Shown here: one piece after another, positions 1-64,000 of the stretch
How the letters are laid out: each line of letters opens with the position of its first letter
Numbering within the stretch: the stretch's first letter is position 1
Made by a program: the position numbers and the translations under genes
Notes under the pieces: model-generated
Seen by the model: only the letters and a program-made list of their open reading frames with translations
Databases searched by the model: none
Told to the model about the DNA's origin: nothing
NCBI GenBank assembly: GCA_964390865.1
Contig: CAYMKR010000002.1
Location: forward strand, 840-64,839
Direction: 5' to 3'
DNA length: 64,000 bases
Source of the DNA: an uncultured Flavobacteriaceae bacterium
GTDB taxonomy: Bacteria > Bacteroidota > Bacteroidia > Flavobacteriales > Flavobacteriaceae

Positions 1-18
1 AAGTCTGTTTATAATAAC

Positions 19-149
19 CACTAACGGTTAGTATGAGAATATGTAGCCGACCGCGTGGTACTTTCCTGTCAAATTACAAGAAAATTGAAGCGGTCTACAA
101 CCTTCGAATTTACTGCTAATTCGGCTATTATTTTTATATATAGTTAACT
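19..149. repeat. Long imperfect palindrome, attC-like / Flavobacteria dispersed hairpin element
   Basis: TAAC (22-25) pairs with GTTA (143-146), TAGCCGA (44-50) pairs with TCGGCTA (121-127), and TATGAGAATA pairs imperfectly with TATTTTTATA, leaving unpaired bases. Only one copy in the window. Confidence 0.45.
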
Positions 150-220
150 ATCTATCTTCATTTTGAAACAATAGAATTAAAATTGAAAATTATTATCGTG
201 GACGCACACGAGTATTTTAC

Positions 221-228
221 TATATTTG
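221..228 (+). promoter_or_regulatory. Bacteroidota housekeeping -7 promoter box
   Basis: TATATTTG matches TAnnTTTG, about 80 bp upstream of the sulfatase start. Confidence 0.5.
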
Positions 229-306
229 TCTATTCTTGATGTTTTTTGTATTCAAAACCACCTTGGATTCTAGGTGATTTTCAAGAGTTAAACCTTTAAA
301 ACTAAT

Positions 307-2076
307 ATGAGCATGACAATAAAACCGATTCCTTTATTATTGCTCTTCCTTATGCTGTTTAGTGAAATAGGATTTTCTCAAAAGAAATCGCATCCAAATG
401 TAATCATCATTATGACTGATGATCAAGGGTATGGAGATTTTGGTATTACTGGAAATCCACATGTGCAAACCCCAATTATAGATGCCTTTGGGAGTAATAG
501 TATTCGCTTTAATAATTTTTATGTATCACCTGTCTGTGCTCCGACGAGATCCAGTTTAATGACAGGGCGCTATTCATTACGTACCGGAATTAGAGACACC
601 TATAACGGAGGAGCTATTATGGCCTCGAATGAAGTGACTATTGCCGAAATGCTCAAAGAGGCAGACTATCAAACAGGTATTTTTGGAAAATGGCATTTAG
701 GAGATAATTATCCGTCGAGACCAAGTGATCAGGGTTTCGATGAATCTCTGATTCATCTGAGTGGTGGCATGGGACAGGTTGGCGATTTTACCACATATTT
801 TCAAGGAGATAGAAGTTATTTTGACCCGGTTCTTTGGCATAATAATGAAAAAGAATCTTACCAAGGATATTGTTCAGATATTTTTACAGAAAAGGCGATC
901 GATTTTATTGAAAAAAGTAAAGAAGGACCTTTTTTTTGCTACTTGTCATTTAATGCGCCGCACACACCTTTACAAGTTCCAGATTCCTATTATCAACGCT
1001 ACAAAGATATTGATCCTTCTTCCGGTTTCGAGAATGACGAGCGTCCCTTTTCAAAAATGAGTGATAAGGACAAGGAAGATGCTAGAAAAGTATATGCCAT
1101 GGTTTCAAACATCGATGAAAACATAGGAAAATTATTCAAGAAATTAGAAGAACTGGATGTCGCAAAAAACACCATTGTAATTTTTATGACAGACAATGGA
1201 CCTCAACAAACGAGATACGTGGCTGGTATGCGAGGACGCAAAGGAAGTGTTTATCAAGGGGGAGTTCGAGTTCCCTTTTTTATGCGTTATCCAGCTATGT
1301 TTAAAGAAAATAAAGAAATAAATATAACAGCAGCTCATTTTGATATTTTACCAACTTTATCTGAATTGTGTAATGTTCCGTTGCCTCATGATAAAATCAT
1401 TGATGGAAAAAGCTTGGTACCCTTGTTAAGGAATAAAAAAGTGGATTGGAAAAGCAGATCGCTGTTCTTTTATTGGACCAGAAGGTATCCAGAACTATAC
1501 AATAATATTGCAATTCAAAAAGACAACTACAAGCTGGTAGGCATGACCGATTATGACAGTAAAATCGAAAATTTCGAATTGTTTAATCTTGATAAAGATC
1601 CTTTCGAACAAAATAATTTGGTTGAAGAAGACAGAGATATTGCCATTCAGCTAAAAGAAGAATTCGATCATACCTATAAAGAGTTAATTGCATCTGAAAA
1701 CCTTTTGAATCCGCAAAGAATAATAATAGGTAGCGAGTTTGAGAACCCAATTATCTTAAACAGAAATGATGCTGATGGGGAGCGGGGAATATGGAACAAA
1801 GAGGAAGTATTTGGCAAGTGGAACGTCAGCATTTTAGAAGGGTTTTATAATATTAGATTTAAATTCATAAAACCTATCGAAAAAGGAGGGAGAATGTTAC
1901 TCGAAACCAAAGGGATTATAAATCAAAAGAAGAACCTTTTGGAAGAGACTGATATGCTTGAAATGAAAAATGTGTTTCTCCCAAAAATGAATTGCGATCT
2001 TATTCCTTTTTATTTTATAAAAGGAAAAAGAATTTTCCCTTTTTGGGTTGAACTGGATAAAATTAATAATATATAA
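307..2076 (+). CDS. Arylsulfatase (S1 family, Cys-type) with C-terminal extension
   Basis: Signal peptide; PNVIIIMTDDQG, SPVCAPTRSSLMTGR (CxPxR), GKWHLG, APHTP and DNG motifs. Confidence 0.95.
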   Translation: MSMTIKPIPLLLLFLMLFSEIGFSQKKSHPNVIIIMTDDQGYGDFGITGNPHVQTPIIDAFGSNSIRFNNFYVSPVCAPTRSSLMTGRYSLRTGIRDTYNGGAIMASNEVTIAEMLKEADYQTGIFGKWHLGDNYPSRPSDQGFDESLIHLSGGMGQVGDFTTYFQGDRSYFDPVLWHNNEKESYQGYCSDIFTEKAIDFIEKSKEGPFFCYLSFNAPHTPLQVPDSYYQRYKDIDPSSGFENDERPFSKMSDKDKEDARKVYAMVSNIDENIGKLFKKLEELDVAKNTIVIFMTDNGPQQTRYVAGMRGRKGSVYQGGVRVPFFMRYPAMFKENKEINITAAHFDILPTLSELCNVPLPHDKIIDGKSLVPLLRNKKVDWKSRSLFFYWTRRYPELYNNIAIQKDNYKLVGMTDYDSKIENFELFNLDKDPFEQNNLVEEDRDIAIQLKEEFDHTYKELIASENLLNPQRIIIGSEFENPIILNRNDADGERGIWNKEEVFGKWNVSILEGFYNIRFKFIKPIEKGGRMLLETKGIINQKKNLLEETDMLEMKNVFLPKMNCDLIPFYFIKGKRIFPFWVELDKINNI

Positions 2077-2086
2077 AACAATATTA

Positions 2087-3010
2087 ATGAAAAAAATAAT
2101 CTCATTTTGCTTTTTTATATGCTTACTGTATTCCTGTAATCATTCAATAAAATCAGAAATTAAAGACATCAGTGAGGTGCCAATAAATGAAAAAGTCGCA
2201 GACAATAACAATCCATTTTTTGCTTATAATTTTGGAGGTCTTCAAGATTATTCACCTAGCGAACAAATAAAGATATTGAAAGGCTATGGATACGATGGTA
2301 TCACTTTGCAGATGGCCAAAGAAAAAAATGTAGAAAAGCTAAATGATTTTATTGATTTAGTGGCAGACACAGAGAATTTTAAAATTTACTCAGTTTTTGT
2401 ACGGTATAACTTTGACCAATCGGAGGAGGATAGAAATCGTTGGAAAGAAGTTGTTAATATGATTAGTGGCAAGGGTATAGATTTATGGTTCATTTTTGGA
2501 AAACCAGTAGATGGCGTGGATGACGAGCAAGTAGAAGGGATATTAAGAAATGTCACGACTTATGCTGATTCGAGAAATGTACCTGTGACCTTATATCCTC
2601 ACAGTTGGTGTTATTTTGATACAGCAGAAAAATCATTACCCATGATCAAAAAAATCAATCATCCTAATTTAAAACTGGCTTTGCATACATGTCATGAACT
2701 AAAGGCCGGAAATGCAGGAAGATTGGCTGAAGTGGTAGATAATGTAAAAGATTATTTAAGTTTTGTCACAATAGCAGGAGCTTCAAAAGAGATTGATATG
2801 TCTAGTAGAAAGAGGATGGATGCAACAAGTATTCAACCTTTGGAGGACGGAGAATATGATTTCACACCTTTTTTAAAAGCACTTAAAGATGCTGAATTTA
2901 AAGGCCCTGTAGGCTATATTAACTTTAAGTTTGACAAACTACCTGAAGAATACTTGCCAGAATCATTGGCAGAATGGGAAAGGCTAAAGACCCTGTATTT
3001 AAATTATTAA
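2087..3010 (+). CDS. Lipoprotein, xylose-isomerase-like TIM barrel (sugar phosphate isomerase/epimerase family)
   Basis: Likely start is the ATG at 2087 (MKKIISFCFFICLLYSC lipobox). GYDGI, LYPH, HPNLKL and GEYDF..FLKAL...FKGPV patterns fit the AP_endonuc_2 fold. Confidence 0.75.
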   Translation: MKKIISFCFFICLLYSCNHSIKSEIKDISEVPINEKVADNNNPFFAYNFGGLQDYSPSEQIKILKGYGYDGITLQMAKEKNVEKLNDFIDLVADTENFKIYSVFVRYNFDQSEEDRNRWKEVVNMISGKGIDLWFIFGKPVDGVDDEQVEGILRNVTTYADSRNVPVTLYPHSWCYFDTAEKSLPMIKKINHPNLKLALHTCHELKAGNAGRLAEVVDNVKDYLSFVTIAGASKEIDMSSRKRMDATSIQPLEDGEYDFTPFLKALKDAEFKGPVGYINFKFDKLPEEYLPESLAEWERLKTLYLNY

Positions 3011-3160
3011 TCATGAATTGAAGATTAGTAATTCTGATTGATTCTCAAAAATAGGATAAATAGCGTGTGAGTTGGAAGGGTCAGCTCACATTTGTCAAAT
3101 ACTATCAATTTTTCAGCTGATGGATCGCAAAATCAAAATAATCTATCAACTTTTCTCAAA

Positions 3161-3221
3161 ATTAATTCTTAATTAATTAATTATTATTCAATAATTAACT
3201 ACGCTTTTATACATTTGACTT
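3161..3221 (+). promoter_or_regulatory. Shared promoter motif copy 1 (ATTAA-N6-ATTAW-N6-ATTAA-N14-ATTTG) upstream of MFS-ROK
   Basis: TACATTTG -7 box at 3210-3217; aligns without gaps to the copies at 7350, 35048 and 45040. Confidence 0.65.
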
Positions 3222-3416
3222 ATATTCAACATTCTTTGAAATCATATTAAACTCAATTGTAAGAAGCCTTTGAATTATTCCAAAAGGAAGCAAACATTTG
3301 AGTGTTTAAATACAGATTCAGAAAGTGATGATTTCAGATGAATGAGCGTTTATGAAAATCATCAAGGACTAGATTGCATAACTATTAAATAATAATATTC
3401 CATAATTTAAATAAAC

Positions 3417-4577
3417 ATGAAAAACAATTCTACCAAATCTTTACCAATTTTTCTCACATTTCTCATTATGGGATTTGGAGACGTTTCAGGCCCCTTGTCA
3501 AGTCAACTTCAAAATGATTTTAGTCTAAGTAATTTTGAAGCTGGTTTGGTTACGTTTATGGGGTTCATCATGTTCGGGCTGCTCTCCGTTCCTATGGGTT
3601 TATACCAGGATCGTAAGGGTCGTAAACATGTACTATTGATTGGTTTACTTTCGGCTTTAGTCGGAATGATTCTACCGATTTTAGGTAATTATGAGTCATT
3701 CCCATTGATACTTGGGGGTCTTCTTTTTATGGGAGCTGGAGCGACCTTATTGCAAGTCGCAGGGAACCCTATTATGAGAGATGTTTCACCCGAAGGAAAA
3801 TATTCAAGAAATCTTTCATTTGGTCAATTTGTAAAAGCGATAGGTTCCTTATCCGGATCATTGATCCCTATACTTGCTTTGAGATGGTGGGGTCTTGATT
3901 GGAAAATTTTGTTTCCTATTTATGGGAGCATTATTCTTGTCGTTACGATCTATCTATATATGACAAAAATTGAGGAAAAAACTTCCAAAAAAGAGTCAGC
4001 AGCATCCTTGAAATCATGCCTTGATCTGTTAAAGAACCCATTTATTTTATTAATGGCCATAGGTATATTTTTATATGTAGGTGCAGAAGTAAGTATGAGT
4101 GCCAAACTCCCCAATTATCTTGAATCAAATTTTAATTTTGACATCAAAGAAAAAGGACTTTTTGGAACTTTGTTTTTCTTTATATCTCTAATGATTGGTC
4201 GGTTTCTTGGAGGAGTCGTACTAGATAAGATTTCACCAAAAATATTTTTAATATTGACTAGTATTTTATCTATTATAGGAATAGGAGCACTCTTTTTTGC
4301 TCAAGGTGAAATTTCTGCCTTTGTCATAATCTTCGTGATAGGACTCGGATTTGCGAATATTTTTCCATTGATTTTCTCCATAACGGTTGATACCATGCCG
4401 GATAGGAGCAATGAAATTTCTGGAATTATGGTGACAGCAATTATAGGAGGAGCTTTTGTACCGATAATTTTTGGTGGAGTTGCTGACATGTTCGGGTTAA
4501 TGTCTGGATTTCTTGTTTTGATGGCATGTATGATCTATATTCTATTGATCACTTCTAAAATTAAAAAAGCAAAGTAA
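3417..4577 (+). CDS. MFS sugar transporter (FucP/GluP-like)
   Basis: About 12 hydrophobic segments; LQVAGNP, FLYVGAEV and FANIFP motifs typical of the FucP family. Confidence 0.9.
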   Translation: MKNNSTKSLPIFLTFLIMGFGDVSGPLSSQLQNDFSLSNFEAGLVTFMGFIMFGLLSVPMGLYQDRKGRKHVLLIGLLSALVGMILPILGNYESFPLILGGLLFMGAGATLLQVAGNPIMRDVSPEGKYSRNLSFGQFVKAIGSLSGSLIPILALRWWGLDWKILFPIYGSIILVVTIYLYMTKIEEKTSKKESAASLKSCLDLLKNPFILLMAIGIFLYVGAEVSMSAKLPNYLESNFNFDIKEKGLFGTLFFFISLMIGRFLGGVVLDKISPKIFLILTSILSIIGIGALFFAQGEISAFVIIFVIGLGFANIFPLIFSITVDTMPDRSNEISGIMVTAIIGGAFVPIIFGGVADMFGLMSGFLVLMACMIYILLITSKIKKAK

Positions 4578-5683
4578 TGAATATATATACTGATGACAGA
4601 GTGGTCCTTACGCTTGATGCAGGAGGAACTAATTTTGTTTTTTCTGCAATTCAGAGTGGAAAACCAATTACTGATAAAGTAAGAATGGATTCTCATGCTG
4701 ATAATTTGAATGATTGTATTAAAACTATGGTTGACGGATTTAAAACTGTTATTTCACAAATTGAAAGTAATCCGGTCGCTATTAGTTTTGCCTTTCCCGG
4801 ACCTGCAGACTACCCAAATGGAATCATTGGAGATTTGGGAAATCTACCAGCTTTTAGAGGAGGTGTGCCACTAAAGGCAATTCTGGAGGAAGCTTTTGAT
4901 TTACCTGTTTTCATTAATAACGATGGGGATCTATATGCTTATGGAGAGGCTCTTGGAGGTATATTGCCTGAAATCAACAGCAAATTGGAAGCTTCAGGAA
5001 GCAATAAAAGATATCACAATGTAGTTGGTTTGACCCTAGGAACAGGTTTTGGGGGTGGTATCGTAAGAAATGAGGAATTGTTTATTGGAGATAATTCTAC
5101 AGCTGCGGAGGTCTGGCTATTTAGCAATAGGTATAGCCCAGGTGTAAATGCTGAAGATGTAGTTAGTACAAGATCAGTACAACGTGTATATGCCGAAAAG
5201 GCGGATGTTTATTATCCAAATGAACTTATGCCCAAGGATATTTTTGATATTGCAATGGGAACGAAAGAAGGTAATCGGGAAGCCGCGATTATTGCCTATC
5301 AGGAAACTGGTAAGGCCCTTGGGGATGTTATAGCCAATTTGTTCACGTTCATTGATGGTATAGTGGTTATAGGAGGCGGTATAGCAGGAGCCAAGGATCT
5401 TTATATGCCTTCGGTAATGGATGAGCTGAGGAGTAATTTTTACCCTTCAAATGCCAATAAACAACCTAGGCTTGTACAGCAAATTTTCAACTTGGATGAA
5501 GAAAAGGAATGCATAGATTTCTACAAGGATTATTCAAAGGAAGTTAAGGTTCCAGGAACTACTAGAACAGTTTCATACGATCCTTTTCCACGCTTAGCTA
5601 TTGCAACAAGTAGAATTGGTGGCAGCGAGGCAATTTCTTTGGGTGCTTATGCTTTTGCGCTAAACAATATTGGCGGTCAATAA
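4577..5683 (+). CDS. ROK family sugar kinase
   Basis: LDAGGTNF, FPGP, NNDGD, TLGTGFGGG and IGGGI motifs; TAATG coupling with the MFS gene. Confidence 0.9.
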   Translation: MNIYTDDRVVLTLDAGGTNFVFSAIQSGKPITDKVRMDSHADNLNDCIKTMVDGFKTVISQIESNPVAISFAFPGPADYPNGIIGDLGNLPAFRGGVPLKAILEEAFDLPVFINNDGDLYAYGEALGGILPEINSKLEASGSNKRYHNVVGLTLGTGFGGGIVRNEELFIGDNSTAAEVWLFSNRYSPGVNAEDVVSTRSVQRVYAEKADVYYPNELMPKDIFDIAMGTKEGNREAAIIAYQETGKALGDVIANLFTFIDGIVVIGGGIAGAKDLYMPSVMDELRSNFYPSNANKQPRLVQQIFNLDEEKECIDFYKDYSKEVKVPGTTRTVSYDPFPRLAIATSRIGGSEAISLGAYAFALNNIGGQ

Positions 5684-6023
5684 GTTATGGGGGTAATTAT
5701 TTAATTCCTCATTATTTTCTTTAAGATTAGATACTTTCGTTTGATGAATCAAATTGGGAGATTTATTTTTGATTTGTTCAAATAGCATCGATAAGGCAAG
5801 TTTAGAAATTTCCAAATCTGATTGAATTACTTTTTTTAAAATATACCGTTGATGCATAGACCTAAGGATCATTGACTAAATAGGTCATCGGATTCCAAAA
5901 TTTCATTCCCCAGGGGCTTGCAATGGCGGGCTGGGTATTCCTAAGTATATGAGGAAAACAGCGTGTATGTCAATATTAGTAATAAAACGACTTTATGATC
6001 CAATTGTTTATTTCGCTTTTTAT

Positions 6024-7265
6024 TTAATTAGAAGGGTCGAAGATCTTGTTATATAAATTTTCATTTTTATCAATGCAACCTGAGACTTGGATAACGGCCT
6101 TATTATTTTCAATAGTAATTGGAGATTCAGACATATAATTCCGCATACGGCTTCCCCAAATTGAAACGGTCAACTTTTCATCACCTCTCACCAATAAATA
6201 GTCATATGACATTTCTTCCTTTACTGGAGTCAGTGCCCCATTTCCTCCTGAAAAAGCTTCGACATTACTTAGGGAAGTATGTCCTTGACCTTCAATAATA
6301 ATAGGGTGAATGTTTTCAACTTTTTCACCTGTATTGGCTATAATTGATCCTTGAGCGATTTGCCAGTTTCGGTTTTTAGTATTACTTCCCTGTTTCAAAA
6401 TGCCTACTGCTACACAGTCAAAATTAAAATTAGTCAATTGACCATACGATTGATCCCCCAATAAGATGCCCCCATAAGTACCAAAAGTAAATAAATCGAT
6501 TATTTGAGCATTATCTGTATGATTAATAGTGTATGCATAGGTTTTTTTGGCAATTACCGCATCTACCACCTCTTTGCTATATTGCCCACCAATAAATCGT
6601 TGTACGGCTGGATTTACATGACAATGTAAAATTCGTGGAACATCGTAAACATAGTCCATTCGAATGAACTCCCCACTTAAAGGGAATCCGTAACAATGTT
6701 CAAAAGTCATTAATTCACAGGAGAATTTTCTACTGGCATTGAAGTCAAAAGCAAGGTATTCACCATAAAAAGTTAAGCATGAAAGATAAACTCCCTGAGT
6801 TTTACTGGTTTTCGATACTTGAATTGTAGCTTTATAAGGTATAATGGTTTCAGGGTTTTTAATAGTTTGATCTGAATACCAAAATTGAATACCCTTAATC
6901 TGCGTTGCTGATTCAACTGTAATAAACACATTTTCAGTATCAGTAATTTTAAAAACGCTACCAACAGGTTGTTTTTTTGTTTTATGAACCGTACCTCGTG
7001 GCGTGGGGCCATGAACGCCAATTAATGACACATTTTTTTTTAAGACGATTCCTCCGCTGATATGATAAGGATCTTCAGTAGGCTCTACCCAAAGTGCATT
7101 CCCTGTTTGGGATGCCCAATCTATAGCCTTCTGTAGATTTATTTTGTTTTCATCTGGTTTGTTATTAGGTTTTACATCAAAATACTGTATGCTTTTCATC
7201 TGCTGAGCAAAGGACAAATGAACCATTAAAATCGTCAAAATGGCAAGTAAATATTTTGTTTTCAT
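6024..7265 (-). CDS. Secreted right-handed beta-helix protein (pectate-lyase-3 / GH28-related fold), uncharacterised
   Basis: Signal peptide; N-terminal NLQKAID...Y.I...I.LK.NVSL.G motif of beta-helix CAZymes. Confidence 0.7.
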   Translation of the reverse strand: MKTKYLLAILTILMVHLSFAQQMKSIQYFDVKPNNKPDENKINLQKAIDWASQTGNALWVEPTEDPYHISGGIVLKKNVSLIGVHGPTPRGTVHKTKKQPVGSVFKITDTENVFITVESATQIKGIQFWYSDQTIKNPETIIPYKATIQVSKTSKTQGVYLSCLTFYGEYLAFDFNASRKFSCELMTFEHCYGFPLSGEFIRMDYVYDVPRILHCHVNPAVQRFIGGQYSKEVVDAVIAKKTYAYTINHTDNAQIIDLFTFGTYGGILLGDQSYGQLTNFNFDCVAVGILKQGSNTKNRNWQIAQGSIIANTGEKVENIHPIIIEGQGHTSLSNVEAFSGGNGALTPVKEEMSYDYLLVRGDEKLTVSIWGSRMRNYMSESPITIENNKAVIQVSGCIDKNENLYNKIFDPSN

Positions 7266-7349
7266 AATTAAGAGGCTTTAGAGTTAAGTTTGATTTCCAC
7301 GAAAACAACTTCATTAAATCAAGTTGCGTGACCGTTCATTTTTAAAAGA

Positions 7350-7396
7350 CAAATAAAAGAGAATGTCCTTAATAATGAGTTAATATCTAATTAATT
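7350..7396 (-). promoter_or_regulatory. Shared promoter motif copy 2 upstream of the beta-helix gene
   Basis: Plus strand reads caaataaaagagaatgtccttaataatgagttaatatctaattaatt; ungapped match to the other three copies. Confidence 0.6.
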
Positions 7397-7478
7397 ATCA
7401 AGTTTATTAAATGGAATTTTTAAAAAAAAAGTGTTTATCTTTTATTGTTGATAAAATGGACCATTTTCGTTGGCAGAT

Positions 7479-7503
7479 TAAACTATATGCCAATTTTGGA
7501 GTC
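7479..7503 (+). promoter_or_regulatory. Possible ECF-sigma promoter (TAAAC-N17-GTC) for the DUF1800/DUF1501 pair
   Basis: AAAC at 7480-7483 and GTC at 7501-7503, 17 bp apart, about 20 bp before the ATG. Confidence 0.3.
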
Positions 7504-7523
7504 ATAGTTATTAAATTTTGAAA

Positions 7524-8888
7524 ATGAAACTAACGCAACGACAAGTTCAACATCTTTATTGGCGTGCTGGTTTTTTAACTTCATATGATCAGATTAAAAG
7601 GTCAACAGGAAATAATCCTGAGAAACTCTTTGATCAGTTGGTTTCTAATAGTATTTATTATAAAAAACTGACTGTTAAAGACGCCTATCAATTGGATTAT
7701 AGGAAGCTTAAAATGGCATCTTTTGAAGAAAAAAAGGTTATGAGAAAAATGTCTCGAGCCGGAATAATGGAACTCAATAATCTTTGGTTAGATCATATGG
7801 CAACAACCGATGGGATTCTTCGAGAGAGAATGTCATTATTTTGGCATAATCATTTGGCTTGTAGTTCCAAAAAGGTTGGTTTCCTTCAAAGTTATCTTCA
7901 TACTATTAGAAAAAATAGCCTCGGCAACTTTGGTGACATGCTTCAGGCTGTGGCTAAAGAACCTGCGATGCTTCAGTATCTGAATAATCAACAAAACATA
8001 AAGGACCGGCCCAATGAAAATTTCGCGAGGGAACTTATGGAGCTATTTACGCTAGGGATAGGTCACTATTCTGAAGAAGATATCAAAAATGCTGCAAGAG
8101 CATTTACCGGTTGGGGTATAAGAAAGGATGAATTCTTCCTACGACCAAATTTACACGATAATGGTTTAAAAACTTTCTTTGGAGAAACGAGTCATTTAGA
8201 GGGAGAAGAAGTAATTAAGAAACTTTTAAAGAATAAGCAAACCGCAAGGTTCATTTGTAAGAAAATGTATGTTTATTTTGTTAATGATCAAATTGATTCA
8301 AAAAGAATAGAAGAACTCGCTACAGTATTTTATGACAACAACTATGAGATTCTTCCATTGGTTAGAGCGATTTTTACGGCAAAATGGTTTTATGATAATG
8401 AAAATGTTGGGGCCAAAATAAAGTCACCTGTAGATTTTCTTATTGGACTGAGAAGATCAATGGATATTCGTTTTAATAACCTTGAAGGACAAGTTTTTAT
8501 AGAGAAACAATTGGGTCAGGTATTATTTTACCCTCCTAATGTTGCAGGGTGGCCAGGAGGTCATGACTGGATAGACAGCAGTACATTAATGCTGCGGTCT
8601 CGTTTAACAGAGATCTTGCTTTTATCTTCTGAAGTTAATCTGGCGATTAAAGAGTCTGGCGATGACAATGATAAAATCAAATTTAATGGCAGGTTGAAGA
8701 AACTGGGTTCGGAGGTGAACCTTAGTCATTTTGAAAAATCCTTGCAATCGGATGCAGATACATCTAAAGAGCTTGCAAATTATCTTGTGCAAATAGATAT
8801 GAATATATCGGTAGAAGCTACTTCAAATAATGGACTGGTAAATAACATCATCTCCATATCAAAAACTCCAGAATTTCAACTGTGCTAA
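7524..8888 (+). CDS. DUF1800 family protein
   Basis: HLYWRAGF, LRERMSLFWHNH, PNENFARELMELFTLG, ARAFTGW and PPNVAGW motifs. ATG 7524 preferred over TTG 7518. Confidence 0.92.
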   Translation: MKLTQRQVQHLYWRAGFLTSYDQIKRSTGNNPEKLFDQLVSNSIYYKKLTVKDAYQLDYRKLKMASFEEKKVMRKMSRAGIMELNNLWLDHMATTDGILRERMSLFWHNHLACSSKKVGFLQSYLHTIRKNSLGNFGDMLQAVAKEPAMLQYLNNQQNIKDRPNENFARELMELFTLGIGHYSEEDIKNAARAFTGWGIRKDEFFLRPNLHDNGLKTFFGETSHLEGEEVIKKLLKNKQTARFICKKMYVYFVNDQIDSKRIEELATVFYDNNYEILPLVRAIFTAKWFYDNENVGAKIKSPVDFLIGLRRSMDIRFNNLEGQVFIEKQLGQVLFYPPNVAGWPGGHDWIDSSTLMLRSRLTEILLLSSEVNLAIKESGDDNDKIKFNGRLKKLGSEVNLSHFEKSLQSDADTSKELANYLVQIDMNISVEATSNNGLVNNIISISKTPEFQLC

Positions 8889-8890
8889 TT

Positions 8891-10078
8891 ATGAAAACGA
8901 ATAGAAGATCCTTTATAAAGAAGTCGGGATATTTAAGCGTGGGTACCCTAATGGTTCCCCAGCTAATTCAAGCCTATGATATAGCGAGAAACACTGGTAA
9001 GAAGTTGGTTGTAATTCAGCTAAGCGGAGGGAATGATGGTCTTAACACTATAATTCCCTATGAAAATGACTTGTATTATAACTTGCGACCAGAGATCTCC
9101 ATTGCCAAGAATCAAGTCCTTAAGGGGAATGATTATTTGGGTTTTAACCCGGCAATGAAAGGGATCAAATCAATGTATGATGAGGGAGATTTATCCATAA
9201 TAAACAGTGTTGGTTATCCTAATCCAGATCGGTCTCATTTCAGATCAATGGATATTTGGCACACAGGTAGTGACTCGAATCAATATCTTTCACATGGCTG
9301 GTTGGGAAATTACTTCGACCATCAATGCGATGATTGTAAATCTTATCAAGCTATAGAGGTTGATGATTCGCTGAGTTTGGCGATGAAGGGCAAACGTTAT
9401 AAGGCCATTTCAACGACAAACCCTCATCAGTTGTTTAAGACGGCCAATGACGGTCAACTTAAGAAAATCCTAGAAAACAAGCATCAGGCTGCACATAGCA
9501 ATCTAGACTACCTTTACAAAACCATGACACAAACGGTAGATGCTGCGGGTTATATTCGAAATAAATATATGGGCTATAAGTCAAACGTTGAGTATCCGAA
9601 TTCGGTATTAGGCAAAAACCTGAAGCTCACTGCCAGATTGATCAATGGAGGGGCAGAGACTGAAGTATTTTATGTCTCCATGGGAGGCTTTGATACGCAT
9701 AATAATCAAATTTTGAGGCAAAAACAATTACTTACACGGTATTCTGAAGCGACTTCCGCTTTTGCAAAAGACATGAAAAAAGCTGGAAATTGGAATGATA
9801 CCTTAGTCATGACATTTTCTGAATTTGGGCGAAGGGTTGCAGAAAATGGTAGTAAAGGAACTGATCATGGAACTGCCAATAACTTATTTTTAATGGGGGG
9901 AGGGTTGAAGAATCCTGGTTTTTACAACGATGCTCCTAATCTAAAGGACCTTGATAAAGGTGATCTGAAGTATCAAATCGATTTTAGGTCGGTATACAGC
10001 ACAGTATTAAAGAATTGGTTAAGTTCAGATCCAAAAGCCATTATTGGAAGAAATCATCCTACCCTTGATATGATTTAA
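8891..10078 (+). CDS. DUF1501 family protein, Tat-exported
   Basis: NRRSFIK twin-Arg; QLSGGNDGLNT, PDRSHF, GGFDTH, FSEFGR and GTDHG motifs. Confidence 0.92.
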   Translation: MKTNRRSFIKKSGYLSVGTLMVPQLIQAYDIARNTGKKLVVIQLSGGNDGLNTIIPYENDLYYNLRPEISIAKNQVLKGNDYLGFNPAMKGIKSMYDEGDLSIINSVGYPNPDRSHFRSMDIWHTGSDSNQYLSHGWLGNYFDHQCDDCKSYQAIEVDDSLSLAMKGKRYKAISTTNPHQLFKTANDGQLKKILENKHQAAHSNLDYLYKTMTQTVDAAGYIRNKYMGYKSNVEYPNSVLGKNLKLTARLINGGAETEVFYVSMGGFDTHNNQILRQKQLLTRYSEATSAFAKDMKKAGNWNDTLVMTFSEFGRRVAENGSKGTDHGTANNLFLMGGGLKNPGFYNDAPNLKDLDKGDLKYQIDFRSVYSTVLKNWLSSDPKAIIGRNHPTLDMI

Positions 10079-10166
10079 AACACAGTGTCAATATTGGTGC
10101 TTGATAAGTGAAATGTCTGGATTTTAAGAATTTTGCTAATGGTCTTAAGGAATGAATACAGACGTA

Positions 10167-12674
10167 TTAGGCATCTATCCAAATTGGGCTGGACCAACCA
10201 ATATGTTTGTTCTTTTGCATAATTCTAATATAGTAATACAGGCCGTTTGTTCCTGGTAAAATTTCGTTATCGGTAAATGTGCCTTTAAAATATGTAGTTG
10301 ATTTGTCTACGGTTATGGTTTTAATTACTTCGCTGTTTCTAAGCACATCCACGGTGTCAATTTCATCTGTGGCGAGAATAGTGTAAGAAAGGTTAGGCTT
10401 ATCATTTGTTTTAACTGATTGACCTTGAATTACTCCATTTAACCTAAAATCGATTTCTATTTGATCACCTGTAGTGGCAAAAACCCTTCTACTTCGCATG
10501 GCTTCCAAAATTCCTTTTCTACTTATTTCTTTTACCCAAATTGAAGCCAGTCCTACCCCCATACTGTTATGATCTCCACTGGCGATAAATCCAAGTTTGT
10601 ATTTCTTGTCTCTTAAGGCATAATCAATGAATCCTTTATCATTTTTAGTTGGAACGTGACGTTCCAAATTTATCATTCTCGGTGCATTCCTGTATTCTGC
10701 ATTTCCCCGGCATTGAAATATTTCAACAATGGGCTCTATCTCTTCATCTCGGGTCTCCCAGCAGCAGGCGTGAACCTCATCAGCAGGGTGATGCGGTATG
10801 GAGATACAATCAATATTATTGTCATGAATATATTTCCAAAGACCTTCTGCATCTCGGGTTTCAGGATTTCTTACTGAGTAGACCTGATTTTTATCTCTAA
10901 TATATTTTTTAGCATCAGCTGATGAACCAAATATTATATTTCGATGTCCTGCTCCTCTTTTGATTTCGAAGGCCCGGTCATTGGATAGTGTAAATTCAAC
11001 AGAAGGAAAAGCTACAAAATAGGAGGGATCGTTATAGAATTCGGCAATTCTCAAATGTTTCCTCCAATATACCTCGGTTTGAGAATAGGCGTGATCAGTG
11101 ATTCCTATGAAATCATAACCTTCTGAAAACATTCCATATCGATAATCGTCATGAAGGGTTCCATCTGTGCCAGCTGGCCAGCAACTGGATATTTCGGAAT
11201 GCTCATGAAGGTTGCCTATGAGCAAAGTATACACTTCCCCATTATGAGATATGGTTGACCTTTTGGATTTTGGTCGACCACTTAATAAAGGCGTAAATCC
11301 TTTTACCGGATGATGTTCTTCAACGATGGTTGGAATCATCAAAAGTCTATTTTTAGTTTCGCTGATCTCAGGAGCCGAAAATTGATTCATTTCTAGCATC
11401 CCGCGTCGAATAACATCTTTTCTGTTAGCGTGTTCATTGGGATGATCATAATCACGGTCATGAAAGTTTTCACTTTTCCAGCCTAACCAAAAAGATTTAT
11501 TATCCTGGTCAAAAATAATGGTAGGCTTGATCGATTCACCTTTTTGTTTGGTTTCTAGAATAGTTTCTGGTTTGGACCATCCTGATGCAGGGTTCAAATA
11601 GGAAATTCTGAATTTCCAGTACGGATTTCCGACAAAATCACCCCCACAATGGGTCACTAGATAAAGGTGATCGTCTAAATCTTTTTTAAATGTTGGCCAA
11701 TGATCATTCATACCTTGAAAGAGCCATTTGCCGGTTTCTTTCTGTTCGAGTAATTCACCATTGGAATAGCAGATTATGGCACAACATCGATCTCCTGTAT
11801 AATTATCACTATCCTGAAGGCGATGTGCAAAACGATTGTTTTCATACGAAATCCAAAGTTTACCTGTTTTGTCAAAGCAAAGACTTGGTTTGACATTGAT
11901 ATTGACCCTGTCTTCAAACCCTCCTCCGATTGCAATCGGAACTTTTTTTAATTCTATAAGATCGGGACTGAAAATTTTCATTTCAATATTTCTATGAGGC
12001 CCATCAGTGATATCGTAAGCAACAAAAATATTACCATGTGTATCTTGCTCAAGTGACGGGTCGAAACAGCTTTGAGTTTTGTCTGTAACTAATACAGGTG
12101 TTGACCATTTTTTATGCTCATACTTTGACGTGTAAATACAAAACATACCTTCTTCAAAGCTTTCCCAAGCCAATAGATATGAACTTGAAGAAACAGCCTT
12201 AATAACAGGATTTATTGATCTTTTTGAAGGATCACTTATTTCAATAGGAGCAGTGAAATTACCATTCTTTTCGATGCTTACATTAATGACCCATTGTTCA
12301 TCATTGATTGCAGCCCAAGCAATTGCCGGATTTCCGTCTTTATGACAATCCGCACTGATAGTTTCATAAGAGCCTGGTTTACCAGTAACAGGGTTTTGCT
12401 CTATCCAAGTGCCATTTTCCAATTTGAATAATGAAATTACCTCCTTGTCTGAAGGATACTCCATCCTCCTTAAAGTAGTGAGGTAGGCGTTGTTTTTATT
12501 TTGGAATAAAATAGGGGTTTCATCTTGTTCGTCATCAAAATCTGTCAATTGCAAACTCAGTAACATTTTAAATGGATTCTGACTGTTTTTGGCTGAGGCA
12601 TATGCAATCCCAGGCACCATAAAGGTTGATGCCGAGAGGAGCATGCTGTTTCTAATGAATTCTCTTCTTTCCAT
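10167..12674 (-). CDS. Tat-exported PHP-like metallohydrolase (DUF3604/CehA-McbA-like) with N-terminal propeller-like region
   Basis: MERREFI twin-Arg; GNLHEHS, ITDH, IPHHP and ASGDH metal-ligand motifs; YYYIRI..WSSPIW terminus. Confidence 0.75.
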   Translation of the reverse strand: MERREFIRNSMLLSASTFMVPGIAYASAKNSQNPFKMLLSLQLTDFDDEQDETPILFQNKNNAYLTTLRRMEYPSDKEVISLFKLENGTWIEQNPVTGKPGSYETISADCHKDGNPAIAWAAINDEQWVINVSIEKNGNFTAPIEISDPSKRSINPVIKAVSSSSYLLAWESFEEGMFCIYTSKYEHKKWSTPVLVTDKTQSCFDPSLEQDTHGNIFVAYDITDGPHRNIEMKIFSPDLIELKKVPIAIGGGFEDRVNINVKPSLCFDKTGKLWISYENNRFAHRLQDSDNYTGDRCCAIICYSNGELLEQKETGKWLFQGMNDHWPTFKKDLDDHLYLVTHCGGDFVGNPYWKFRISYLNPASGWSKPETILETKQKGESIKPTIIFDQDNKSFWLGWKSENFHDRDYDHPNEHANRKDVIRRGMLEMNQFSAPEISETKNRLLMIPTIVEEHHPVKGFTPLLSGRPKSKRSTISHNGEVYTLLIGNLHEHSEISSCWPAGTDGTLHDDYRYGMFSEGYDFIGITDHAYSQTEVYWRKHLRIAEFYNDPSYFVAFPSVEFTLSNDRAFEIKRGAGHRNIIFGSSADAKKYIRDKNQVYSVRNPETRDAEGLWKYIHDNNIDCISIPHHPADEVHACCWETRDEEIEPIVEIFQCRGNAEYRNAPRMINLERHVPTKNDKGFIDYALRDKKYKLGFIASGDHNSMGVGLASIWVKEISRKGILEAMRSRRVFATTGDQIEIDFRLNGVIQGQSVKTNDKPNLSYTILATDEIDTVDVLRNSEVIKTITVDKSTTYFKGTFTDNEILPGTNGLYYYIRIMQKNKHIGWSSPIWIDA

Positions 12675-12734
12675 ATAATTTTCTTCAAATGTGATTAAAC
12701 CAGTTTCATTCTTCCGGTTTGAATTTATTTTAAC

Positions 12735-12893
12735 TTAGTCTTCGGTTATAAAAACTGAGGCGGGGAGTCTGTCATTATGATACAAATTTACACTTTTAGG
12801 ATTATCAGACCAGGCATATCGAACTGCTGCTGGTTTTGAAATATCTGGATGCGATACGACAATCTTTTTTTCAGTGGTAATTATTTGTTTCAT
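12735..12893 (-). pseudogene. 52-codon remnant of the C-terminus of a sialate O-acetylesterase-like gene
   Basis: Hand translation gives MKQIITTEKKIVVSHPDISKPAAVRYAWSDNPKSVNLYHNDRLPASVFITED*, matching the typical AVRYAWxDNP..NLYN..GLPASPF.T terminus. Confidence 0.75.
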
Positions 12894-12913
12894 AATCTTT
12901 ATTGTTTTATCAA

Positions 12914-15900
12914 TTATTCAATGAGCACTTTTTTTGTAAACGCCATGCCATCAATTTTAATTCTCATAAAATAGATCCCTGAATTTAAATTGTCTGCAGG
13001 GACCTCAAGACTGTGGGTCCCGGGATTTAATTCCCTTCTATTCATACCTTGTGAAACTATTTGTCCACTACTATTCATAAGTGTAATGCTTACTGTTGCT
13101 GAATTAGATAATGTAAACTTGATATAAAATTCTGTATCTGCAGGATTTGGAAAAAGGTTAAACGATCTTTCAACTACTATATCTTCTATTGATAAAGTAT
13201 TTTCACCCAAAAGTTGAATGGCATCTACACGAGTTGTTACACTTCCTGACTTAAATCTGTAAATTCTAAACCAATTGATTGCGCTTAAATCGGGATTCCC
13301 ATTTTTATTTGCAGTACTGGTATTTAACTGTATAAAATTCCATCCTGCGTTTAAATCATTTATATTCCAACTGTACTCATCCGTATCCGGCCCTCCCGAA
13401 CTGCTTATTTCTACTTGGTTCGTAGATTCGAACTTAGATGGATCGGAAACATAATACCAGAATTGCAATGCAGTACCAAATTCGGTTCCCTTAGCATTGT
13501 AAGGTGTTGTAAACACCTTTTTAAATTCATCGTTGGAGCTGCCATCAAATTCAATACAATTAGTACCTTCTTTGTTCTCAGTACCGTTTAATGACAAACT
13601 TGAAGATGACTGCCAATCATTTAAATTATCACAGTCATCAAAATATAATCCTAAAGCTTTATAAGTAGCCGTTATCGCCATATCGCCAATTGCAGTTATT
13701 ACAGTTGTATTCGAGGCGTATGTTTTAGTAAGTATTGGATTTCCAGAATCTACCACCCATTCTTTAAACATAAAACCATCTAGAGCCTGATCTGCAGAAA
13801 TTTCTACCGTTGTGTTTTCTATGTAGTTACCATCGCCAGTTCCATTATTCACAATCAATTCGTATTTAGGTACGCTGGCATTATAGTCTAAAATTTGTAT
13901 TTCATCAATTCTTGTTATGATCGAACCCGATTTACTGTAATACAAGCGAAACCAATTGATTGCATTTATACTTGGTGATCCTACTTTTGTTGCCTCACTT
14001 ATTTTTAAGGATATAAGATTCCAACCAGTTGATAAATTTTTTAAACTCCAATTGTATTCATTTTGATCATTAGTTCCACTACTGCCAATCTCAACTTGAT
14101 TTGACGACCCTAACTTTGAGGCATCCGATAAATAATACCAGAACTGTAATACCGCATCATTTTCTGAAATACCAGAATTATAGGGCGTAGAAAATACTTT
14201 TTGAAATTCGTTTGCGCTACTTCCATTATATTGAATACAATTATCTCCTTGTTTTTTATCTATACTATTTAGACTAAGGCTACCTGAAGAGTTCCATGCC
14301 GTTAAGGCATCACAATCGTCAAGAAAAAATGAAGTGCTACCAACATTTATCAATCCGCTTTTTGTTTTCTCACCAAAAAACGCATTTCCTTCCTGTATCA
14401 TTTTCCATTGGATTCGATATATATTTTTATCTGCAGGAGCCGTAATGTTGAAATTGAAGATCTTGCTTTGACCAGGGTCAATAGTTTCACCGGTTTCTAG
14501 TTCTACACGGTTTGTTCCCCAAGTCATATTATCTTCTGGGTCTAAACTTCCTAATTTATAACCTTCTGCTTTGGTCCAAATTGTTGTACCCGTATTTTTC
14601 ATCGTAATACTAACCGAAATAGTTTCTTCAGGAGCCATTTGAGTAGGGAATTCTTGAAATTCAAATATTGAGCTATTTGGATATGGGCTAATTGGAATGG
14701 TTGCAGTTAACCCTATTTCACCTCGTATCATTTTTGACGCTTCACCTGTTAATCGTAAGTACCAATCACTTGGTAAATCCTGACCGTCAGCATCCAAGGT
14801 GACAAATTCACCTGTCGTTGGGGTCTGGTTTGCGTTTTCGGCAATTTTGAATATTGCAGTTCCCTCATCAACCTCATCATACATTGCGACATAAACCATT
14901 TTACAACCGGCGTCAATGGCATTGTACATTTGATGCCATAAAAAATCACCACCATTGCGTGGGATAGCATTCAAAACAGAATCTTCACCTTTAAGATTCT
15001 TCCAAGAAAACCCTGGAAAAACTACAGGCATATACTCCATATCCCGACTTGCTGTATCATCTAAATCAGCCTGAAAATATGTATTCCTATAGGTGTCAGC
15101 GCTATTGTTGTCACGATACCTCCCAGGGGCCCACGGGCTTATAACTTCAAAAGCATCATATACTGACTGCCAGTCACTTGAGTCTTGTCTCCAACTGTTG
15201 CCAACTCCAGCTTTTAAGGTTGCCCTATATTTTTCGGGAGCTTCTACAGTAAGCCATTTTACCAATTCTGCCCAATGTGCAGCAGTAAGTATACCTTCAC
15301 TACCACCTACATTAACTCCCCACAATGAAAGTAATGGACGGCCCTCGTGATGTAAATAATTAGGACTCTCAAGAATTTTCAGATCATCAACCAAATGTTT
15401 CCAGTCTTCAATTACATCTTGGACAAAAGTTTCAGGTTTCCCGCCTGACATATCATACATATTTGCAAAAACACGACCATGAGCTTCTGCACCTAAGCGA
15501 ACATTTTGCAGAACTTGATCTCTTTGATCTCTTCTAGCTTTTGCAGAACTTATAAAACGCTGTACAAAAACACCATCAATACCATAATCTTTCATCCATT
15601 TTACATGACGATCAACGGTTTTGATTGTGTATGCACTATAGAGTGGAGCATTTGAACCATCTTCATATACAAAATCAGTCGCAAACAATTCATCTGTGTC
15701 AAACTCTCTTAAATCTGGCCACATGTCAATTGTAATATTTTCAGCATTAGGCACTTGTTTTCCAGAAGACCAATGAATCCATCCATACTCATTACCATCA
15801 TCTGGTGCATTGAACCAGCCTTGATAACCTGCCATGATTTTGTTATTTAGCGTGGTGGCATCTACTACCTGTGATTCCCCATCTACAATAGCAAAAAGCA

Positions 15901-15928
15901 ATATAAATCCCATTAATAGTTTTCTCAT
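12914..15928 (-). CDS. T9SS-secreted GH71/99-like glycoside hydrolase with NBR1-Ig-like, duplicated CBM-like and InlB-B-like domains
   Basis: MAGYQGWF, WMKDYGIDGVFVQRF and YVAMYDEVDEGTAI (ExxE) motifs; MKNTGTTIW Ig domain; LFPNPA...SGIYF...TKKVLI T9SS CTD. Confidence 0.85.
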   Translation of the reverse strand: MRKLLMGFILLFAIVDGESQVVDATTLNNKIMAGYQGWFNAPDDGNEYGWIHWSSGKQVPNAENITIDMWPDLREFDTDELFATDFVYEDGSNAPLYSAYTIKTVDRHVKWMKDYGIDGVFVQRFISSAKARRDQRDQVLQNVRLGAEAHGRVFANMYDMSGGKPETFVQDVIEDWKHLVDDLKILESPNYLHHEGRPLLSLWGVNVGGSEGILTAAHWAELVKWLTVEAPEKYRATLKAGVGNSWRQDSSDWQSVYDAFEVISPWAPGRYRDNNSADTYRNTYFQADLDDTASRDMEYMPVVFPGFSWKNLKGEDSVLNAIPRNGGDFLWHQMYNAIDAGCKMVYVAMYDEVDEGTAIFKIAENANQTPTTGEFVTLDADGQDLPSDWYLRLTGEASKMIRGEIGLTATIPISPYPNSSIFEFQEFPTQMAPEETISVSITMKNTGTTIWTKAEGYKLGSLDPEDNMTWGTNRVELETGETIDPGQSKIFNFNITAPADKNIYRIQWKMIQEGNAFFGEKTKSGLINVGSTSFFLDDCDALTAWNSSGSLSLNSIDKKQGDNCIQYNGSSANEFQKVFSTPYNSGISENDAVLQFWYYLSDASKLGSSNQVEIGSSGTNDQNEYNWSLKNLSTGWNLISLKISEATKVGSPSINAINWFRLYYSKSGSIITRIDEIQILDYNASVPKYELIVNNGTGDGNYIENTTVEISADQALDGFMFKEWVVDSGNPILTKTYASNTTVITAIGDMAITATYKALGLYFDDCDNLNDWQSSSSLSLNGTENKEGTNCIEFDGSSNDEFKKVFTTPYNAKGTEFGTALQFWYYVSDPSKFESTNQVEISSSGGPDTDEYSWNINDLNAGWNFIQLNTSTANKNGNPDLSAINWFRIYRFKSGSVTTRVDAIQLLGENTLSIEDIVVERSFNLFPNPADTEFYIKFTLSNSATVSITLMNSSGQIVSQGMNRRELNPGTHSLEVPADNLNSGIYFMRIKIDGMAFTKKVLIE
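13209..14330 (-). repeat. Intragenic duplication of a ~145-aa CBM-like domain (about 13890-14330 and 13209-13650)
   Basis: Both copies carry DDCD.L..W.SS.SLSLN, NCI...GSS..EF.KVF.TPYN, LQFWYY.SD.SK..S.NQVEI.SSG and AINWFR.Y..KSGS..TR.D.IQ.L. Confidence 0.9.
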
Positions 15929-15962
15929 ACTTTAATATTTAACTTCTACTTGTTATAAACAA

Positions 15963-16115
15963 TTAATTTGAAGTAGAAACTGATTTTCCAGAGTTCACTG
16001 TTATAATTTAATTGGAGTCAGCATTATACTAACTAATAAAACCCTCCTCTGGGACTACAATCACTATCGTGACATTACAAGAGTAAATAGGAATTATTAT
16101 GTTGTTGTGTTTCAT
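15963..16115 (-). pseudogene. Possible eroded 5' fragment of a secreted LamG-like protein gene
   Basis: Translation MKHNNIIIPIYSCNVTIVIVVPEEGFIS*YNADSN*IITVNSGKSVSTSN* resembles P..GL..WY.AD......G..VS.W if TAG was TGG. Confidence 0.25.
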
Positions 16116-16134
16116 AGAATCTTGAGAAGGTTTT

Positions 16135-17445
16135 TTATTTACTATTTCCGTATGATTCAAATAGTATTATTGCATCGTATAATACTCCTGCAGATCCTCG
16201 AAATGTACCTGATCCTTTCGGTTTATTATCAACCGTGTACCATTCATAAAATCCATCATTGTCCTTGACTCGTTTTACCATGGGCTGAATTTGATCATAA
16301 GCTTCTTCAACAAATCCATTTTTGATAAGTTGCTGTATCATTCGCCCACCAAACCAGGTCCAATCGCCTCCATTTTGATATCCGTAAACAGACATGCTTT
16401 TGTTTTTGAAGGATCCTTCTGGATAAGTCGGATAAATTGTAAGACCAATAGAACCAGCGCCAGATGCTTTTACATTAGCAATCATTTTATCTAAAGAGAT
16501 TTTTATCTCCTCTTTAGAAAGAAGGTTAGCCTCAATGGCAACGGCCGTTCCTCCATGATTAAAAATTTCTCCTTCATTAAAATCTTTGGGAAATGGTGAG
16601 CCATTCAAATAGACATGCGGAATGAATTTTTGATTCTCTTGGTCCCATAAATATTTACGTGTATTTTTTGCAATTTGACTTCGAATTGGCTCCCATTTTG
16701 CTTTTTTACTCGGAATAAGTTCCATTAAATTATCTAATGCAATTAAAAACATTGCATTGTCATAAATGTCTAAGGCATAATGCGTGTCTTCCGTAAGAAA
16801 AACTCCCCATTCATGTTCTGGTTGAACGTCACCCCAATCTGCGGTTGTTGCTCCCCAAATAAGACCATGTTTTTTATCGAATCTGTGATTCATTAAAAAT
16901 TCCATAGCCCATTCAAGTCTATCTCCAACAGACTTGTCGCCAATCATTTCATTTAATATTTCACTATCTCCAGTGGCCTTTACATATTTGTACATAGCCT
17001 GAACCAACGACGTTTCTTGATCAGTTTCAACCGTATTTTTATGACCCGCAAAACGAGGTTCTAAGTCAGAATATATAAATTGGTATCGACTCTCTCTATT
17101 TTTATCTATCGGACTAAAACCATCTATAATATTTCCATCATCTCCTTGCAATTTGAAAAATACTAGTAGATTTTCTTTTAGCACTGAAGGCTCAAAAACT
17201 TCAGCAGAAATTCCAACAAAGGTGTTAAAATCCCGAATCCATACTTCAGTGTAATGACCCCCTGCATTGAACCCAGTTCCCATAACATTTAAAGCCTTTT
17301 CTTTTGTGAATTTAAAATATTCGTTTGATTGAATTTTAGAAATTAACTCATCATTTTGTTTGGGCTGTTTGCTGTTACAACATGCAACTATGAATAGAAT
17401 ACTTAGAATGCTAATTTTTTTAATCACGTCGTTTAATTTTATCAA
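16135..17445 (-). CDS. Lipoprotein, six-hairpin (alpha/alpha)6 glycosidase (amylo-alpha-1,6-glucosidase C-domain-like), family unassigned
   Basis: IVAC lipobox; EVWIRD, YQNGGDWTW and GFYEWY motifs as in GH63/100/133-like barrels. Confidence 0.7.
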   Translation of the reverse strand: MIKLNDVIKKISILSILFIVACCNSKQPKQNDELISKIQSNEYFKFTKEKALNVMGTGFNAGGHYTEVWIRDFNTFVGISAEVFEPSVLKENLLVFFKLQGDDGNIIDGFSPIDKNRESRYQFIYSDLEPRFAGHKNTVETDQETSLVQAMYKYVKATGDSEILNEMIGDKSVGDRLEWAMEFLMNHRFDKKHGLIWGATTADWGDVQPEHEWGVFLTEDTHYALDIYDNAMFLIALDNLMELIPSKKAKWEPIRSQIAKNTRKYLWDQENQKFIPHVYLNGSPFPKDFNEGEIFNHGGTAVAIEANLLSKEEIKISLDKMIANVKASGAGSIGLTIYPTYPEGSFKNKSMSVYGYQNGGDWTWFGGRMIQQLIKNGFVEEAYDQIQPMVKRVKDNDGFYEWYTVDNKPKGSGTFRGSAGVLYDAIILFESYGNSK

Positions 17446-17452
17446 TTATAAT

Positions 17453-18304
17453 TTATTTAGATTGTAAATACATCCAATTGTGTAATTTGGAATTATTGTA
17501 CCAAGGTTCCCAAGGACCGTGATTACCTTCTGGTGATTCTGTATACAAATGAATTGCCTTTTCCTGAAGTTTTCGATTCAATTTTGTTTCAGAAATACCC
17601 TGCGTTTCAACTACTTTTATTCCAAAGTTCTCCATGGCTTCTACCATGCTTTTTGAGCCTTTAACCGGAACGGTTAAATCATTCGTATTGTGAAAACTCC
17701 AGATTGGTAAATCTTTAAAAAGTATAACTTTAGTTGGGTCTCCAGCTCCGCTCATCGGAATAGCAGCAGCAAATCTATCAGGATATCGAGTAATAATATC
17801 CCAAGTTGCATATCCTCCCATGGAAAGTCCAGTAACATATTGTCGATTTTCATCTATATTGAATTTATTCAAAAGTGTATCCAATAAATTAAGAACTGTT
17901 AGCATTTCTTTTCCAACAGGAATAGTATCAATACTATAAGGTCCTTTTCCCCAATCAACATACGACCATTTCTTTTTTTTAGGGCATTGTGGCGCAACAA
18001 TAATACTGGGATATTTTTTCTGTAAGTTTGGATTTGCCCAAGAGATAGCTAAACTGTGTTTACTAATAGGAATCTCATTGTCAGTTCCTCTTTCACCAGC
18101 GCCATGTAAACATAGTACCAAAGGGTATGATTTACTCGAATCATAATCCTTAGGAACAAAAATGCGATATGGAAGCGTAGTTTCTTTATACGTATGAGAA
18201 CGTTTTTCAAAATTTTGAGCTATGGAATTTTCGCTTTGGGCTTGAACAAAAATGACTGAACAAAAATATAAAAAGATAAAGGTTTTGATTCTGAATGATT
18301 TCAT
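17453..18304 (-). CDS. Secreted alpha/beta hydrolase (carboxylesterase/phospholipase-like, possible carbohydrate esterase)
   Basis: YPLVLCLHGAGERG, GLSMGG nucleophile elbow, D in HNTNDLTVP and H in GNHGPW. Confidence 0.85.
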   Translation of the reverse strand: MKSFRIKTFIFLYFCSVIFVQAQSENSIAQNFEKRSHTYKETTLPYRIFVPKDYDSSKSYPLVLCLHGAGERGTDNEIPISKHSLAISWANPNLQKKYPSIIVAPQCPKKKKWSYVDWGKGPYSIDTIPVGKEMLTVLNLLDTLLNKFNIDENRQYVTGLSMGGYATWDIITRYPDRFAAAIPMSGAGDPTKVILFKDLPIWSFHNTNDLTVPVKGSKSMVEAMENFGIKVVETQGISETKLNRKLQEKAIHLYTESPEGNHGPWEPWYNNSKLHNWMYLQSK

Positions 18305-18329
18305 TGTTTAACTATCTTATTTGCAAATT

Positions 18330-19718
18330 TTATTTATATAAGAGGACTTTCATTTCATTCACAACCTCTTGGTATTCATTATTTTCTGCAAGATTGTTGT
18401 ATTCAACAGGATCGTTATGTTGGTCATATAATTCGCGTCCTTTTTTACCATAATTCCACTCAACATATCTCCAGTCTTTATTTTTTACCATTCTTCCAAG
18501 CATATCTCCTCTTCTCGTAACGGCTCTAACTTCTGACCTAAATTGCTTCTCAGGATCATTAACACTTGCAGCGAAACTTTTTCCTTCTAAATAATCTGGT
18601 ACATTTTTTAGGTTCATAAGTTCTGCTAGTGTTGGATAAATATCGACAAACTCAAACATTGAATTTGATTTCAATCCTTTTTTACCAACAGCATTTCCAG
18701 CCATAATAAATGGCGCATTTGTCCCTTTTTCAAATACAGTTACTTTATTCCACCAATTATGTTCTCCGAGATGATAGCCATGGTCACCAAAAAACACGAT
18801 TAACGTATTGTCTAGTTGCCCTGATTCTTTTAAAGCATCTAAAACTATCCCAACTTGTGCATCCATAAATGAAGTACACGCATAGTAAGAACGCAAAAAC
18901 TCACGTCTTTCTCGATCTGTAAATTTATCAAAGGTTACCGTTTCACTAGGAAGGGTATGCGAATAAGGTGCTTTCCAGCCATCTGGTAATATTGGAGGAT
19001 TACAATCCTCCAACGGATACATATCGAAATATTTTTTAGGGGCTATAAACGGATCATGAGGCTTTTTGAATCCAACTGCCAAAAAGAAAGGTTTATCTCT
19101 TTTTTCTTTTATCAATTCAGCGGCTTTTTTGGCAATTTGTCCATCTTCCTGATCTTCATCTGTGCCTTCTGTGGATTGCCACCAGCACCATTTTAATTTA
19201 CCATTTGTCATGTTTCGTTTCTCACCTTGTCTTCCAATTTCAGTAGTTTTAAAGTTGTAATATTCATCCCATGCTTTTGGATCTCCATGATCCTCCCGTT
19301 TGCCATGAAATATTTTGCCTAATCCCATGGTATGGAATCCATTTTGCTTAAATAAATTTGGCAAGGTTAACTTATCTCCTAGTAAAGGCCGTAATGGAGT
19401 TCTGTTATCAAGAATGTTAATAGTTTCTGGTCGTAAGCCTGTTAATAATGACCCGCGGCTGGGTCCGCAAACTGCAAAATTACAATAGGCATTATTATAT
19501 TGAACTCCAGAGGACGCCAATTTATCAATATTTGGAGTTTTAACCATGGGATGCCCATAAGTGCCCAATGTATTATTTAGATCGTCTATCATAATAAAAA
19601 GGACATTTTTATCTGTTTTAGCAACCTCTTTTGGTATCGCATTTTCTTTTTTACCGCAGCCTAATAGAATAATTAGAGAAAGAAGAAATGTTAGGGTTTT
19701 AAATTTTTTAAGTTTCAT
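18330..19718 (-). CDS. Sulfatase, iduronate-2-sulfatase-like, lipoprotein
   Basis: LLGC lipobox; VCGPSRGS, GKIFH, KPHDP and GDHGYHLGE motifs. Confidence 0.95.
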   Translation of the reverse strand: MKLKKFKTLTFLLSLIILLGCGKKENAIPKEVAKTDKNVLFIMIDDLNNTLGTYGHPMVKTPNIDKLASSGVQYNNAYCNFAVCGPSRGSLLTGLRPETINILDNRTPLRPLLGDKLTLPNLFKQNGFHTMGLGKIFHGKREDHGDPKAWDEYYNFKTTEIGRQGEKRNMTNGKLKWCWWQSTEGTDEDQEDGQIAKKAAELIKEKRDKPFFLAVGFKKPHDPFIAPKKYFDMYPLEDCNPPILPDGWKAPYSHTLPSETVTFDKFTDRERREFLRSYYACTSFMDAQVGIVLDALKESGQLDNTLIVFFGDHGYHLGEHNWWNKVTVFEKGTNAPFIMAGNAVGKKGLKSNSMFEFVDIYPTLAELMNLKNVPDYLEGKSFAASVNDPEKQFRSEVRAVTRRGDMLGRMVKNKDWRYVEWNYGKKGRELYDQHNDPVEYNNLAENNEYQEVVNEMKVLLYK

Positions 19719-19738
19719 AATAGTTGTGTTTTGTGAAC

Positions 19739-21079
19739 CTATTTATTATTTGTTTTCTTATACCAGTCATTGTATGATTTTAGCAATTCTTTTACTTTTT
19801 CTGGATGTTCGTTGGCGACATTTATTCTTTCACTTGAATCTTTCTTCAGGTTTACCAAAAAATAGGAATCAACCGTTTTTACAAGTGTTTTCTGAGAAGG
19901 GTCTATTGGATTTTTTAATAATTTCCAATCTCCCTTTCGAACGGCCCATCTTTCTTCATTGTCCCACCACCAAAATTCATCGTGTGGTGATGCGGTATTT
20001 TTAAGTATTACATCTTGCAAGCTCTTACCCTCAAAATCTTCTGATTTATAATTGATTTGAGCAAAATCTAAAATCGTTGGAAACCAATCCACATTAATAC
20101 CCATTTCATCCCGAACTTCATTCTCTGAAATCTTTCCTGGATAACTGATTATTGCAGGAACTCTAATTCCACCTTCAAAAAAAGAAAATTTAGCTCCTCT
20201 ATACGGTCCTGAACTTCCACCTCCACCAAAAGTTCTTTCTTCCATAGAATGTCCATGATCGGATTGGAAAATTATGATTGTGTCGTCTCGGAGGCCCAGT
20301 TCATTCAATTTTTTTAATAAAATTCCAATACGTTCATCCACAGTAGAAACTGCAGCCGCATATTTATCTCTAGGACTGTCTAAATTTTTATAGTACTCCC
20401 GCCATTTGTTGGTTCCTTGCAAAGGGTAGTGGGGTAAGTTTATAGCATAGTATAGGAAAAAAGGATTGTCTTTGTTTTCTTCGATAAAGGTCGTTGCCTT
20501 TTCACTGATCAAATCCTGAAAATATTCACCGTCCATCCATACTTCTTTCCCATTTTCCCATAAATCATGACGATTAGGTCCATTCCAATAAAAAAAGTGT
20601 GAGTAATTATCAATACAACCGCCCATATGCCCAAAGGAATAATCAAACCCTTGTCCGTTTGGTCTGGTTTCATCTGTATATCCTAAATGCCATTTTCCAA
20701 TATGGCCAGTGATATATCCATTCTCTTTTAATTTTTCTGCAATGGTAAGTTGCTCTGTTGGTAAACCTTTTGTTCCTTTTTTGGAAGGCGCATTTCCAGG
20801 TAATCCTGCAGCTAAGGGTGTTTTTCCAGTTAATAAAGCTGCCCTAGAAGGTGAACAGACCGCTGCTGCTGCATAGAATTGTGTGAATTTAACACCTGTT
20901 TTTGCCAACAAATCTATGTTCGGGGTATACAAATCTTTTGCACCAAAGCAATTTGCATCTATTGTTCCTTGATCATCCGTATAAATAATAATTATATTGG
21001 GAAGTTTGTTCGTGTTTTGTCCATAAAAACTGCTCGTATTCATTATCGTAATAATGAACATCCCCAATACTAATTTCAT
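19739..21079 (-). CDS. Arylsulfatase-like S1 sulfatase
   Basis: PNIIIIYTDDQG, VCSPSRAALLTG, GKWHLG and SDHG motifs. ATG 21079 preferred because it gives TAATG coupling to the upstream gene. Confidence 0.93.
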   Translation of the reverse strand: MKLVLGMFIITIMNTSSFYGQNTNKLPNIIIIYTDDQGTIDANCFGAKDLYTPNIDLLAKTGVKFTQFYAAAAVCSPSRAALLTGKTPLAAGLPGNAPSKKGTKGLPTEQLTIAEKLKENGYITGHIGKWHLGYTDETRPNGQGFDYSFGHMGGCIDNYSHFFYWNGPNRHDLWENGKEVWMDGEYFQDLISEKATTFIEENKDNPFFLYYAINLPHYPLQGTNKWREYYKNLDSPRDKYAAAVSTVDERIGILLKKLNELGLRDDTIIIFQSDHGHSMEERTFGGGGSSGPYRGAKFSFFEGGIRVPAIISYPGKISENEVRDEMGINVDWFPTILDFAQINYKSEDFEGKSLQDVILKNTASPHDEFWWWDNEERWAVRKGDWKLLKNPIDPSQKTLVKTVDSYFLVNLKKDSSERINVANEHPEKVKELLKSYNDWYKKTNNK

Positions 21080-21996
21080 TAATTTACATGTGCTTTTACC
21101 CATAATTTCACAAATATTGGTTTATGGTCAGAAGGATAAGTTCCGTTTACATTGTAGTCTATTTCCTCATACTCCAAGGCCTTTACATTCCCTTTGTAAA
21201 GAATCCAATCTATTTCTTTTGGATCACCGGTTACATTTGTATCGATAAAAAGATCAGCATCTTTTACACTTCCATCTCCAACCAATACTTTATGAGGATC
21301 ACTTCCAGGACGGCAGTTAAAATCTCCCATCAAAAATACAGGGCGGTCTGCAGTCCATTTTCCAAAACGATCCAAAGGTTTTATTTTTTCCATAATTAAT
21401 TTAGATGCATTTAATCTTTCTAAAGACGCAGCTCTTCCATTAAAATAATGCGTGTTAAATACATAGAATTCTTGGGTGTTCTCCCAGTGGCCTCTATAAT
21501 CTGAAGGGTAGTTATTTTCTTTACCTTCAGAAGGATTCTTAATAAATACAAAGCGTCCCCAAGTTACTATTCGAGGGTTTACATCTGGACCACTTCCTAT
21601 AACCTCGGGTGTTTTAGAAAGTGCAAAACTGTTTAATTCTCTCAATCGAAATTTATCACGCTTATAGAAAATTGCCATATGTTCATCGTCATCGCCTCCT
21701 TGTCTGCCTTCTCCAACTACCACATACTCTGGTAATTGCTCTGCCAAATAATCTATTTGTTCTTTTAAGCCTTCCTGTGTGCCAATGATATCCGGATTGT
21801 ATTTACGAATCATATCAACCTGCATGTCACGCCTTATTTCCCAAGATGGTTTATAGGTGGGGCTCGCAAACTTCAAGTTATATGTCATTAAAGTGATCTG
21901 ACTACCTTCTTCACCATTACTCTTTTCAGTTTGTGCCGTTATCATAGTAACGAAAGACATCAAACTAAGAATTATCAAATAGGTTTTATTTTTCAT
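21079..21996 (-). CDS. Endonuclease/exonuclease/phosphatase family protein (probable sugar-phosphate phosphatase)
   Basis: Signal peptide; MTYNL, DIIGTQE, NTH, MGDFN, IDWI and SDH motifs. Confidence 0.9.
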   Translation of the reverse strand: MKNKTYLIILSLMSFVTMITAQTEKSNGEEGSQITLMTYNLKFASPTYKPSWEIRRDMQVDMIRKYNPDIIGTQEGLKEQIDYLAEQLPEYVVVGEGRQGGDDDEHMAIFYKRDKFRLRELNSFALSKTPEVIGSGPDVNPRIVTWGRFVFIKNPSEGKENNYPSDYRGHWENTQEFYVFNTHYFNGRAASLERLNASKLIMEKIKPLDRFGKWTADRPVFLMGDFNCRPGSDPHKVLVGDGSVKDADLFIDTNVTGDPKEIDWILYKGNVKALEYEEIDYNVNGTYPSDHKPIFVKLWVKAHVN

Positions 21997-22095
21997 AAAA
22001 TATGTCTTTTAACTTCTTAGGAAACTCATGCTTTTTTGCACAAAGAACACCGTAATTGTCAAGCTTATTTTTGCACTTAAATTATGCTGTGTTCA

Positions 22096-22135
22096 TATAC
22101 CAATGCATACAACTTAATTTGTATGCATTGGTATA
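22096..22135. terminator. Perfect 17-bp inverted repeat (terminator or mRNA-stabilising hairpin)
   Basis: TATACCAATGCATACAA-cttaat-TTGTATGCATTGGTATA, about 30 bp after the Gfo stop; no clear U-tract. Confidence 0.6.
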
Positions 22136-22164
22136 AATTATAATTTGATTACTCAGTTGAATTC

Positions 22165-23499
22165 TTACAATTTAATTTCCCATCCCTTTTCATATTTTCG
22201 ACTCCAAAGTTTCATTGCTTTTTTGTTTAACATCTTCCCTGATTTATCAATATCGAATCCGTTATTGATACGATAAGCCACATTCGCATAGTGCACCATG
22301 GCCATACTTACTGAAGCATCGTCAATTGGGGCATTTAATTTTTCTTTTCCTCTGATTGCATTAAAAAAGTTTTCAGCGTGAATTGTGCTTGCAGAACCTC
22401 CACCACCTAAGGCAATTCCCGACTCTTTGGATGCAGATTTATAATCTTTGACAACTTTACCAGCCCTGTCATAAACGATATATTCATTTCTATTGACATA
22501 AACACTGCCTTCACTTCCATAAATGATAGTTCCTCGGTCAGACCCATAAGTGTCATAGCCATTTCGGCTTCTTCCATCCCATTTGATTGATTTGTTGTCG
22601 TTAAATTTAAATGTGGCATCCATCGTATCGTACATCTCCCAACCATCATCAATAAATTGACCTTTTATTGCATCTACATCAACATGATTAGGGAATTCAA
22701 CTTGCAGAGCCCATCTGGCAATATCTATTTCATGCGTTCCGTTATTTCCGGCTTCAGCTGTCCCGAAATCCCATCCATACCAATGCCAATTGTAATTCCA
22801 TGTTTCTGAAGTATATGCCCTTCGCGGAGCGGGTCCTTGAAAAAGGTCCCAGTCTAATCCACCTGGCACTGCAGCTGCTTGCTGGTTAGGTACTCTCCCT
22901 CTTTTATTTGTATAAAAGGCTACTGCCTTATAGGCTTTTCCAATAAGGCCTTTATGGATTTCATTAATAATCTCAATACTATGCGAGGAGGAACGTTGCT
23001 GATTTCCCATTTGAACTACGCGATTATATTTTTTAGAAGCTGTAACCAGTAATTCATTTTCATTCATATTATGACTACAAGGTTTTTCAACATAAACATG
23101 CTTTCCTTCTTGCATTGCCATTATTGATCCAGGCGTGTGCCAATGGTCTGGTGTAGCGTTGAATATTGCATCGACATTTTTATCGGCCAAAATCTTTCTG
23201 AAATCATTTTCTAATTTTGGTGAATAATCTATTATTTCAGAAAACTTTTTCGCAGCTTTTTCTAACTGACTTGGCATCACATCACATAAATAAGCAAGAT
23301 TGACATTATTTGATTTTTTACTCAAAGGCTCAGTATATCCATTTAACCTCCGTCCCAGACCGATAACGGCAATATTTAATCGTTCATTGGCACCAATTAT
23401 ATTTCTATAGCTTTTAGCCGATAATGTTGCTCCACCCATCATTAATCCAGCTGTTCCTAACGCTGTGTTTTGTATAAATTTTCTTCTTTTTTTATCCAT
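22165..23499 (-). CDS. Gfo/Idh/MocA family oxidoreductase, Tat-exported
   Basis: KRRKFIQ; IGLGRR, ATPDHWH, YVEKP and QMGNQQRS motifs. Confidence 0.92.
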   Translation of the reverse strand: MDKKRRKFIQNTALGTAGLMMGGATLSAKSYRNIIGANERLNIAVIGLGRRLNGYTEPLSKKSNNVNLAYLCDVMPSQLEKAAKKFSEIIDYSPKLENDFRKILADKNVDAIFNATPDHWHTPGSIMAMQEGKHVYVEKPCSHNMNENELLVTASKKYNRVVQMGNQQRSSSHSIEIINEIHKGLIGKAYKAVAFYTNKRGRVPNQQAAAVPGGLDWDLFQGPAPRRAYTSETWNYNWHWYGWDFGTAEAGNNGTHEIDIARWALQVEFPNHVDVDAIKGQFIDDGWEMYDTMDATFKFNDNKSIKWDGRSRNGYDTYGSDRGTIIYGSEGSVYVNRNEYIVYDRAGKVVKDYKSASKESGIALGGGGSASTIHAENFFNAIRGKEKLNAPIDDASVSMAMVHYANVAYRINNGFDIDKSGKMLNKKAMKLWSRKYEKGWEIKL

Positions 23500-23503
23500 T
23501 ATT

Positions 23504-24889
23504 TTAATTTTTTTTAATTTTTATATTTTTAAAACTGACTTCATCTCCGTGATCCTGAAGCAAGATATGCCCTTCCTTTGCTTCTCCAAAATTTGGCCAG
23601 TTATTGTATTTGCTATAGGCAACCAATGCTTTCCATTGCTGGGTCGTTCTTTTGTATTCTACTACCTTAATTCCGTTTAGATAATGTTGAACTTTCTTAC
23701 CCTTAACCACAATTCTTGCCCTATTCCACCCATATTCGTTTACTCGCTTTGGACCTTGATCAGGTGCATAGAATTTTGGATCTGCTTTTATCAGATCATA
23801 TAGAGAAGCCAGGGTGTGATTACCATTGACTCCGGCTTTTGCATCAGGATGTACCTCGTCGTCAAGAATCTGATATTCACATCCAATCGAGGACCCTTTT
23901 CCCATATTGAGCTCCGTATCTACAAAATATTTGATTCCACTATTGGCTCCTTTGGAATACTTGAAGTCTACCAGGAGTTCAAAATTCTTATATTTCTCCA
24001 ATGTTACGATATCTCCACCATGAGTGGACTCTCCACCATCAGCAGCTTCTACCTTTAACTCACCATCTTTAATATACCATCCTTTAGTAGGAAATTCTTT
24101 TATTTTTGATCCTCTCCATCCACTAGTGGTTTTACCATCCCAAAGTAATTTCCATCCCTCGCTGATTTCTCTTTTGGTTAAGGTGTTCTTTAGATAAGAT
24201 ATTTGTGGAATCCCATTGGATTCAGGAGTTCTATCGGCATCAAGATTTGTTGTTTTTATTCGTATGTCTTTATATTGAATTGTTTTTCCTTCTTTTTCAG
24301 CTTTTCCATCAATACCATGAACTTGAAGGGCAATAAAACCTGAAGCTGTCATGTCATCAATTAAGTCAACTGTTTGCACTCCATTGAGCCAAACGCGAAT
24401 ATTATTACCTATGGCTTCTATCCTAAATTTATTCCATTCTCCTTGTTTGAATGCTTGTTTCCCTTTAGGGTTGCATTCCAGATTATATAACCAGCCACGG
24501 CGTTGTTCGTCATAAAGACCTCCTGTCCATGCTCTTTTGGATGGATCCAATTCTACCTGATACCCATAAACTTTTCCATTTCTATATTCAGATGAAGAAT
24601 TACTCCTAATTTGGACACCTGCATTTAAATCCGGATCAATCATTGCCTCATATTCCAAAATAAAATCACTGTACATTACTTTGGTCGCTAAAAAGGTATT
24701 AGGTGTATTTAATTTGCTAATACCGTGAATAACTCCGTCCTGCACTTTAAACTCCGCAGTTCCATTGATTACTTTCCAGCCTTTTAGGTTTTTGCCGTTA
24801 AACAAATTTACCCAGCCTTCTTCAGTTTGTGCAATGGAAAAAAACTGTACAAATAGTAAGGCGGGCAGAAACCAATTTTTTAAATTCAT
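23504..24889 (-). CDS. Tandem DUF1080 (3-keto-disaccharide hydrolase) protein
   Basis: Two domains: [10 protein letters not shown]...NAGV...GYQVE...GFIALQVH and [10 protein letters not shown]...NSGI...EYQI...GHILLQDHG. Confidence 0.92.
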
Positions 24890-24905
24890 ATTAAGTATTT
24901 TTTAG

Positions 24906-26165
24906 TTAAATATTGTATTCAGGCAACCATCTGACAGTTCGTTCTTCTCGCATGGCTATATTGGCTAAATGTACTGAAATAGCACTCTGATAACCGTCTT
25001 TCAAGCCCATAACAAGGTCTTTTTCTCCCTTAATAGCAGCAGCAAAATTTTCATATAACAACCAGGTGGTCTTCAAATAATTACTATCAAAAGGGCAATT
25101 TTTATTGATTTCTTCAACAGGAGTTATTCTTCTTTTTTTATCTTCGTCGTTCTTAATAATTTTAATGGTCGCTCCAGATACACCATCAATACCTTCTCCC
25201 CATCCTTTGTCGGAATCTCCTTCCGGATAAATAAAAGCCTCATCCATTCGATTAGTGACAATGGTGGCCTTATCGCCGTAAAATTTGATAGTCTGATCCT
25301 CAAACTTATTCGATAAAATAGAGCTGAACGAAGCTTTTGCACCATTTGGATAATCAAATATTGTATATACATTATCATATACTTCACGACCATCTTTCCA
25401 GTAATCGATACCTCCGGTTCCTATAACTTTTACAGGATGATCCCCCATGATGTTATCAATCATATTTAGTTGATGGGATCCTAATTCAGCCATTAATCCT
25501 CCAGAATATTCCCTGTACATTCTCCAATTAATCTGTCGCTCCAGCTCGGGAGATGGTAATGACCTTCGCCAATTGCTGTTTCTATGCCAAGATGCATCAA
25601 TACGGGTTATACGACCACAATGGCCATTTTGAATGATATCCTTTATGGCTTTAAATGTAGGGTTTAACTGATATTGATAAGATATTTGAAATAATTTGGA
25701 ACTCTGGTCGGCTTTTAATTTAATGGCTTTGGATTGCTCGATGTCATGTGCCAACGCTTTTTCACACATGATATGAACGTTTGCATCAAGAGCGCTCATT
25801 ACCATTTGATAATGTTCATTAAGTGGCGTGCTGACTATGATGGCTTCTAGGCCCTCGTTTTTCAACATTTTCTGATAGTCAGAATAGGCAGTTGGATTTC
25901 CATTTATACTTTCTTTTCCTTTTTTTAATCTGAAATCTAAAATATCACAACAGGCTATAACTTTAAAAATGGGTAATTCATTCAATACTTTAATGATTGC
26001 ACTGCCTCTATCTCCCATGCCAATTATACCAATTCTGATTCTTTCATTTTCCGGAATTGAAATTGTCGCTATTTTTTCATCACAAGATATTATTCCAAGT
26101 CCAAGGCCCAGTCCTGCCGATGCAATTGATGACCTTTTTATAAATTCTCTTCTTTTTTTATCCAT
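24906..26165 (-). CDS. Gfo/Idh/MocA family oxidoreductase, Tat lipoprotein
   Basis: KRREFIK plus IISC; IGMGDRG, CEKA and NWRMYREYSGGLMAELGSH motifs. Confidence 0.9.
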   Translation of the reverse strand: MDKKRREFIKRSSIASAGLGLGLGIISCDEKIATISIPENERIRIGIIGMGDRGSAIIKVLNELPIFKVIACCDILDFRLKKGKESINGNPTAYSDYQKMLKNEGLEAIIVSTPLNEHYQMVMSALDANVHIMCEKALAHDIEQSKAIKLKADQSSKLFQISYQYQLNPTFKAIKDIIQNGHCGRITRIDASWHRNSNWRRSLPSPELERQINWRMYREYSGGLMAELGSHQLNMIDNIMGDHPVKVIGTGGIDYWKDGREVYDNVYTIFDYPNGAKASFSSILSNKFEDQTIKFYGDKATIVTNRMDEAFIYPEGDSDKGWGEGIDGVSGATIKIIKNDEDKKRRITPVEEINKNCPFDSNYLKTTWLLYENFAAAIKGEKDLVMGLKDGYQSAISVHLANIAMREERTVRWLPEYNI

Positions 26166-26169
26166 GATT

Positions 26170-29100
26170 TTAATTTTTTTTAATCAATCCCATAATTATG
26201 TTACTTAAAATTTTTCCGGCAATTGGATCATATATTCCTTTATCTAACATCATTTCTGAAAGCACCACTGTACCGCCATCTTCAATAGAAATCATAGGAA
26301 ATCCTTTCATGGTTAACATTTCTTTTCTTCGATCTTTAGCTCTTGCATAACGATGCTCGCATGCTGATGAAAGCGATTTAATTGATGATTTTTTTTCGAC
26401 CTGTATCAGACCTGTGTATACTAATGGCTTTTCTGCTTTGTTATTATTAAAGTAGCGTAAATCCATATGATTAATTCCATCAAATATTTTTGATTCAGGA
26501 ATATCGATATGAGCTGTTTCTGTTGGTTTTTCAACATATCCACTAATTGACTCTGGGAAAATATCAACAAGCTTTTTACCTGAATTTAACAGGATCATAT
26601 TTGCTCCACTTTTAACTTTAGTACGAATCAGTTCTTGATCATTGACACTTAAATTTTTAAGGCCATCTAGACCAGAAATTATATATAAATCAGCTTTTTT
26701 ACTAAAGGCTTCTTCTACATTATTTGTTATAGAATAACCAACATTAATAAAATCTAAAAGTGCTTGTGTTTCCTTATTATAATCCACTAAAACAATTTTC
26801 TTCGAATCAAGATTTAATGCTTGCACCCATTCCTTTTTAGCAAGAATTAATTCATAATCATTTTGAGCTATTTCTTCTCCATCTATAGTAATGAATAATT
26901 TCAGTTTTGCATCTATTCTTGCACTACTAAAGTTTTCTGGAAGAACTATTTCGGGAGTAAGCCACTCACGAGAATAATGCTCCACCGCAGGCATTTCATA
27001 AGTACCTGAGCTTATTACTCGATTATCTTTATAAGTAATTTCCCATTTTAGGGTTGATGCAGCAAGGGTTTGACCATCTACTTTGTCGTTTACAATACAA
27101 AAACGAGCCAAAAGTTTTTCTCCTGCATAAAAATGTCTACCCCAAAGTTCAGCACTAACCAACACCGGGTTAAGCGAGTTTATCATTCTATAATAAGTAG
27201 GATATGGTTTTACATTTTCAGCATCGTATACATTCTGAAACCAAGTTATACTTGAGAAATTATGCATACCAGCTAGTTTATCATGCGTACGACGAACTGC
27301 CTCCACTGTTTCCGATGTTAAGAAAGCATTATTCTCTAAACTGTATTTCGGGTCTCCAAACGGATAAGCCTGATTACCAACATGAGTTTGGGTATTTTGA
27401 TGTTGCCATAAATACGAACGGGTATGATGACCCGTTTCAGTATTAGGATAACCTGTTGACCATTCTTGAGTAATCAATGGACGACCTTCAGTTTTGCGAT
27501 TCAAAAAAGGTTTACCTTTAATATTATCAAATAAAGAACTATGATACCAACCTGAATAGTTATGCCCATCGTCAATATCTCCATCATCATATTTTTCGAA
27601 GAAAGTACCATCATGCTTGTGCTTAACGCCTTTTCTGGTATAACCTGAATCAAAAGAAATAGGGCGAGTCGGATCAACTTCACGCATACCTTTTACCACA
27701 TCAGAAACAATACCCATTTTGGCTTCAATGCGATCTACACTATCTTTATTATGAGTAAAATTCATCTCGTTATTAATGGTCCAATAAAGTAAAGATGGGT
27801 GATTGCGATACCTTTTCATAAGACCTAACCACTCACTAGACCACACCTTTAATAAATCATCGCTAGGAATAGAATTTTCACCAACACCAATCATTAACCA
27901 AGGCCATGTTCCTTCGTAGCTAACACCTACCCCTTTTTTATCGGCTGCATCTAACCACACTTTGCTATATGGCAAGGTATGACTACGAGTTACCATAATA
28001 TTGCCATTATGATAAAGGTCAAATGTTTTTTCAGCCAATGCTTTATCGTTTATCCCTAAAGCATGTGGTGTCTGATTGGCTCCACGCAACCAATAGCGAA
28101 TACCATTTAAATAAAAGTAATCTCCTTTTGCCTCAAAGGTTCTAAAACCTGAAGTAATTATCTTACTATCAACTTGCTTAACGTTTTTATGCATTTGCAG
28201 CGAAAATGTAAAGTCATATAAATTTGGAGATTCAGGTGACCATAATTTTGGCTGAAGATCATTTATGCTATAGGTAAATACCTTTTCTTCTCCTGCTTGT
28301 AAAGTTAGTTTTGCCAACGACTCTGCTTGTACTAAATTATCGTTGTTTTCTTTGTCGTTTATGTTTGTGTGAATACTAAAAACACTTTTAGCATCAGAAT
28401 TATTCTTAACTGTTACTTCAAAATCAGCACCTGTTAAAGATGGTTTAATATAAACATCTTCAATTTTAAGTGGTTCAGTTATTATCAATTTTACCGGCTG
28501 CCAAATACCCGATGGATTGTCACGATAAAAACCATGTGGTAAATCTTTTAACATTTGATTGGTCACTTCCACAGTAACCGCAATAGTTGCTATTTCATCA
28601 GCATCACCAATGTCATCCACATAATCTTGCATGACCTTTACGGCAACTAAATTTTTACCTGGTTTCACTAATTTTGAGATATCAACATTAAATGCACCAA
28701 ACATACCAATATTAGCACCTGCTTTTGTGCCATTTACATATACTTCGGCCACTTTTGAAACCGCATCAAAAGCTAATTCAAGCTGTTTATTGCTAATCCC
28801 TTCAGGCAGCTCTATCCACTGACGATACCATCCAACTTTGGTTTTTTCATAATCAAAAGTGTAATTTTTACATCGGTCTGTCTCTTTCTGATAGTAAGTA
28901 TCTGAAACTCCTTTAGGATACTTTTGTTTCATAAAAGTTTCTCCATGTAACCAAATTCTTGAAGGATTCCAATAATTCGGCACATCAATAAGATGCCAGT
29001 TATCATCAGATTTCGCTAGCTCTGATGCTGATTTTTCATCCTCAAATTCATAGCCTGGCTTAAACAACCAATTCCCATCCAATGAAATTTCAGTACGAGC

Positions 29101-29835
29101 GGAATTAATAGTTGATACTACAATTGGATTATATTGATTTCGTTCTGCTTTGCGCTTAACTTCTTTCTCTTCGACTGTTAAATAGTAACTGTATTCATCT
29201 ACTTTAACTTCATCCAAATAATCGGCTGCTAAGGCTGTTACTTCAAGGTTTCTGAATTCCGTTTTAATCCAACTTCCACCAAGGGCAACCTTACCTGCAG
29301 GCAACAAATGAGCATTCTCATCAATTACATCAATGATGGGTTTATCTTGATTATTCAGGAATATTCGGATGCGATTTTTACAAACCTCAATAGTGAATGT
29401 ATACCATTGATCCAATGCAGGCTCAAAATCAAGATTACGAATACCCAGAAAAGCATCGTCGCCCATAAGGCCCATGCGACCAATCTCAATATCGTTTTGC
29501 AACCCCCCTTTAAAACCAACTAAGTAACGCTCGTTACGTCCTTGTTCTCTAAAGCTAAACCATATTTGAACTTGTTCTTCTGTTTTTGGCACTCGTGCCT
29601 CAAATGTCATCCGGTAATTTTCCCAATCGGCATTGCCAAAACTAGCATAAGCATCTCTACTAACAAGTGTTCCATTGGATAGAGAACATTCCCCTTTACC
29701 AATTTTTGTGAATCCAATATTTTCAAAATTATCTTTTGAACTAATTTTAATTTGAGCATTGGCTTTTGTTAATCCAAAAGAAAAAAGTAGTAAAACAAAT
29801 AAATAGTTGAATTGTGACTTATTATTTTTGATCAT
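26170..29835 (-). CDS. Glycoside hydrolase family 2 with N-terminal DUF1080/LamG-like domain
   Basis: ISLDGNW, GWYRQ, GIWQPV, LWSPESPNLY, GFRTF, RNHPSLLYWTINNE (acid/base) and ITQEW (nucleophile) motifs. Confidence 0.88.
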   Translation of the reverse strand: MIKNNKSQFNYLFVLLLFSFGLTKANAQIKISSKDNFENIGFTKIGKGECSLSNGTLVSRDAYASFGNADWENYRMTFEARVPKTEEQVQIWFSFREQGRNERYLVGFKGGLQNDIEIGRMGLMGDDAFLGIRNLDFEPALDQWYTFTIEVCKNRIRIFLNNQDKPIIDVIDENAHLLPAGKVALGGSWIKTEFRNLEVTALAADYLDEVKVDEYSYYLTVEEKEVKRKAERNQYNPIVVSTINSARTEISLDGNWLFKPGYEFEDEKSASELAKSDDNWHLIDVPNYWNPSRIWLHGETFMKQKYPKGVSDTYYQKETDRCKNYTFDYEKTKVGWYRQWIELPEGISNKQLELAFDAVSKVAEVYVNGTKAGANIGMFGAFNVDISKLVKPGKNLVAVKVMQDYVDDIGDADEIATIAVTVEVTNQMLKDLPHGFYRDNPSGIWQPVKLIITEPLKIEDVYIKPSLTGADFEVTVKNNSDAKSVFSIHTNINDKENNDNLVQAESLAKLTLQAGEEKVFTYSINDLQPKLWSPESPNLYDFTFSLQMHKNVKQVDSKIITSGFRTFEAKGDYFYLNGIRYWLRGANQTPHALGINDKALAEKTFDLYHNGNIMVTRSHTLPYSKVWLDAADKKGVGVSYEGTWPWLMIGVGENSIPSDDLLKVWSSEWLGLMKRYRNHPSLLYWTINNEMNFTHNKDSVDRIEAKMGIVSDVVKGMREVDPTRPISFDSGYTRKGVKHKHDGTFFEKYDDGDIDDGHNYSGWYHSSLFDNIKGKPFLNRKTEGRPLITQEWSTGYPNTETGHHTRSYLWQHQNTQTHVGNQAYPFGDPKYSLENNAFLTSETVEAVRRTHDKLAGMHNFSSITWFQNVYDAENVKPYPTYYRMINSLNPVLVSAELWGRHFYAGEKLLARFCIVNDKVDGQTLAASTLKWEITYKDNRVISSGTYEMPAVEHYSREWLTPEIVLPENFSSARIDAKLKLFITIDGEEIAQNDYELILAKKEWVQALNLDSKKIVLVDYNKETQALLDFINVGYSITNNVEEAFSKKADLYIISGLDGLKNLSVNDQELIRTKVKSGANMILLNSGKKLVDIFPESISGYVEKPTETAHIDIPESKIFDGINHMDLRYFNNNKAEKPLVYTGLIQVEKKSSIKSLSSACEHRYARAKDRRKEMLTMKGFPMISIEDGGTVVLSEMMLDKGIYDPIAGKILSNIIMGLIKKN

Positions 29836-29899
29836 ATTTCTTTTTTATCTAGGCATATTTTAATTTGAACATTATTTCAATAGGATAATTCGTATTCAA

Positions 29900-31330
29900 T
29901 TAATAATTTAAACTTGATTTCATTTGTGCTACAACATATGCGAAATTAGAATCAAAAGCAAGATTATTATATTCTAAAGGGTCCTCTATTTGGTTATAAA
30001 GTTCAACTCCCTTAGCAATGTTTTCCCATTCTACATATCGCCATTCGTGGTTTTTTACAGATTTTCCGATCACGCTCCCTCTTCTAAGTATTGCACGAAC
30101 TTCTTCTCTAAATGGTAGTGTCGGATTTTGAATAACGCTTGCAAAACTTTTTCCTTCAAGGTTTCCAGGAACATCGTTTAACCGACTTAATTCAGCCATG
30201 GTTGGATATATATCAATAAATTCAAACATAGAATTTGATTTTAGTCCTTTAGGCTGATTATCTGCATTTGCAATTATAAATGGTGCGCTTGTTCCTTTTT
30301 CATACAAGGTCACTTTATTCCAATGATCTTGCTCTCCTAAATGATACCCGTGGTCTCCAAGAAAAACAATAACTGTATTGTCTAACTTACCCGTTTCTTC
30401 TAAAGCATCTAATAATTTACCTACTTGAGCATCTAGAAAAGATGAACAGGCATAGTAAGACCTTAAAAATTCTCTTCGATCTTGATCTGTAAAATGTCCA
30501 AATGTTTTCTTTGATGCTGTAGAAATTGCATAAGGCGGAGCTGTCCAATTGTCTGGTATAGTTGGAGGGTCGCATATACTTAGTGGATACATGTCAAAAT
30601 ACTTTTTAGGAGCGATATAAGGATCATGTGGTTTTTGAAATCCTACCGCTAAAAAGAATGGACCTTCTCTGTTTGTTTTTATAAATTCAACTGCTTTTTT
30701 TGCAATTTGACCATCCATTTGATCCTCATCAGTTCCATTAGCAGACAACCATCTCAACCAATCTTGCCATCGCGAATCTGATGACATGTTTCTACCTTCC
30801 CCTGTATTGCCTAAATCAGTATTTCTAAATGAATATATTTCATTCCATGCTTTTAAATCATTATCCTCCTCTTTAGAAGTATGAAATATTTTACCCAAAC
30901 TCATGGTGTAAAAACCATTTTTCTTGTACAATGCAGGTAGAGTTACCCAGTCTTGGATAATATCTTGTAAATGGACATGATTATCCATGATAGTTGTAGT
31001 TTCCGGTTTCATTCCTGTTAAAAATGAAGACCTACTTGGATTGCAAACTGAATAATTTGAATAGGCGTTATTAAATTGTACTCCCATCGCTGCTAATCGA
31101 TCAATATTTGGTGTTTTTACAACAGGATGACCGTAAGAACTCAATGTTTTTGTCAAATCATCAGCTACTATAAATAGTATATTTTTACCTGAAACATTAG
31201 AATTATCAACTGGCTCAACAGGATCTGGGTTTTCAACAATAATTGAATCTTCACTAATTTCGGCTACAGTTTCAGAACACCCAACTATTATTGATAATAG
31301 AGAGAAGATTAAAACAATATATTTTTTCAT
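29900..31330 (-). CDS. Sulfatase, iduronate-2-sulfatase-like, lipoprotein (paralog of 18330-19718)
   Basis: IVGC lipobox; VCNPSRSS, GKIFH, KPHDP, RREFLRSYYAC and GDHGYHLGE motifs. Confidence 0.95.
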   Translation of the reverse strand: MKKYIVLIFSLLSIIVGCSETVAEISEDSIIVENPDPVEPVDNSNVSGKNILFIVADDLTKTLSSYGHPVVKTPNIDRLAAMGVQFNNAYSNYSVCNPSRSSFLTGMKPETTTIMDNHVHLQDIIQDWVTLPALYKKNGFYTMSLGKIFHTSKEEDNDLKAWNEIYSFRNTDLGNTGEGRNMSSDSRWQDWLRWLSANGTDEDQMDGQIAKKAVEFIKTNREGPFFLAVGFQKPHDPYIAPKKYFDMYPLSICDPPTIPDNWTAPPYAISTASKKTFGHFTDQDRREFLRSYYACSSFLDAQVGKLLDALEETGKLDNTVIVFLGDHGYHLGEQDHWNKVTLYEKGTSAPFIIANADNQPKGLKSNSMFEFIDIYPTMAELSRLNDVPGNLEGKSFASVIQNPTLPFREEVRAILRRGSVIGKSVKNHEWRYVEWENIAKGVELYNQIEDPLEYNNLAFDSNFAYVVAQMKSSLNY

Positions 31331-31362
31331 CAGTAAACAGGGATTCTAATGGTTTTGGTTTT

Positions 31363-32655
31363 CTAATTATCAATTGGCATTTTGTTTTCCAGTGGGATTT
31401 CCTTTCGTAACATTTGAGCGGCTTTACCGGTCAAGAACAAGTAATGATCAGGTTTAACCCCATCATTTCCCACAAAATGAACTGTGTCATCATTAGGCGG
31501 ATTATCTAGAATCGGTATAATCGCTGTTCCCTCATCTATTTCATCAAACATTCCAACATATAGCATGTCGGCACCAGCACTTATGGCGCTATGTATTAAA
31601 TCCCAGTAAAAGACTCCCCCAAGCCTTGGAATTGCGCCATAAGTTGTGTGTCGTGCCAACCCTTTATTACTTTTTGATAAATTGTGCCAACTAAAACCGG
31701 CATAAACAAGAGGTACATAGTCTACCTTATTTTTTTTACACCATTTGATGTCTTCTATGACATGATCTCGGTATCGTATTTCGTCTTGATGTAACAATGG
31801 AGTAAATCTTTGAACCATCCATGGTAAAACAATATCGGCAGATCTAATGATTTCATGTAAGTATGGATCCGGAAGACAATCTTTGTTTAATTCTCTGAAA
31901 TAGGTAGGAACCCCCAACATGACCGAACAACCACCATATTCTGGATCATTTTTTAAAAAATCAATTAAACGATTAACCGCAATTTCTCTGATATTGTAAG
32001 ACCTGTCAGGAAATCCTAATCCCCAAAGAGTAACCAAGGGTTTGCCATTGTGGCGAAGGTAATTTTCACTATTGGTTACCTTTAGGTTATCTACCAATCT
32101 CTTCCAATCTTCAATTATTGCGGAACAGTCTTCTCCGTTTGCTTTTAATCCTGAAAGATCATACATAACGGCTATGGCTCGATCGTTTTTTTCAGCAGCA
32201 ACTACAGCATTTCTTAAGATGATGTCAGGTGATTTGTTAATGTCATTATACCTTCTTGCCACTCCAAAAAAGCGTTGCATAAATACACCATCAACACCGT
32301 AATCTTTCATCCATTTAAAATGGAGATCAGTTGTGCTTTTATCTAAAGAACTGAACACCCTGGCTCGTTTGCCATCAGGAAATTTGAATTTAGTTTCGTA
32401 AGTTTTTTCATATTCAGAAACATCTGGCCAAAAATCTATGGTGTTATGATCCTTATCAAATTTTCCGTTTTTTCCATAATGCCCCCATTCTGAACCGGAA
32501 CCATCTCCAGGAGCTCTGAACCACCCTTGATAACCGGCCATTACTAAGCCTTTATAACTTGGAAATTTTCCGCTTTTCCCATGCTTATTTTGGGCATTGA
32601 ACTGTATGCTAAAAAAAACCGCCAGACTGAGAAGAATTATATTCCGAATATTCAT
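31363..32655 (-). CDS. GH71/99-like glycoside hydrolase, single domain
   Basis: MAGYQGWF, WMKDYGVDGVFMQRF and YVGMFDEIDEGTAI motifs. Start probably ATG 32655 (or 32667), which gives a signal peptide. Confidence 0.85.
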   Translation of the reverse strand: MNIRNIILLSLAVFFSIQFNAQNKHGKSGKFPSYKGLVMAGYQGWFRAPGDGSGSEWGHYGKNGKFDKDHNTIDFWPDVSEYEKTYETKFKFPDGKRARVFSSLDKSTTDLHFKWMKDYGVDGVFMQRFFGVARRYNDINKSPDIILRNAVVAAEKNDRAIAVMYDLSGLKANGEDCSAIIEDWKRLVDNLKVTNSENYLRHNGKPLVTLWGLGFPDRSYNIREIAVNRLIDFLKNDPEYGGCSVMLGVPTYFRELNKDCLPDPYLHEIIRSADIVLPWMVQRFTPLLHQDEIRYRDHVIEDIKWCKKNKVDYVPLVYAGFSWHNLSKSNKGLARHTTYGAIPRLGGVFYWDLIHSAISAGADMLYVGMFDEIDEGTAIIPILDNPPNDDTVHFVGNDGVKPDHYLFLTGKAAQMLRKEIPLENKMPIDN

Positions 32656-32668
32656 TATATGTACCATA

Positions 32669-34957
32669 TTAATTGAATAACTGTTGATTTTCAGAAGACC
32701 CCATTTCAAATTCTATCAAGCCTCCCTGTAAAAGATCCTCATGGTTAAAAAATGGAGAGTTCATCTTTACTCCGTTTAATTTTAAGGACTGTATATATTT
32801 ATTTTTTGTTCCATTATTATTGGCAACCAATATGAATTTCTTTTTATTGGGTAAAGCAATAGTTATCTTGTCAAATATGGGACGGCCAATTGAATATTTT
32901 GGATCCCCGGGGTTTAGGGGATAAAATCCCATTGCATTAAGGATATACCATGCAGACATTTGTCCGCAATCTTCATTTCCTGACAAACCATCTGGATTGT
33001 TAAAATATAAGGAGCTCATAATGCTATCTGTCAATTTCTGTGTCTTCCAGGGTTGTCCTACATAGTTATACAAATGGGTGATATGATGACTAGGCTCATT
33101 TCCATGGGCATACTGTCCAATCAACCCTGAGATATCTGCTGATTGTTCCTCTCCTAATATGTCTGAACTTGTTGAAAAAAGTTCATCCAATTTATTTACA
33201 AATCCTTCTTTCCCTCCCATTAAGGCTACAAGCCCATCGACATCATGTGGCACGAACCATGTCCATTGCCAGGCGTTACCTTCCACATAATCATCTTTCT
33301 TGTGTTGTGAATATTTTGGGTTGAAAGGAACCTTGAAGGTTCCATCTTGTTTAACCCCACGCATGAATCCGGTTTCAGAATCAAAATATTTTTTATACCT
33401 TTTTGAACGTTCGGTGAAGCGATTGAAGTCTTCTTTTTCCCCAAGATCTTTAGCCATTTGAGCGATGCACCAATCATTATATGCATACTCTAAGCCTTTC
33501 GAAACAGATTTAATTTCTAAATCTGACGGAATGTATCCCAATTTTTCATTGTATTCTTTCGCCATGGGAGACAATTTACTTTTAACAGTTTCTGATGGGA
33601 AGTGAATATTAGTAGTATCAAATGTTGAAGCGTGTAACATGGCCTCATAAGCTTTTTTGACATCAAAATCTCTTTCCCCTTTGAAGTAAGCATCTGTAAT
33701 CACAGGAATAGCATGGTAACCTATCATAGTTCCAGTATAGTTTCCGTTAAGCTCCCATTTTGGCAAAATTCCTCCATGATCATATTTGGTCAACAAGGAG
33801 TTTATATAGTCGTTATTTTTTTCAGGTTCAATGATATTCAGTAATGGATGAAATGCCCTGAAAGTATCCCATAAAGAAAAAACCGTATACATATTTTTTC
33901 CATCAGAAGTATATATTTTTTGATCCATACCTCTATATCTACCATCAACATCATTGAAAATATAAGGACTCATAGCTGTATGATACAGTCCAGTATAAAA
34001 GATTGTTTTTTGATCCACTGAACCTCCTTCTACAGTTATTTTATTTAACTGTTTTACCCAGGTTTCAGAGGCTTCATTTTTCACTTTATCAAAATTCCAA
34101 TGAGGAACTTCTGTATCCAGGTTTTTTTGTGCTCCTTCGTAATCTACTGAGGAGATGCCGACTTTGGCCATTAATGGTTTTGAATTATTTTCTACAAAAT
34201 TTAAAACAGCCACTAAGTTTTCCCCATTTGCTTTATTTAAAGTTGATACTTCAGAGTTCCCTTCATATATTTTATAGGTAAAAGGACGATCAAATTTGGC
34301 GTGAAAATAGATGTGCCGATTTTGTGCCCAGCCTTTTATATGCTTATATCCGGAAATTTCGGTATCACTGATGATATTGATTTCGCTACTAATAATTTGA
34401 CGATCTTGGATGGTGTGCTTTAAATCTATGATTAACCCATTGCTTTGTTCCTTAGGAAAGCTATAACGATGGAAACCTACTCTGGTACTCGCGGTTAATT
34501 CGGCCTTTATTTTGTAATCGGATAATTCGACTGAATAATAACCTGGACTAGCCACTTCAGAGTTATGATTAAAACGACTTCTGTAACCTGAATCAGGATT
34601 TTCAGGTGAACCTGGGGTGATTTTGGCCTCTCCTGTGAATGGCATAAACAGTATATCTCCCAGATCGCCAATCCCGGTTCCACTTAAATGAGTATGACTA
34701 AAACCTCTAATAGAATTGTCAGAATAGTGGTAACCACCACATGCATCCCAACCTGCAGTTCTTGTATCAGGACTTAGTTGAATCATGCCATTTGGTATTG
34801 TGGCTCCAGGAAAAGTATGGCCATGTCCACCCGTACCAATAAATGGATTTACAAAATGGGTATTGTCATTAATTTTATTAGAATTATTATTATTTTTGGA
34901 ACAGCCAATTAGAAATATTGAAATGATCATTAATGTGTAACCAATAATTTTCTTCAT
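32669..34957 (-). CDS. GH92 alpha-mannosidase, lipoprotein
   Basis: VNPFIGTGGHGHTFPGA, FSHTHLSGTG, FSLWDTFRA, YVEGNAWQW, HGNEPSHH and GNEDCGQMSAWY motifs. Confidence 0.97.
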   Translation of the reverse strand: MKKIIGYTLMIISIFLIGCSKNNNNSNKINDNTHFVNPFIGTGGHGHTFPGATIPNGMIQLSPDTRTAGWDACGGYHYSDNSIRGFSHTHLSGTGIGDLGDILFMPFTGEAKITPGSPENPDSGYRSRFNHNSEVASPGYYSVELSDYKIKAELTASTRVGFHRYSFPKEQSNGLIIDLKHTIQDRQIISSEINIISDTEISGYKHIKGWAQNRHIYFHAKFDRPFTYKIYEGNSEVSTLNKANGENLVAVLNFVENNSKPLMAKVGISSVDYEGAQKNLDTEVPHWNFDKVKNEASETWVKQLNKITVEGGSVDQKTIFYTGLYHTAMSPYIFNDVDGRYRGMDQKIYTSDGKNMYTVFSLWDTFRAFHPLLNIIEPEKNNDYINSLLTKYDHGGILPKWELNGNYTGTMIGYHAIPVITDAYFKGERDFDVKKAYEAMLHASTFDTTNIHFPSETVKSKLSPMAKEYNEKLGYIPSDLEIKSVSKGLEYAYNDWCIAQMAKDLGEKEDFNRFTERSKRYKKYFDSETGFMRGVKQDGTFKVPFNPKYSQHKKDDYVEGNAWQWTWFVPHDVDGLVALMGGKEGFVNKLDELFSTSSDILGEEQSADISGLIGQYAHGNEPSHHITHLYNYVGQPWKTQKLTDSIMSSLYFNNPDGLSGNEDCGQMSAWYILNAMGFYPLNPGDPKYSIGRPIFDKITIALPNKKKFILVANNNGTKNKYIQSLKLNGVKMNSPFFNHEDLLQGGLIEFEMGSSENQQLFN

Positions 34958-35043
34958 AACGTATCGTTTATAAATTTTCTCAAAATAAACAGCAATAGAT
35001 AATCTCTTGCTATGTCAAATAAGAATTAATTTGATCGTAACAG

Positions 35044-35104
35044 AAGTCAAATGTAGAAGAGGAGTATTAATTATGGGATAATAAAAAATTAATTAAGAAT
35101 TAAT
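35044..35104 (-). promoter_or_regulatory. Shared promoter motif copy 3 upstream of the GH92-led operon
   Basis: TACATTTG on the minus strand (35048-35055). Shares AAGTCAAATGTA and AATTAATTAAGAATTAAT at identical spacing with the reverse complement of copy 1. Confidence 0.7.
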
Positions 35105-35147
35105 AACAAAGAAATATTATATATTCCTCATTATTATAGAAAAGCTA

Positions 35148-35942
35148 CTAATTAAGACCAACAAATTTATGGCTAATCGTATCAGTCGAAACTTCCCATA
35201 GTCTGAATCCCATGGGTCTTTTATCAAAATTTTTACTTGTAGTTTCGCCACTTACCAATTGGATATTTGCAAAGTTATTTATGATTGTCTCATGCTTATG
35301 CCCGGAAAGGTAGGCCTCTACATTATATTGTTTGAAAAGGCCAAGAATCTTCTTTCGAGTAACCAAGGGTAAGTTGAAATATTTTTCCTTTTCATCTGGA
35401 GATTTAATAAATAGGGGGTAATGACCCACAACAAATATTGGCGCATTTTTTCCAATACTATCAAGGGTGTATTCGAACCAAACATCGTGTTTTTCTGATT
35501 CTTTTTCTACCTCAACTTTCCATAATTGTGTATTTGTTACTACAAATGAATAGCCTTTATTTTCAAATGTATAATAGTCTTTTCCAATTGTTTTTCTGTA
35601 GTACTGAAGAGTACTGTCAGTTGGTTTATTCCCTACATCATGATTTCCTGCTGCCAGGTAATAGGGTGCTTTAAGATCATTTATAATTCTTTTGAAGTCA
35701 GCATAAGAACTATCGTTCGCATGATGAACCAAGTCTCCGCAAATAACGACAAAATCAGGGTTGAGTTCATTTATTTGTAGAACGGCTTGTTCAAATGTTT
35801 TAATATCATGTTCGTAGCCACCCATTCCTAGCTGAGTATCACATAATTGAGCGAAATTAAATGGTTCTTGCACCTTTTTATCACAGGATACAGAGCAAGT
35901 TAGTAAGACAATAATTAGTAGATATGGGGTCCATTTTTTCAT
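35148..35942 (-). CDS. Calcineurin-like metallophosphoesterase (CPPED1-like), lipoprotein
   Basis: DTQLG, GDLV, GNHD, GHYP and GHKH motifs. Confidence 0.9.
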   Translation of the reverse strand: MKKWTPYLLIIVLLTCSVSCDKKVQEPFNFAQLCDTQLGMGGYEHDIKTFEQAVLQINELNPDFVVICGDLVHHANDSSYADFKRIINDLKAPYYLAAGNHDVGNKPTDSTLQYYRKTIGKDYYTFENKGYSFVVTNTQLWKVEVEKESEKHDVWFEYTLDSIGKNAPIFVVGHYPLFIKSPDEKEKYFNLPLVTRKKILGLFKQYNVEAYLSGHKHETIINNFANIQLVSGETTSKNFDKRPMGFRLWEVSTDTISHKFVGLN

Positions 35943-35949
35943 GAAATGA

Positions 35950-36939
35950 TTAATTTAAATTCGCTTTATCCCAAACCTTCCCTGTTTTCTGATCAATCAT
36001 TTCAATTGATATCTGATCTCCATCTATCTTGACAGAAACTATGTAATACATGGCTTCTTCTAGGTCAGTTGTTGTGCCGTCGGCAGCATAAAATTTGAAA
36101 GGAGAGACTCCCTCAGTTATTTCATTTTCAAGTCGTTTTCCATAATATACATCACCCTCTATGGCATCATTTTCTCTTTTTAATTGATAAATCGGTGCGC
36201 CTGCACCTGCTGATATGATATAATTGGTTCCTTGCCGTCTTGTTCGGTAATAAATATGATCATGTCCTGCAAAAACGGCTATAACATTATATTTGTCATA
36301 TAACTTCGTAACTTCAGTTTCCTTGCCATCAACGTCTTGATATGATTTTGATCCAACTGTGTAATGGGGTCGGTGGCCGTATACAAAAATATGCTTCCCT
36401 CTAGCTCTTTTCAATTCTTTTTTGAGCCATTTGAGTTTTTTCGGATCGTCATTTACTTTTGGCCAAGGCAGCGCTATAAATTTGGCGTTGCCATAAGTGA
36501 AACTATACATGATTTTCTTCATTCCGAAAAAATTGGAGAAATTTTCAATACTGTCATCTCCTCCAGACTCTTCATGATTTCCGACCGTAGGCCACATAGG
36601 GTATTTGCGCATAAACCAGCCTCCCATCGAATCAAGTTTCTCATAATCTGTTTTGCCAATTAATCCACCTCCTGTGTTAACGAGGTCTGCCGTGGTTATG
36701 CAAAAGTCCGGTTTTAAAGAATCAGCACGTTTTAATACATCAGGAAAATATTTAGAGCCTTTTGAATCTCCAAAAACCAAAAAATGCATTTTAGCAGGTT
36801 TTTTGCCCTTTTCAGCTTTCAATTGTTTCATTAATGGTTCAGGGTTATACGGGTTGGCTTCCTGAGCATAACTAATTGAAGTTATAACGAATAGTAATAG
36901 AGTTCCAACAACGATCTTATAATCAATTTTTATTTTCAT
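35950..36939 (-). CDS. Secreted metallophosphoesterase (purple-acid-phosphatase-like)
   Basis: GDS, TADLV, GNHE, HRP and GHDHIY motifs. Confidence 0.88.
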   Translation of the reverse strand: MKIKIDYKIVVGTLLLFVITSISYAQEANPYNPEPLMKQLKAEKGKKPAKMHFLVFGDSKGSKYFPDVLKRADSLKPDFCITTADLVNTGGGLIGKTDYEKLDSMGGWFMRKYPMWPTVGNHEESGGDDSIENFSNFFGMKKIMYSFTYGNAKFIALPWPKVNDDPKKLKWLKKELKRARGKHIFVYGHRPHYTVGSKSYQDVDGKETEVTKLYDKYNVIAVFAGHDHIYYRTRRQGTNYIISAGAGAPIYQLKRENDAIEGDVYYGKRLENEITEGVSPFKFYAADGTTTDLEEAMYYIVSVKIDGDQISIEMIDQKTGKVWDKANLN

Positions 36940-37849
36940 GTATTTTGAATTTATTATCTAACTTTAGTTTGTAAATATTTCCTCCTTCATCACTATTTTG
37001 CCAATATTCATCGGAGATATAAAGTAAGTCATTTGAAACAAAACATACTGCTTCTTTTTGGGTCTTTTTACCCAAGCTTATTTCTAAGCAGTCCCCGTTG
37101 AAGAATTGGTCCTTTTCAAAATTATAGAATATCCAGAGTTTCTTTTCATTTAATAAGCAAACCTTATCTCCGAAAGGGCTAATTGCGGCACCTGTAACCC
37201 AATAATCACCAAAATCACTAACAGTGCCAGACTTTTTTCCAGTGTAAAAAGTACCGATCTTTTTTGCTATATGATGTCCTTCCATTGCTGGTAAACGATA
37301 CATATTCGTCGCCATTGGAAAGGACCTATGTTTGGTAAAGAGATAAATATTTTGATTAAACCAAAACATTGCCTCACAATCAAAGTTCAGTTTTTCTTTT
37401 GGAGGAGGAAAATCAACTTGATCTTCAAATGAAAAAGAAATGATCTTAGCTGAAACTTTATTTTCTTTTATTTTTTTTGGATTTGGTATTTTGAAAATGG
37501 AAAGATCCTTAGAGGAATTACTATTATTTCCAATATTCCCAATATAAAAGTTTCCTTGGTCATCTTTGCTAATATCCTCCCAATCACGATTTTTAACATT
37601 TACAATTTCCAATGTCTTTAGTAAATTACCTTGCGTATCAATCAAAAACAGTTCTGGTTTTCCTCCGGCATCATTAAACGTCCATATTTGATTCTTTCCC
37701 GTAGTCTCCAGTCCGGATGATTCATTGATGATTGATGGTAGTTTTGACAACAATTCGAGTTTTTGACCCCTTGAATTCGTTGATCCGAATTGCAGAAGGA
37801 TAATAGCAAAAATACTTATCGAGAAATGATTAAAATTCATAAGACACAT
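36923..37849 (-). CDS. Secreted beta-propeller hypothetical protein (SdiA-regulated-like)
   Basis: ESSGL, WTFNDAGG, NRDWEDI, IGNN, NFDCEA and QKEAV motifs. Confidence 0.65.
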   Translation of the reverse strand: MCLMNFNHFSISIFAIILLQFGSTNSRGQKLELLSKLPSIINESSGLETTGKNQIWTFNDAGGKPELFLIDTQGNLLKTLEIVNVKNRDWEDISKDDQGNFYIGNIGNNSNSSKDLSIFKIPNPKKIKENKVSAKIISFSFEDQVDFPPPKEKLNFDCEAMFWFNQNIYLFTKHRSFPMATNMYRLPAMEGHHIAKKIGTFYTGKKSGTVSDFGDYWVTGAAISPFGDKVCLLNEKKLWIFYNFEKDQFFNGDCLEISLGKKTQKEAVCFVSNDLLYISDEYWQNSDEGGNIYKLKLDNKFKIHENKN

Positions 37850-37882
37850 ATTATAGAAAGTATCAATCGGGCTTTATTAGTT

Positions 37883-38671
37883 TTAAAATGCACTTTTCAC
37901 CAATCCACCCTCGGCTCTAATATTTGAACCATTGATTACAGCGGCTCTAGAACTGCAAATAAATGCAACAATATCACCAATCTCTTTAGGGTTTATAAAC
38001 CTTTGAATAAGAGAACTAGGCCTGTTTTCGAGCATAAATTTTGTTTCGGCTTCTTCCATAGATAATTCAGGAAAAATTCCTTTTACAAAATTTTCAACAC
38101 TTTTTGTTTTTGTAGGGCCTGGAAGTACGCTGTTTACCGTGACCTCTGTGCCTTTGGTTAATTCTGCAAGAGCTCGGGATATTCCTAATTGCATGGTTTT
38201 AGTAGCACTGTAATGAACCATTTCTGGTGCTGGAGATATTCCCGATTCACTGGATATAAATATAATTCTACCTTTTCTGTTTTGCAACATTTTATTTAAA
38301 TAATGCCTTGATAAGCGCACCCCACTTAATACATTGGTTTCAAATAATGTTTGCCAGTTTTCATCCTTTTCATTAAAAAACCCAACGGCTTCATAAATAC
38401 CTAAACAATTGATCAATATATCAACCTCGGGGTAAGAATCAATTGACTTATCGCAGCCTTCTTTTGTTGAATTATCAGCAACTAAGGGCTGCAAAATGGC
38501 TTCAGGGCAGGTTTTTTTTATACTCTCAATGGCTGATTCAACTGAAGAATTGCTTCTTCCGTTGATAATTACGTGAGCACCTTCTGAAGCTAAGGATCTC
38601 GCAATCTCTAAACCAATACCTCCAGATGAGGCAGTTACCAGTGCTGTTTTATTTTCTAATTCTAATTTCAT
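37883..38671 (-). CDS. SDR family NAD(P)-dependent oxidoreductase
   Basis: [16 protein letters not shown] (YxxxK) and VNSVLPGPT motifs. Confidence 0.93.
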
Positions 38672-38690
38672 ATTTTTCTTCTAATTTGAT

Positions 38691-39557
38691 TTAAAATTTA
38701 ACAAACAATACCTGATTAGTTCCATGTTGAGGAAATGCAAGGGTATTGAGTTCTTTGGAAAAATTTGGATCTGTTGGATTTTTAAGGCCGGAAATAAATT
38801 CAACTACTTCTCCTTTTTTTACATTTACCTTTAACAATTTGCCTGAAGCCCAATCGGTGATATAGTAATGCTTTCCTGCCTTGGCAATTCCTTCAAGATT
38901 TCCGACTTCCTTAATAAGCACTGAGATTTTTTTTGTTTTGAGGTCCACACTCAGTAAATCTCCTAATTTGGAAGTGTCGAAACTTCCAGGCTTACTTAAA
39001 ACACCCCAGGAAGCTACTATCAGACTGTCATCCTCCATGTACAGTCCGTCGGGAGCTTCTAATCTATCACTTTCTATCCATATCTCAGGCTTTTTGGTAT
39101 CAGCAGATATTTTGTAGATTTTATTTCCAAAAAAATCGGAAACGTATAAATCTCCATTTGATGCTCGAGCAATATCATTTAAGAACAAGCCATCACTTAT
39201 AGGGATAAATGTGGAAACCTTTTGTTTGGCAATATCGATTATATAAACACCATCTCTGTCAACAACATATAAATATTCATCGGTTACGGTCATGCCAGAA
39301 GGTGCATGCATACCTTCTTTCTTCCCAATCCAAAAAGGTGCAATAACGTTGCCTTTTTCATCTGTTCTGCTGATCCACCCATTTCCGTCTTTTTCTAAAG
39401 AGATACCTCCTCCTAAGTTCGAGACAAACCATGTACTTGAAGAGGCATGCCATACCACCTGATCAGGTGCATCGTAAGCTTGATCAGCGTTTTGCGCTTC
39501 ATTTGAGAATGGCAATAAATACGCGAATACTATAATTGTAAATAATTTTATTTTCAT
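38691..39557 (-). CDS. Secreted SMP-30/gluconolactonase-like beta-propeller
   Basis: Signal peptide; KDGNGWIS, APSGM, FLNDI...GDLYVSD, PDGL and LEGI...YYITDW motifs. Confidence 0.75.
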   Translation of the reverse strand: MKIKLFTIIVFAYLLPFSNEAQNADQAYDAPDQVVWHASSSTWFVSNLGGGISLEKDGNGWISRTDEKGNVIAPFWIGKKEGMHAPSGMTVTDEYLYVVDRDGVYIIDIAKQKVSTFIPISDGLFLNDIARASNGDLYVSDFFGNKIYKISADTKKPEIWIESDRLEAPDGLYMEDDSLIVASWGVLSKPGSFDTSKLGDLLSVDLKTKKISVLIKEVGNLEGIAKAGKHYYITDWASGKLLKVNVKKGEVVEFISGLKNPTDPNFSKELNTLAFPQHGTNQVLFVKF

Positions 39558-39618
39558 AATGATTTTTTAAATAGTTATTTTAGGTTTTTCATAATGTATT
39601 TATACTATTGTCTTTATT

Positions 39619-40311
39619 CTAGTTGGTTGTGAACGACCATACCTGACCAACTGCTTGAGCTCCTTTATCGTCCATTACATTTATTTTCCAATAGTAAGTT
39701 TTATTCGGACTCAAATCATAGGCATATGAAGATTCGCTGTGATTTTCGGATACCAAAGGAGGCGGATTTGAATTTCCGATAAAAATATCAAATATCAAGT
39801 CATTACTATCAATATCTGTTGAGCTCCAGTTAAGGATTATCGAGTTGCTAGAAATTTGGTCGTTTATAACCGGATTAATCAGGCTAGCAGCATTAGGAAT
39901 ATGATTCCTTTGTCCTTCTGCTTCGGAATAAAAGTCCCTGATTATAGAATACTCCCCTGATTTGTTTTTGGAGTCTTTGGCCTTGACTCTCCAATAATAC
40001 TCAACTCCCTTTATCAAATCGAATGTAACTGAAATATTGGATGTTGACCTTACTTGAAGATTTTTTGAGAACGAATTATTTGTAGCTAACTGGATCTGAT
40101 AGGAAATGGGATCTCCATCAGGGTCAGATGATTTATTCCAGACAAAGTTCAAAGGGCTGTCGGAACAATTCAAACCATCAATCGGAGTCATAAGCGAAGG
40201 AGCCGATGGGGGTTTATTCAATTTAGGTTCTGTAAATGGATGATCTTCATCTGATGAATCGCTGCACCCAGATAATAATATGCATAGAAAAATTAAAATG
40301 TGGATTTTCAT
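39619..40311 (-). CDS. Lipoprotein with two fibronectin-III-like domains
   Basis: LSGC lipobox; two N.PP.AP.L..P...W..S.D.D...YYW.V repeats; ATGA overlap with the upstream gene. Confidence 0.8.
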   Translation of the reverse strand: MKIHILIFLCILLSGCSDSSDEDHPFTEPKLNKPPSAPSLMTPIDGLNCSDSPLNFVWNKSSDPDGDPISYQIQLATNNSFSKNLQVRSTSNISVTFDLIKGVEYYWRVKAKDSKNKSGEYSIIRDFYSEAEGQRNHIPNAASLINPVINDQISSNSIILNWSSTDIDSNDLIFDIFIGNSNPPPLVSENHSESSYAYDLSPNKTYYWKINVMDDKGAQAVGQVWSFTTN

Positions 40312-43300
40312 TGTTTAACTAATTTTAAATGGACAGGGGTTTCTAAATCTAACCTTATGTAATAGATACCTGGTGAATTATTGTTTAGAGAAACTTTTAT
40401 TTTATTTTGATGCAATTCATACTGTTTTTCAGAAATCTTTTGATGTAACGAATTATAGACCGTAGCAAATACCTTTTCTAAATCCATATTAGGAATCACA
40501 ATTTCAGTGAAACTTGTTGTTGGATTGGGATAAGCGATAAAGTAGTCAAGAAGGTTAATATTTGTCGTAAAAATTCCTTCACAACTAAATTTGGACGAAA
40601 CGCTAATTTTGTCTCCATGATTTACATCTACAGAGAAATCAGGAGCAAATGTAGTGAGCATTTTTTTACCATTTATTGAAATTGAATAGGGAGGAGTTCC
40701 AGATGTAATTCGGATATTTTCAGTCACTATATTATTCTTCTCAGTTCTCGTTAATTTCCCTAAAACTGCTTCAGATGCTTCTACCACAAGATTGAAGCAC
40801 TGCTCATAACTTGTCTCTTCTGCTACTTTTAGACAAATTGAATAATCTCCTGGATCTAGATTTTCTAGGATTAAATCGTTAGTAAAAACATAAGATTCAC
40901 CATTGCCAAGGGTTGCAGTATAGTTTAAAGCCTGGAGTGTATTGATCGTAATTATTCCGTTGTTTTTATCTATACAGGTTTCACCTACGGTTTCTATTTT
41001 AAAATTATTTGCTGGTAAACTTAAACAGCCTTGCGCATTGACCATGACACCGCTCATGGATCCGGGACATTGATCAAGCGAATTTTTAACCCCGTCATTG
41101 TCGTCGTCTTTTTCACCATAGGGCACTTCTATCACATTTAGAGTAACAAGAAGCTCTTGATCACTTGAAATACACGAGGATAAGTCTTGTAAAATACTTA
41201 ATTTCCATATATCATGGTCATTTGACATACTTGCAATAAACTTATCTGGATTCGTATTTCGCTCCAATAAATTTCCTTCTGGATCTTCCCATTGGTATGC
41301 TCCATTGAATTCAAAATTGGGTTCCAATTCTATTTCATCATCTTCAAATGCAGAAATATTATTACCTATCTTAAATTTATTGTTATTAATACTGTATTTA
41401 ACCAAATCATTTTCTAAAATTTCACCATTTGAAATCGTAATAATACTGCTTGGTTCAGAACAATTGGGTCTTGTAAAGCTGAAATTCCCAAATTTACTAT
41501 TGTTGTCTAATTCAATAGAATTCATGCTGTTATTCTTATCAAATATTAATGTTTCACCATTTGGAGTCTGTAAATTAATATTCAAGGGCGAATTTTCTTT
41601 GTAAACATGATCAGGAGGCAATTCTTGAGCAAAGTTCCACTTCTGCATTAAATATCCTTCAATATAATTCTTTTGAGTATTAGATATATTATGGTCATAA
41701 AATAACACCTCAGATATAGGCCCTTTATGATACCAGTTGGTATTAGGATTTCCTTGCCCCAGTTGACCTAAATAAAATGATTTTGCGTTTGTTAAGTTTG
41801 ATGATGAAGCCTCAATTTCTTCCTCAAGCTTTCCGTTTATATATATTTTAACTTTGTCTCTGTCTTTAGTAATCATTAAGACGAAGCTCAATTTGTCTTT
41901 ATAATATCGTCCATGAACTTGATTTCCATTGATTTTGGTTCTTGTTCTTCCATGATCACCGTTAATATGGAATCCAAAACCAGAATCTCCATTTTCATTT
42001 CCTAAAAGGGAATTCCAAGCACCTCTTCTATTATACGAGCCAGCAACAACTAAGGTCCAGTTGTTATTCAAATAATCATCATTAGCAGTAGTAAACAGCT
42101 CTAAGCCATCGGCACCATCCGTTCCAAACATAAGAGCCGGTAAACCATTCATACCTTTTTGATTATACATAGGCCTCAAGTTGTTATTCGATTGATCATC
42201 CATCATATAACCACTGGTCGACTTATTAAACCATTTGGAAACATTACTTCCATTAGCCGGTTTACTATCATCATTTTTAACATCCATTGCATCAAGCCAA
42301 AACAAAGGTTCCTGAAGATCCGGATCTATCTTAAATTCCATTGTATCATCAGTACAGGCAACAGAATTATTGAGTTCTTCCCAATCAGCACCATTCTTTC
42401 TAGTCTGAATTACAAATCCGTCACCAGGCAAACTAAGCTCACTTTCAATCCAACCATTCGAAATACAATTTTTACTGCTCGTTACCCTACATTTTATTAA
42501 TGCTCCGGGTCTTATATCACTGACATCTAATTCCTTGGAATTATTAATCACTTTTTCATTATCCACCCACCATTCATATAATGGATCATCTCCTTCATTT
42601 GATGCCTCCGCAGTAATTGTATCTGAATTTATTGAACAAACCTCTGAGTCTTCAGACAACAAACTTAATTGTAATTCTCCACCTGATCTGAATTTGGCCC
42701 AATCTATATTTGGCCAGGCCTCCTCACACCAATCAATCATTTCTTCTAGGACCTGACAATTCACACCTAATTTTGCAAACTCTGGTAACAAATAGTAAAA
42801 TTTATCAGCCCAAAAATCCAGGCCGGTATAATTTGACATATCCTTTAATTGTGAAGTGGTTTTATTTATAGCATCCAGTTCATTACTTCCCCCATTTGGC
42901 AAACGATTCCAATTTGCGAGATTATTTTCTGGCTTTCGTACTTCGGTTAAAAATTGCCGTAACTGAGCATTTAATACCCATTTAGACATACCTGGTTGAA
43001 TTCTATCTAAAAAAGTCGGCCAAACACTTTCTGCAAAATCATGAAGTTGATTGCTATCTGTACGCCCAATAATATGCCACGGGCCCTGAACACGTATTCT
43101 GAACCCTTTACCTTCGTTCGGATTGGTAGCACCTGACCACGATCTAAATTGATACATGGCATTCATCGAATGATAATATCTAAGCGGTTCATAAATACCT
43201 GATGAGCTACTTGCCCTCAATATAAATGTTGGGTGGTAATTATAATCTACCGGTGAATTATGCGAAACCATTCCATTACCACCGTTGATTACCAATTGTA

Positions 43301-45017
43301 AATGATACCAGTTGGTTGATTCATATTCACCAGTCTCCTTGGGCTGTCCAAAAAACGAGGTGCAATTACCAACAATGTTCATTCCATCGTCCGGGACACA
43401 TGCCTGAAAATGTGCGGGTATTTCGAACACCTGATACATCTTCCCAAACCACTGACGGGATGCAGGTTGGTCTTCTGGTTTTGCAAACCAATGCGCCTTG
43501 TCTTGAAGATCAAACTCATTCATAATTTCAAAATACTTAACACCCATGAGTCGTGCCAAACTTGTTGCTGCAAATTCTCTCGGCACACCATCCGCAAGTT
43601 TTGAAGTAGCCCTGCTTTCTTCCTCTCTCCAATGTCCTGCAAGACTTCCGTCAGCTCTTCCTTGGGCTAAAAAAAATCTATGATGGTACCAAAATTTACG
43701 GTTCTCTTCCATTAACTCTTCCGGATCACGACTTGCGGGTGGCATGGCCTCCAAATACGCCCTAAAATCTTTGTATCCTTCCTTTGGAAAAATCGTAGTT
43801 TTTCCACCATGACTTATTGGATCATTCCAATAATTATCTTTGGTATAGGCATCCATTGGATGCACCATTGGCAACCAATGTTTCCAATCCGGCAATTGAA
43901 TGGCCAATGGTAGCAAAGTTCTATCCACCATTTTTTCAGAATCAAATCGTTCATTTACGGCCTCTTCGCTTACACCGCCAGGAAACATATAGGGTAGCAT
44001 ATCTTTATCTGCCTCTAAAACAGCATCTAGCCCCGCACCTGCAGCCCATTCTTCAATGGGTTTGTTGGCCAGTTCCGGACCAGGCTGATACGGAGGGTTC
44101 CAGGGACGGCCATATCTCCCAACATTGTCTTTAGTGTCTGATAATGACCGAATATAGGAAGCAATTTTTTTACCTTGTTCCTCTGATAGCATATGAAATT
44201 TGGAACGTTCAATAATCGATTCATTTGAATAACTAAAGATCTCTAAATCTCTACCGTCTTGAGCATGACATGATGCGCATTTTGCCTTAATAGGCCCTTG
44301 ACCATTTAGCTTATAGCCATACCAAAATCCCTTTGCCCCCGGTGCTAAATAATTGCTTGCTAAATCGGCATTATACCAGTAATCTTTTCCTTCTGCGATG
44401 CTTGCTGCATCAGTATATGGTCCAACCCATGACAAAGGATCTTCCTCTTCAAAATATTCTTCATCCAATATTTTATTGTTGCTAATATCCAATAAATTCA
44501 TTCTCACTACCCTAAAACCATTTGAGATAGCATCAGATTTATTAAATCGAAAACTTATTTTATTAAGTCCATTTACGAGACCAACGACTGGTAATGAAAA
44601 TCGAATTGTATTATGACCCCCATGAGCCATGCCTCCTCTTTCTTTTTCAGGACTTTGAATATTAGTTGTATTGTGATTCAAATCTACCCAATCCAGGTCA
44701 TTGATTTTTATAGATGCCTTATTCTGATAGCCCAAATTATTCACTTGCAGCCATAGCAAAGAAACCACACTAAGCTCAGCAGTTCCAAGCGAGAACTCCC
44801 TTTCAACAACAGTACCCTCAGCACCAAGCACTTCAATAGGTAATAAAATCTTTGGATCTGTATTAACGATGGATTGATACTCTGAGGATTTGTTGGAATA
44901 TGATCCTTTATCCCTTGCATTACTGGCAAATAAGGTTGCTTCATCCTTTGATTGAGCTAAGTTGCTTGAAACAAACGACAAGCATAAGGTTAAAGCAATT
45001 AGTATGTTTTTTATCAT
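40308..45017 (-). CDS. Large T9SS-secreted protein with cytochrome c (CxxCH) domain, LamG-like domain and thrombospondin-3 repeat
   Basis: Signal peptide from ATG 45017; CASCH at 44265-44279; FWLDA...G.ISEVLFY...IEGYL..KW LamG-like region; DDDNDGV.N..DQCP; AYPNPT...PGIYYI CTD. Confidence 0.85.
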   Translation of the reverse strand: MIKNILIALTLCLSFVSSNLAQSKDEATLFASNARDKGSYSNKSSEYQSIVNTDPKILLPIEVLGAEGTVVEREFSLGTAELSVVSLLWLQVNNLGYQNKASIKINDLDWVDLNHNTTNIQSPEKERGGMAHGGHNTIRFSLPVVGLVNGLNKISFRFNKSDAISNGFRVVRMNLLDISNNKILDEEYFEEEDPLSWVGPYTDAASIAEGKDYWYNADLASNYLAPGAKGFWYGYKLNGQGPIKAKCASCHAQDGRDLEIFSYSNESIIERSKFHMLSEEQGKKIASYIRSLSDTKDNVGRYGRPWNPPYQPGPELANKPIEEWAAGAGLDAVLEADKDMLPYMFPGGVSEEAVNERFDSEKMVDRTLLPLAIQLPDWKHWLPMVHPMDAYTKDNYWNDPISHGGKTTIFPKEGYKDFRAYLEAMPPASRDPEELMEENRKFWYHHRFFLAQGRADGSLAGHWREEESRATSKLADGVPREFAATSLARLMGVKYFEIMNEFDLQDKAHWFAKPEDQPASRQWFGKMYQVFEIPAHFQACVPDDGMNIVGNCTSFFGQPKETGEYESTNWYHLQLVINGGNGMVSHNSPVDYNYHPTFILRASSSSGIYEPLRYYHSMNAMYQFRSWSGATNPNEGKGFRIRVQGPWHIIGRTDSNQLHDFAESVWPTFLDRIQPGMSKWVLNAQLRQFLTEVRKPENNLANWNRLPNGGSNELDAINKTTSQLKDMSNYTGLDFWADKFYYLLPEFAKLGVNCQVLEEMIDWCEEAWPNIDWAKFRSGGELQLSLLSEDSEVCSINSDTITAEASNEGDDPLYEWWVDNEKVINNSKELDVSDIRPGALIKCRVTSSKNCISNGWIESELSLPGDGFVIQTRKNGADWEELNNSVACTDDTMEFKIDPDLQEPLFWLDAMDVKNDDSKPANGSNVSKWFNKSTSGYMMDDQSNNNLRPMYNQKGMNGLPALMFGTDGADGLELFTTANDDYLNNNWTLVVAGSYNRRGAWNSLLGNENGDSGFGFHINGDHGRTRTKINGNQVHGRYYKDKLSFVLMITKDRDKVKIYINGKLEEEIEASSSNLTNAKSFYLGQLGQGNPNTNWYHKGPISEVLFYDHNISNTQKNYIEGYLMQKWNFAQELPPDHVYKENSPLNINLQTPNGETLIFDKNNSMNSIELDNNSKFGNFSFTRPNCSEPSSIITISNGEILENDLVKYSINNNKFKIGNNISAFEDDEIELEPNFEFNGAYQWEDPEGNLLERNTNPDKFIASMSNDHDIWKLSILQDLSSCISSDQELLVTLNVIEVPYGEKDDDNDGVKNSLDQCPGSMSGVMVNAQGCLSLPANNFKIETVGETCIDKNNGIITINTLQALNYTATLGNGESYVFTNDLILENLDPGDYSICLKVAEETSYEQCFNLVVEASEAVLGKLTRTEKNNIVTENIRITSGTPPYSISINGKKMLTTFAPDFSVDVNHGDKISVSSKFSCEGIFTTNINLLDYFIAYPNPTTSFTEIVIPNMDLEKVFATVYNSLHQKISEKQYELHQNKIKVSLNNNSPGIYYIRLDLETPVHLKLVKQ

Positions 45018-45039
45018 TTTAAAGTTTAGCTTCAAAAAG

Positions 45040-45085
45040 CAAATAAAACAGGGAGGTATTAATAATGGGTTAATTTTAAATTAAT
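45040..45085 (-). promoter_or_regulatory. Shared promoter motif copy 4 upstream of the cytochrome-c T9SS gene
   Basis: Plus strand reads caaataaaacagggaggtattaataatgggttaattttaaattaat; ungapped match to the other copies. Confidence 0.6.
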
Positions 45086-45160
45086 ATTATCGATAACAAA
45101 AGAATTAAATTTTTAACTGGCTAAAACACTTATTTTTCAGATTCAATTAGAGATCAACAT

Positions 45161-46651
45161 CTATTTTCTGTCAACATCTACTAATCGTTCTGAATCAAAT
45201 TCCTTAATTTGATTCAACGTATTTTGAAGCTCTTTATATACTGACTCTTGCTTTTCGATTAAGTTTTCAGTTTCAGAAATATCGGCATCCAGATTATACA
45301 ATTGTGGCTTCAATTGTTGCGCCAGGTGTTTTTTTGCACCTGCTTTTAATGGAGCCGCAGGAATCCCCTCAATATATTTCCAAGACCCTTTTCGTATGGC
45401 CATAACTCCGTTTACACTATTCACTATCATCGTATTTCTTATAGCTTTTTCGTTCGGTTTACCTACCAATTCATCATAAAAACTAAAACTATCTGGAGCT
45501 GCTTCCAAAGGAGGAAGTACATCTCCACCTACTAAATCTTGAATCGTAGCAAAAATATCTACTACGTTTATCATTCTATCTGAAACGGTTCCTTTTTTAA
45601 TTTTACTTGGCCATCTAACTATAAGAGGTACTCGGAATCCTCCTTCCCAAATGGTATGTTTATCTCCCCTAAATGCTCCGTTATTTTCTAGACCTAACTT
45701 ACGAGCTTCCTTTTCTTCAACATCTCCAATATTTCCTCCGTTGTCACTAGTAAATACAAGTACCGTATTATCTAAAACCCCAGCATATTCTAAGGCTTCA
45801 ATAATTTCGCCCACCGAGTTGTCGAGGTCATGAATGTAATCACCGTAGGCTCCAGCATTACTTGTGCCTCGCAATTTATCACTAGGTGCAACGGGCGTAT
45901 GAATAGCCACAGGAGCAAAATATAAGAAAAAAGGTTTATCGGAATTGTCACTAGCAGACTTATATATCCACTCCCGTGCTTTATCATTCAAATCCTGAGT
46001 CACATTTGTGGTTACTCGCTGTGGAGCATCATAACCATGATACGGTTGTGCTTTGTAGTAACTCCTCCCGTACGAACTTCTACCTTGAGATCGCAATCCC
46101 CAAATCCCTTCGTTTTCTATATAAACTTTTGGAAGCCAATCAATATTATTAGGTACACCAAAATGGTAATCAAAGCCAAGTGAATTTGGTCCAGGTGTTA
46201 GTGGTTGTGCTGATAAATCTTCAGTATTATCATTATTGGTATAACCTAAATGCCATTTTCCAATATGGGCAGTATTATATCCGTGTTGTTGTAAATAGGA
46301 GGGAAGTGTTAATAATTCTTCTTCTATCAGTAATGGACCTTCAGGTGGTTGTAATACGCCATATTTTAACTTACCTCTCCAAGCATACCTTCCTGTAAGC
46401 AATGCATATCTTGTTGGAGAACAAACGGAACCGGGTGTATTGGCATCTGTAAAAAGCATGCCTTCCTCTGCCAATCGATTCATGTTTGGTGTACGAATAA
46501 GTGATTTCGGTGCTCCATAACAATTGGAACTTCCGTAACCAAAATCATCTGCAAGAATGACAACAATATTTGGTTTGGATTGTGCTGACAGAAAATTTAT
46601 TGCCATAATAAGCATCATAGCATTGAGCATGAATTTTATTTCTAATTTCAT
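45161..46651 (-). CDS. Arylsulfatase (S1 family)
   Basis: PNIVVILADDFGYG, VCSPTRYALLTGR, GKWHLG, AIHTP and TSDNGG motifs. Confidence 0.95.
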   Translation of the reverse strand: MKLEIKFMLNAMMLIMAINFLSAQSKPNIVVILADDFGYGSSNCYGAPKSLIRTPNMNRLAEEGMLFTDANTPGSVCSPTRYALLTGRYAWRGKLKYGVLQPPEGPLLIEEELLTLPSYLQQHGYNTAHIGKWHLGYTNNDNTEDLSAQPLTPGPNSLGFDYHFGVPNNIDWLPKVYIENEGIWGLRSQGRSSYGRSYYKAQPYHGYDAPQRVTTNVTQDLNDKAREWIYKSASDNSDKPFFLYFAPVAIHTPVAPSDKLRGTSNAGAYGDYIHDLDNSVGEIIEALEYAGVLDNTVLVFTSDNGGNIGDVEEKEARKLGLENNGAFRGDKHTIWEGGFRVPLIVRWPSKIKKGTVSDRMINVVDIFATIQDLVGGDVLPPLEAAPDSFSFYDELVGKPNEKAIRNTMIVNSVNGVMAIRKGSWKYIEGIPAAPLKAGAKKHLAQQLKPQLYNLDADISETENLIEKQESVYKELQNTLNQIKEFDSERLVDVDRK

Positions 46652-46671
46652 TTTGTCCTTTTAAATATTAA

Positions 46672-49401
46672 TTATTCAATGGCATGCACATAACCATCGG
46701 CAGCCAGTACATAAACTTTATCTCGGTAAATACACAAGGTAGATTCTTCTACACGATGCCCCAATTTTTTAATCCAAATTGGTTTTCCTGTTTTCTGATC
46801 TAAACAGTAAAAGAAAGGTGTATTACCTGAGGCAATATAGACGCGACCGCTAGCCAAGGCAGGAGCAGACAAGCCTCCACCATCTGGAAAGGTCCAATTG
46901 ATTGCAGCTGTTTCAGGGTCAACACTATATACTCTACTTGACAATGGTACACCTCCAATACCTCTCCCAACACGTGCCGAGAAAAAGGCCATACCATCTA
47001 CAAAAGCGGGACTGGCATTAAAGCCCGAATGCACTCCTTTTTCTTTTGTATTCTTGTTTCCGTCATGTAAGAGTTCTCCTGTTTTAGCCTCAAAAGATCT
47101 GAAGATATTAGAGCCGCTAGGCAAATAGATCTTACCGTTTTCGGCAATTAAAGTACCCGAATCGAGACCAACTCCATTTACTTTCCAAACAATCTTACCC
47201 GTTTTCTTATTAAAAGCATATAATGAATGGCTCCATGAACCAAAATAAACCAAGTCACCATCAATGGCAGGTTCGGCAGGTACCGATTTGGCGGTAGGAT
47301 ACATCCAAACGATATGACCTGTTTTTCCATCTAAACAAACAGCATATCCATTCACTGTAGGTACATATACCAAACCATCATCTACTGCAGCTGATCCCCA
47401 AACCCATCCTCCAGGAATTGTTTGTTTCCAAACCAGCTCGCCTGTTTCGGCATCCAGGCAGTAAAAAAAACGTTCCCCACCTTGCTGACCTGCATATACC
47501 TTTCCATCGGCAATGGCAGCTCCTACCGAGATAGCGCCTCCCATTTCAAACTTCCAGTTTTCTTCTCCTGTTTCTGCATCAACTGAATATAAAAATCCAC
47601 TTGGAGTGCCAAAAACTAGGTTGCCGTCAGCTGCAGTTGGCTTACTTTGATAATAGGTTCCTCCTGATATTTGATCGGTAAATATCCGTTCGCCCTGTTC
47701 ATTTTCAAATGCACACAGAATGCTCTTTTTCCATTGCATTTTACCATCATTGCCTAAACAATAAAGCATTAGATTACTGTCAGTAATTAATAATTCATCT
47801 CCATTGCTTACTAAATCGGCATAAATGGCATGCGAACTTATTTTTTTATCCCACTTAACTTTTCCCTTGAGGTCTACATTGTATAGCTGACCACTAATAG
47901 TGGCAAAATAAATTTCATCGTCATTAACAACCGGGCTTGCACGAATCCAGTCATCGGCTTTAACTTTCCATATCAATTTTCCGCTAATTGCATCCAAACA
48001 ATAAAGTTGTTTATCTGCTCCGCCAACATATAGTTTGTTGTTATGCAAAACAGGAGTTGTAAAATGTTTTCGTGCACCTTTTTCAGGGTTCTTCACTTTA
48101 AACTCCCACGCTAATTTTCCATCCGATTCATTCAAACAATACACACTTCCGCCATTAGCTCCAAAAAACACCTTTCCGTTCTTTACAGTTACAGCAGAGT
48201 TAACTGAGCCGTTGGATAAAAAATTCCAGGCAATACGCTTGTTTCCTTTTTTATTGGAAAGATTCAAGGCATAAACATAACCTTCCATGGTACCCTGAAA
48301 CACTTTATCACCAGAAATAACTGGCTCGGCCAAGGCATCGATATCACCAACATTAAAATCCCAAAGTTTCTTCTTATTCTGTGAATCGGCACAAATCAAC
48401 CTGTTTAGGTTTTGGCAAATAGCGGGAGTAGAATAGATATCATGGACTCCAAAAGGGTAAACCACAAAATCTTCATTCCCGGTTACGGCAGCATAACGCG
48501 TACGATAATCGATATGCCCGGCATAACGACGTGCTTCAATTTCCCCGGTTTCTTTATTTAAATACACAAGGTTACGTGCTTGTCCGTCATTTCCACCGTG
48601 CGAATTAATCTCTCGCAAAACCACCTGGTTGTTTATCAGCAATGGAGTTGAAGCCATTCCAGGATATTTGTACAAGTAAAAAATAGGAACATTTTGGGTA
48701 GATTTCCAAATCTCATTTCCTGTTTTTAAATCCAAACAAAATGAGCTTGCCCGCATACCTGGAGAGGTAACATATACCCGATCATTTTCAATTACTGGCC
48801 GTGCGTACCATCCAAGGCTTACAGGAAATTTCCATTTCTCTCGTCCATAACTTGGACCGGGTGCAGTTGTAGAACCATTATTGTGTTTATTGGCCTGAAA
48901 CATGGGCCAGTTGGCAGACATGTCGCCGCCTGTCACTTTTGTTTCTGCTTCAAAAGGGGTGAAAATCGGTCCGTTTTCTACAAATTCCTTTTGAATCTCC
49001 TCCATTTTCGTAAATCCTTCATCTATGGTTTGACATATTTGAACCACCGCCTCAATGTATTTACTGTTTTGTTTATTATCAACTAATGATTCCCTTTTGT
49101 CATGCTTTGTTAAGGCCTGACCAAACTGAAGTGGGTTATTAATTTTTGTTTCCAATTTGCGATACTGGAGGTCTAAATCAAAAAACGAGAGCGTATTGGC
49201 TCCCTGCTGTTGTAATGCACCCATCCACATATAAAGTATTTTTGTACGTTCTTTATAATTTGCTTCTGTTGTTTTATTATTTTTTACCTCAATTCTTGTT
49301 TTGTCAATATCAGTGCTTCCACTTTTGTATTTCTGAGCGACTAGTTTGTTAGTAAATATGACTGTTAAACATATCAAGAGAATCCATTTTATTCTATTCA
49401 T
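46672..49401 (-). CDS. Secreted PQQ-binding-like (BamB-type) beta-propeller repeat protein, 909 aa
   Basis: Many YCLDA.TG..IWK / ..SP.V..G.VY.G blades; NWPMF..N..N.G start; N-terminal helical region. Confidence 0.85.
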   Translation of the reverse strand: MNRIKWILLICLTVIFTNKLVAQKYKSGSTDIDKTRIEVKNNKTTEANYKERTKILYMWMGALQQQGANTLSFFDLDLQYRKLETKINNPLQFGQALTKHDKRESLVDNKQNSKYIEAVVQICQTIDEGFTKMEEIQKEFVENGPIFTPFEAETKVTGGDMSANWPMFQANKHNNGSTTAPGPSYGREKWKFPVSLGWYARPVIENDRVYVTSPGMRASSFCLDLKTGNEIWKSTQNVPIFYLYKYPGMASTPLLINNQVVLREINSHGGNDGQARNLVYLNKETGEIEARRYAGHIDYRTRYAAVTGNEDFVVYPFGVHDIYSTPAICQNLNRLICADSQNKKKLWDFNVGDIDALAEPVISGDKVFQGTMEGYVYALNLSNKKGNKRIAWNFLSNGSVNSAVTVKNGKVFFGANGGSVYCLNESDGKLAWEFKVKNPEKGARKHFTTPVLHNNKLYVGGADKQLYCLDAISGKLIWKVKADDWIRASPVVNDDEIYFATISGQLYNVDLKGKVKWDKKISSHAIYADLVSNGDELLITDSNLMLYCLGNDGKMQWKKSILCAFENEQGERIFTDQISGGTYYQSKPTAADGNLVFGTPSGFLYSVDAETGEENWKFEMGGAISVGAAIADGKVYAGQQGGERFFYCLDAETGELVWKQTIPGGWVWGSAAVDDGLVYVPTVNGYAVCLDGKTGHIVWMYPTAKSVPAEPAIDGDLVYFGSWSHSLYAFNKKTGKIVWKVNGVGLDSGTLIAENGKIYLPSGSNIFRSFEAKTGELLHDGNKNTKEKGVHSGFNASPAFVDGMAFFSARVGRGIGGVPLSSRVYSVDPETAAINWTFPDGGGLSAPALASGRVYIASGNTPFFYCLDQKTGKPIWIKKLGHRVEESTLCIYRDKVYVLAADGYVHAIE

Positions 49402-49412
49402 CCTAATTTTTT

Positions 49413-51077
49413 TTAAGGTTTTATTTTTTGTTCTGCAATATCACGATACACTTGGGTTAAGGGATCGTCAGCATTTTTCATATACTTGAGTAATCCATTT
49501 CTTGCTTTAGCCAATACATGGGCATATTCTGGATTTTCGGCAAGATTATGCATGCTCCCAGGATCATTCTTCCAATCATAAAGTTCTTCTTCTGCTCTAA
49601 GCAAAAATGATTCATAGCGTTCTTTTATTACTTCATCTTTTTCTGATGCATTTTTCAGGGCTCTTAAAGAAGGCCCATTATAAGGAACAATGGCTCCCAA
49701 ATCGCCTAATTCTAACCCGTCTTCTTGATAACAGTTGTTATAGACATATCCAAATTGCCCATCGTAGAAGGTCCTTATCTCCTTGCTTCGACTATAAGTT
49801 CCTGGAACAGCGTGGTCTGGACGGACTACCCAACCCATGCCTTCCAGTTTTTTTTCGAAATCAGGCCGTTGTTTTAGCACATTGGCTAGTCCATCACCAT
49901 AATAGATATCTTCATTGCGCAGATACACAATGGATTCACGCCATGATTCGGGAGTTCGGTTCTCTAAAAAAGGAACAAGAGACTTTCCATCCATCGGACT
50001 TGGAATTGGCAGATTTGCTAACTCTAACACCGTTGGCGTAATGTCCATAAGAGAGATTAGATGGTCTTTATCTTTCACAGGTTTTTTAATCCGTTCTGGC
50101 CAACGCATCAATAATGGCGAACGATTACTACCCATGTAACAATCGAATTTAGCATATGGCAATGGCATACCATTATCTGATACAAAAATAACAAGGGTAG
50201 ATGTGTTCTTGCCCAACTCATCCAAAACATTTAAACAAGCTCCTACAGTATCATCCAGTCGTCTTACTGACGACGCATATTTTGCCAGGTCGTTTCGTAT
50301 TTCTGGAATATCAGGTAGGGTTGGAGGCACTTTCACTTCTTCGGGCTTATAAATCCGCGAAGGATCTTTTATCTTAATTTTAAACTTACCATTACCCCAA
50401 AAAGGGATATTAGGATTAAACGGGTCACCATGAAATGGACGATGAGAATCTGCGGAATTTACAACCATAAAAAAAGGTTGATCGTTTTTATCGGCTTCTT
50501 GAATGAATTTACGCAATCCACCCGCTATTCCTTGCGGGTCTCTCCCTACCACACCATCTGGATCTGTAAGCCCCAACTTCTTGTTATCAAAAGCCCAATT
50601 AAAGGCTTCTATAGGTAGCATATGGTGTTTTTTGTGAATATTTCCAGTTAAATATCCAGAAGTTCTCAATAAGGCGGGTAACGTTGGTGTTCCCTCTTTC
50701 ATTGGAAAAAATCCACCTGAACCATAATGATTCGGAATCAATCCGGATAACATTGACTGACGTGCTGGTTGACACACAGATACAGAAGTAAAAGCCTTTT
50801 CGAAGGAAAAACTCTCTGCGGCCAAACGGTCTAAATTTGGTGTGACATCTGGTGCTACCCCTCCAGCAAAACCAGCACTATCATAATTAAAATCATCTGC
50901 AACAATTAATAATACATTAGGGCGCGAGGCCATTGATTTCGATTTCTTGCTATCAACATTTTCACATCCATGAACAACAAATATGCTCATAAAACCAAAT
51001 ACAATTAAGGTCCTGAATGTTAATTCTGAATGTAATTTCATGTTAATATTTTGAATTATTCTTATATATTTTTCCAT
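49413..51077 (-). CDS. Sulfatase, heparan-N-sulfatase-like
   Basis: PNVLLIVADD, VCQPARQS, DSHRPF, SDNGMP and EELYD motifs. Confidence 0.92.
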   Translation of the reverse strand: MEKYIRIIQNINMKLHSELTFRTLIVFGFMSIFVVHGCENVDSKKSKSMASRPNVLLIVADDFNYDSAGFAGGVAPDVTPNLDRLAAESFSFEKAFTSVSVCQPARQSMLSGLIPNHYGSGGFFPMKEGTPTLPALLRTSGYLTGNIHKKHHMLPIEAFNWAFDNKKLGLTDPDGVVGRDPQGIAGGLRKFIQEADKNDQPFFMVVNSADSHRPFHGDPFNPNIPFWGNGKFKIKIKDPSRIYKPEEVKVPPTLPDIPEIRNDLAKYASSVRRLDDTVGACLNVLDELGKNTSTLVIFVSDNGMPLPYAKFDCYMGSNRSPLLMRWPERIKKPVKDKDHLISLMDITPTVLELANLPIPSPMDGKSLVPFLENRTPESWRESIVYLRNEDIYYGDGLANVLKQRPDFEKKLEGMGWVVRPDHAVPGTYSRSKEIRTFYDGQFGYVYNNCYQEDGLELGDLGAIVPYNGPSLRALKNASEKDEVIKERYESFLLRAEEELYDWKNDPGSMHNLAENPEYAHVLAKARNGLLKYMKNADDPLTQVYRDIAEQKIKP

Positions 51078-51080
51078 TAT

Positions 51081-52511
51081 TTAATGGAGTTTCAAAAGAG
51101 GAACTGGCTTCGCAACATAGCCTGCAGAACGCGAATTTGGAGCAACGAGATCTTCATCTCCTATATAACTTTTAGCCATTTTTTTGAAGACTTCAATTTT
51201 CTTAACGGTATCCGGATATGTTACTGATAGTTCATTTTCTTCGCTGACATCATTTTTTATATTGAATAATTTCATTCCCACTTTTTTCGTTTTTAGATTC
51301 CACATATTCTTGTGAAAATCATTTTGTAGATATAATTTCCAATCTGATGTTCTAATGGCTTGAAGTTGATCTAATTGATAATAGGCAAAAAAGGCATGTG
51401 GCGTTTTTGCCTTTTCGGGATCCGTAAACAATGGCCATATATCCTGTCCATCAATCACCACATTGGGGAGTTCGCAGTCTACTAAATTGGCAATAGTAGG
51501 ATAGAAATCCATCATTGTTGCTAATTCTTTACACTGTTTACCTTCAGCAATTTTACCCGGCCAGTTTACAATCATGGGAACGCGCATGCCACCTTCGAAG
51601 ACCGTGCCTTTATATCCTTTTAAAGGCGCGTTTGAACGTTCAACTGGTCGACCAGGAGCTCCATTATCAGAGGTGAATACTACAATTGTATTTTCCCTAA
51701 GATTCAATCTGTCGAGCGTTTCAAGTACTTGTTTAGTAGACCAATCTATTTCTTCAATGACATCTCCCAAAATTCCGTTTTCCGATTTTCCCTTAAACTG
51801 AGGGCTTGCGAAAAGTGGGCTATGCGGCATGGTATGAGACAGCATTACAAAGAAGGGTTCATCTTTGTTTTCTTCAATAAATTTTATGGTTTCTTCGGTA
51901 TATCTTTTGGTAATAGTTTCTTGAACAACCGGAGCTTCAATAACAGTTTCATTTCTAAGCAAAGGTATTTCTGGGTGTTCGTAAATCTTTCGATGTGCTC
52001 GAATATCACTTCCAGGACCAGTATCATTGCTATAAGGTATACCGTAGAAATAGTCAAAACCTTGATTGGTTGGCAAAAATTCTTTTTGATCACCTAAATG
52101 CCATTTTCCAATCAATGCTGTATTATAATCTTTTTGTTTAAGGAGTTCGGCAATGGTTATCTCTTTTGGATTTAGCCCCATTTCATCAACAGGAAAACAA
52201 ACACATTCTCCGCGATAATTCATATCCATTCCAATACGAATTGGGTAGCTTCCGGTCATCAAAGCTGCTCTCGACGGTGTACACAATCCACTAGCTGCAT
52301 AAAAATCTGTAAATAGAACTCCTTCTTTTGCTAATTTATCAATTGTTGGTGTACGATTAAGCTCATTACCATAGCAGCCTAAATCGCCATATCCTAAATC
52401 GTCACAAAGAATGAATACAATATTAGGTGGTTTTTCTTGTGAATATCCTTTTTGTATTGTTAGGAAAAAGAGAAAAATTATTAAACTGCCAATAAATCTA
52501 ATTTTGAGCAT
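51081..52511 (-). CDS. Sulfatase, arylsulfatase A/GALNS-like
   Basis: PNIVFILCDDLGYGD, LCTPSRAALMTG, GKWHLG, GIPYSND and MPHSP motifs. Confidence 0.95.
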   Translation of the reverse strand: MLKIRFIGSLIIFLFFLTIQKGYSQEKPPNIVFILCDDLGYGDLGCYGNELNRTPTIDKLAKEGVLFTDFYAASGLCTPSRAALMTGSYPIRIGMDMNYRGECVCFPVDEMGLNPKEITIAELLKQKDYNTALIGKWHLGDQKEFLPTNQGFDYFYGIPYSNDTGPGSDIRAHRKIYEHPEIPLLRNETVIEAPVVQETITKRYTEETIKFIEENKDEPFFVMLSHTMPHSPLFASPQFKGKSENGILGDVIEEIDWSTKQVLETLDRLNLRENTIVVFTSDNGAPGRPVERSNAPLKGYKGTVFEGGMRVPMIVNWPGKIAEGKQCKELATMMDFYPTIANLVDCELPNVVIDGQDIWPLFTDPEKAKTPHAFFAYYQLDQLQAIRTSDWKLYLQNDFHKNMWNLKTKKVGMKLFNIKNDVSEENELSVTYPDTVKKIEVFKKMAKSYIGDEDLVAPNSRSAGYVAKPVPLLKLH

Positions 52512-52574
52512 GCTATTTTTAAATTATTTAATATTTCTAATTTGTTTCTTGATACATTTTTTCATTTGCTATTC

Positions 52575-55172
52575 TTATTTTATTGCATATAAGTAACCAT
52601 TTTTGATCAAAGCAAAAACTTTATTACCATAAATGGATGGGACACTTTCTAACATGATACCACCAACATGTGTTTTCCAGATCACCTCGCCCGTTTTAGG
52701 ATTCAGGCACGTTAAAAATGGATCCGCAGATGATCCGAAAATTATTTTATTTTTAGTTAATACAGGTGATGTCAATCCACCACCCCCTTTGTATTCCCAA
52801 AGTAGTTCTCCTCCGTTTGAGAAGTCATTAAAAGCATATATGGTGGCGTTATATGGCAAACTGGTAACTTGCCTTATGGCAGATCCAAAGATCATATTAT
52901 CCATAGCAGCAATGGTTCCATTTTGTAGCCAGCCGGGTTTAACAGCCCATTCCCAATCTATTTTTCCTGTATGTTTATTGATTGCAGCGATACGGGATCC
53001 TGCTTTTTGAACATATAAGTGATTTTTATGCAAAACAGGTGCAGCAGAATCTGGCAATCCTCCATCAATACCTTCTGGTTGTGTTTTTCTACGCCATAAC
53101 AATTCACCTGTTAATTGATCAAAAGCAAAATAGTATCCGGACCAGGATCCAGTATAGACAACATTCCCTTCAGTAATTGGGTTGCAATACACACCAGGAG
53201 GCCATCCATGATGACTTCCTTTTAAGGATTTGTTTTCATCTGGAGTGTTTTTTGCCGTGAAGTAATTCCATAATTTTTTTCCAGTGTTTGGATCTAGCGC
53301 AAAGAAATCACCGTTCATATTTCCAAGAAATATCATTCCGTTGTCGTAAGCAGCACTGATCCAAACTGATCCTAATTCTTGTGAAGTCCAAATGGGTTTA
53401 CCAGTGTTTTTATCCAGTGCGAAATACGTTCCGAAACTCTCATAAGTTTGACCAACAAATACTTTACCTTCTGCCACAGTGGGAGAAGGGGAGCAACTGC
53501 TTTTAGTTTCAAACTTCCACAGTTCTTTTCCTGTTTCTGTGTCTACGGCATTGACAAATCCATCAGGACTGGCAATATATAAAATGCCATCAACAATGGT
53601 AGGAGAACTCTGTTGACCAGAGATTTCACCAGCAGCAAAAAACTTTCCATTTACCCAAGTACCGTCTAATTGACTGTGAAGCCATTGTGTTTTTCCAGTG
53701 TTTGGATCCACAGAGGTGAGCATCATATTGCGGTCGCTAAATAGAACCCCTTGTTTGTTACCTACCAAATCAGCAGTAAAACCATGATCACTTATTTTCT
53801 CTTTCCAAATAAGTGAAGGTGTTTTTTTGGAAATATCTAAAGCATATCCTATACCAGATAAATCTGCAATGAAAATGGTTTTATCAACTATTATTGGTCT
53901 TGACCTATTCCAATCCTGAGTTTCAAACTCCCATAATTTTTTTCCACTTTTCCCATCCAAACAATAGATAAATTTGTCTGCGCTCCCTATATATAAATAT
54001 CCGTCTTCAGCAATAGCCGAACCAAAAAAATCATAGGCACGTGGTTCCTCTTTATCGGATTTGAATCGCCAAACTTCGTTTCCTGATTCTGATTCTAAAG
54101 CAATCAATAATCCAGACTTAAATCCTACAAGTACCTTATCATCGGCATAAGAGATATTACCTCTAATTGTTGCATTGAATGATTTTTCCCAAAGAACAGC
54201 GCCATTCTGTTTATTAACTTTATAGCATGTATTTTTAGTAGAAGTTACGAATACCGCATTATTTGTGCTGGCTGGTTGGCCGGTAACTTCCCCTTTGGGT
54301 TTAAAACTCCATATTTGATTACCAGTATCTGAATCGTTACAACTTATAACATTATTAAAAATATTGACAATGGATTCGGAATTGGTTGCATTGTTAATTC
54401 CAGTGTAATACCGCTTTGAGAACTCTTTTTTTCCCGTTTCTAAATTAAATCTGTTAAGTTTAGAACCCGTTCTAACAATCAAACTATTGTCAACTATTTG
54501 CGGTGTTTTTTTGGCACCTGGGCTCGTATAATAACTTGCTGAGTTAGTCCTTCCTTTCCAAATTACATCTCCTGTTTTTTGATTTAAACAATAGGCTATT
54601 ACATCCGTACCTGCACCTGCCGTGTATACTTTTCCATCGAGTAAAAGAGCATTTGCATTCCATCCGTTTGTCTTCGGGAATTTCCAAACGATCTCACCTG
54701 TTTCTGGTCCTTTGTCAGGGCTGTATCCATTTTGTGAGCCATTTACTCCATGATAAACTGGCCAATTAATGGTGCTTGATGATTGAGTTGAAGCTTTACC
54801 TTTTACTTCTTTAATAAATATAGGATTGGCAATAATATGTTCCAAAGTTGCAAATCCATTGTCTATAACTCCGTATACCATTTTATTATCGTTACTCAAA
54901 ATGATTAAATCATTTGCAAATGAATCGAAAGATGACATATCCATTCCTTGACGCCTTAACAAACGCCATAAACGGTACAAAGCTGCACGTCTTTCTTTAA
55001 CATTCCTTTCAATCGTTGGATTGTTCTTTACTGTCTTTCTTAATTGGTCTAATTCGGCATGCCAAGAGCCAACAATCGTATCATTTCCTATTGAAGTATC
55101 GCTCTGGAAGGGATAACAATGACAGGCGAACAATAAAATAAAAACTGTGATATGGATTCTTTTCAATTTCAT
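52575..55172 (-). CDS. Secreted PQQ-binding-like beta-propeller repeat protein, 865 aa
   Basis: Repeated A.D..TGK.LW blades; colinear with the 909-aa paralog, including the KER...LY......QG N-terminal motif. Confidence 0.85.
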   Translation of the reverse strand: MKLKRIHITVFILLFACHCYPFQSDTSIGNDTIVGSWHAELDQLRKTVKNNPTIERNVKERRAALYRLWRLLRRQGMDMSSFDSFANDLIILSNDNKMVYGVIDNGFATLEHIIANPIFIKEVKGKASTQSSSTINWPVYHGVNGSQNGYSPDKGPETGEIVWKFPKTNGWNANALLLDGKVYTAGAGTDVIAYCLNQKTGDVIWKGRTNSASYYTSPGAKKTPQIVDNSLIVRTGSKLNRFNLETGKKEFSKRYYTGINNATNSESIVNIFNNVISCNDSDTGNQIWSFKPKGEVTGQPASTNNAVFVTSTKNTCYKVNKQNGAVLWEKSFNATIRGNISYADDKVLVGFKSGLLIALESESGNEVWRFKSDKEEPRAYDFFGSAIAEDGYLYIGSADKFIYCLDGKSGKKLWEFETQDWNRSRPIIVDKTIFIADLSGIGYALDISKKTPSLIWKEKISDHGFTADLVGNKQGVLFSDRNMMLTSVDPNTGKTQWLHSQLDGTWVNGKFFAAGEISGQQSSPTIVDGILYIASPDGFVNAVDTETGKELWKFETKSSCSPSPTVAEGKVFVGQTYESFGTYFALDKNTGKPIWTSQELGSVWISAAYDNGMIFLGNMNGDFFALDPNTGKKLWNYFTAKNTPDENKSLKGSHHGWPPGVYCNPITEGNVVYTGSWSGYYFAFDQLTGELLWRRKTQPEGIDGGLPDSAAPVLHKNHLYVQKAGSRIAAINKHTGKIDWEWAVKPGWLQNGTIAAMDNMIFGSAIRQVTSLPYNATIYAFNDFSNGGELLWEYKGGGGLTSPVLTKNKIIFGSSADPFLTCLNPKTGEVIWKTHVGGIMLESVPSIYGNKVFALIKNGYLYAIK

Positions 55173-55185
55173 AGTAGTCTAACTA

Positions 55186-56661
55186 TTATCGGCTGTATTT
55201 TTGATTACGAATTTTTTTTAATAGTTGTTTCATTTCCACAACCTTTTCAACACTGTCGTTAATAAGGTCATTAGTTTCATTCGGATCTATTTTGAGATTA
55301 TAAAGTTGTTCGTGAGCTTCTGCCAATCGCCGTGGGTGGTTTTTACCCTTTATAAAGGGAGGATTGGGATCTGCAATAATTCCTTCTATGTATTTCCATC
55401 CATCGACCTGAAAAGCCACAATTCCTTCAAAACTCGTGTAAATCATATGGTCTCGAATTGGTTTTGCTGGAGCACCAAATAATGCTGGATAAAAACTATA
55501 ACTATCGCCAGCTTCAACCTTTGGATCTTGCATGTCTTGATTTACTATTTCCAAAATAGTTGCGTAAATATCAACCAAATTGACCAATTCATTAGAGGTA
55601 CTTTCTGGCTCAATTCTATCTGGCCACTTTACAATAAATGGTACACGAAACCCACCGTCAAACACGGAAAGTTTGGTGCCTCGAAAGTCACCATTGATTT
55701 TAAGTCCAGCATCAATTGCATCTTTTGCACCAGCGGGATGCCCTCCGTTATCAGAAGTAAAAATAACTATGGTGTTGTCTGTAAAATTGTTTCGTTCTAA
55801 GGCTTTTAAAACAGAACCTACTGAAGCATCTAATTCCATGATATAATCGCTGTAAACACCCCCATTACTGGCTCCAACAAATGATTTAGATGGGGTAAGT
55901 GGTGCGTGTATGGCTGGCATAGGATAATATAAAAAGAATGGTTTCTCTTCTGATTGGGCATCCATCCATTCGTCAATACGTTTATTCAAAGTACTCGTTG
56001 TTTCCGTATTGGCACGATAAGGAGCAGGTATTCCCATCATTGGCTTACCTTTCCAATTGGTTTTTGGCTGCCTTTGCTGAGGTGGTAAATCATCCATAGA
56101 ATCTACCAATCCATAGGTGTGATCGTTTTCTACCCAAATTCCAGAAAGGTCACCGTTATTACTTGGAACTCCCCAATGATAATCGAATCCTAAATCCAAA
56201 GGACCTGGAGTTAATGGTCTGGTATAGTTGGTTGGATTTTTACTTTGATAACCAAGATGCCATTTACCAATAGCAGCTGTATTGTAACCCAATGCTTTTA
56301 GTCGTGATGCAATAGTGGACCTCTCTGTATCTATTGACAACGCGCTTTTAACTCCTGACACACCATATTTTTTACCATCTCGCCATTGATACTGTCCAGT
56401 GAGTAAACCATAACGAGTTGGAGAACAAACAGATGACGGGGTGTAGGCATTGGTGAATTTTCGACCTTCCAGAGCTAATTTGTCTATGGCATGGGTTTTA
56501 AGAACGTTTGTGTCACACCCATATGCTCCTGAGCTTCCGTATCCAAGATCATCAGCAAGGATAATTACAATATTAGGAAGTTTTTCTTGTGAATAACTTT
56601 CGCTTGCAGAAAGCATCAAAATGCAAAAAATAAAAAAACGAGAAAATATATCTTTCACCAT
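55186..56661 (-). CDS. Arylsulfatase (paralog of 45161-46651)
   Basis: PNIVIILADDLGYG, VCSPTRYGLLTG, GKWHLG, AIHAP and TSDNGG motifs. Confidence 0.95.
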   Translation of the reverse strand: MVKDIFSRFFIFCILMLSASESYSQEKLPNIVIILADDLGYGSSGAYGCDTNVLKTHAIDKLALEGRKFTNAYTPSSVCSPTRYGLLTGQYQWRDGKKYGVSGVKSALSIDTERSTIASRLKALGYNTAAIGKWHLGYQSKNPTNYTRPLTPGPLDLGFDYHWGVPSNNGDLSGIWVENDHTYGLVDSMDDLPPQQRQPKTNWKGKPMMGIPAPYRANTETTSTLNKRIDEWMDAQSEEKPFFLYYPMPAIHAPLTPSKSFVGASNGGVYSDYIMELDASVGSVLKALERNNFTDNTIVIFTSDNGGHPAGAKDAIDAGLKINGDFRGTKLSVFDGGFRVPFIVKWPDRIEPESTSNELVNLVDIYATILEIVNQDMQDPKVEAGDSYSFYPALFGAPAKPIRDHMIYTSFEGIVAFQVDGWKYIEGIIADPNPPFIKGKNHPRRLAEAHEQLYNLKIDPNETNDLINDSVEKVVEMKQLLKKIRNQKYSR

Positions 56662-56681
56662 AAGTAATCCTCTAATTTCAA

Positions 56682-58043
56682 TTAATAAAGATGATCAAAA
56701 AACGTATAATAACTTTCTTGATTTATTTTATGCGCTAAAAAACATAGTTCTACCATATGATAATCACCCCACATACTTGACTCATTAGCAGGTACTTTTT
56801 GACCTTCAGGAATATGATCCCAACCATTGGGCCAATGATAAACGGAATGTTTTAATATACCTTGATGGTCAGGCTCTACTGCGAGATAATCATCGGTCAA
56901 TAAGGTGCGTAAAGTTGTGAATCCGGCCTGTTCATATTTTTTAGCCTCGACAGGTTCTTTTTCTTTTAACAAATTTGAAAGCCTTAATAAGCCCTGAGCA
57001 GCTATTGCTGCAGCCGAGCTATCAATGGGTTCGTAATCGTTAATTATTTCTGCTTTACGGTCTTGGTACTTTCCTAAATAATGAATTTTAGGCGCTCCCG
57101 TATCCCAATAGGGAATCCCGTCTGATGAGGTGTTTTTGATATAAAAATCGCAGGTTGCTTTAGCTGCTTTTAAGAAACTCGCTTTAACAACTTCTATCCC
57201 TTCAAAATCGATAGACTCTTGATTTAGATATTCTAAGAATTCTGAAAAGCCAACCATTGCCCAAGCCAGTCCTCTGGTCCAGGTGGTAAACCCTGAAAAG
57301 CCCTGTTGTGAATTTGGACAGCGGTAATTCCCATCATTCGTATTAAAAATGGACTCGTGTGCTACACGTCCCCAAGTATCGTAAGTATCTCTTCCTTCAC
57401 CATAAAAAACAGCATATTTAGCAGTAGTCATTCCATGGGTTACTGCTTTTTGCAGTAAATCTATTTGTTTGTCATTTTCGTCTAAGAGTCGATGTCCTAA
57501 CTTATGGGTCGCTAATAATATTCTAGTTGTTCGAATGGTATCTATAAACAAGGAATGTGGACCGTTAAACGAATAAATAAACCCGCCATCTTTTACATCA
57601 GTCCAGCGCTTAGATTGTACAGAACCAGACATTGATATGGCCAATTTATAATAGTCTTTTTCTTCTTTACTCGCATCCAATATATTTTGATTGGCCATAC
57701 GCAATAAATTTCCGTAGGTACTCAAATTATTAAAACCATGATCATGCACTCCAAAATGACTTAAATGGTGTGCCATATTTGCTATGGTATTCTCTTTTCC
57801 AAGATGTAGCATTTCTTTATTTCCGGTTGCTTCCGCAATTAATAAAGGAATACCATATTGAAAACCCTGAGTCCATTCTGTCCAACCTCTTGTTGTATAT
57901 TCTCCATTTACGGTAAATACCGGAGCCCCCTTAGATGTATCATATACTTTGTTAAGTGCTTCAGTCTTATTGCTGGCAAGATTCCAAAAATCATCTAAAG
58001 ATTTTTTTAGATCTGAACCTTTTATATGAGTATCTATAATCAT
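56682..58043 (-). CDS. GH88-like unsaturated glucuronyl hydrolase, cytoplasmic
   Basis: WTQGF, HDHGF, FIDT, WTRGLAWA, IPYWD, DSSAAAIAA and WGDY motifs; no signal peptide. Confidence 0.85.
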   Translation of the reverse strand: MIIDTHIKGSDLKKSLDDFWNLASNKTEALNKVYDTSKGAPVFTVNGEYTTRGWTEWTQGFQYGIPLLIAEATGNKEMLHLGKENTIANMAHHLSHFGVHDHGFNNLSTYGNLLRMANQNILDASKEEKDYYKLAISMSGSVQSKRWTDVKDGGFIYSFNGPHSLFIDTIRTTRILLATHKLGHRLLDENDKQIDLLQKAVTHGMTTAKYAVFYGEGRDTYDTWGRVAHESIFNTNDGNYRCPNSQQGFSGFTTWTRGLAWAMVGFSEFLEYLNQESIDFEGIEVVKASFLKAAKATCDFYIKNTSSDGIPYWDTGAPKIHYLGKYQDRKAEIINDYEPIDSSAAAIAAQGLLRLSNLLKEKEPVEAKKYEQAGFTTLRTLLTDDYLAVEPDHQGILKHSVYHWPNGWDHIPEGQKVPANESSMWGDYHMVELCFLAHKINQESYYTFFDHLY

Positions 58044-58060
58044 GTAATATTGTTTCTTAT

Positions 58061-58768
58061 TTAGTCGTCCTGCTGAGAAATTTTTACCGCTAGTACGTCA
58101 AAATCAACATCAGATCCAGAAGTTGTTCTTGTGGCATCCATAAGTGCTGTTTTTGCCAAGGCATAAGCGATCGGTTTCATTCCTATTAAGGTATTCATAA
58201 AATCTTGCACACCTTTTTCATTTACCACGCGCGTTACCAAACCAATTTGTAAGGCCTGATTAGCATCCAGTCGTTCACAAAGTAAAATAATTCTTTTTGC
58301 ATTTGCTTCGCCAACCAACCGTCTCACTCTAGTCATTCCTCCCCAACCGGGTAACCAACCATTGGAAACTTCTGGAGAACTTAGAATCGCGGTAGGAGTT
58401 GCCAGTCTGAAGTCGCAGGCTAATGCGAGTTCAAGCCCTCCTCCCATAGCATATCCATTGATAAAAGTGACTGTAGGCTTACCAATCGTTTCAATTTTAT
58501 TATTGACGTCATTCCCTAATTCTATCCAACGTTTTACTTCATGATCTTTTAGTGTTTCAAACTCTTTAATGTTGGCTCCTGTTGAAAATGCTCTGTCTCC
58601 GGCACCTCTAAATAGGATGGCTTTTACCTCATTATTTTCTTTTGCAGAATCAATGGCATTGTTTAATCCTTCGAGCATTTCGAAGCCTATACAATTCATT
58701 TTTTGAGGATAATTGAGGGTTAAGGTTAATAGTCCCTCATTTAAATTTGTGATGATAAAATCTGTCAT
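58061..58768 (-). CDS. Enoyl-CoA hydratase/isomerase (crotonase) family protein
   Basis: RAFSTGANI, GGGLELALACD and PEVSNGWLPGWGG (both catalytic Glu present). Confidence 0.93.
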   Translation of the reverse strand: MTDFIITNLNEGLLTLTLNYPQKMNCIGFEMLEGLNNAIDSAKENNEVKAILFRGAGDRAFSTGANIKEFETLKDHEVKRWIELGNDVNNKIETIGKPTVTFINGYAMGGGLELALACDFRLATPTAILSSPEVSNGWLPGWGGMTRVRRLVGEANAKRIILLCERLDANQALQIGLVTRVVNEKGVQDFMNTLIGMKPIAYALAKTALMDATRTTSGSDVDFDVLAVKISQQDD

Positions 58769-60327
58769 AGACTAACTTCTTTTTGCAATAATCCTAATTT
58801 GCAATATTTAAAAATGTTGGCATCATAGATTTTTATAGAGCCATCGATAATTGGCATAAAATCCATCATATCTAAAACATCCTTTTGCAGATCTACTCCT
58901 GGCGCAATCTCTTTGAGTTGCAAGCCTTTGGTGGTTAGTTGAAAAAGCGCTCGTTCGGTTACATACAGCACTTCCTGTTTGTTATCCAGTGCATATTCGC
59001 TGGAAAACGTAATTTGCTCTACGTCATTAATGAATTTATTAAATTTACCGGGATGCTTAATTTCAAGTCCTTCTTCTGTAATTTCTTGTTGTGATTTTAC
59101 CGCAAAGGAACCACAGAACACTACTTTTTTGGCATTTTGTGAAATGTCTATAAATCCACCACAACCTGTTAATATATTTCCAAATCGACTTGAATTCACA
59201 TTTCCAAATTGGTCAATTTGAGCAAAACCTAAGAAGGTGATATCTAATCCACCGCCTTGAAAGAAATCAAACTGATAGCCATCATCAATAATAGAGGATG
59301 GATTGTACATGGCCCCAAAATTTAAACCTGTAGTTGGAATTCCTCCTGAGGGACCTTGTTCAATCATAAAAGTAAGTTTGCTCGCAATGCCTTCTTCTTG
59401 AGCTACAATAGGTACACCGTCAGCCATCCCATAGCCTAAATTTACAAAAGTACCCTCCTGAAGCTCTAGGGAGGCTCTTCGCATAATAATCCGCTTTAAT
59501 CCTCCCAATTTCAAATCTTCAGAGGTATATGCTTCTTTTCTATCTACCAGCGCTTTATCAAAAGAAGAAATAAAAGTCATCTCCTGAGTTTCATCCTGCA
59601 CTACATAATCAATAAATATCCCTGGTACTTTTACCCTTCCTGGATCACAATTAGATTCATTAATATTTTTAACCTGAGCAATTACGATACCTCCATTTAC
59701 CTTCGCAGCTTGTGCAATAGACAGCATAGAGAAAAACCCAACTTCTTCTTCCATGGTTAAATTGCCTTCCACATCAATTGAGGTTCCCCTAATAATTGCA
59801 ACATCTACTTTTAATGATGGGTAAAAAAGATAATCTTCATTGATTAAGGTTACGTGAGAAACAAAATCTTCAGTAGTAATACTATTGATTTTTCCACCTT
59901 CTATATGTGGGTCTACAAAAGTTTTTAAACCAACTTTAGTAATAACACCTGGTTTACCGGATGCACTGGCGCGCATTAAATGACTTAGCACTCCTTGAGG
60001 TAAATTGTATCCTTTTATTTTATTTTCTTTAGCTAAAGCTGACATTTTTGGAGCATTACCCCAAAACCCACCAATATTGGTATCGATCAAGCCTTCCAAG
60101 GCTACATGATTTAATCCCTTAGAATCATTATCTCCAATGCCACAAGGATGAACTGTTTTAAGATTCTTTGGACTACCCGTATTTTTGAATCGTTCTCCCA
60201 AATACGCCATCACTTTATCCGGTACAGCATGTCCTGCGCCTGCACCGCCAAAAACCACAGTATCTCCATCGTTAATATGGCTGACTGCTTTTGTTGCTGA
60301 TACTATTTGAAATTTAGTTACTTTCAC
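58765..60327 (-). CDS. Acyl-CoA:acetate/3-ketoacid CoA transferase (family I, YdiF/propionate CoA-transferase-like)
   Basis: YNLPQG, TKVGL.TFVDP, VNLGYG, IEQG (catalytic Glu), QFDFFQGGGLD, GNVNSS and GCGGFIDISQ motifs; GTG start. Confidence 0.93.
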   Translation of the reverse strand: MKVTKFQIVSATKAVSHINDGDTVVFGGAGAGHAVPDKVMAYLGERFKNTGSPKNLKTVHPCGIGDNDSKGLNHVALEGLIDTNIGGFWGNAPKMSALAKENKIKGYNLPQGVLSHLMRASASGKPGVITKVGLKTFVDPHIEGGKINSITTEDFVSHVTLINEDYLFYPSLKVDVAIIRGTSIDVEGNLTMEEEVGFFSMLSIAQAAKVNGGIVIAQVKNINESNCDPGRVKVPGIFIDYVVQDETQEMTFISSFDKALVDRKEAYTSEDLKLGGLKRIIMRRASLELQEGTFVNLGYGMADGVPIVAQEEGIASKLTFMIEQGPSGGIPTTGLNFGAMYNPSSIIDDGYQFDFFQGGGLDITFLGFAQIDQFGNVNSSRFGNILTGCGGFIDISQNAKKVVFCGSFAVKSQQEITEEGLEIKHPGKFNKFINDVEQITFSSEYALDNKQEVLYVTERALFQLTTKGLQLKEIAPGVDLQKDVLDMMDFMPIIDGSIKIYDANIFKYCKLGLLQKEVSL

Positions 60328-60346
60328 TTCTATACTTGAATATATT

Positions 60347-60354
60347 CAAATGTA
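60347..60354 (-). promoter_or_regulatory. -7 promoter box of the CoA-transferase operon
   Basis: CAAATGTA on the plus strand is TACATTTG on the minus strand. Confidence 0.55.
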
Positions 60355-60366
60355 GTAAAAATTAAT

Positions 60367-60380
60367 ATTACACGTGTAAT
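60367..60380. promoter_or_regulatory. Probable LacI-family operator
   Basis: Perfect 14-bp palindrome ATTACACGTGTAAT with central CG, 12 bp upstream of the -7 box, next to a divergent LacI gene. Confidence 0.75.
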
Positions 60381-60498
60381 GTTTTTATAATTTTTTATAT
60401 CTTCACATCAAATTAACTGCTTCTTGGTTTTGATGATATAGGAATTATACGATAAGACTAGGTGCTCTTAGAATATTAAAAACTAAAAAAGATTTAAT

Positions 60499-60506
60499 TA
60501 TATTTG
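60499..60506 (+). promoter_or_regulatory. -7 promoter box of the LacI regulator gene
   Basis: TATATTTG about 30 bp before the TTG start. Confidence 0.5.
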
Positions 60507-60536
60507 ATTATAATCTTTTCTAAAAAAATTGTTTAA

Positions 60537-61553
60537 TTGAAAGTTAACCAACAGTATATAGCCAATCTACTTAAAATTTCAAGGGTAACGGTAACAAAGG
60601 CTCTTCAGGAACACCCGGATATTGCTAAAAGCACGGTAAAGAAAGTTAAAGAACTAGCAGATGAGCTGGGATATATTCCAAACATTGTAGGCAGAAACCT
60701 TTCAACTAAAAAGACAGGCACTATTGGGCTTATCGTACCAAAAATTAACCATTCTTTTTTTTCGACAATTATAGAGGAAATGTATACCAAGGCAAAGGTT
60801 TTAGGGTATCAAATTATATTGATGGTTTCCTTTGAGAACGAAGAATCAGAACTGGCCAATGTGAAATCCTTACTTTCTATGAATGTAGATGGTATTATTA
60901 TAGATTCTGTTTCTACTTCAGACAAAGACAAGTCATACGAATTAATTTTAAAACATAAGAAACCTTTAATTTATATCGATAGAAAACCGCGGTCTATAAA
61001 GAAGGTAGAAAGTATTGTTTTTGATGATTTCAATTTATCATATAAGCTTACAAAAGGCTTAATTGATAAAGGCTATAAGAATATAATGTGTATTACCGGA
61101 TCTCAAGAAATTAATATTTGCTACAACCGATTAACTGGATTTAAAGGGGCAATGAAAGAGTCAAAACTAGACATAAGAAAAGACACTGTTTTAATGGCTG
61201 GACTTGATAAGCACAGTGCCTTTGATGTTTTTGATAAGTACGTTGAAAGTAATTCCAAACTGCCAGATGCAGTTGTTTGCGTGAATGATTCTGTAGCTCT
61301 GGGAGTTTATAAAGCATGCAAAAAACATGACATTAATATTCCAGATGATATAGGTGTTATTGGCTTTGGACACGTAAGTGCTTCTAACTTAGTACAACCA
61401 CCACTTTCTACTGTAAAACTCAATTTACAAAAAGCAAGTTTCACTGCCGTTGAAAACTTAATCGCTCTTATAAACAACAAACCAGTTCGTAAAAACACTG
61501 TTATAGAAGGGGAAGTTATATTTAGAGAAAGTGTAAAACAAAAAAAGCATTAA
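60537..61553 (+). CDS. LacI family transcriptional regulator
   Basis: N-terminal HTH (IANLLKISRVTVTKAL), LGYIPN, VDGII, IPDDIGVIGF and PPLSTV motifs. Confidence 0.95.
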   Translation: MKVNQQYIANLLKISRVTVTKALQEHPDIAKSTVKKVKELADELGYIPNIVGRNLSTKKTGTIGLIVPKINHSFFSTIIEEMYTKAKVLGYQIILMVSFENEESELANVKSLLSMNVDGIIIDSVSTSDKDKSYELILKHKKPLIYIDRKPRSIKKVESIVFDDFNLSYKLTKGLIDKGYKNIMCITGSQEINICYNRLTGFKGAMKESKLDIRKDTVLMAGLDKHSAFDVFDKYVESNSKLPDAVVCVNDSVALGVYKACKKHDINIPDDIGVIGFGHVSASNLVQPPLSTVKLNLQKASFTAVENLIALINNKPVRKNTVIEGEVIFRESVKQKKH

Positions 61554-61562
61554 AACTTTATT

Positions 61563-62672
61563 TTATTTTTTCCAGTTATCAATTCTAACTTTTTTACCTG
61601 TGGCTACACTTTTTCTGGCAGCATCTAATATTCTAACTACCTTTAGATTATTATCCAATCCTGATAGGTCGTTTTTATCAAGAACAATAGTACCCTGAAC
61701 AACAGCTTTAAAAAAGTCAAAAGCATTGTTATTCGGTTTTGCTCTATCTTCTAACTTTAGTTGTAACTCGGGTTTTTGTCGTTCTAATTTATAACTAACA
61801 TCGGCATGATTATGAGCAATTACATAACCTGTTTCTCCATAAACTTCAATATCTTTTCTGCTGTAAGGCCAATTCCAAGAGGGTTGCAAGACACCCGTCA
61901 TATCTTCATATTCTAATAAAATAGTGGCATCATCATCAACTTTAGAATAAATGTCTGGCTTAAAACTACTTGCAGTTGCATAAACAAAGGTTGGCATTTC
62001 GCCTTCTTTTAACCAGGTAATCAAGTTGGCTCCATAGCATCCAAAATCAGTAATGGCACCTCCTCCATTTTTATCAGGATCTGTCAACCATTCTAAAAAC
62101 TCATCACTCACCTTTATTTCTTTAGGACCCGCATGGCCATCGTTCACAATAATTCTTCTTGGTCTCCCTATTTTCTTTTCTGTATTTAATAGTTGATTCA
62201 CAAACTGATGAGAAGGATACCATGTAGTTTCGTAATTGGTAATCAGGTGTATCTGATACTTTCTTGCCAAACCAGCCATTTCTTCAGCGTGCTTATAGTT
62301 TATAGCTAACGGTTTTTCAACCATTACATGAATACCCTTTGGAGCACATTGTTTTACGGTGTTTAAATGTTCGTATGTAGCATTAAAAGCAGCCACCGCT
62401 TCTGGCTTCGTTTTATCGAGCATCTCCTCTAAACTAGGGTATACAATATCCATCGAAAAACCAAATTGCTTAGATAAACGTTCAGCTAAGGCTCGGTTAG
62501 GCTCGGCGATACCCACTAAATCGAAGGTTGTTGTATCATTATGCTTAAACACCCAAACTACATGACCGTGCGATAGGCCGTCTACGCCTAATTTTAGTTT
62601 TTTAGTTTGGGAAATCATGTTGACACTCAGTGTCAAACATATGATTAAAATAATCGTTTTTTTTAGCTCCAT
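61563..62672 (-). CDS. Gfo/Idh/MocA family oxidoreductase, Sec signal peptide
   Basis: GLSHGHV, VMVEKPLA, NYETTWY and GGGAITDFGCYG motifs. Confidence 0.9.
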   Translation of the reverse strand: MELKKTIILIICLTLSVNMISQTKKLKLGVDGLSHGHVVWVFKHNDTTTFDLVGIAEPNRALAERLSKQFGFSMDIVYPSLEEMLDKTKPEAVAAFNATYEHLNTVKQCAPKGIHVMVEKPLAINYKHAEEMAGLARKYQIHLITNYETTWYPSHQFVNQLLNTEKKIGRPRRIIVNDGHAGPKEIKVSDEFLEWLTDPDKNGGGAITDFGCYGANLITWLKEGEMPTFVYATASSFKPDIYSKVDDDATILLEYEDMTGVLQPSWNWPYSRKDIEVYGETGYVIAHNHADVSYKLERQKPELQLKLEDRAKPNNNAFDFFKAVVQGTIVLDKNDLSGLDNNLKVVRILDAARKSVATGKKVRIDNWKK

Positions 62673-62732
62673 TGTAAATATAAAATCAGTTATAAAAATA
62701 GGTTACTTATAGATCTACCAAGATATAAAAAT

Positions 62733-64000
62733 TCACTTTATGGCATGAATATAACCATCAGAAGACATCACATAAGCCTTTCCTTTATATAAAGCCGTGC
62801 ATGACTCTTCTACCTTATTACCCATCTGGTACATCCACTTGACCGTTGTTGTGCCGTCGCCATTTCCATCACTATCAACACAATAAAAATAAGGATCGGC
62901 AATACTAGGGAAGTACACATTTCCTTCGCCTCCAATAACTGGGCTACTTAAACCTGCTCCCAACTGAGTCCAAATCAACTCGCCCGTTACGGCATCAATA
63001 CAATATACCACTGCCTCTACACAAATCCCACCCAAGCCAAGGCCATGCCAGCAAGATAAATATACTTTTCCATCATGAATAGCAGGAGTAATATTAAAAA
63101 TATTTTTTTCGTCAACAAACTCCCAGATGAGTTCACCTGTTTCTAGATCAATACACTTATTCTTTACATAAATTCTACCATCTTTAATTATCGCAACACC
63201 CGAGTCAGTTCCAGCACCATTATATTTCCATAGTAATTCACCCGTCTTTTTATCAAAAGCCTTCAGATAATTATCCCAACTTCCAAAAATAACCGTATTT
63301 CCTTCTACCGCTGGCTCACTACATACCGATAATGAAAATGGTTTTTTCCAAATCATAGCACCGGTATTCGCATCCAATGCCCAAGCATACCCATCGATCC
63401 CTGGAATGTAGACCATTCCATCTGAACAGGTTGCAGAGCCCCACACCCAGTCAACATTTTGTTTCCAGATAAGTTTTCCAGTTTTAGCATCGATACAATA
63501 GAAATCGTCTTCGCCTCCTTGTTGCCCAACATAGATCTTTCCTTCGTAATAAGTAGGTGCTCCTGAAATGGAAGCTCCCAGTTCAAACTTCCATAATTCT
63601 TTTCCCGTTTGAGCGTCTACAGCATATACAAACCGGCAAGGTGATCCAAAGAAAACCATATTATCTGCAGCTGTAGGCTTAGATTGGTAATATGCCCCTC
63701 CAGCTATTTGATCGCTTAAAATTCTGTTTCCGTCCTTTTCAAAACTTTTAATAGTACTTCGTTTCCAGACTTCTTCTCCTTTTAAATTGACACAATGCGT
63801 ATATAAATCTGAATCGTTTATCACAATTTTATCGCCCTGTAAAGATAAATCAGCCAAGATAGGATGCTCACTTAAATGCTTATGAAAGAGTTCTTTTTGT
63901 TGATTTCCTTTTTTAAGTTGCACACCATAAACTGACCCTTTCATGGTCGCAAAGAAATACGTATCTCCCGTAAAAACAGGTGAAGCACGAATCCAATCGT
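62733..64000 (-). CDS. Third PQQ-like beta-propeller repeat protein (5' end outside the window)
   Basis: The frame stays open past 63944 (DWIRASPVFTGDTYFFATM). QIAGGAYYQSKPTAAD and DGYIHAI match the 909-aa paralog. Confidence 0.88.
   Translation of the reverse strand, partial: DWIRASPVFTGDTYFFATMKGSVYGVQLKKGNQQKELFHKHLSEHPILADLSLQGDKIVINDSDLYTHCVNLKGEEVWKRSTIKSFEKDGNRILSDQIAGGAYYQSKPTAADNMVFFGSPCRFVYAVDAQTGKELWKFELGASISGAPTYYEGKIYVGQQGGEDDFYCIDAKTGKLIWKQNVDWVWGSATCSDGMVYIPGIDGYAWALDANTGAMIWKKPFSLSVCSEPAVEGNTVIFGSWDNYLKAFDKKTGELLWKYNGAGTDSGVAIIKDGRIYVKNKCIDLETGELIWEFVDEKNIFNITPAIHDGKVYLSCWHGLGLGGICVEAVVYCIDAVTGELIWTQLGAGLSSPVIGGEGNVYFPSIADPYFYCVDSDGNGDGTTTVKWMYQMGNKVEESCTALYKGKAYVMSSDGYIHAIK

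Follow-up and report, generated by a model that had tools for sequence, protein, structure and literature searches.

A run of sulfatase genes in an uncultured Flavobacteriaceae bacterium is headed by three genes encoding a CoA-transferase (CoAT), an enoyl-CoA hydratase (ECH) and a GH88-like protein (GH88L), which raises the question of what substrate enzymes of fatty-acid chemistry and a GH88-fold protein could share. The window analyzed here comprised 64,000 nucleotides.

Gene layout and regulation of the trio

Both junctions of the trio, an ATGA overlap followed by a 17-bp gap, were as the original prediction had stated, and a further 20-bp gap separates the GH88L gene from the first sulfatase (Table 1). 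The predicted lack of signal peptides agreed with N-terminal hydropathy maxima of 1.25, 1.15 and 0.29 (a crude check rather than SignalP), against 2.65–3.05 for four secreted-looking neighbors. The sulfatase run had been put at about 15 kb; the four-sulfatase stretch in fact covers 11.5 kb (45161–56661) and includes the two double β-propellers, and the minus-strand run extends on to about 10 kb. A Pfam scan of 33 window ORFs matched no lyase family, in line with the claim that the run holds no recognizable polysaccharide lyase. Nor does the window run contain a thiolase or 3-hydroxyacyl-CoA dehydrogenase, again as predicted, and the trio locus lacks this pair of linked genes by which a β-oxidation operon is recognized. 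Neither enzyme was found among the ORFs scanned in the complete genome G1119, where an acyl-CoA dehydrogenase is present.

Table 1. Position and strand of the features of the trio locus
Feature	Position	Strand	Remarks
CoAT, YdiF/Pct-type family I	58765-60327	-	520 amino acids, GTG start
ECH, short crotonase-family	58061-58768	-	235 amino acids
GH88L, divergent GH88/UGL-fold	56682-58043	-	453 amino acids
LacI-family regulator	60537-61553	+	divergent from trio
Palindromic operator ATTACACGTGTAAT	60367-60380	.	40 bp ahead of CoAT start
Sulfatase	55186-56661	-	first in run of four
Sulfatase	51081-52511	-	same run
Sulfatase	49413-51077	-	same run
Sulfatase	45161-46651	-	same run
Helical bundle with double PQQ-like β-propeller, secreted	52575-55172	-	recurs in regulon
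Second double-propeller paralogue, secreted	46672-49401	-	
Gfo/Idh/MocA oxidoreductase, secreted	61563-62672	-	

The divergent LacI gene and its operator proved real. The operator is a perfect 14-bp palindrome ahead of CoAT; the assembly of 2.76 Mb holds two copies of its 12-bp core, and both lie on the contig of the trio. The palindrome is likely bound by the LacI-family regulator. A third propeller follows the second operator copy just outside the window, with a Gfo/Idh/MocA oxidoreductase gene downstream of it. The best fold matches of the propeller neighbors were generic only (YxaL, tetrathionate hydrolase and BamB), with PQQ-ADH at Z 31.5. A scan for sigma-70 promoters and terminators gave a result at chance level.

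All four operator sites of G1119 lie inside 53 kb, and one of them falls between kdgK–eda and a SusC/D run whose last gene encodes an acyl-CoA dehydrogenase; this enzyme shares 63% identity with its counterpart in the Sinorhizobium meliloti pSymA CoAT–ECH cluster. The kdgK–eda pair also adjoins two other loci. The regulon in marine Bacteroidota holds GH92/GH38 α-mannosidases, SusC/D and sulfatases, contents that suggest glycan-derived substrates and so count against the reading preferred below; across relatives, sulfatases are not constant partners of the trio.

Features of the three enzymes

CoAT matched Escherichia coli YdiF (2ahu) with an E-value of 1.6e-131. The residue E324 of its IEQG motif, predicted to be intact, aligns with E333, the catalytic Glu of YdiF. 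The fused α–β chain with Glu in an E-x-G motif places the protein in family I with YdiF/Pct, and its score of 396 bits fell below the curated cut-off (750) of the staphylococcal FadX equivalog NF052271. Window-type CoATs formed their own clade (support 1.0); they are only about 40% identical to the CoATs of 1,5-anhydrofructose reductase (AFR) clusters, with sister-clade status unsupported (joint node 0.72). No fusion of CoAT to ECH or GH88 was seen among 16 selected CoAT matches, mostly the longest ones. The top plasmid matches by identity, from PHA/acetate or archaeal β-oxidation settings, were used as outgroups only. A Skermanella plasmid CoAT near a GH88-labelled gene was rejected as a parallel, the labelled gene encoding a CBM35-linked protein with no meaningful similarity to GH88L.

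Both predicted crotonase Glu residues of ECH are present (E113 and E133), along with oxyanion-hole motifs, as expected of a crotonase-family hydratase. Together with W81 and W142 they are kept in 46 of 46 relatives and in all 13 AFR-cluster enzymes, and the two Trp, common to both sugar-linked ECH clades, are absent from the housekeeping crotonase of the genome. None of the 25 NCBIfam families among the matches listed passed its cut-off, and the closest solved structures were 3-hydroxypropionyl-CoA and crotonyl-CoA enzymes. Window-type and AFR-type clades were not joined in the ECH tree, and the trees gave no common origin of the two clades for either ECH or CoAT.

For GH88L, the Pfam GH88 match was marginal (26.9 bits, cut-off 26.6). 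Its structure, predicted with a pLDDT of 93, is an (α/α)6 barrel nearest to UGL: the best match was 3wiw (Z 43.6, rmsd 2.2 Å over 359 residues), the top nine VIA rows were all UGLs (Z 38.5–43.6), and GH105 reached at most 31. As to the pair of catalytic Asp claimed for it, H100–D101 aligned with UGL His87–Asp88, whereas D168 was paired with Asp149 only from the motif, HMMER having misaligned this part of the sequence. In all 94 sequences compared, the catalytic Asp pair and the other UGL pocket residues are unchanged, and trio-type proteins form their own clade. No assigned function was found in the literature searched for this subfamily of at least 8000 clusters. It usually occurs away from CoA genes, which were present at 2 of 80 GH88L loci. 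The gene context of the trio suggests a free monosaccharide substrate rather than a δ-4,5-uronyl glycoside.

Relatives, partner genes and a proposed pathway

Conservation of the trio, put forward as a check on the original prediction, was borne out: it recurs in marine Bacteroidota, and a similar set occurs in Devosia. Within 7 kb of ECH at 46 metagenome loci, CoAT was present at 36, GH88L at 20 and both at 17; where the contig was long enough on both sides (n = 16), CoAT and GH88L accompanied ECH in 11 and ALDH in 10. Five roomy ECH loci are without GH88L. The genes occur in three orders, shuffled at three loci. In a 400-genome Bacteroidota sample, all six genomes with a window-type CoAT hold GH88L, even where unlinked, compared with 29 of 400 overall; these six belong to four genera (at the genus level, Fisher p = 1.4e-4, kin not being independent). 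Conversely, CoAT was present in 6 of the 29 GH88L genomes, and in 0 of 5 in another genome set. Partner genes encode ALDH, sugar and Nramp-type transporters, KdgK–Eda and UxaC, and the data support a trio that is conserved, co-regulated and tied to sugar-acid genes. FG-GAP proteins occur at five loci, and two of the three scanned matched the aldos-2-ulose dehydratase propeller, below cut-off only.

The ALDH added in relatives is L-sorbosone-dehydrogenase-like, with Sinorhizobium ALDH 3u4j (515 bits) and L-sorbosone dehydrogenase 7w5l (504) as best PDB matches and the next at 420. In rhizobial clusters, a related CoAT–ECH–ALDH set is joined to AFR and a choline-dehydrogenase-type GMC, and a single run in Devosia combines AFR (2glx, E 2e-167), CoAT, ECH, two GMCs and a GH88L gene. 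Both the ALDH partner and the AFR clusters suggest a monosaccharide substrate. The rhizobial clusters, which include a glycerate kinase gene, are mostly without GH88L (0 of 300 Alphaproteobacteria); DUF993, for which the literature search gave no papers, is present in three of four CoAT genomes and may stand in for it. The tag smc04396 is linked to the ABC transporter of the afr cluster. Induction of smc04396 by dextrin is reported in PMC4960864.

The genes with their residues and partners, the fold and the operator are as described above; from them we infer the substrate and every reaction of the following scheme. The trio could be the core of a CoA-dependent isomerization of a monosaccharide anhydro-aldonate (C1-deoxy uronate) to 2-keto-3-deoxygluconate (KDG) by way of a CoA thioester and then an enol ether, a proposal whose chances we regard as evenly balanced. 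Our best guess at the substrate is a C1-deoxy uronate of the 2,6-anhydro-hexonate kind, for example oxidized 1,5-anhydromannitol. The sorbosone-dehydrogenase-like ALDH of most relatives would convert the aldehyde to the acid, and CoAT would form the thioester, thereby acidifying the α-proton. The crotonase would take off the β-hydroxyl to give a cyclic enol ether (4,5-ene in uronate numbering), after which CoAT would hand CoA on to fresh substrate. The GH88-fold protein would then protonate and hydrate the enol ether to KDG, and KdgK and Eda would complete the breakdown. The ring oxygen, being α to the carboxyl, could not be eliminated directly, so that dehydration and then rehydration would be needed; since GH88L keeps the UGL pocket, CoA activation, dehydration and enol-ether hydration make a coherent route. 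The trio likely borrows CoA activation and dehydration from fatty-acid chemistry to open an inert sugar-acid ring and feed KDG to central metabolism.

Several observations count against this pathway. The window locus is without ALDH and a GlcU-type transporter, and no orthologue of either was found in its 70.9%-complete assembly, where the best ALDH match reached 35%. Neither that assembly nor any of the 46 marine loci, which are not afr operons of the rhizobial kind, gave an orthologue of AFR or GMC, and the source of the aldehyde in marine Bacteroidota is therefore left without explanation. The published route for 1,5-anhydromannitol (PMC12441222) leads to mannose, formed when a P450-like enzyme, yet to be identified, hydroxylates C1.

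More tentatively, and with the balance somewhat against it, the trio may belong to a widespread family of aerobic pathways that open anhydro-sugar rings via a shared 2,6-anhydro-3-deoxy-hex-2-enonate. This intermediate would arise from hydroxylated rings by CoAT and crotonase and from 4-deoxy (ascopyrone-derived) rings by CoAT and acyl-CoA dehydrogenase, with the GH88-fold subfamily or rhizobial DUF993 acting as a hydratase that yields KDG, not as a glycosidase.

Alternatives and known systems

The functions may instead be uncoupled, with GH88L cleaving lyase-made δ-4,5 oligosaccharides and CoAT and ECH handling a small hydroxy-acid (glycerate, lactyl or 3-hydroxyacyl) that the same glycan or mannoside would release. 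This is consistent with the frequent occurrence of GH88L without CoAT, the short-acyl nature of the nearest solved ECHs and the rhizobial glycerate kinase, as well as with β-helix ORFs, possible unrecognized lyases, that adjoin ECH at six loci and with ECH genes at three others that have their own operator and no CoAT alongside. We nevertheless consider it unlikely, given that GH88L accompanies every window-type CoAT of the genome sample even when unlinked, that the trio's GH88L forms a separate clade, that two Trp set the sugar-linked ECHs apart from housekeeping crotonases, and that thiolase and 3-hydroxyacyl-CoA dehydrogenase are missing from the window run and the scanned G1119 ORFs.

In the original prediction, an oligosaccharide or glycoside is imported, its terminal uronic acid is activated with CoA and dehydrated to the δ-4,5 form, and GH88 then frees this acid from the aglycone. 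The chemistry, in which a crotonase would dehydrate a CoA-activated acid to the 4,5-ene and a GH88-type enzyme would hydrate the product, fits the evidence, and the substrate is less well supported; as a whole we hold this version to be improbable. The intact UGL pocket would suit it, and the α-mannosidases and sulfatases of the regulon could expose terminal GlcA, for example in glucuronomannans. At one locus (L048) uxaC follows the trio, and at another an MFS transporter with a seemingly ExuT-like N-terminus. The route would, however, yield a 5-keto-4-deoxy-uronate and so need KduI/KduD or a DehR-type SDR. No KduI, KduD or SDR lies in the 80 kb mapped in G1119, and an SDR was near none of the 46 metagenome ECH loci and, among GTDB loci, near L048 only. 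KduI was not found in the window's assembly or two further genomes; G1119 gave a weak, distant match only, and one other genome has KduI on another contig. Linked kduI and kduD, as in the classical UGL–KduI–KduD–KdgK–Eda route, were not found. Release from an aglycone would also leave the ALDH and AFR partners, which point to a monosaccharide, without a role; the linked transporter is from a monosaccharide family (PF06800), and most GH88L family members occur without CoA genes. Dehydration followed by GH105 is proven logic (PMC8511951), and for terminal uronates the CoA-free dehydratase P29_PDnc of that study already performs the task. Glucuronidases do so too.

It is very unlikely that CoAT and ECH replace a cycloisomerase by expelling the C3 ring oxygen of ALDH-made 3,6-anhydrogalactonate, or methanol from an imported 4-O-methyl-uronate: the marine, sulfatase-rich setting and the five roomy loci without GH88L would fit, and a free-aldehyde sugar needing ALDH alone would explain the missing GMC, but the 60 best PDB matches of the ALDH include none named as a 3,6-anhydrogalactose dehydrogenase, the neighbors scanned showed no agarase or carrageenase family, and a 3,6-anhydro route has no need of GH88L.

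The CoA-dependent isomerization can be compared with several known systems. In CaiB/CaiD-type pairs, a transferase and a dehydratase cycle CoA. The trio keeps the family I Glu of YdiF/Pct and the two crotonase Glu of such pairs; known substrates of those enzymes are short acyl or carnitine acids, whereas the trio enzymes fall into clades of their own and occur alongside sugar genes. The literature searched gave no description of a crotonase with a pyranose-CoA thioester as its substrate. Nor did the search return a paper on such a CoA-dependent route; subscription papers and supplements were outside its scope, so a published description is possible.

With the GH88 UGLs (Bacillus sp. GL1 1vd5/2fv0 and heparin-specific 3wiw), GH88L shares the (α/α)6 fold (Z 43.5–43.6). 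The functional UGL residues Trp42, Phe46, Asp88, Asp149 and His193, as given in the available text of PMC4528949, correspond to W57, F61, D101, D168 and H229. GH88L differs in its identity of only 22–25%, an extra length of about 75 residues, its cytoplasmic location and its membership of a separate, highly conserved subfamily, and its partners are CoA or redox enzymes rather than known lyases. The ulvan oligosaccharide dehydratase P29_PDnc dehydrates a saturated uronate, and the resulting 4,5-ene is taken by an unsaturated-uronyl hydrolase of GH105; in this order of dehydration and UGL-like step the system resembles the trio. P29_PDnc (PMC8511951) is cofactor-independent, PL37-related and active on oligosaccharides, whereas a CoA thioester and a crotonase are proposed here. 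The deoxyribonate pathway of Klebsiella michiganensis likewise carries a sugar acid as a CoA thioester and includes a propionate-CoA-transferase-like enzyme and glycerate kinase, but in the available text of PMC6365646, which has no mention of enoyl-CoA, its substrate is open-chain and proceeds by oxidation and thiolysis, with neither a crotonase nor a GH88-like step.

For the 1,5-anhydrofructose pathway known from Sinorhizobium morelense (AFR, 2glx), afr shares operons with relatives of the CoAT, ECH and ALDH genes. The next step published is an unidentified P450-like C1 hydroxylase (PMC12441222), and no annotated P450 was found in any afr region examined. The same 2025 review (PMC12441222) gives the enzyme after AFR as unidentified, states that no analogous oxidative pathway for 1,5-anhydroglucitol (1,5-AG) has been described and notes that a 1,5-AG-oxidizing enzyme would be required to lower intestinal 1,5-AG in GSDIb/G6PC3 neutropenia. 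In 1,5-anhydrofructose catabolism, the widespread family of ring-opening pathways would, if true, take the place of the P450 step; it would also let 1,5-anhydroalditols be degraded by a route that tolerates oxygen. With trio-type gene sets, both questions of the review, the enzyme after AFR and the oxidation of 1,5-AG, could be tested using three or four purified enzymes.

Conservation and co-regulation of the trio

Re-reading of the window sequence bore out the originally predicted arrangement: three minus-strand genes, encoding a CoA-transferase (CoAT), an enoyl-CoA hydratase (ECH) and a GH88-like protein (GH88L), are joined by an ATGA overlap and a 17-bp gap beside a divergent LacI gene. 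CoAT is a fused YdiF-type enzyme (2ahu, E 1.6e-131), and ECH is a short crotonase in which both glutamates claimed as intact are present. A further protein, P0241 (1039 aa), consists of two YdiF-type CoA-transferase copies in tandem. The assembly is of Bacteroidota origin, and its closest named homologues mark it as a flavobacterium.

A metagenome scan with ECH gave 47 loci, 46 of which were counted after a distant one (L137, 30%) was left out. CoAT lay within 7 kb of ECH in 36/46, GH88L in 20/46 and both in 17/46, many of the contigs being short. Conservation, which the original prediction set as a test, was found: among the 16 contigs with room on both sides, both partners were present in 11 and a sorbosone-dehydrogenase-like aldehyde dehydrogenase (ALDH) in 10, and the genes also meet in Devosia. 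The module is rare (CoAT in 0/150 relatives, 1/380 family genomes and 6/400 phylum genomes). Gene order was altered at L106, L118 and L136. By a rough same-contig proxy (equal lengths), 20 of 89 ECH-match contigs of at least 2 kb paired with a top GH88L-match contig; both are carried by Galbibacter, Ulvibacterium marinum and Aestuariivivens sediminis.

The 12-bp core of the operator, to which we infer that LacI binds, occurs twice in the whole assembly, the second copy just outside the window ahead of a propeller–Gfo (Gfo/Idh/MocA oxidoreductase) run and a divergent run with a GH38 gene. In 15 of the 46 ECH-anchored loci (347 kb) the 10-bp core was counted 25 times altogether; the 78 other GH88L loci (1.31 Mb) had no copy, and 20 shuffles gave 0–2. 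It stands ahead of CoAT, ECH, ALDH, sugar transporter, LacI and GH92 genes, which defines a regulon. In the complete genome G1119 all four sites fall within 53 kb, where they stand ahead of kdgK-eda (onward metabolism of 2-keto-3-deoxygluconate, KDG), a SusC/D run, a pair of GH92 genes and another five propellers. The trio is real, conserved and co-regulated.

Members of one secreted family, built of a helical bundle at the N-terminus and a pair of PQQ-like propellers, travel with the operator; they gave generic propeller matches only, and may serve as dehydrogenases, lyases or binding proteins. The window stretch with GH92, AGYQGWF, ROK and MFS genes, together with three more sulfatases at 18–31 kb, is a possible alpha-mannan utilisation region.

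Coordinates of the features discussed (window positions unless a locus or contig is named)
Feature	Position	Remarks
GH88L	56682-58043	minus strand
ECH	58061-58768	minus strand
CoAT	58765-60327	minus strand
Operator	60367-60380	perfect palindrome
Secreted helical-bundle/double-propeller proteins	52575-55172, 46672-49401; window's assembly (G000) C2 63575-66154	six paralogues in G1119 (L203, L204, L206)
GH92, two unassigned proteins with a common AGYQGWF motif, ROK kinase, MFS transporter	12914-15928, 31363-32709, 32669-34957, 3417-5683	
T9SS-sorted protein	40308-45035	1575 aa; CxxCH motif (CASCH), LamG domain; no Pfam match in N-terminal 900 residues
Secreted-looking ORF	6024-7265	413 aa; beta-helix-like by eye, no Pfam match; possible unrecognised lyase
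Secreted 184-224 aa protein	L150:3574-4170, L205:13266-13820, L100:1490-2086, L048:2992-3666	immediately follows an operator site at three of the loci; NUDIX-like by eye; no Pfam match in the two copies scanned
GH88L match	L180 (G386:C4:1263911-1265278)	one internal TAG
Second cluster type (acyl-CoA dehydrogenase, aldo-keto reductases)	L088, L090, L151, L153; L203:419-1567	

The GH88-like protein and its family

GH88L scores only just above the Pfam GH88 cut-off; its AlphaFold model (pLDDT 93) was closest in structure comparison to unsaturated glucuronyl hydrolases (UGL; Z 43.6, rmsd 2.2 Å over 359 residues), GH105 reaching at most 31. The UGL residues Trp42, Phe46, Asp88, Asp149 and His193, named in PMC4528949, have counterparts in W57, F61, D101, D168 and H229, D168 being placed by motif. 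The claimed catalytic aspartates, D101 and D168, are present and, like W57, H229 and R257, invariant in 94/94 sequences, and F61 is invariant in 44/44. R257 corresponds to UGL Arg221, which we take to bind the carboxylate.

Members of this family are found far beyond the trio. Among the best 80 of 595 confirmed GTDB loci, CoAT and ECH were nearby only in A. sediminis (L048) and Devosia (L018), the usual neighbours being SDR (41), Gfo (29), TIM barrel (26) and old-yellow-enzyme type oxidoreductase (15). YdiF-type CoAT was found in none of five genomes searched that hold CoA-gene-free GH88L loci. The dependence is one-way, most GH88L genomes being without CoAT: GH88L occurs in 29 of 400 phylum-sample genomes, including all six with CoAT, in each of which the two genes are unlinked. 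These six represent four genera (counted by genus, the association has p 1.4e-4, a value that kinship makes look too strong), and 5/6 of their CoATs are of the type clustered with 1,5-anhydrofructose reductase (AFR). The trio's GH88L falls in a clade of 20 (support 1.0), 17 with an adjoining ECH; Devosia GH88L lies outside it.

Partner genes and the likely substrate

The L048 order is LacI, GlcU-family transporter, ALDH, CoAT, ECH, GH88L, Nramp-like, uxaC, and its ALDH is closest to S. meliloti ALDH (515 bits) and L-sorbosone dehydrogenase (504 bits; next 420). Rhizobial records contain DUF993, LacI, AFR, CoAT, ECH, ALDH, ABC transporter, a choline-dehydrogenase-type oxidoreductase (GMC), SDR, GMC and glycerate kinase; a second rhizobial cluster type also has aldo-keto reductases and acyl-CoA dehydrogenase, with ETF present in a single record. 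At Devosia L018, a true AFR (2glx, E 2e-167) shares a run with CoAT, ECH, two GMCs and GH88L. G1119 has a run of ALDH, CoAT, ECH, GH88L, propeller and Nramp-like genes, and the last gene of its SusC/D run encodes an acyl-CoA dehydrogenase that shares 63% identity with the one in the S. meliloti pSymA CoAT-ECH cluster, which ties marine and rhizobial clusters together.

The trio looks like a CoA-dependent dehydratase with a UGL-type hydratase, most likely acting on a monosaccharide anhydro-acid, a reading to which we give about an even chance. Fructopyranose and sorbopyranose differ from 1,5-anhydromannitol and 1,5-anhydroglucitol, respectively, by a single additional hydroxyl, so that GMC and sorbosone-dehydrogenase-type ALDH homologues would be plausible enzymes for oxidising anhydro-alditols at C6. 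They would form a 2,6-anhydro-hexonate, a uronate lacking the C1 oxygen, whose ring oxygen, being alpha to the carboxyl, cannot leave by beta-elimination. A CoA thioester would enable the crotonase to remove the beta-hydroxyl, giving a cyclic enol ether that would mimic the delta-4,5 uronate to which UGL binds. Transfer of CoA and hydration would then yield KDG directly, without isomerase or reductase, which fits the presence of kdgK-eda and absence of kduI/kduD. Clusters with acyl-CoA dehydrogenase and extra reductases might make this enol ether too, starting from 4-deoxy rings, and the second cluster type may be a route for 4-deoxy-anhydro sugars that derive from ascopyrone.

Against an anhydro-acid, ALDH and transporter are absent from the window and L100, with no orthologue of either in the window's assembly (70.9% complete); the two CoAT clades are ~40% identical and are not securely joined as sisters in the tree; and marine loci contain neither AFR nor GMC. 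As a source of the aldehyde the secreted double propellers are candidates, but their fold is uninformative. A ~400-aa FG-GAP propeller sits within the CoAT operon at L108, L114, L118, L128 and L135; two of three scanned resembled the propeller of aldos-2-ulose dehydratase, though weakly and below the threshold.

The data also allow a substrate that is glycan-linked or fed by a lyase, for which mannosidases, sulfatases and beta-helix proteins near trio loci leave room. The original prediction had a terminal uronic acid activated by CoA, dehydrated to the delta-4,5 form and released by GH88. Its CoA dehydration followed by a UGL-type step is retained, given the UGL fold and invariant pocket, but a linked uronide is unlikely, neither SDR nor KduI being found in the 80 kb mapped in G1119.

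A Gfo-DUF993-TIM cassette of Devosia (L156) mirrors GH88L-TIM-Gfo-SDR of Bacteroidota (L002/L084), which suggests that DUF993 and GH88L may be interchangeable. GH88L was found in 0/300 Alphaproteobacteria, which also counts against the anhydro-acid reading, and there DUF993 accompanies CoAT in 3/4 CoAT genomes; DUF993 was in none of five genomes searched (four of those tested for CoAT, plus that of L048). One alphaproteobacterial CoAT cluster (L151) has kdgK-eda without DUF993, which may therefore be an aldolase instead; its sole match is the uncharacterised 4dnh.

Comparison with described chemistry

For deoxyribonate, PMC6365646 proposes that the sugar acid is handled as a CoA thioester, and the enzyme step following AFR is said to be unidentified in PMC12441222. 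No description of the combined CoA/crotonase/GH88L route was found in the openly available papers searched. The trio chemistry would be a variation on known reactions, and the combination itself seems undescribed in the literature searched. According to PMC8511951, a terminal uronate is dehydrated for GH105 without CoA, whereas in the route proposed here dehydration would take place on the CoA thioester.
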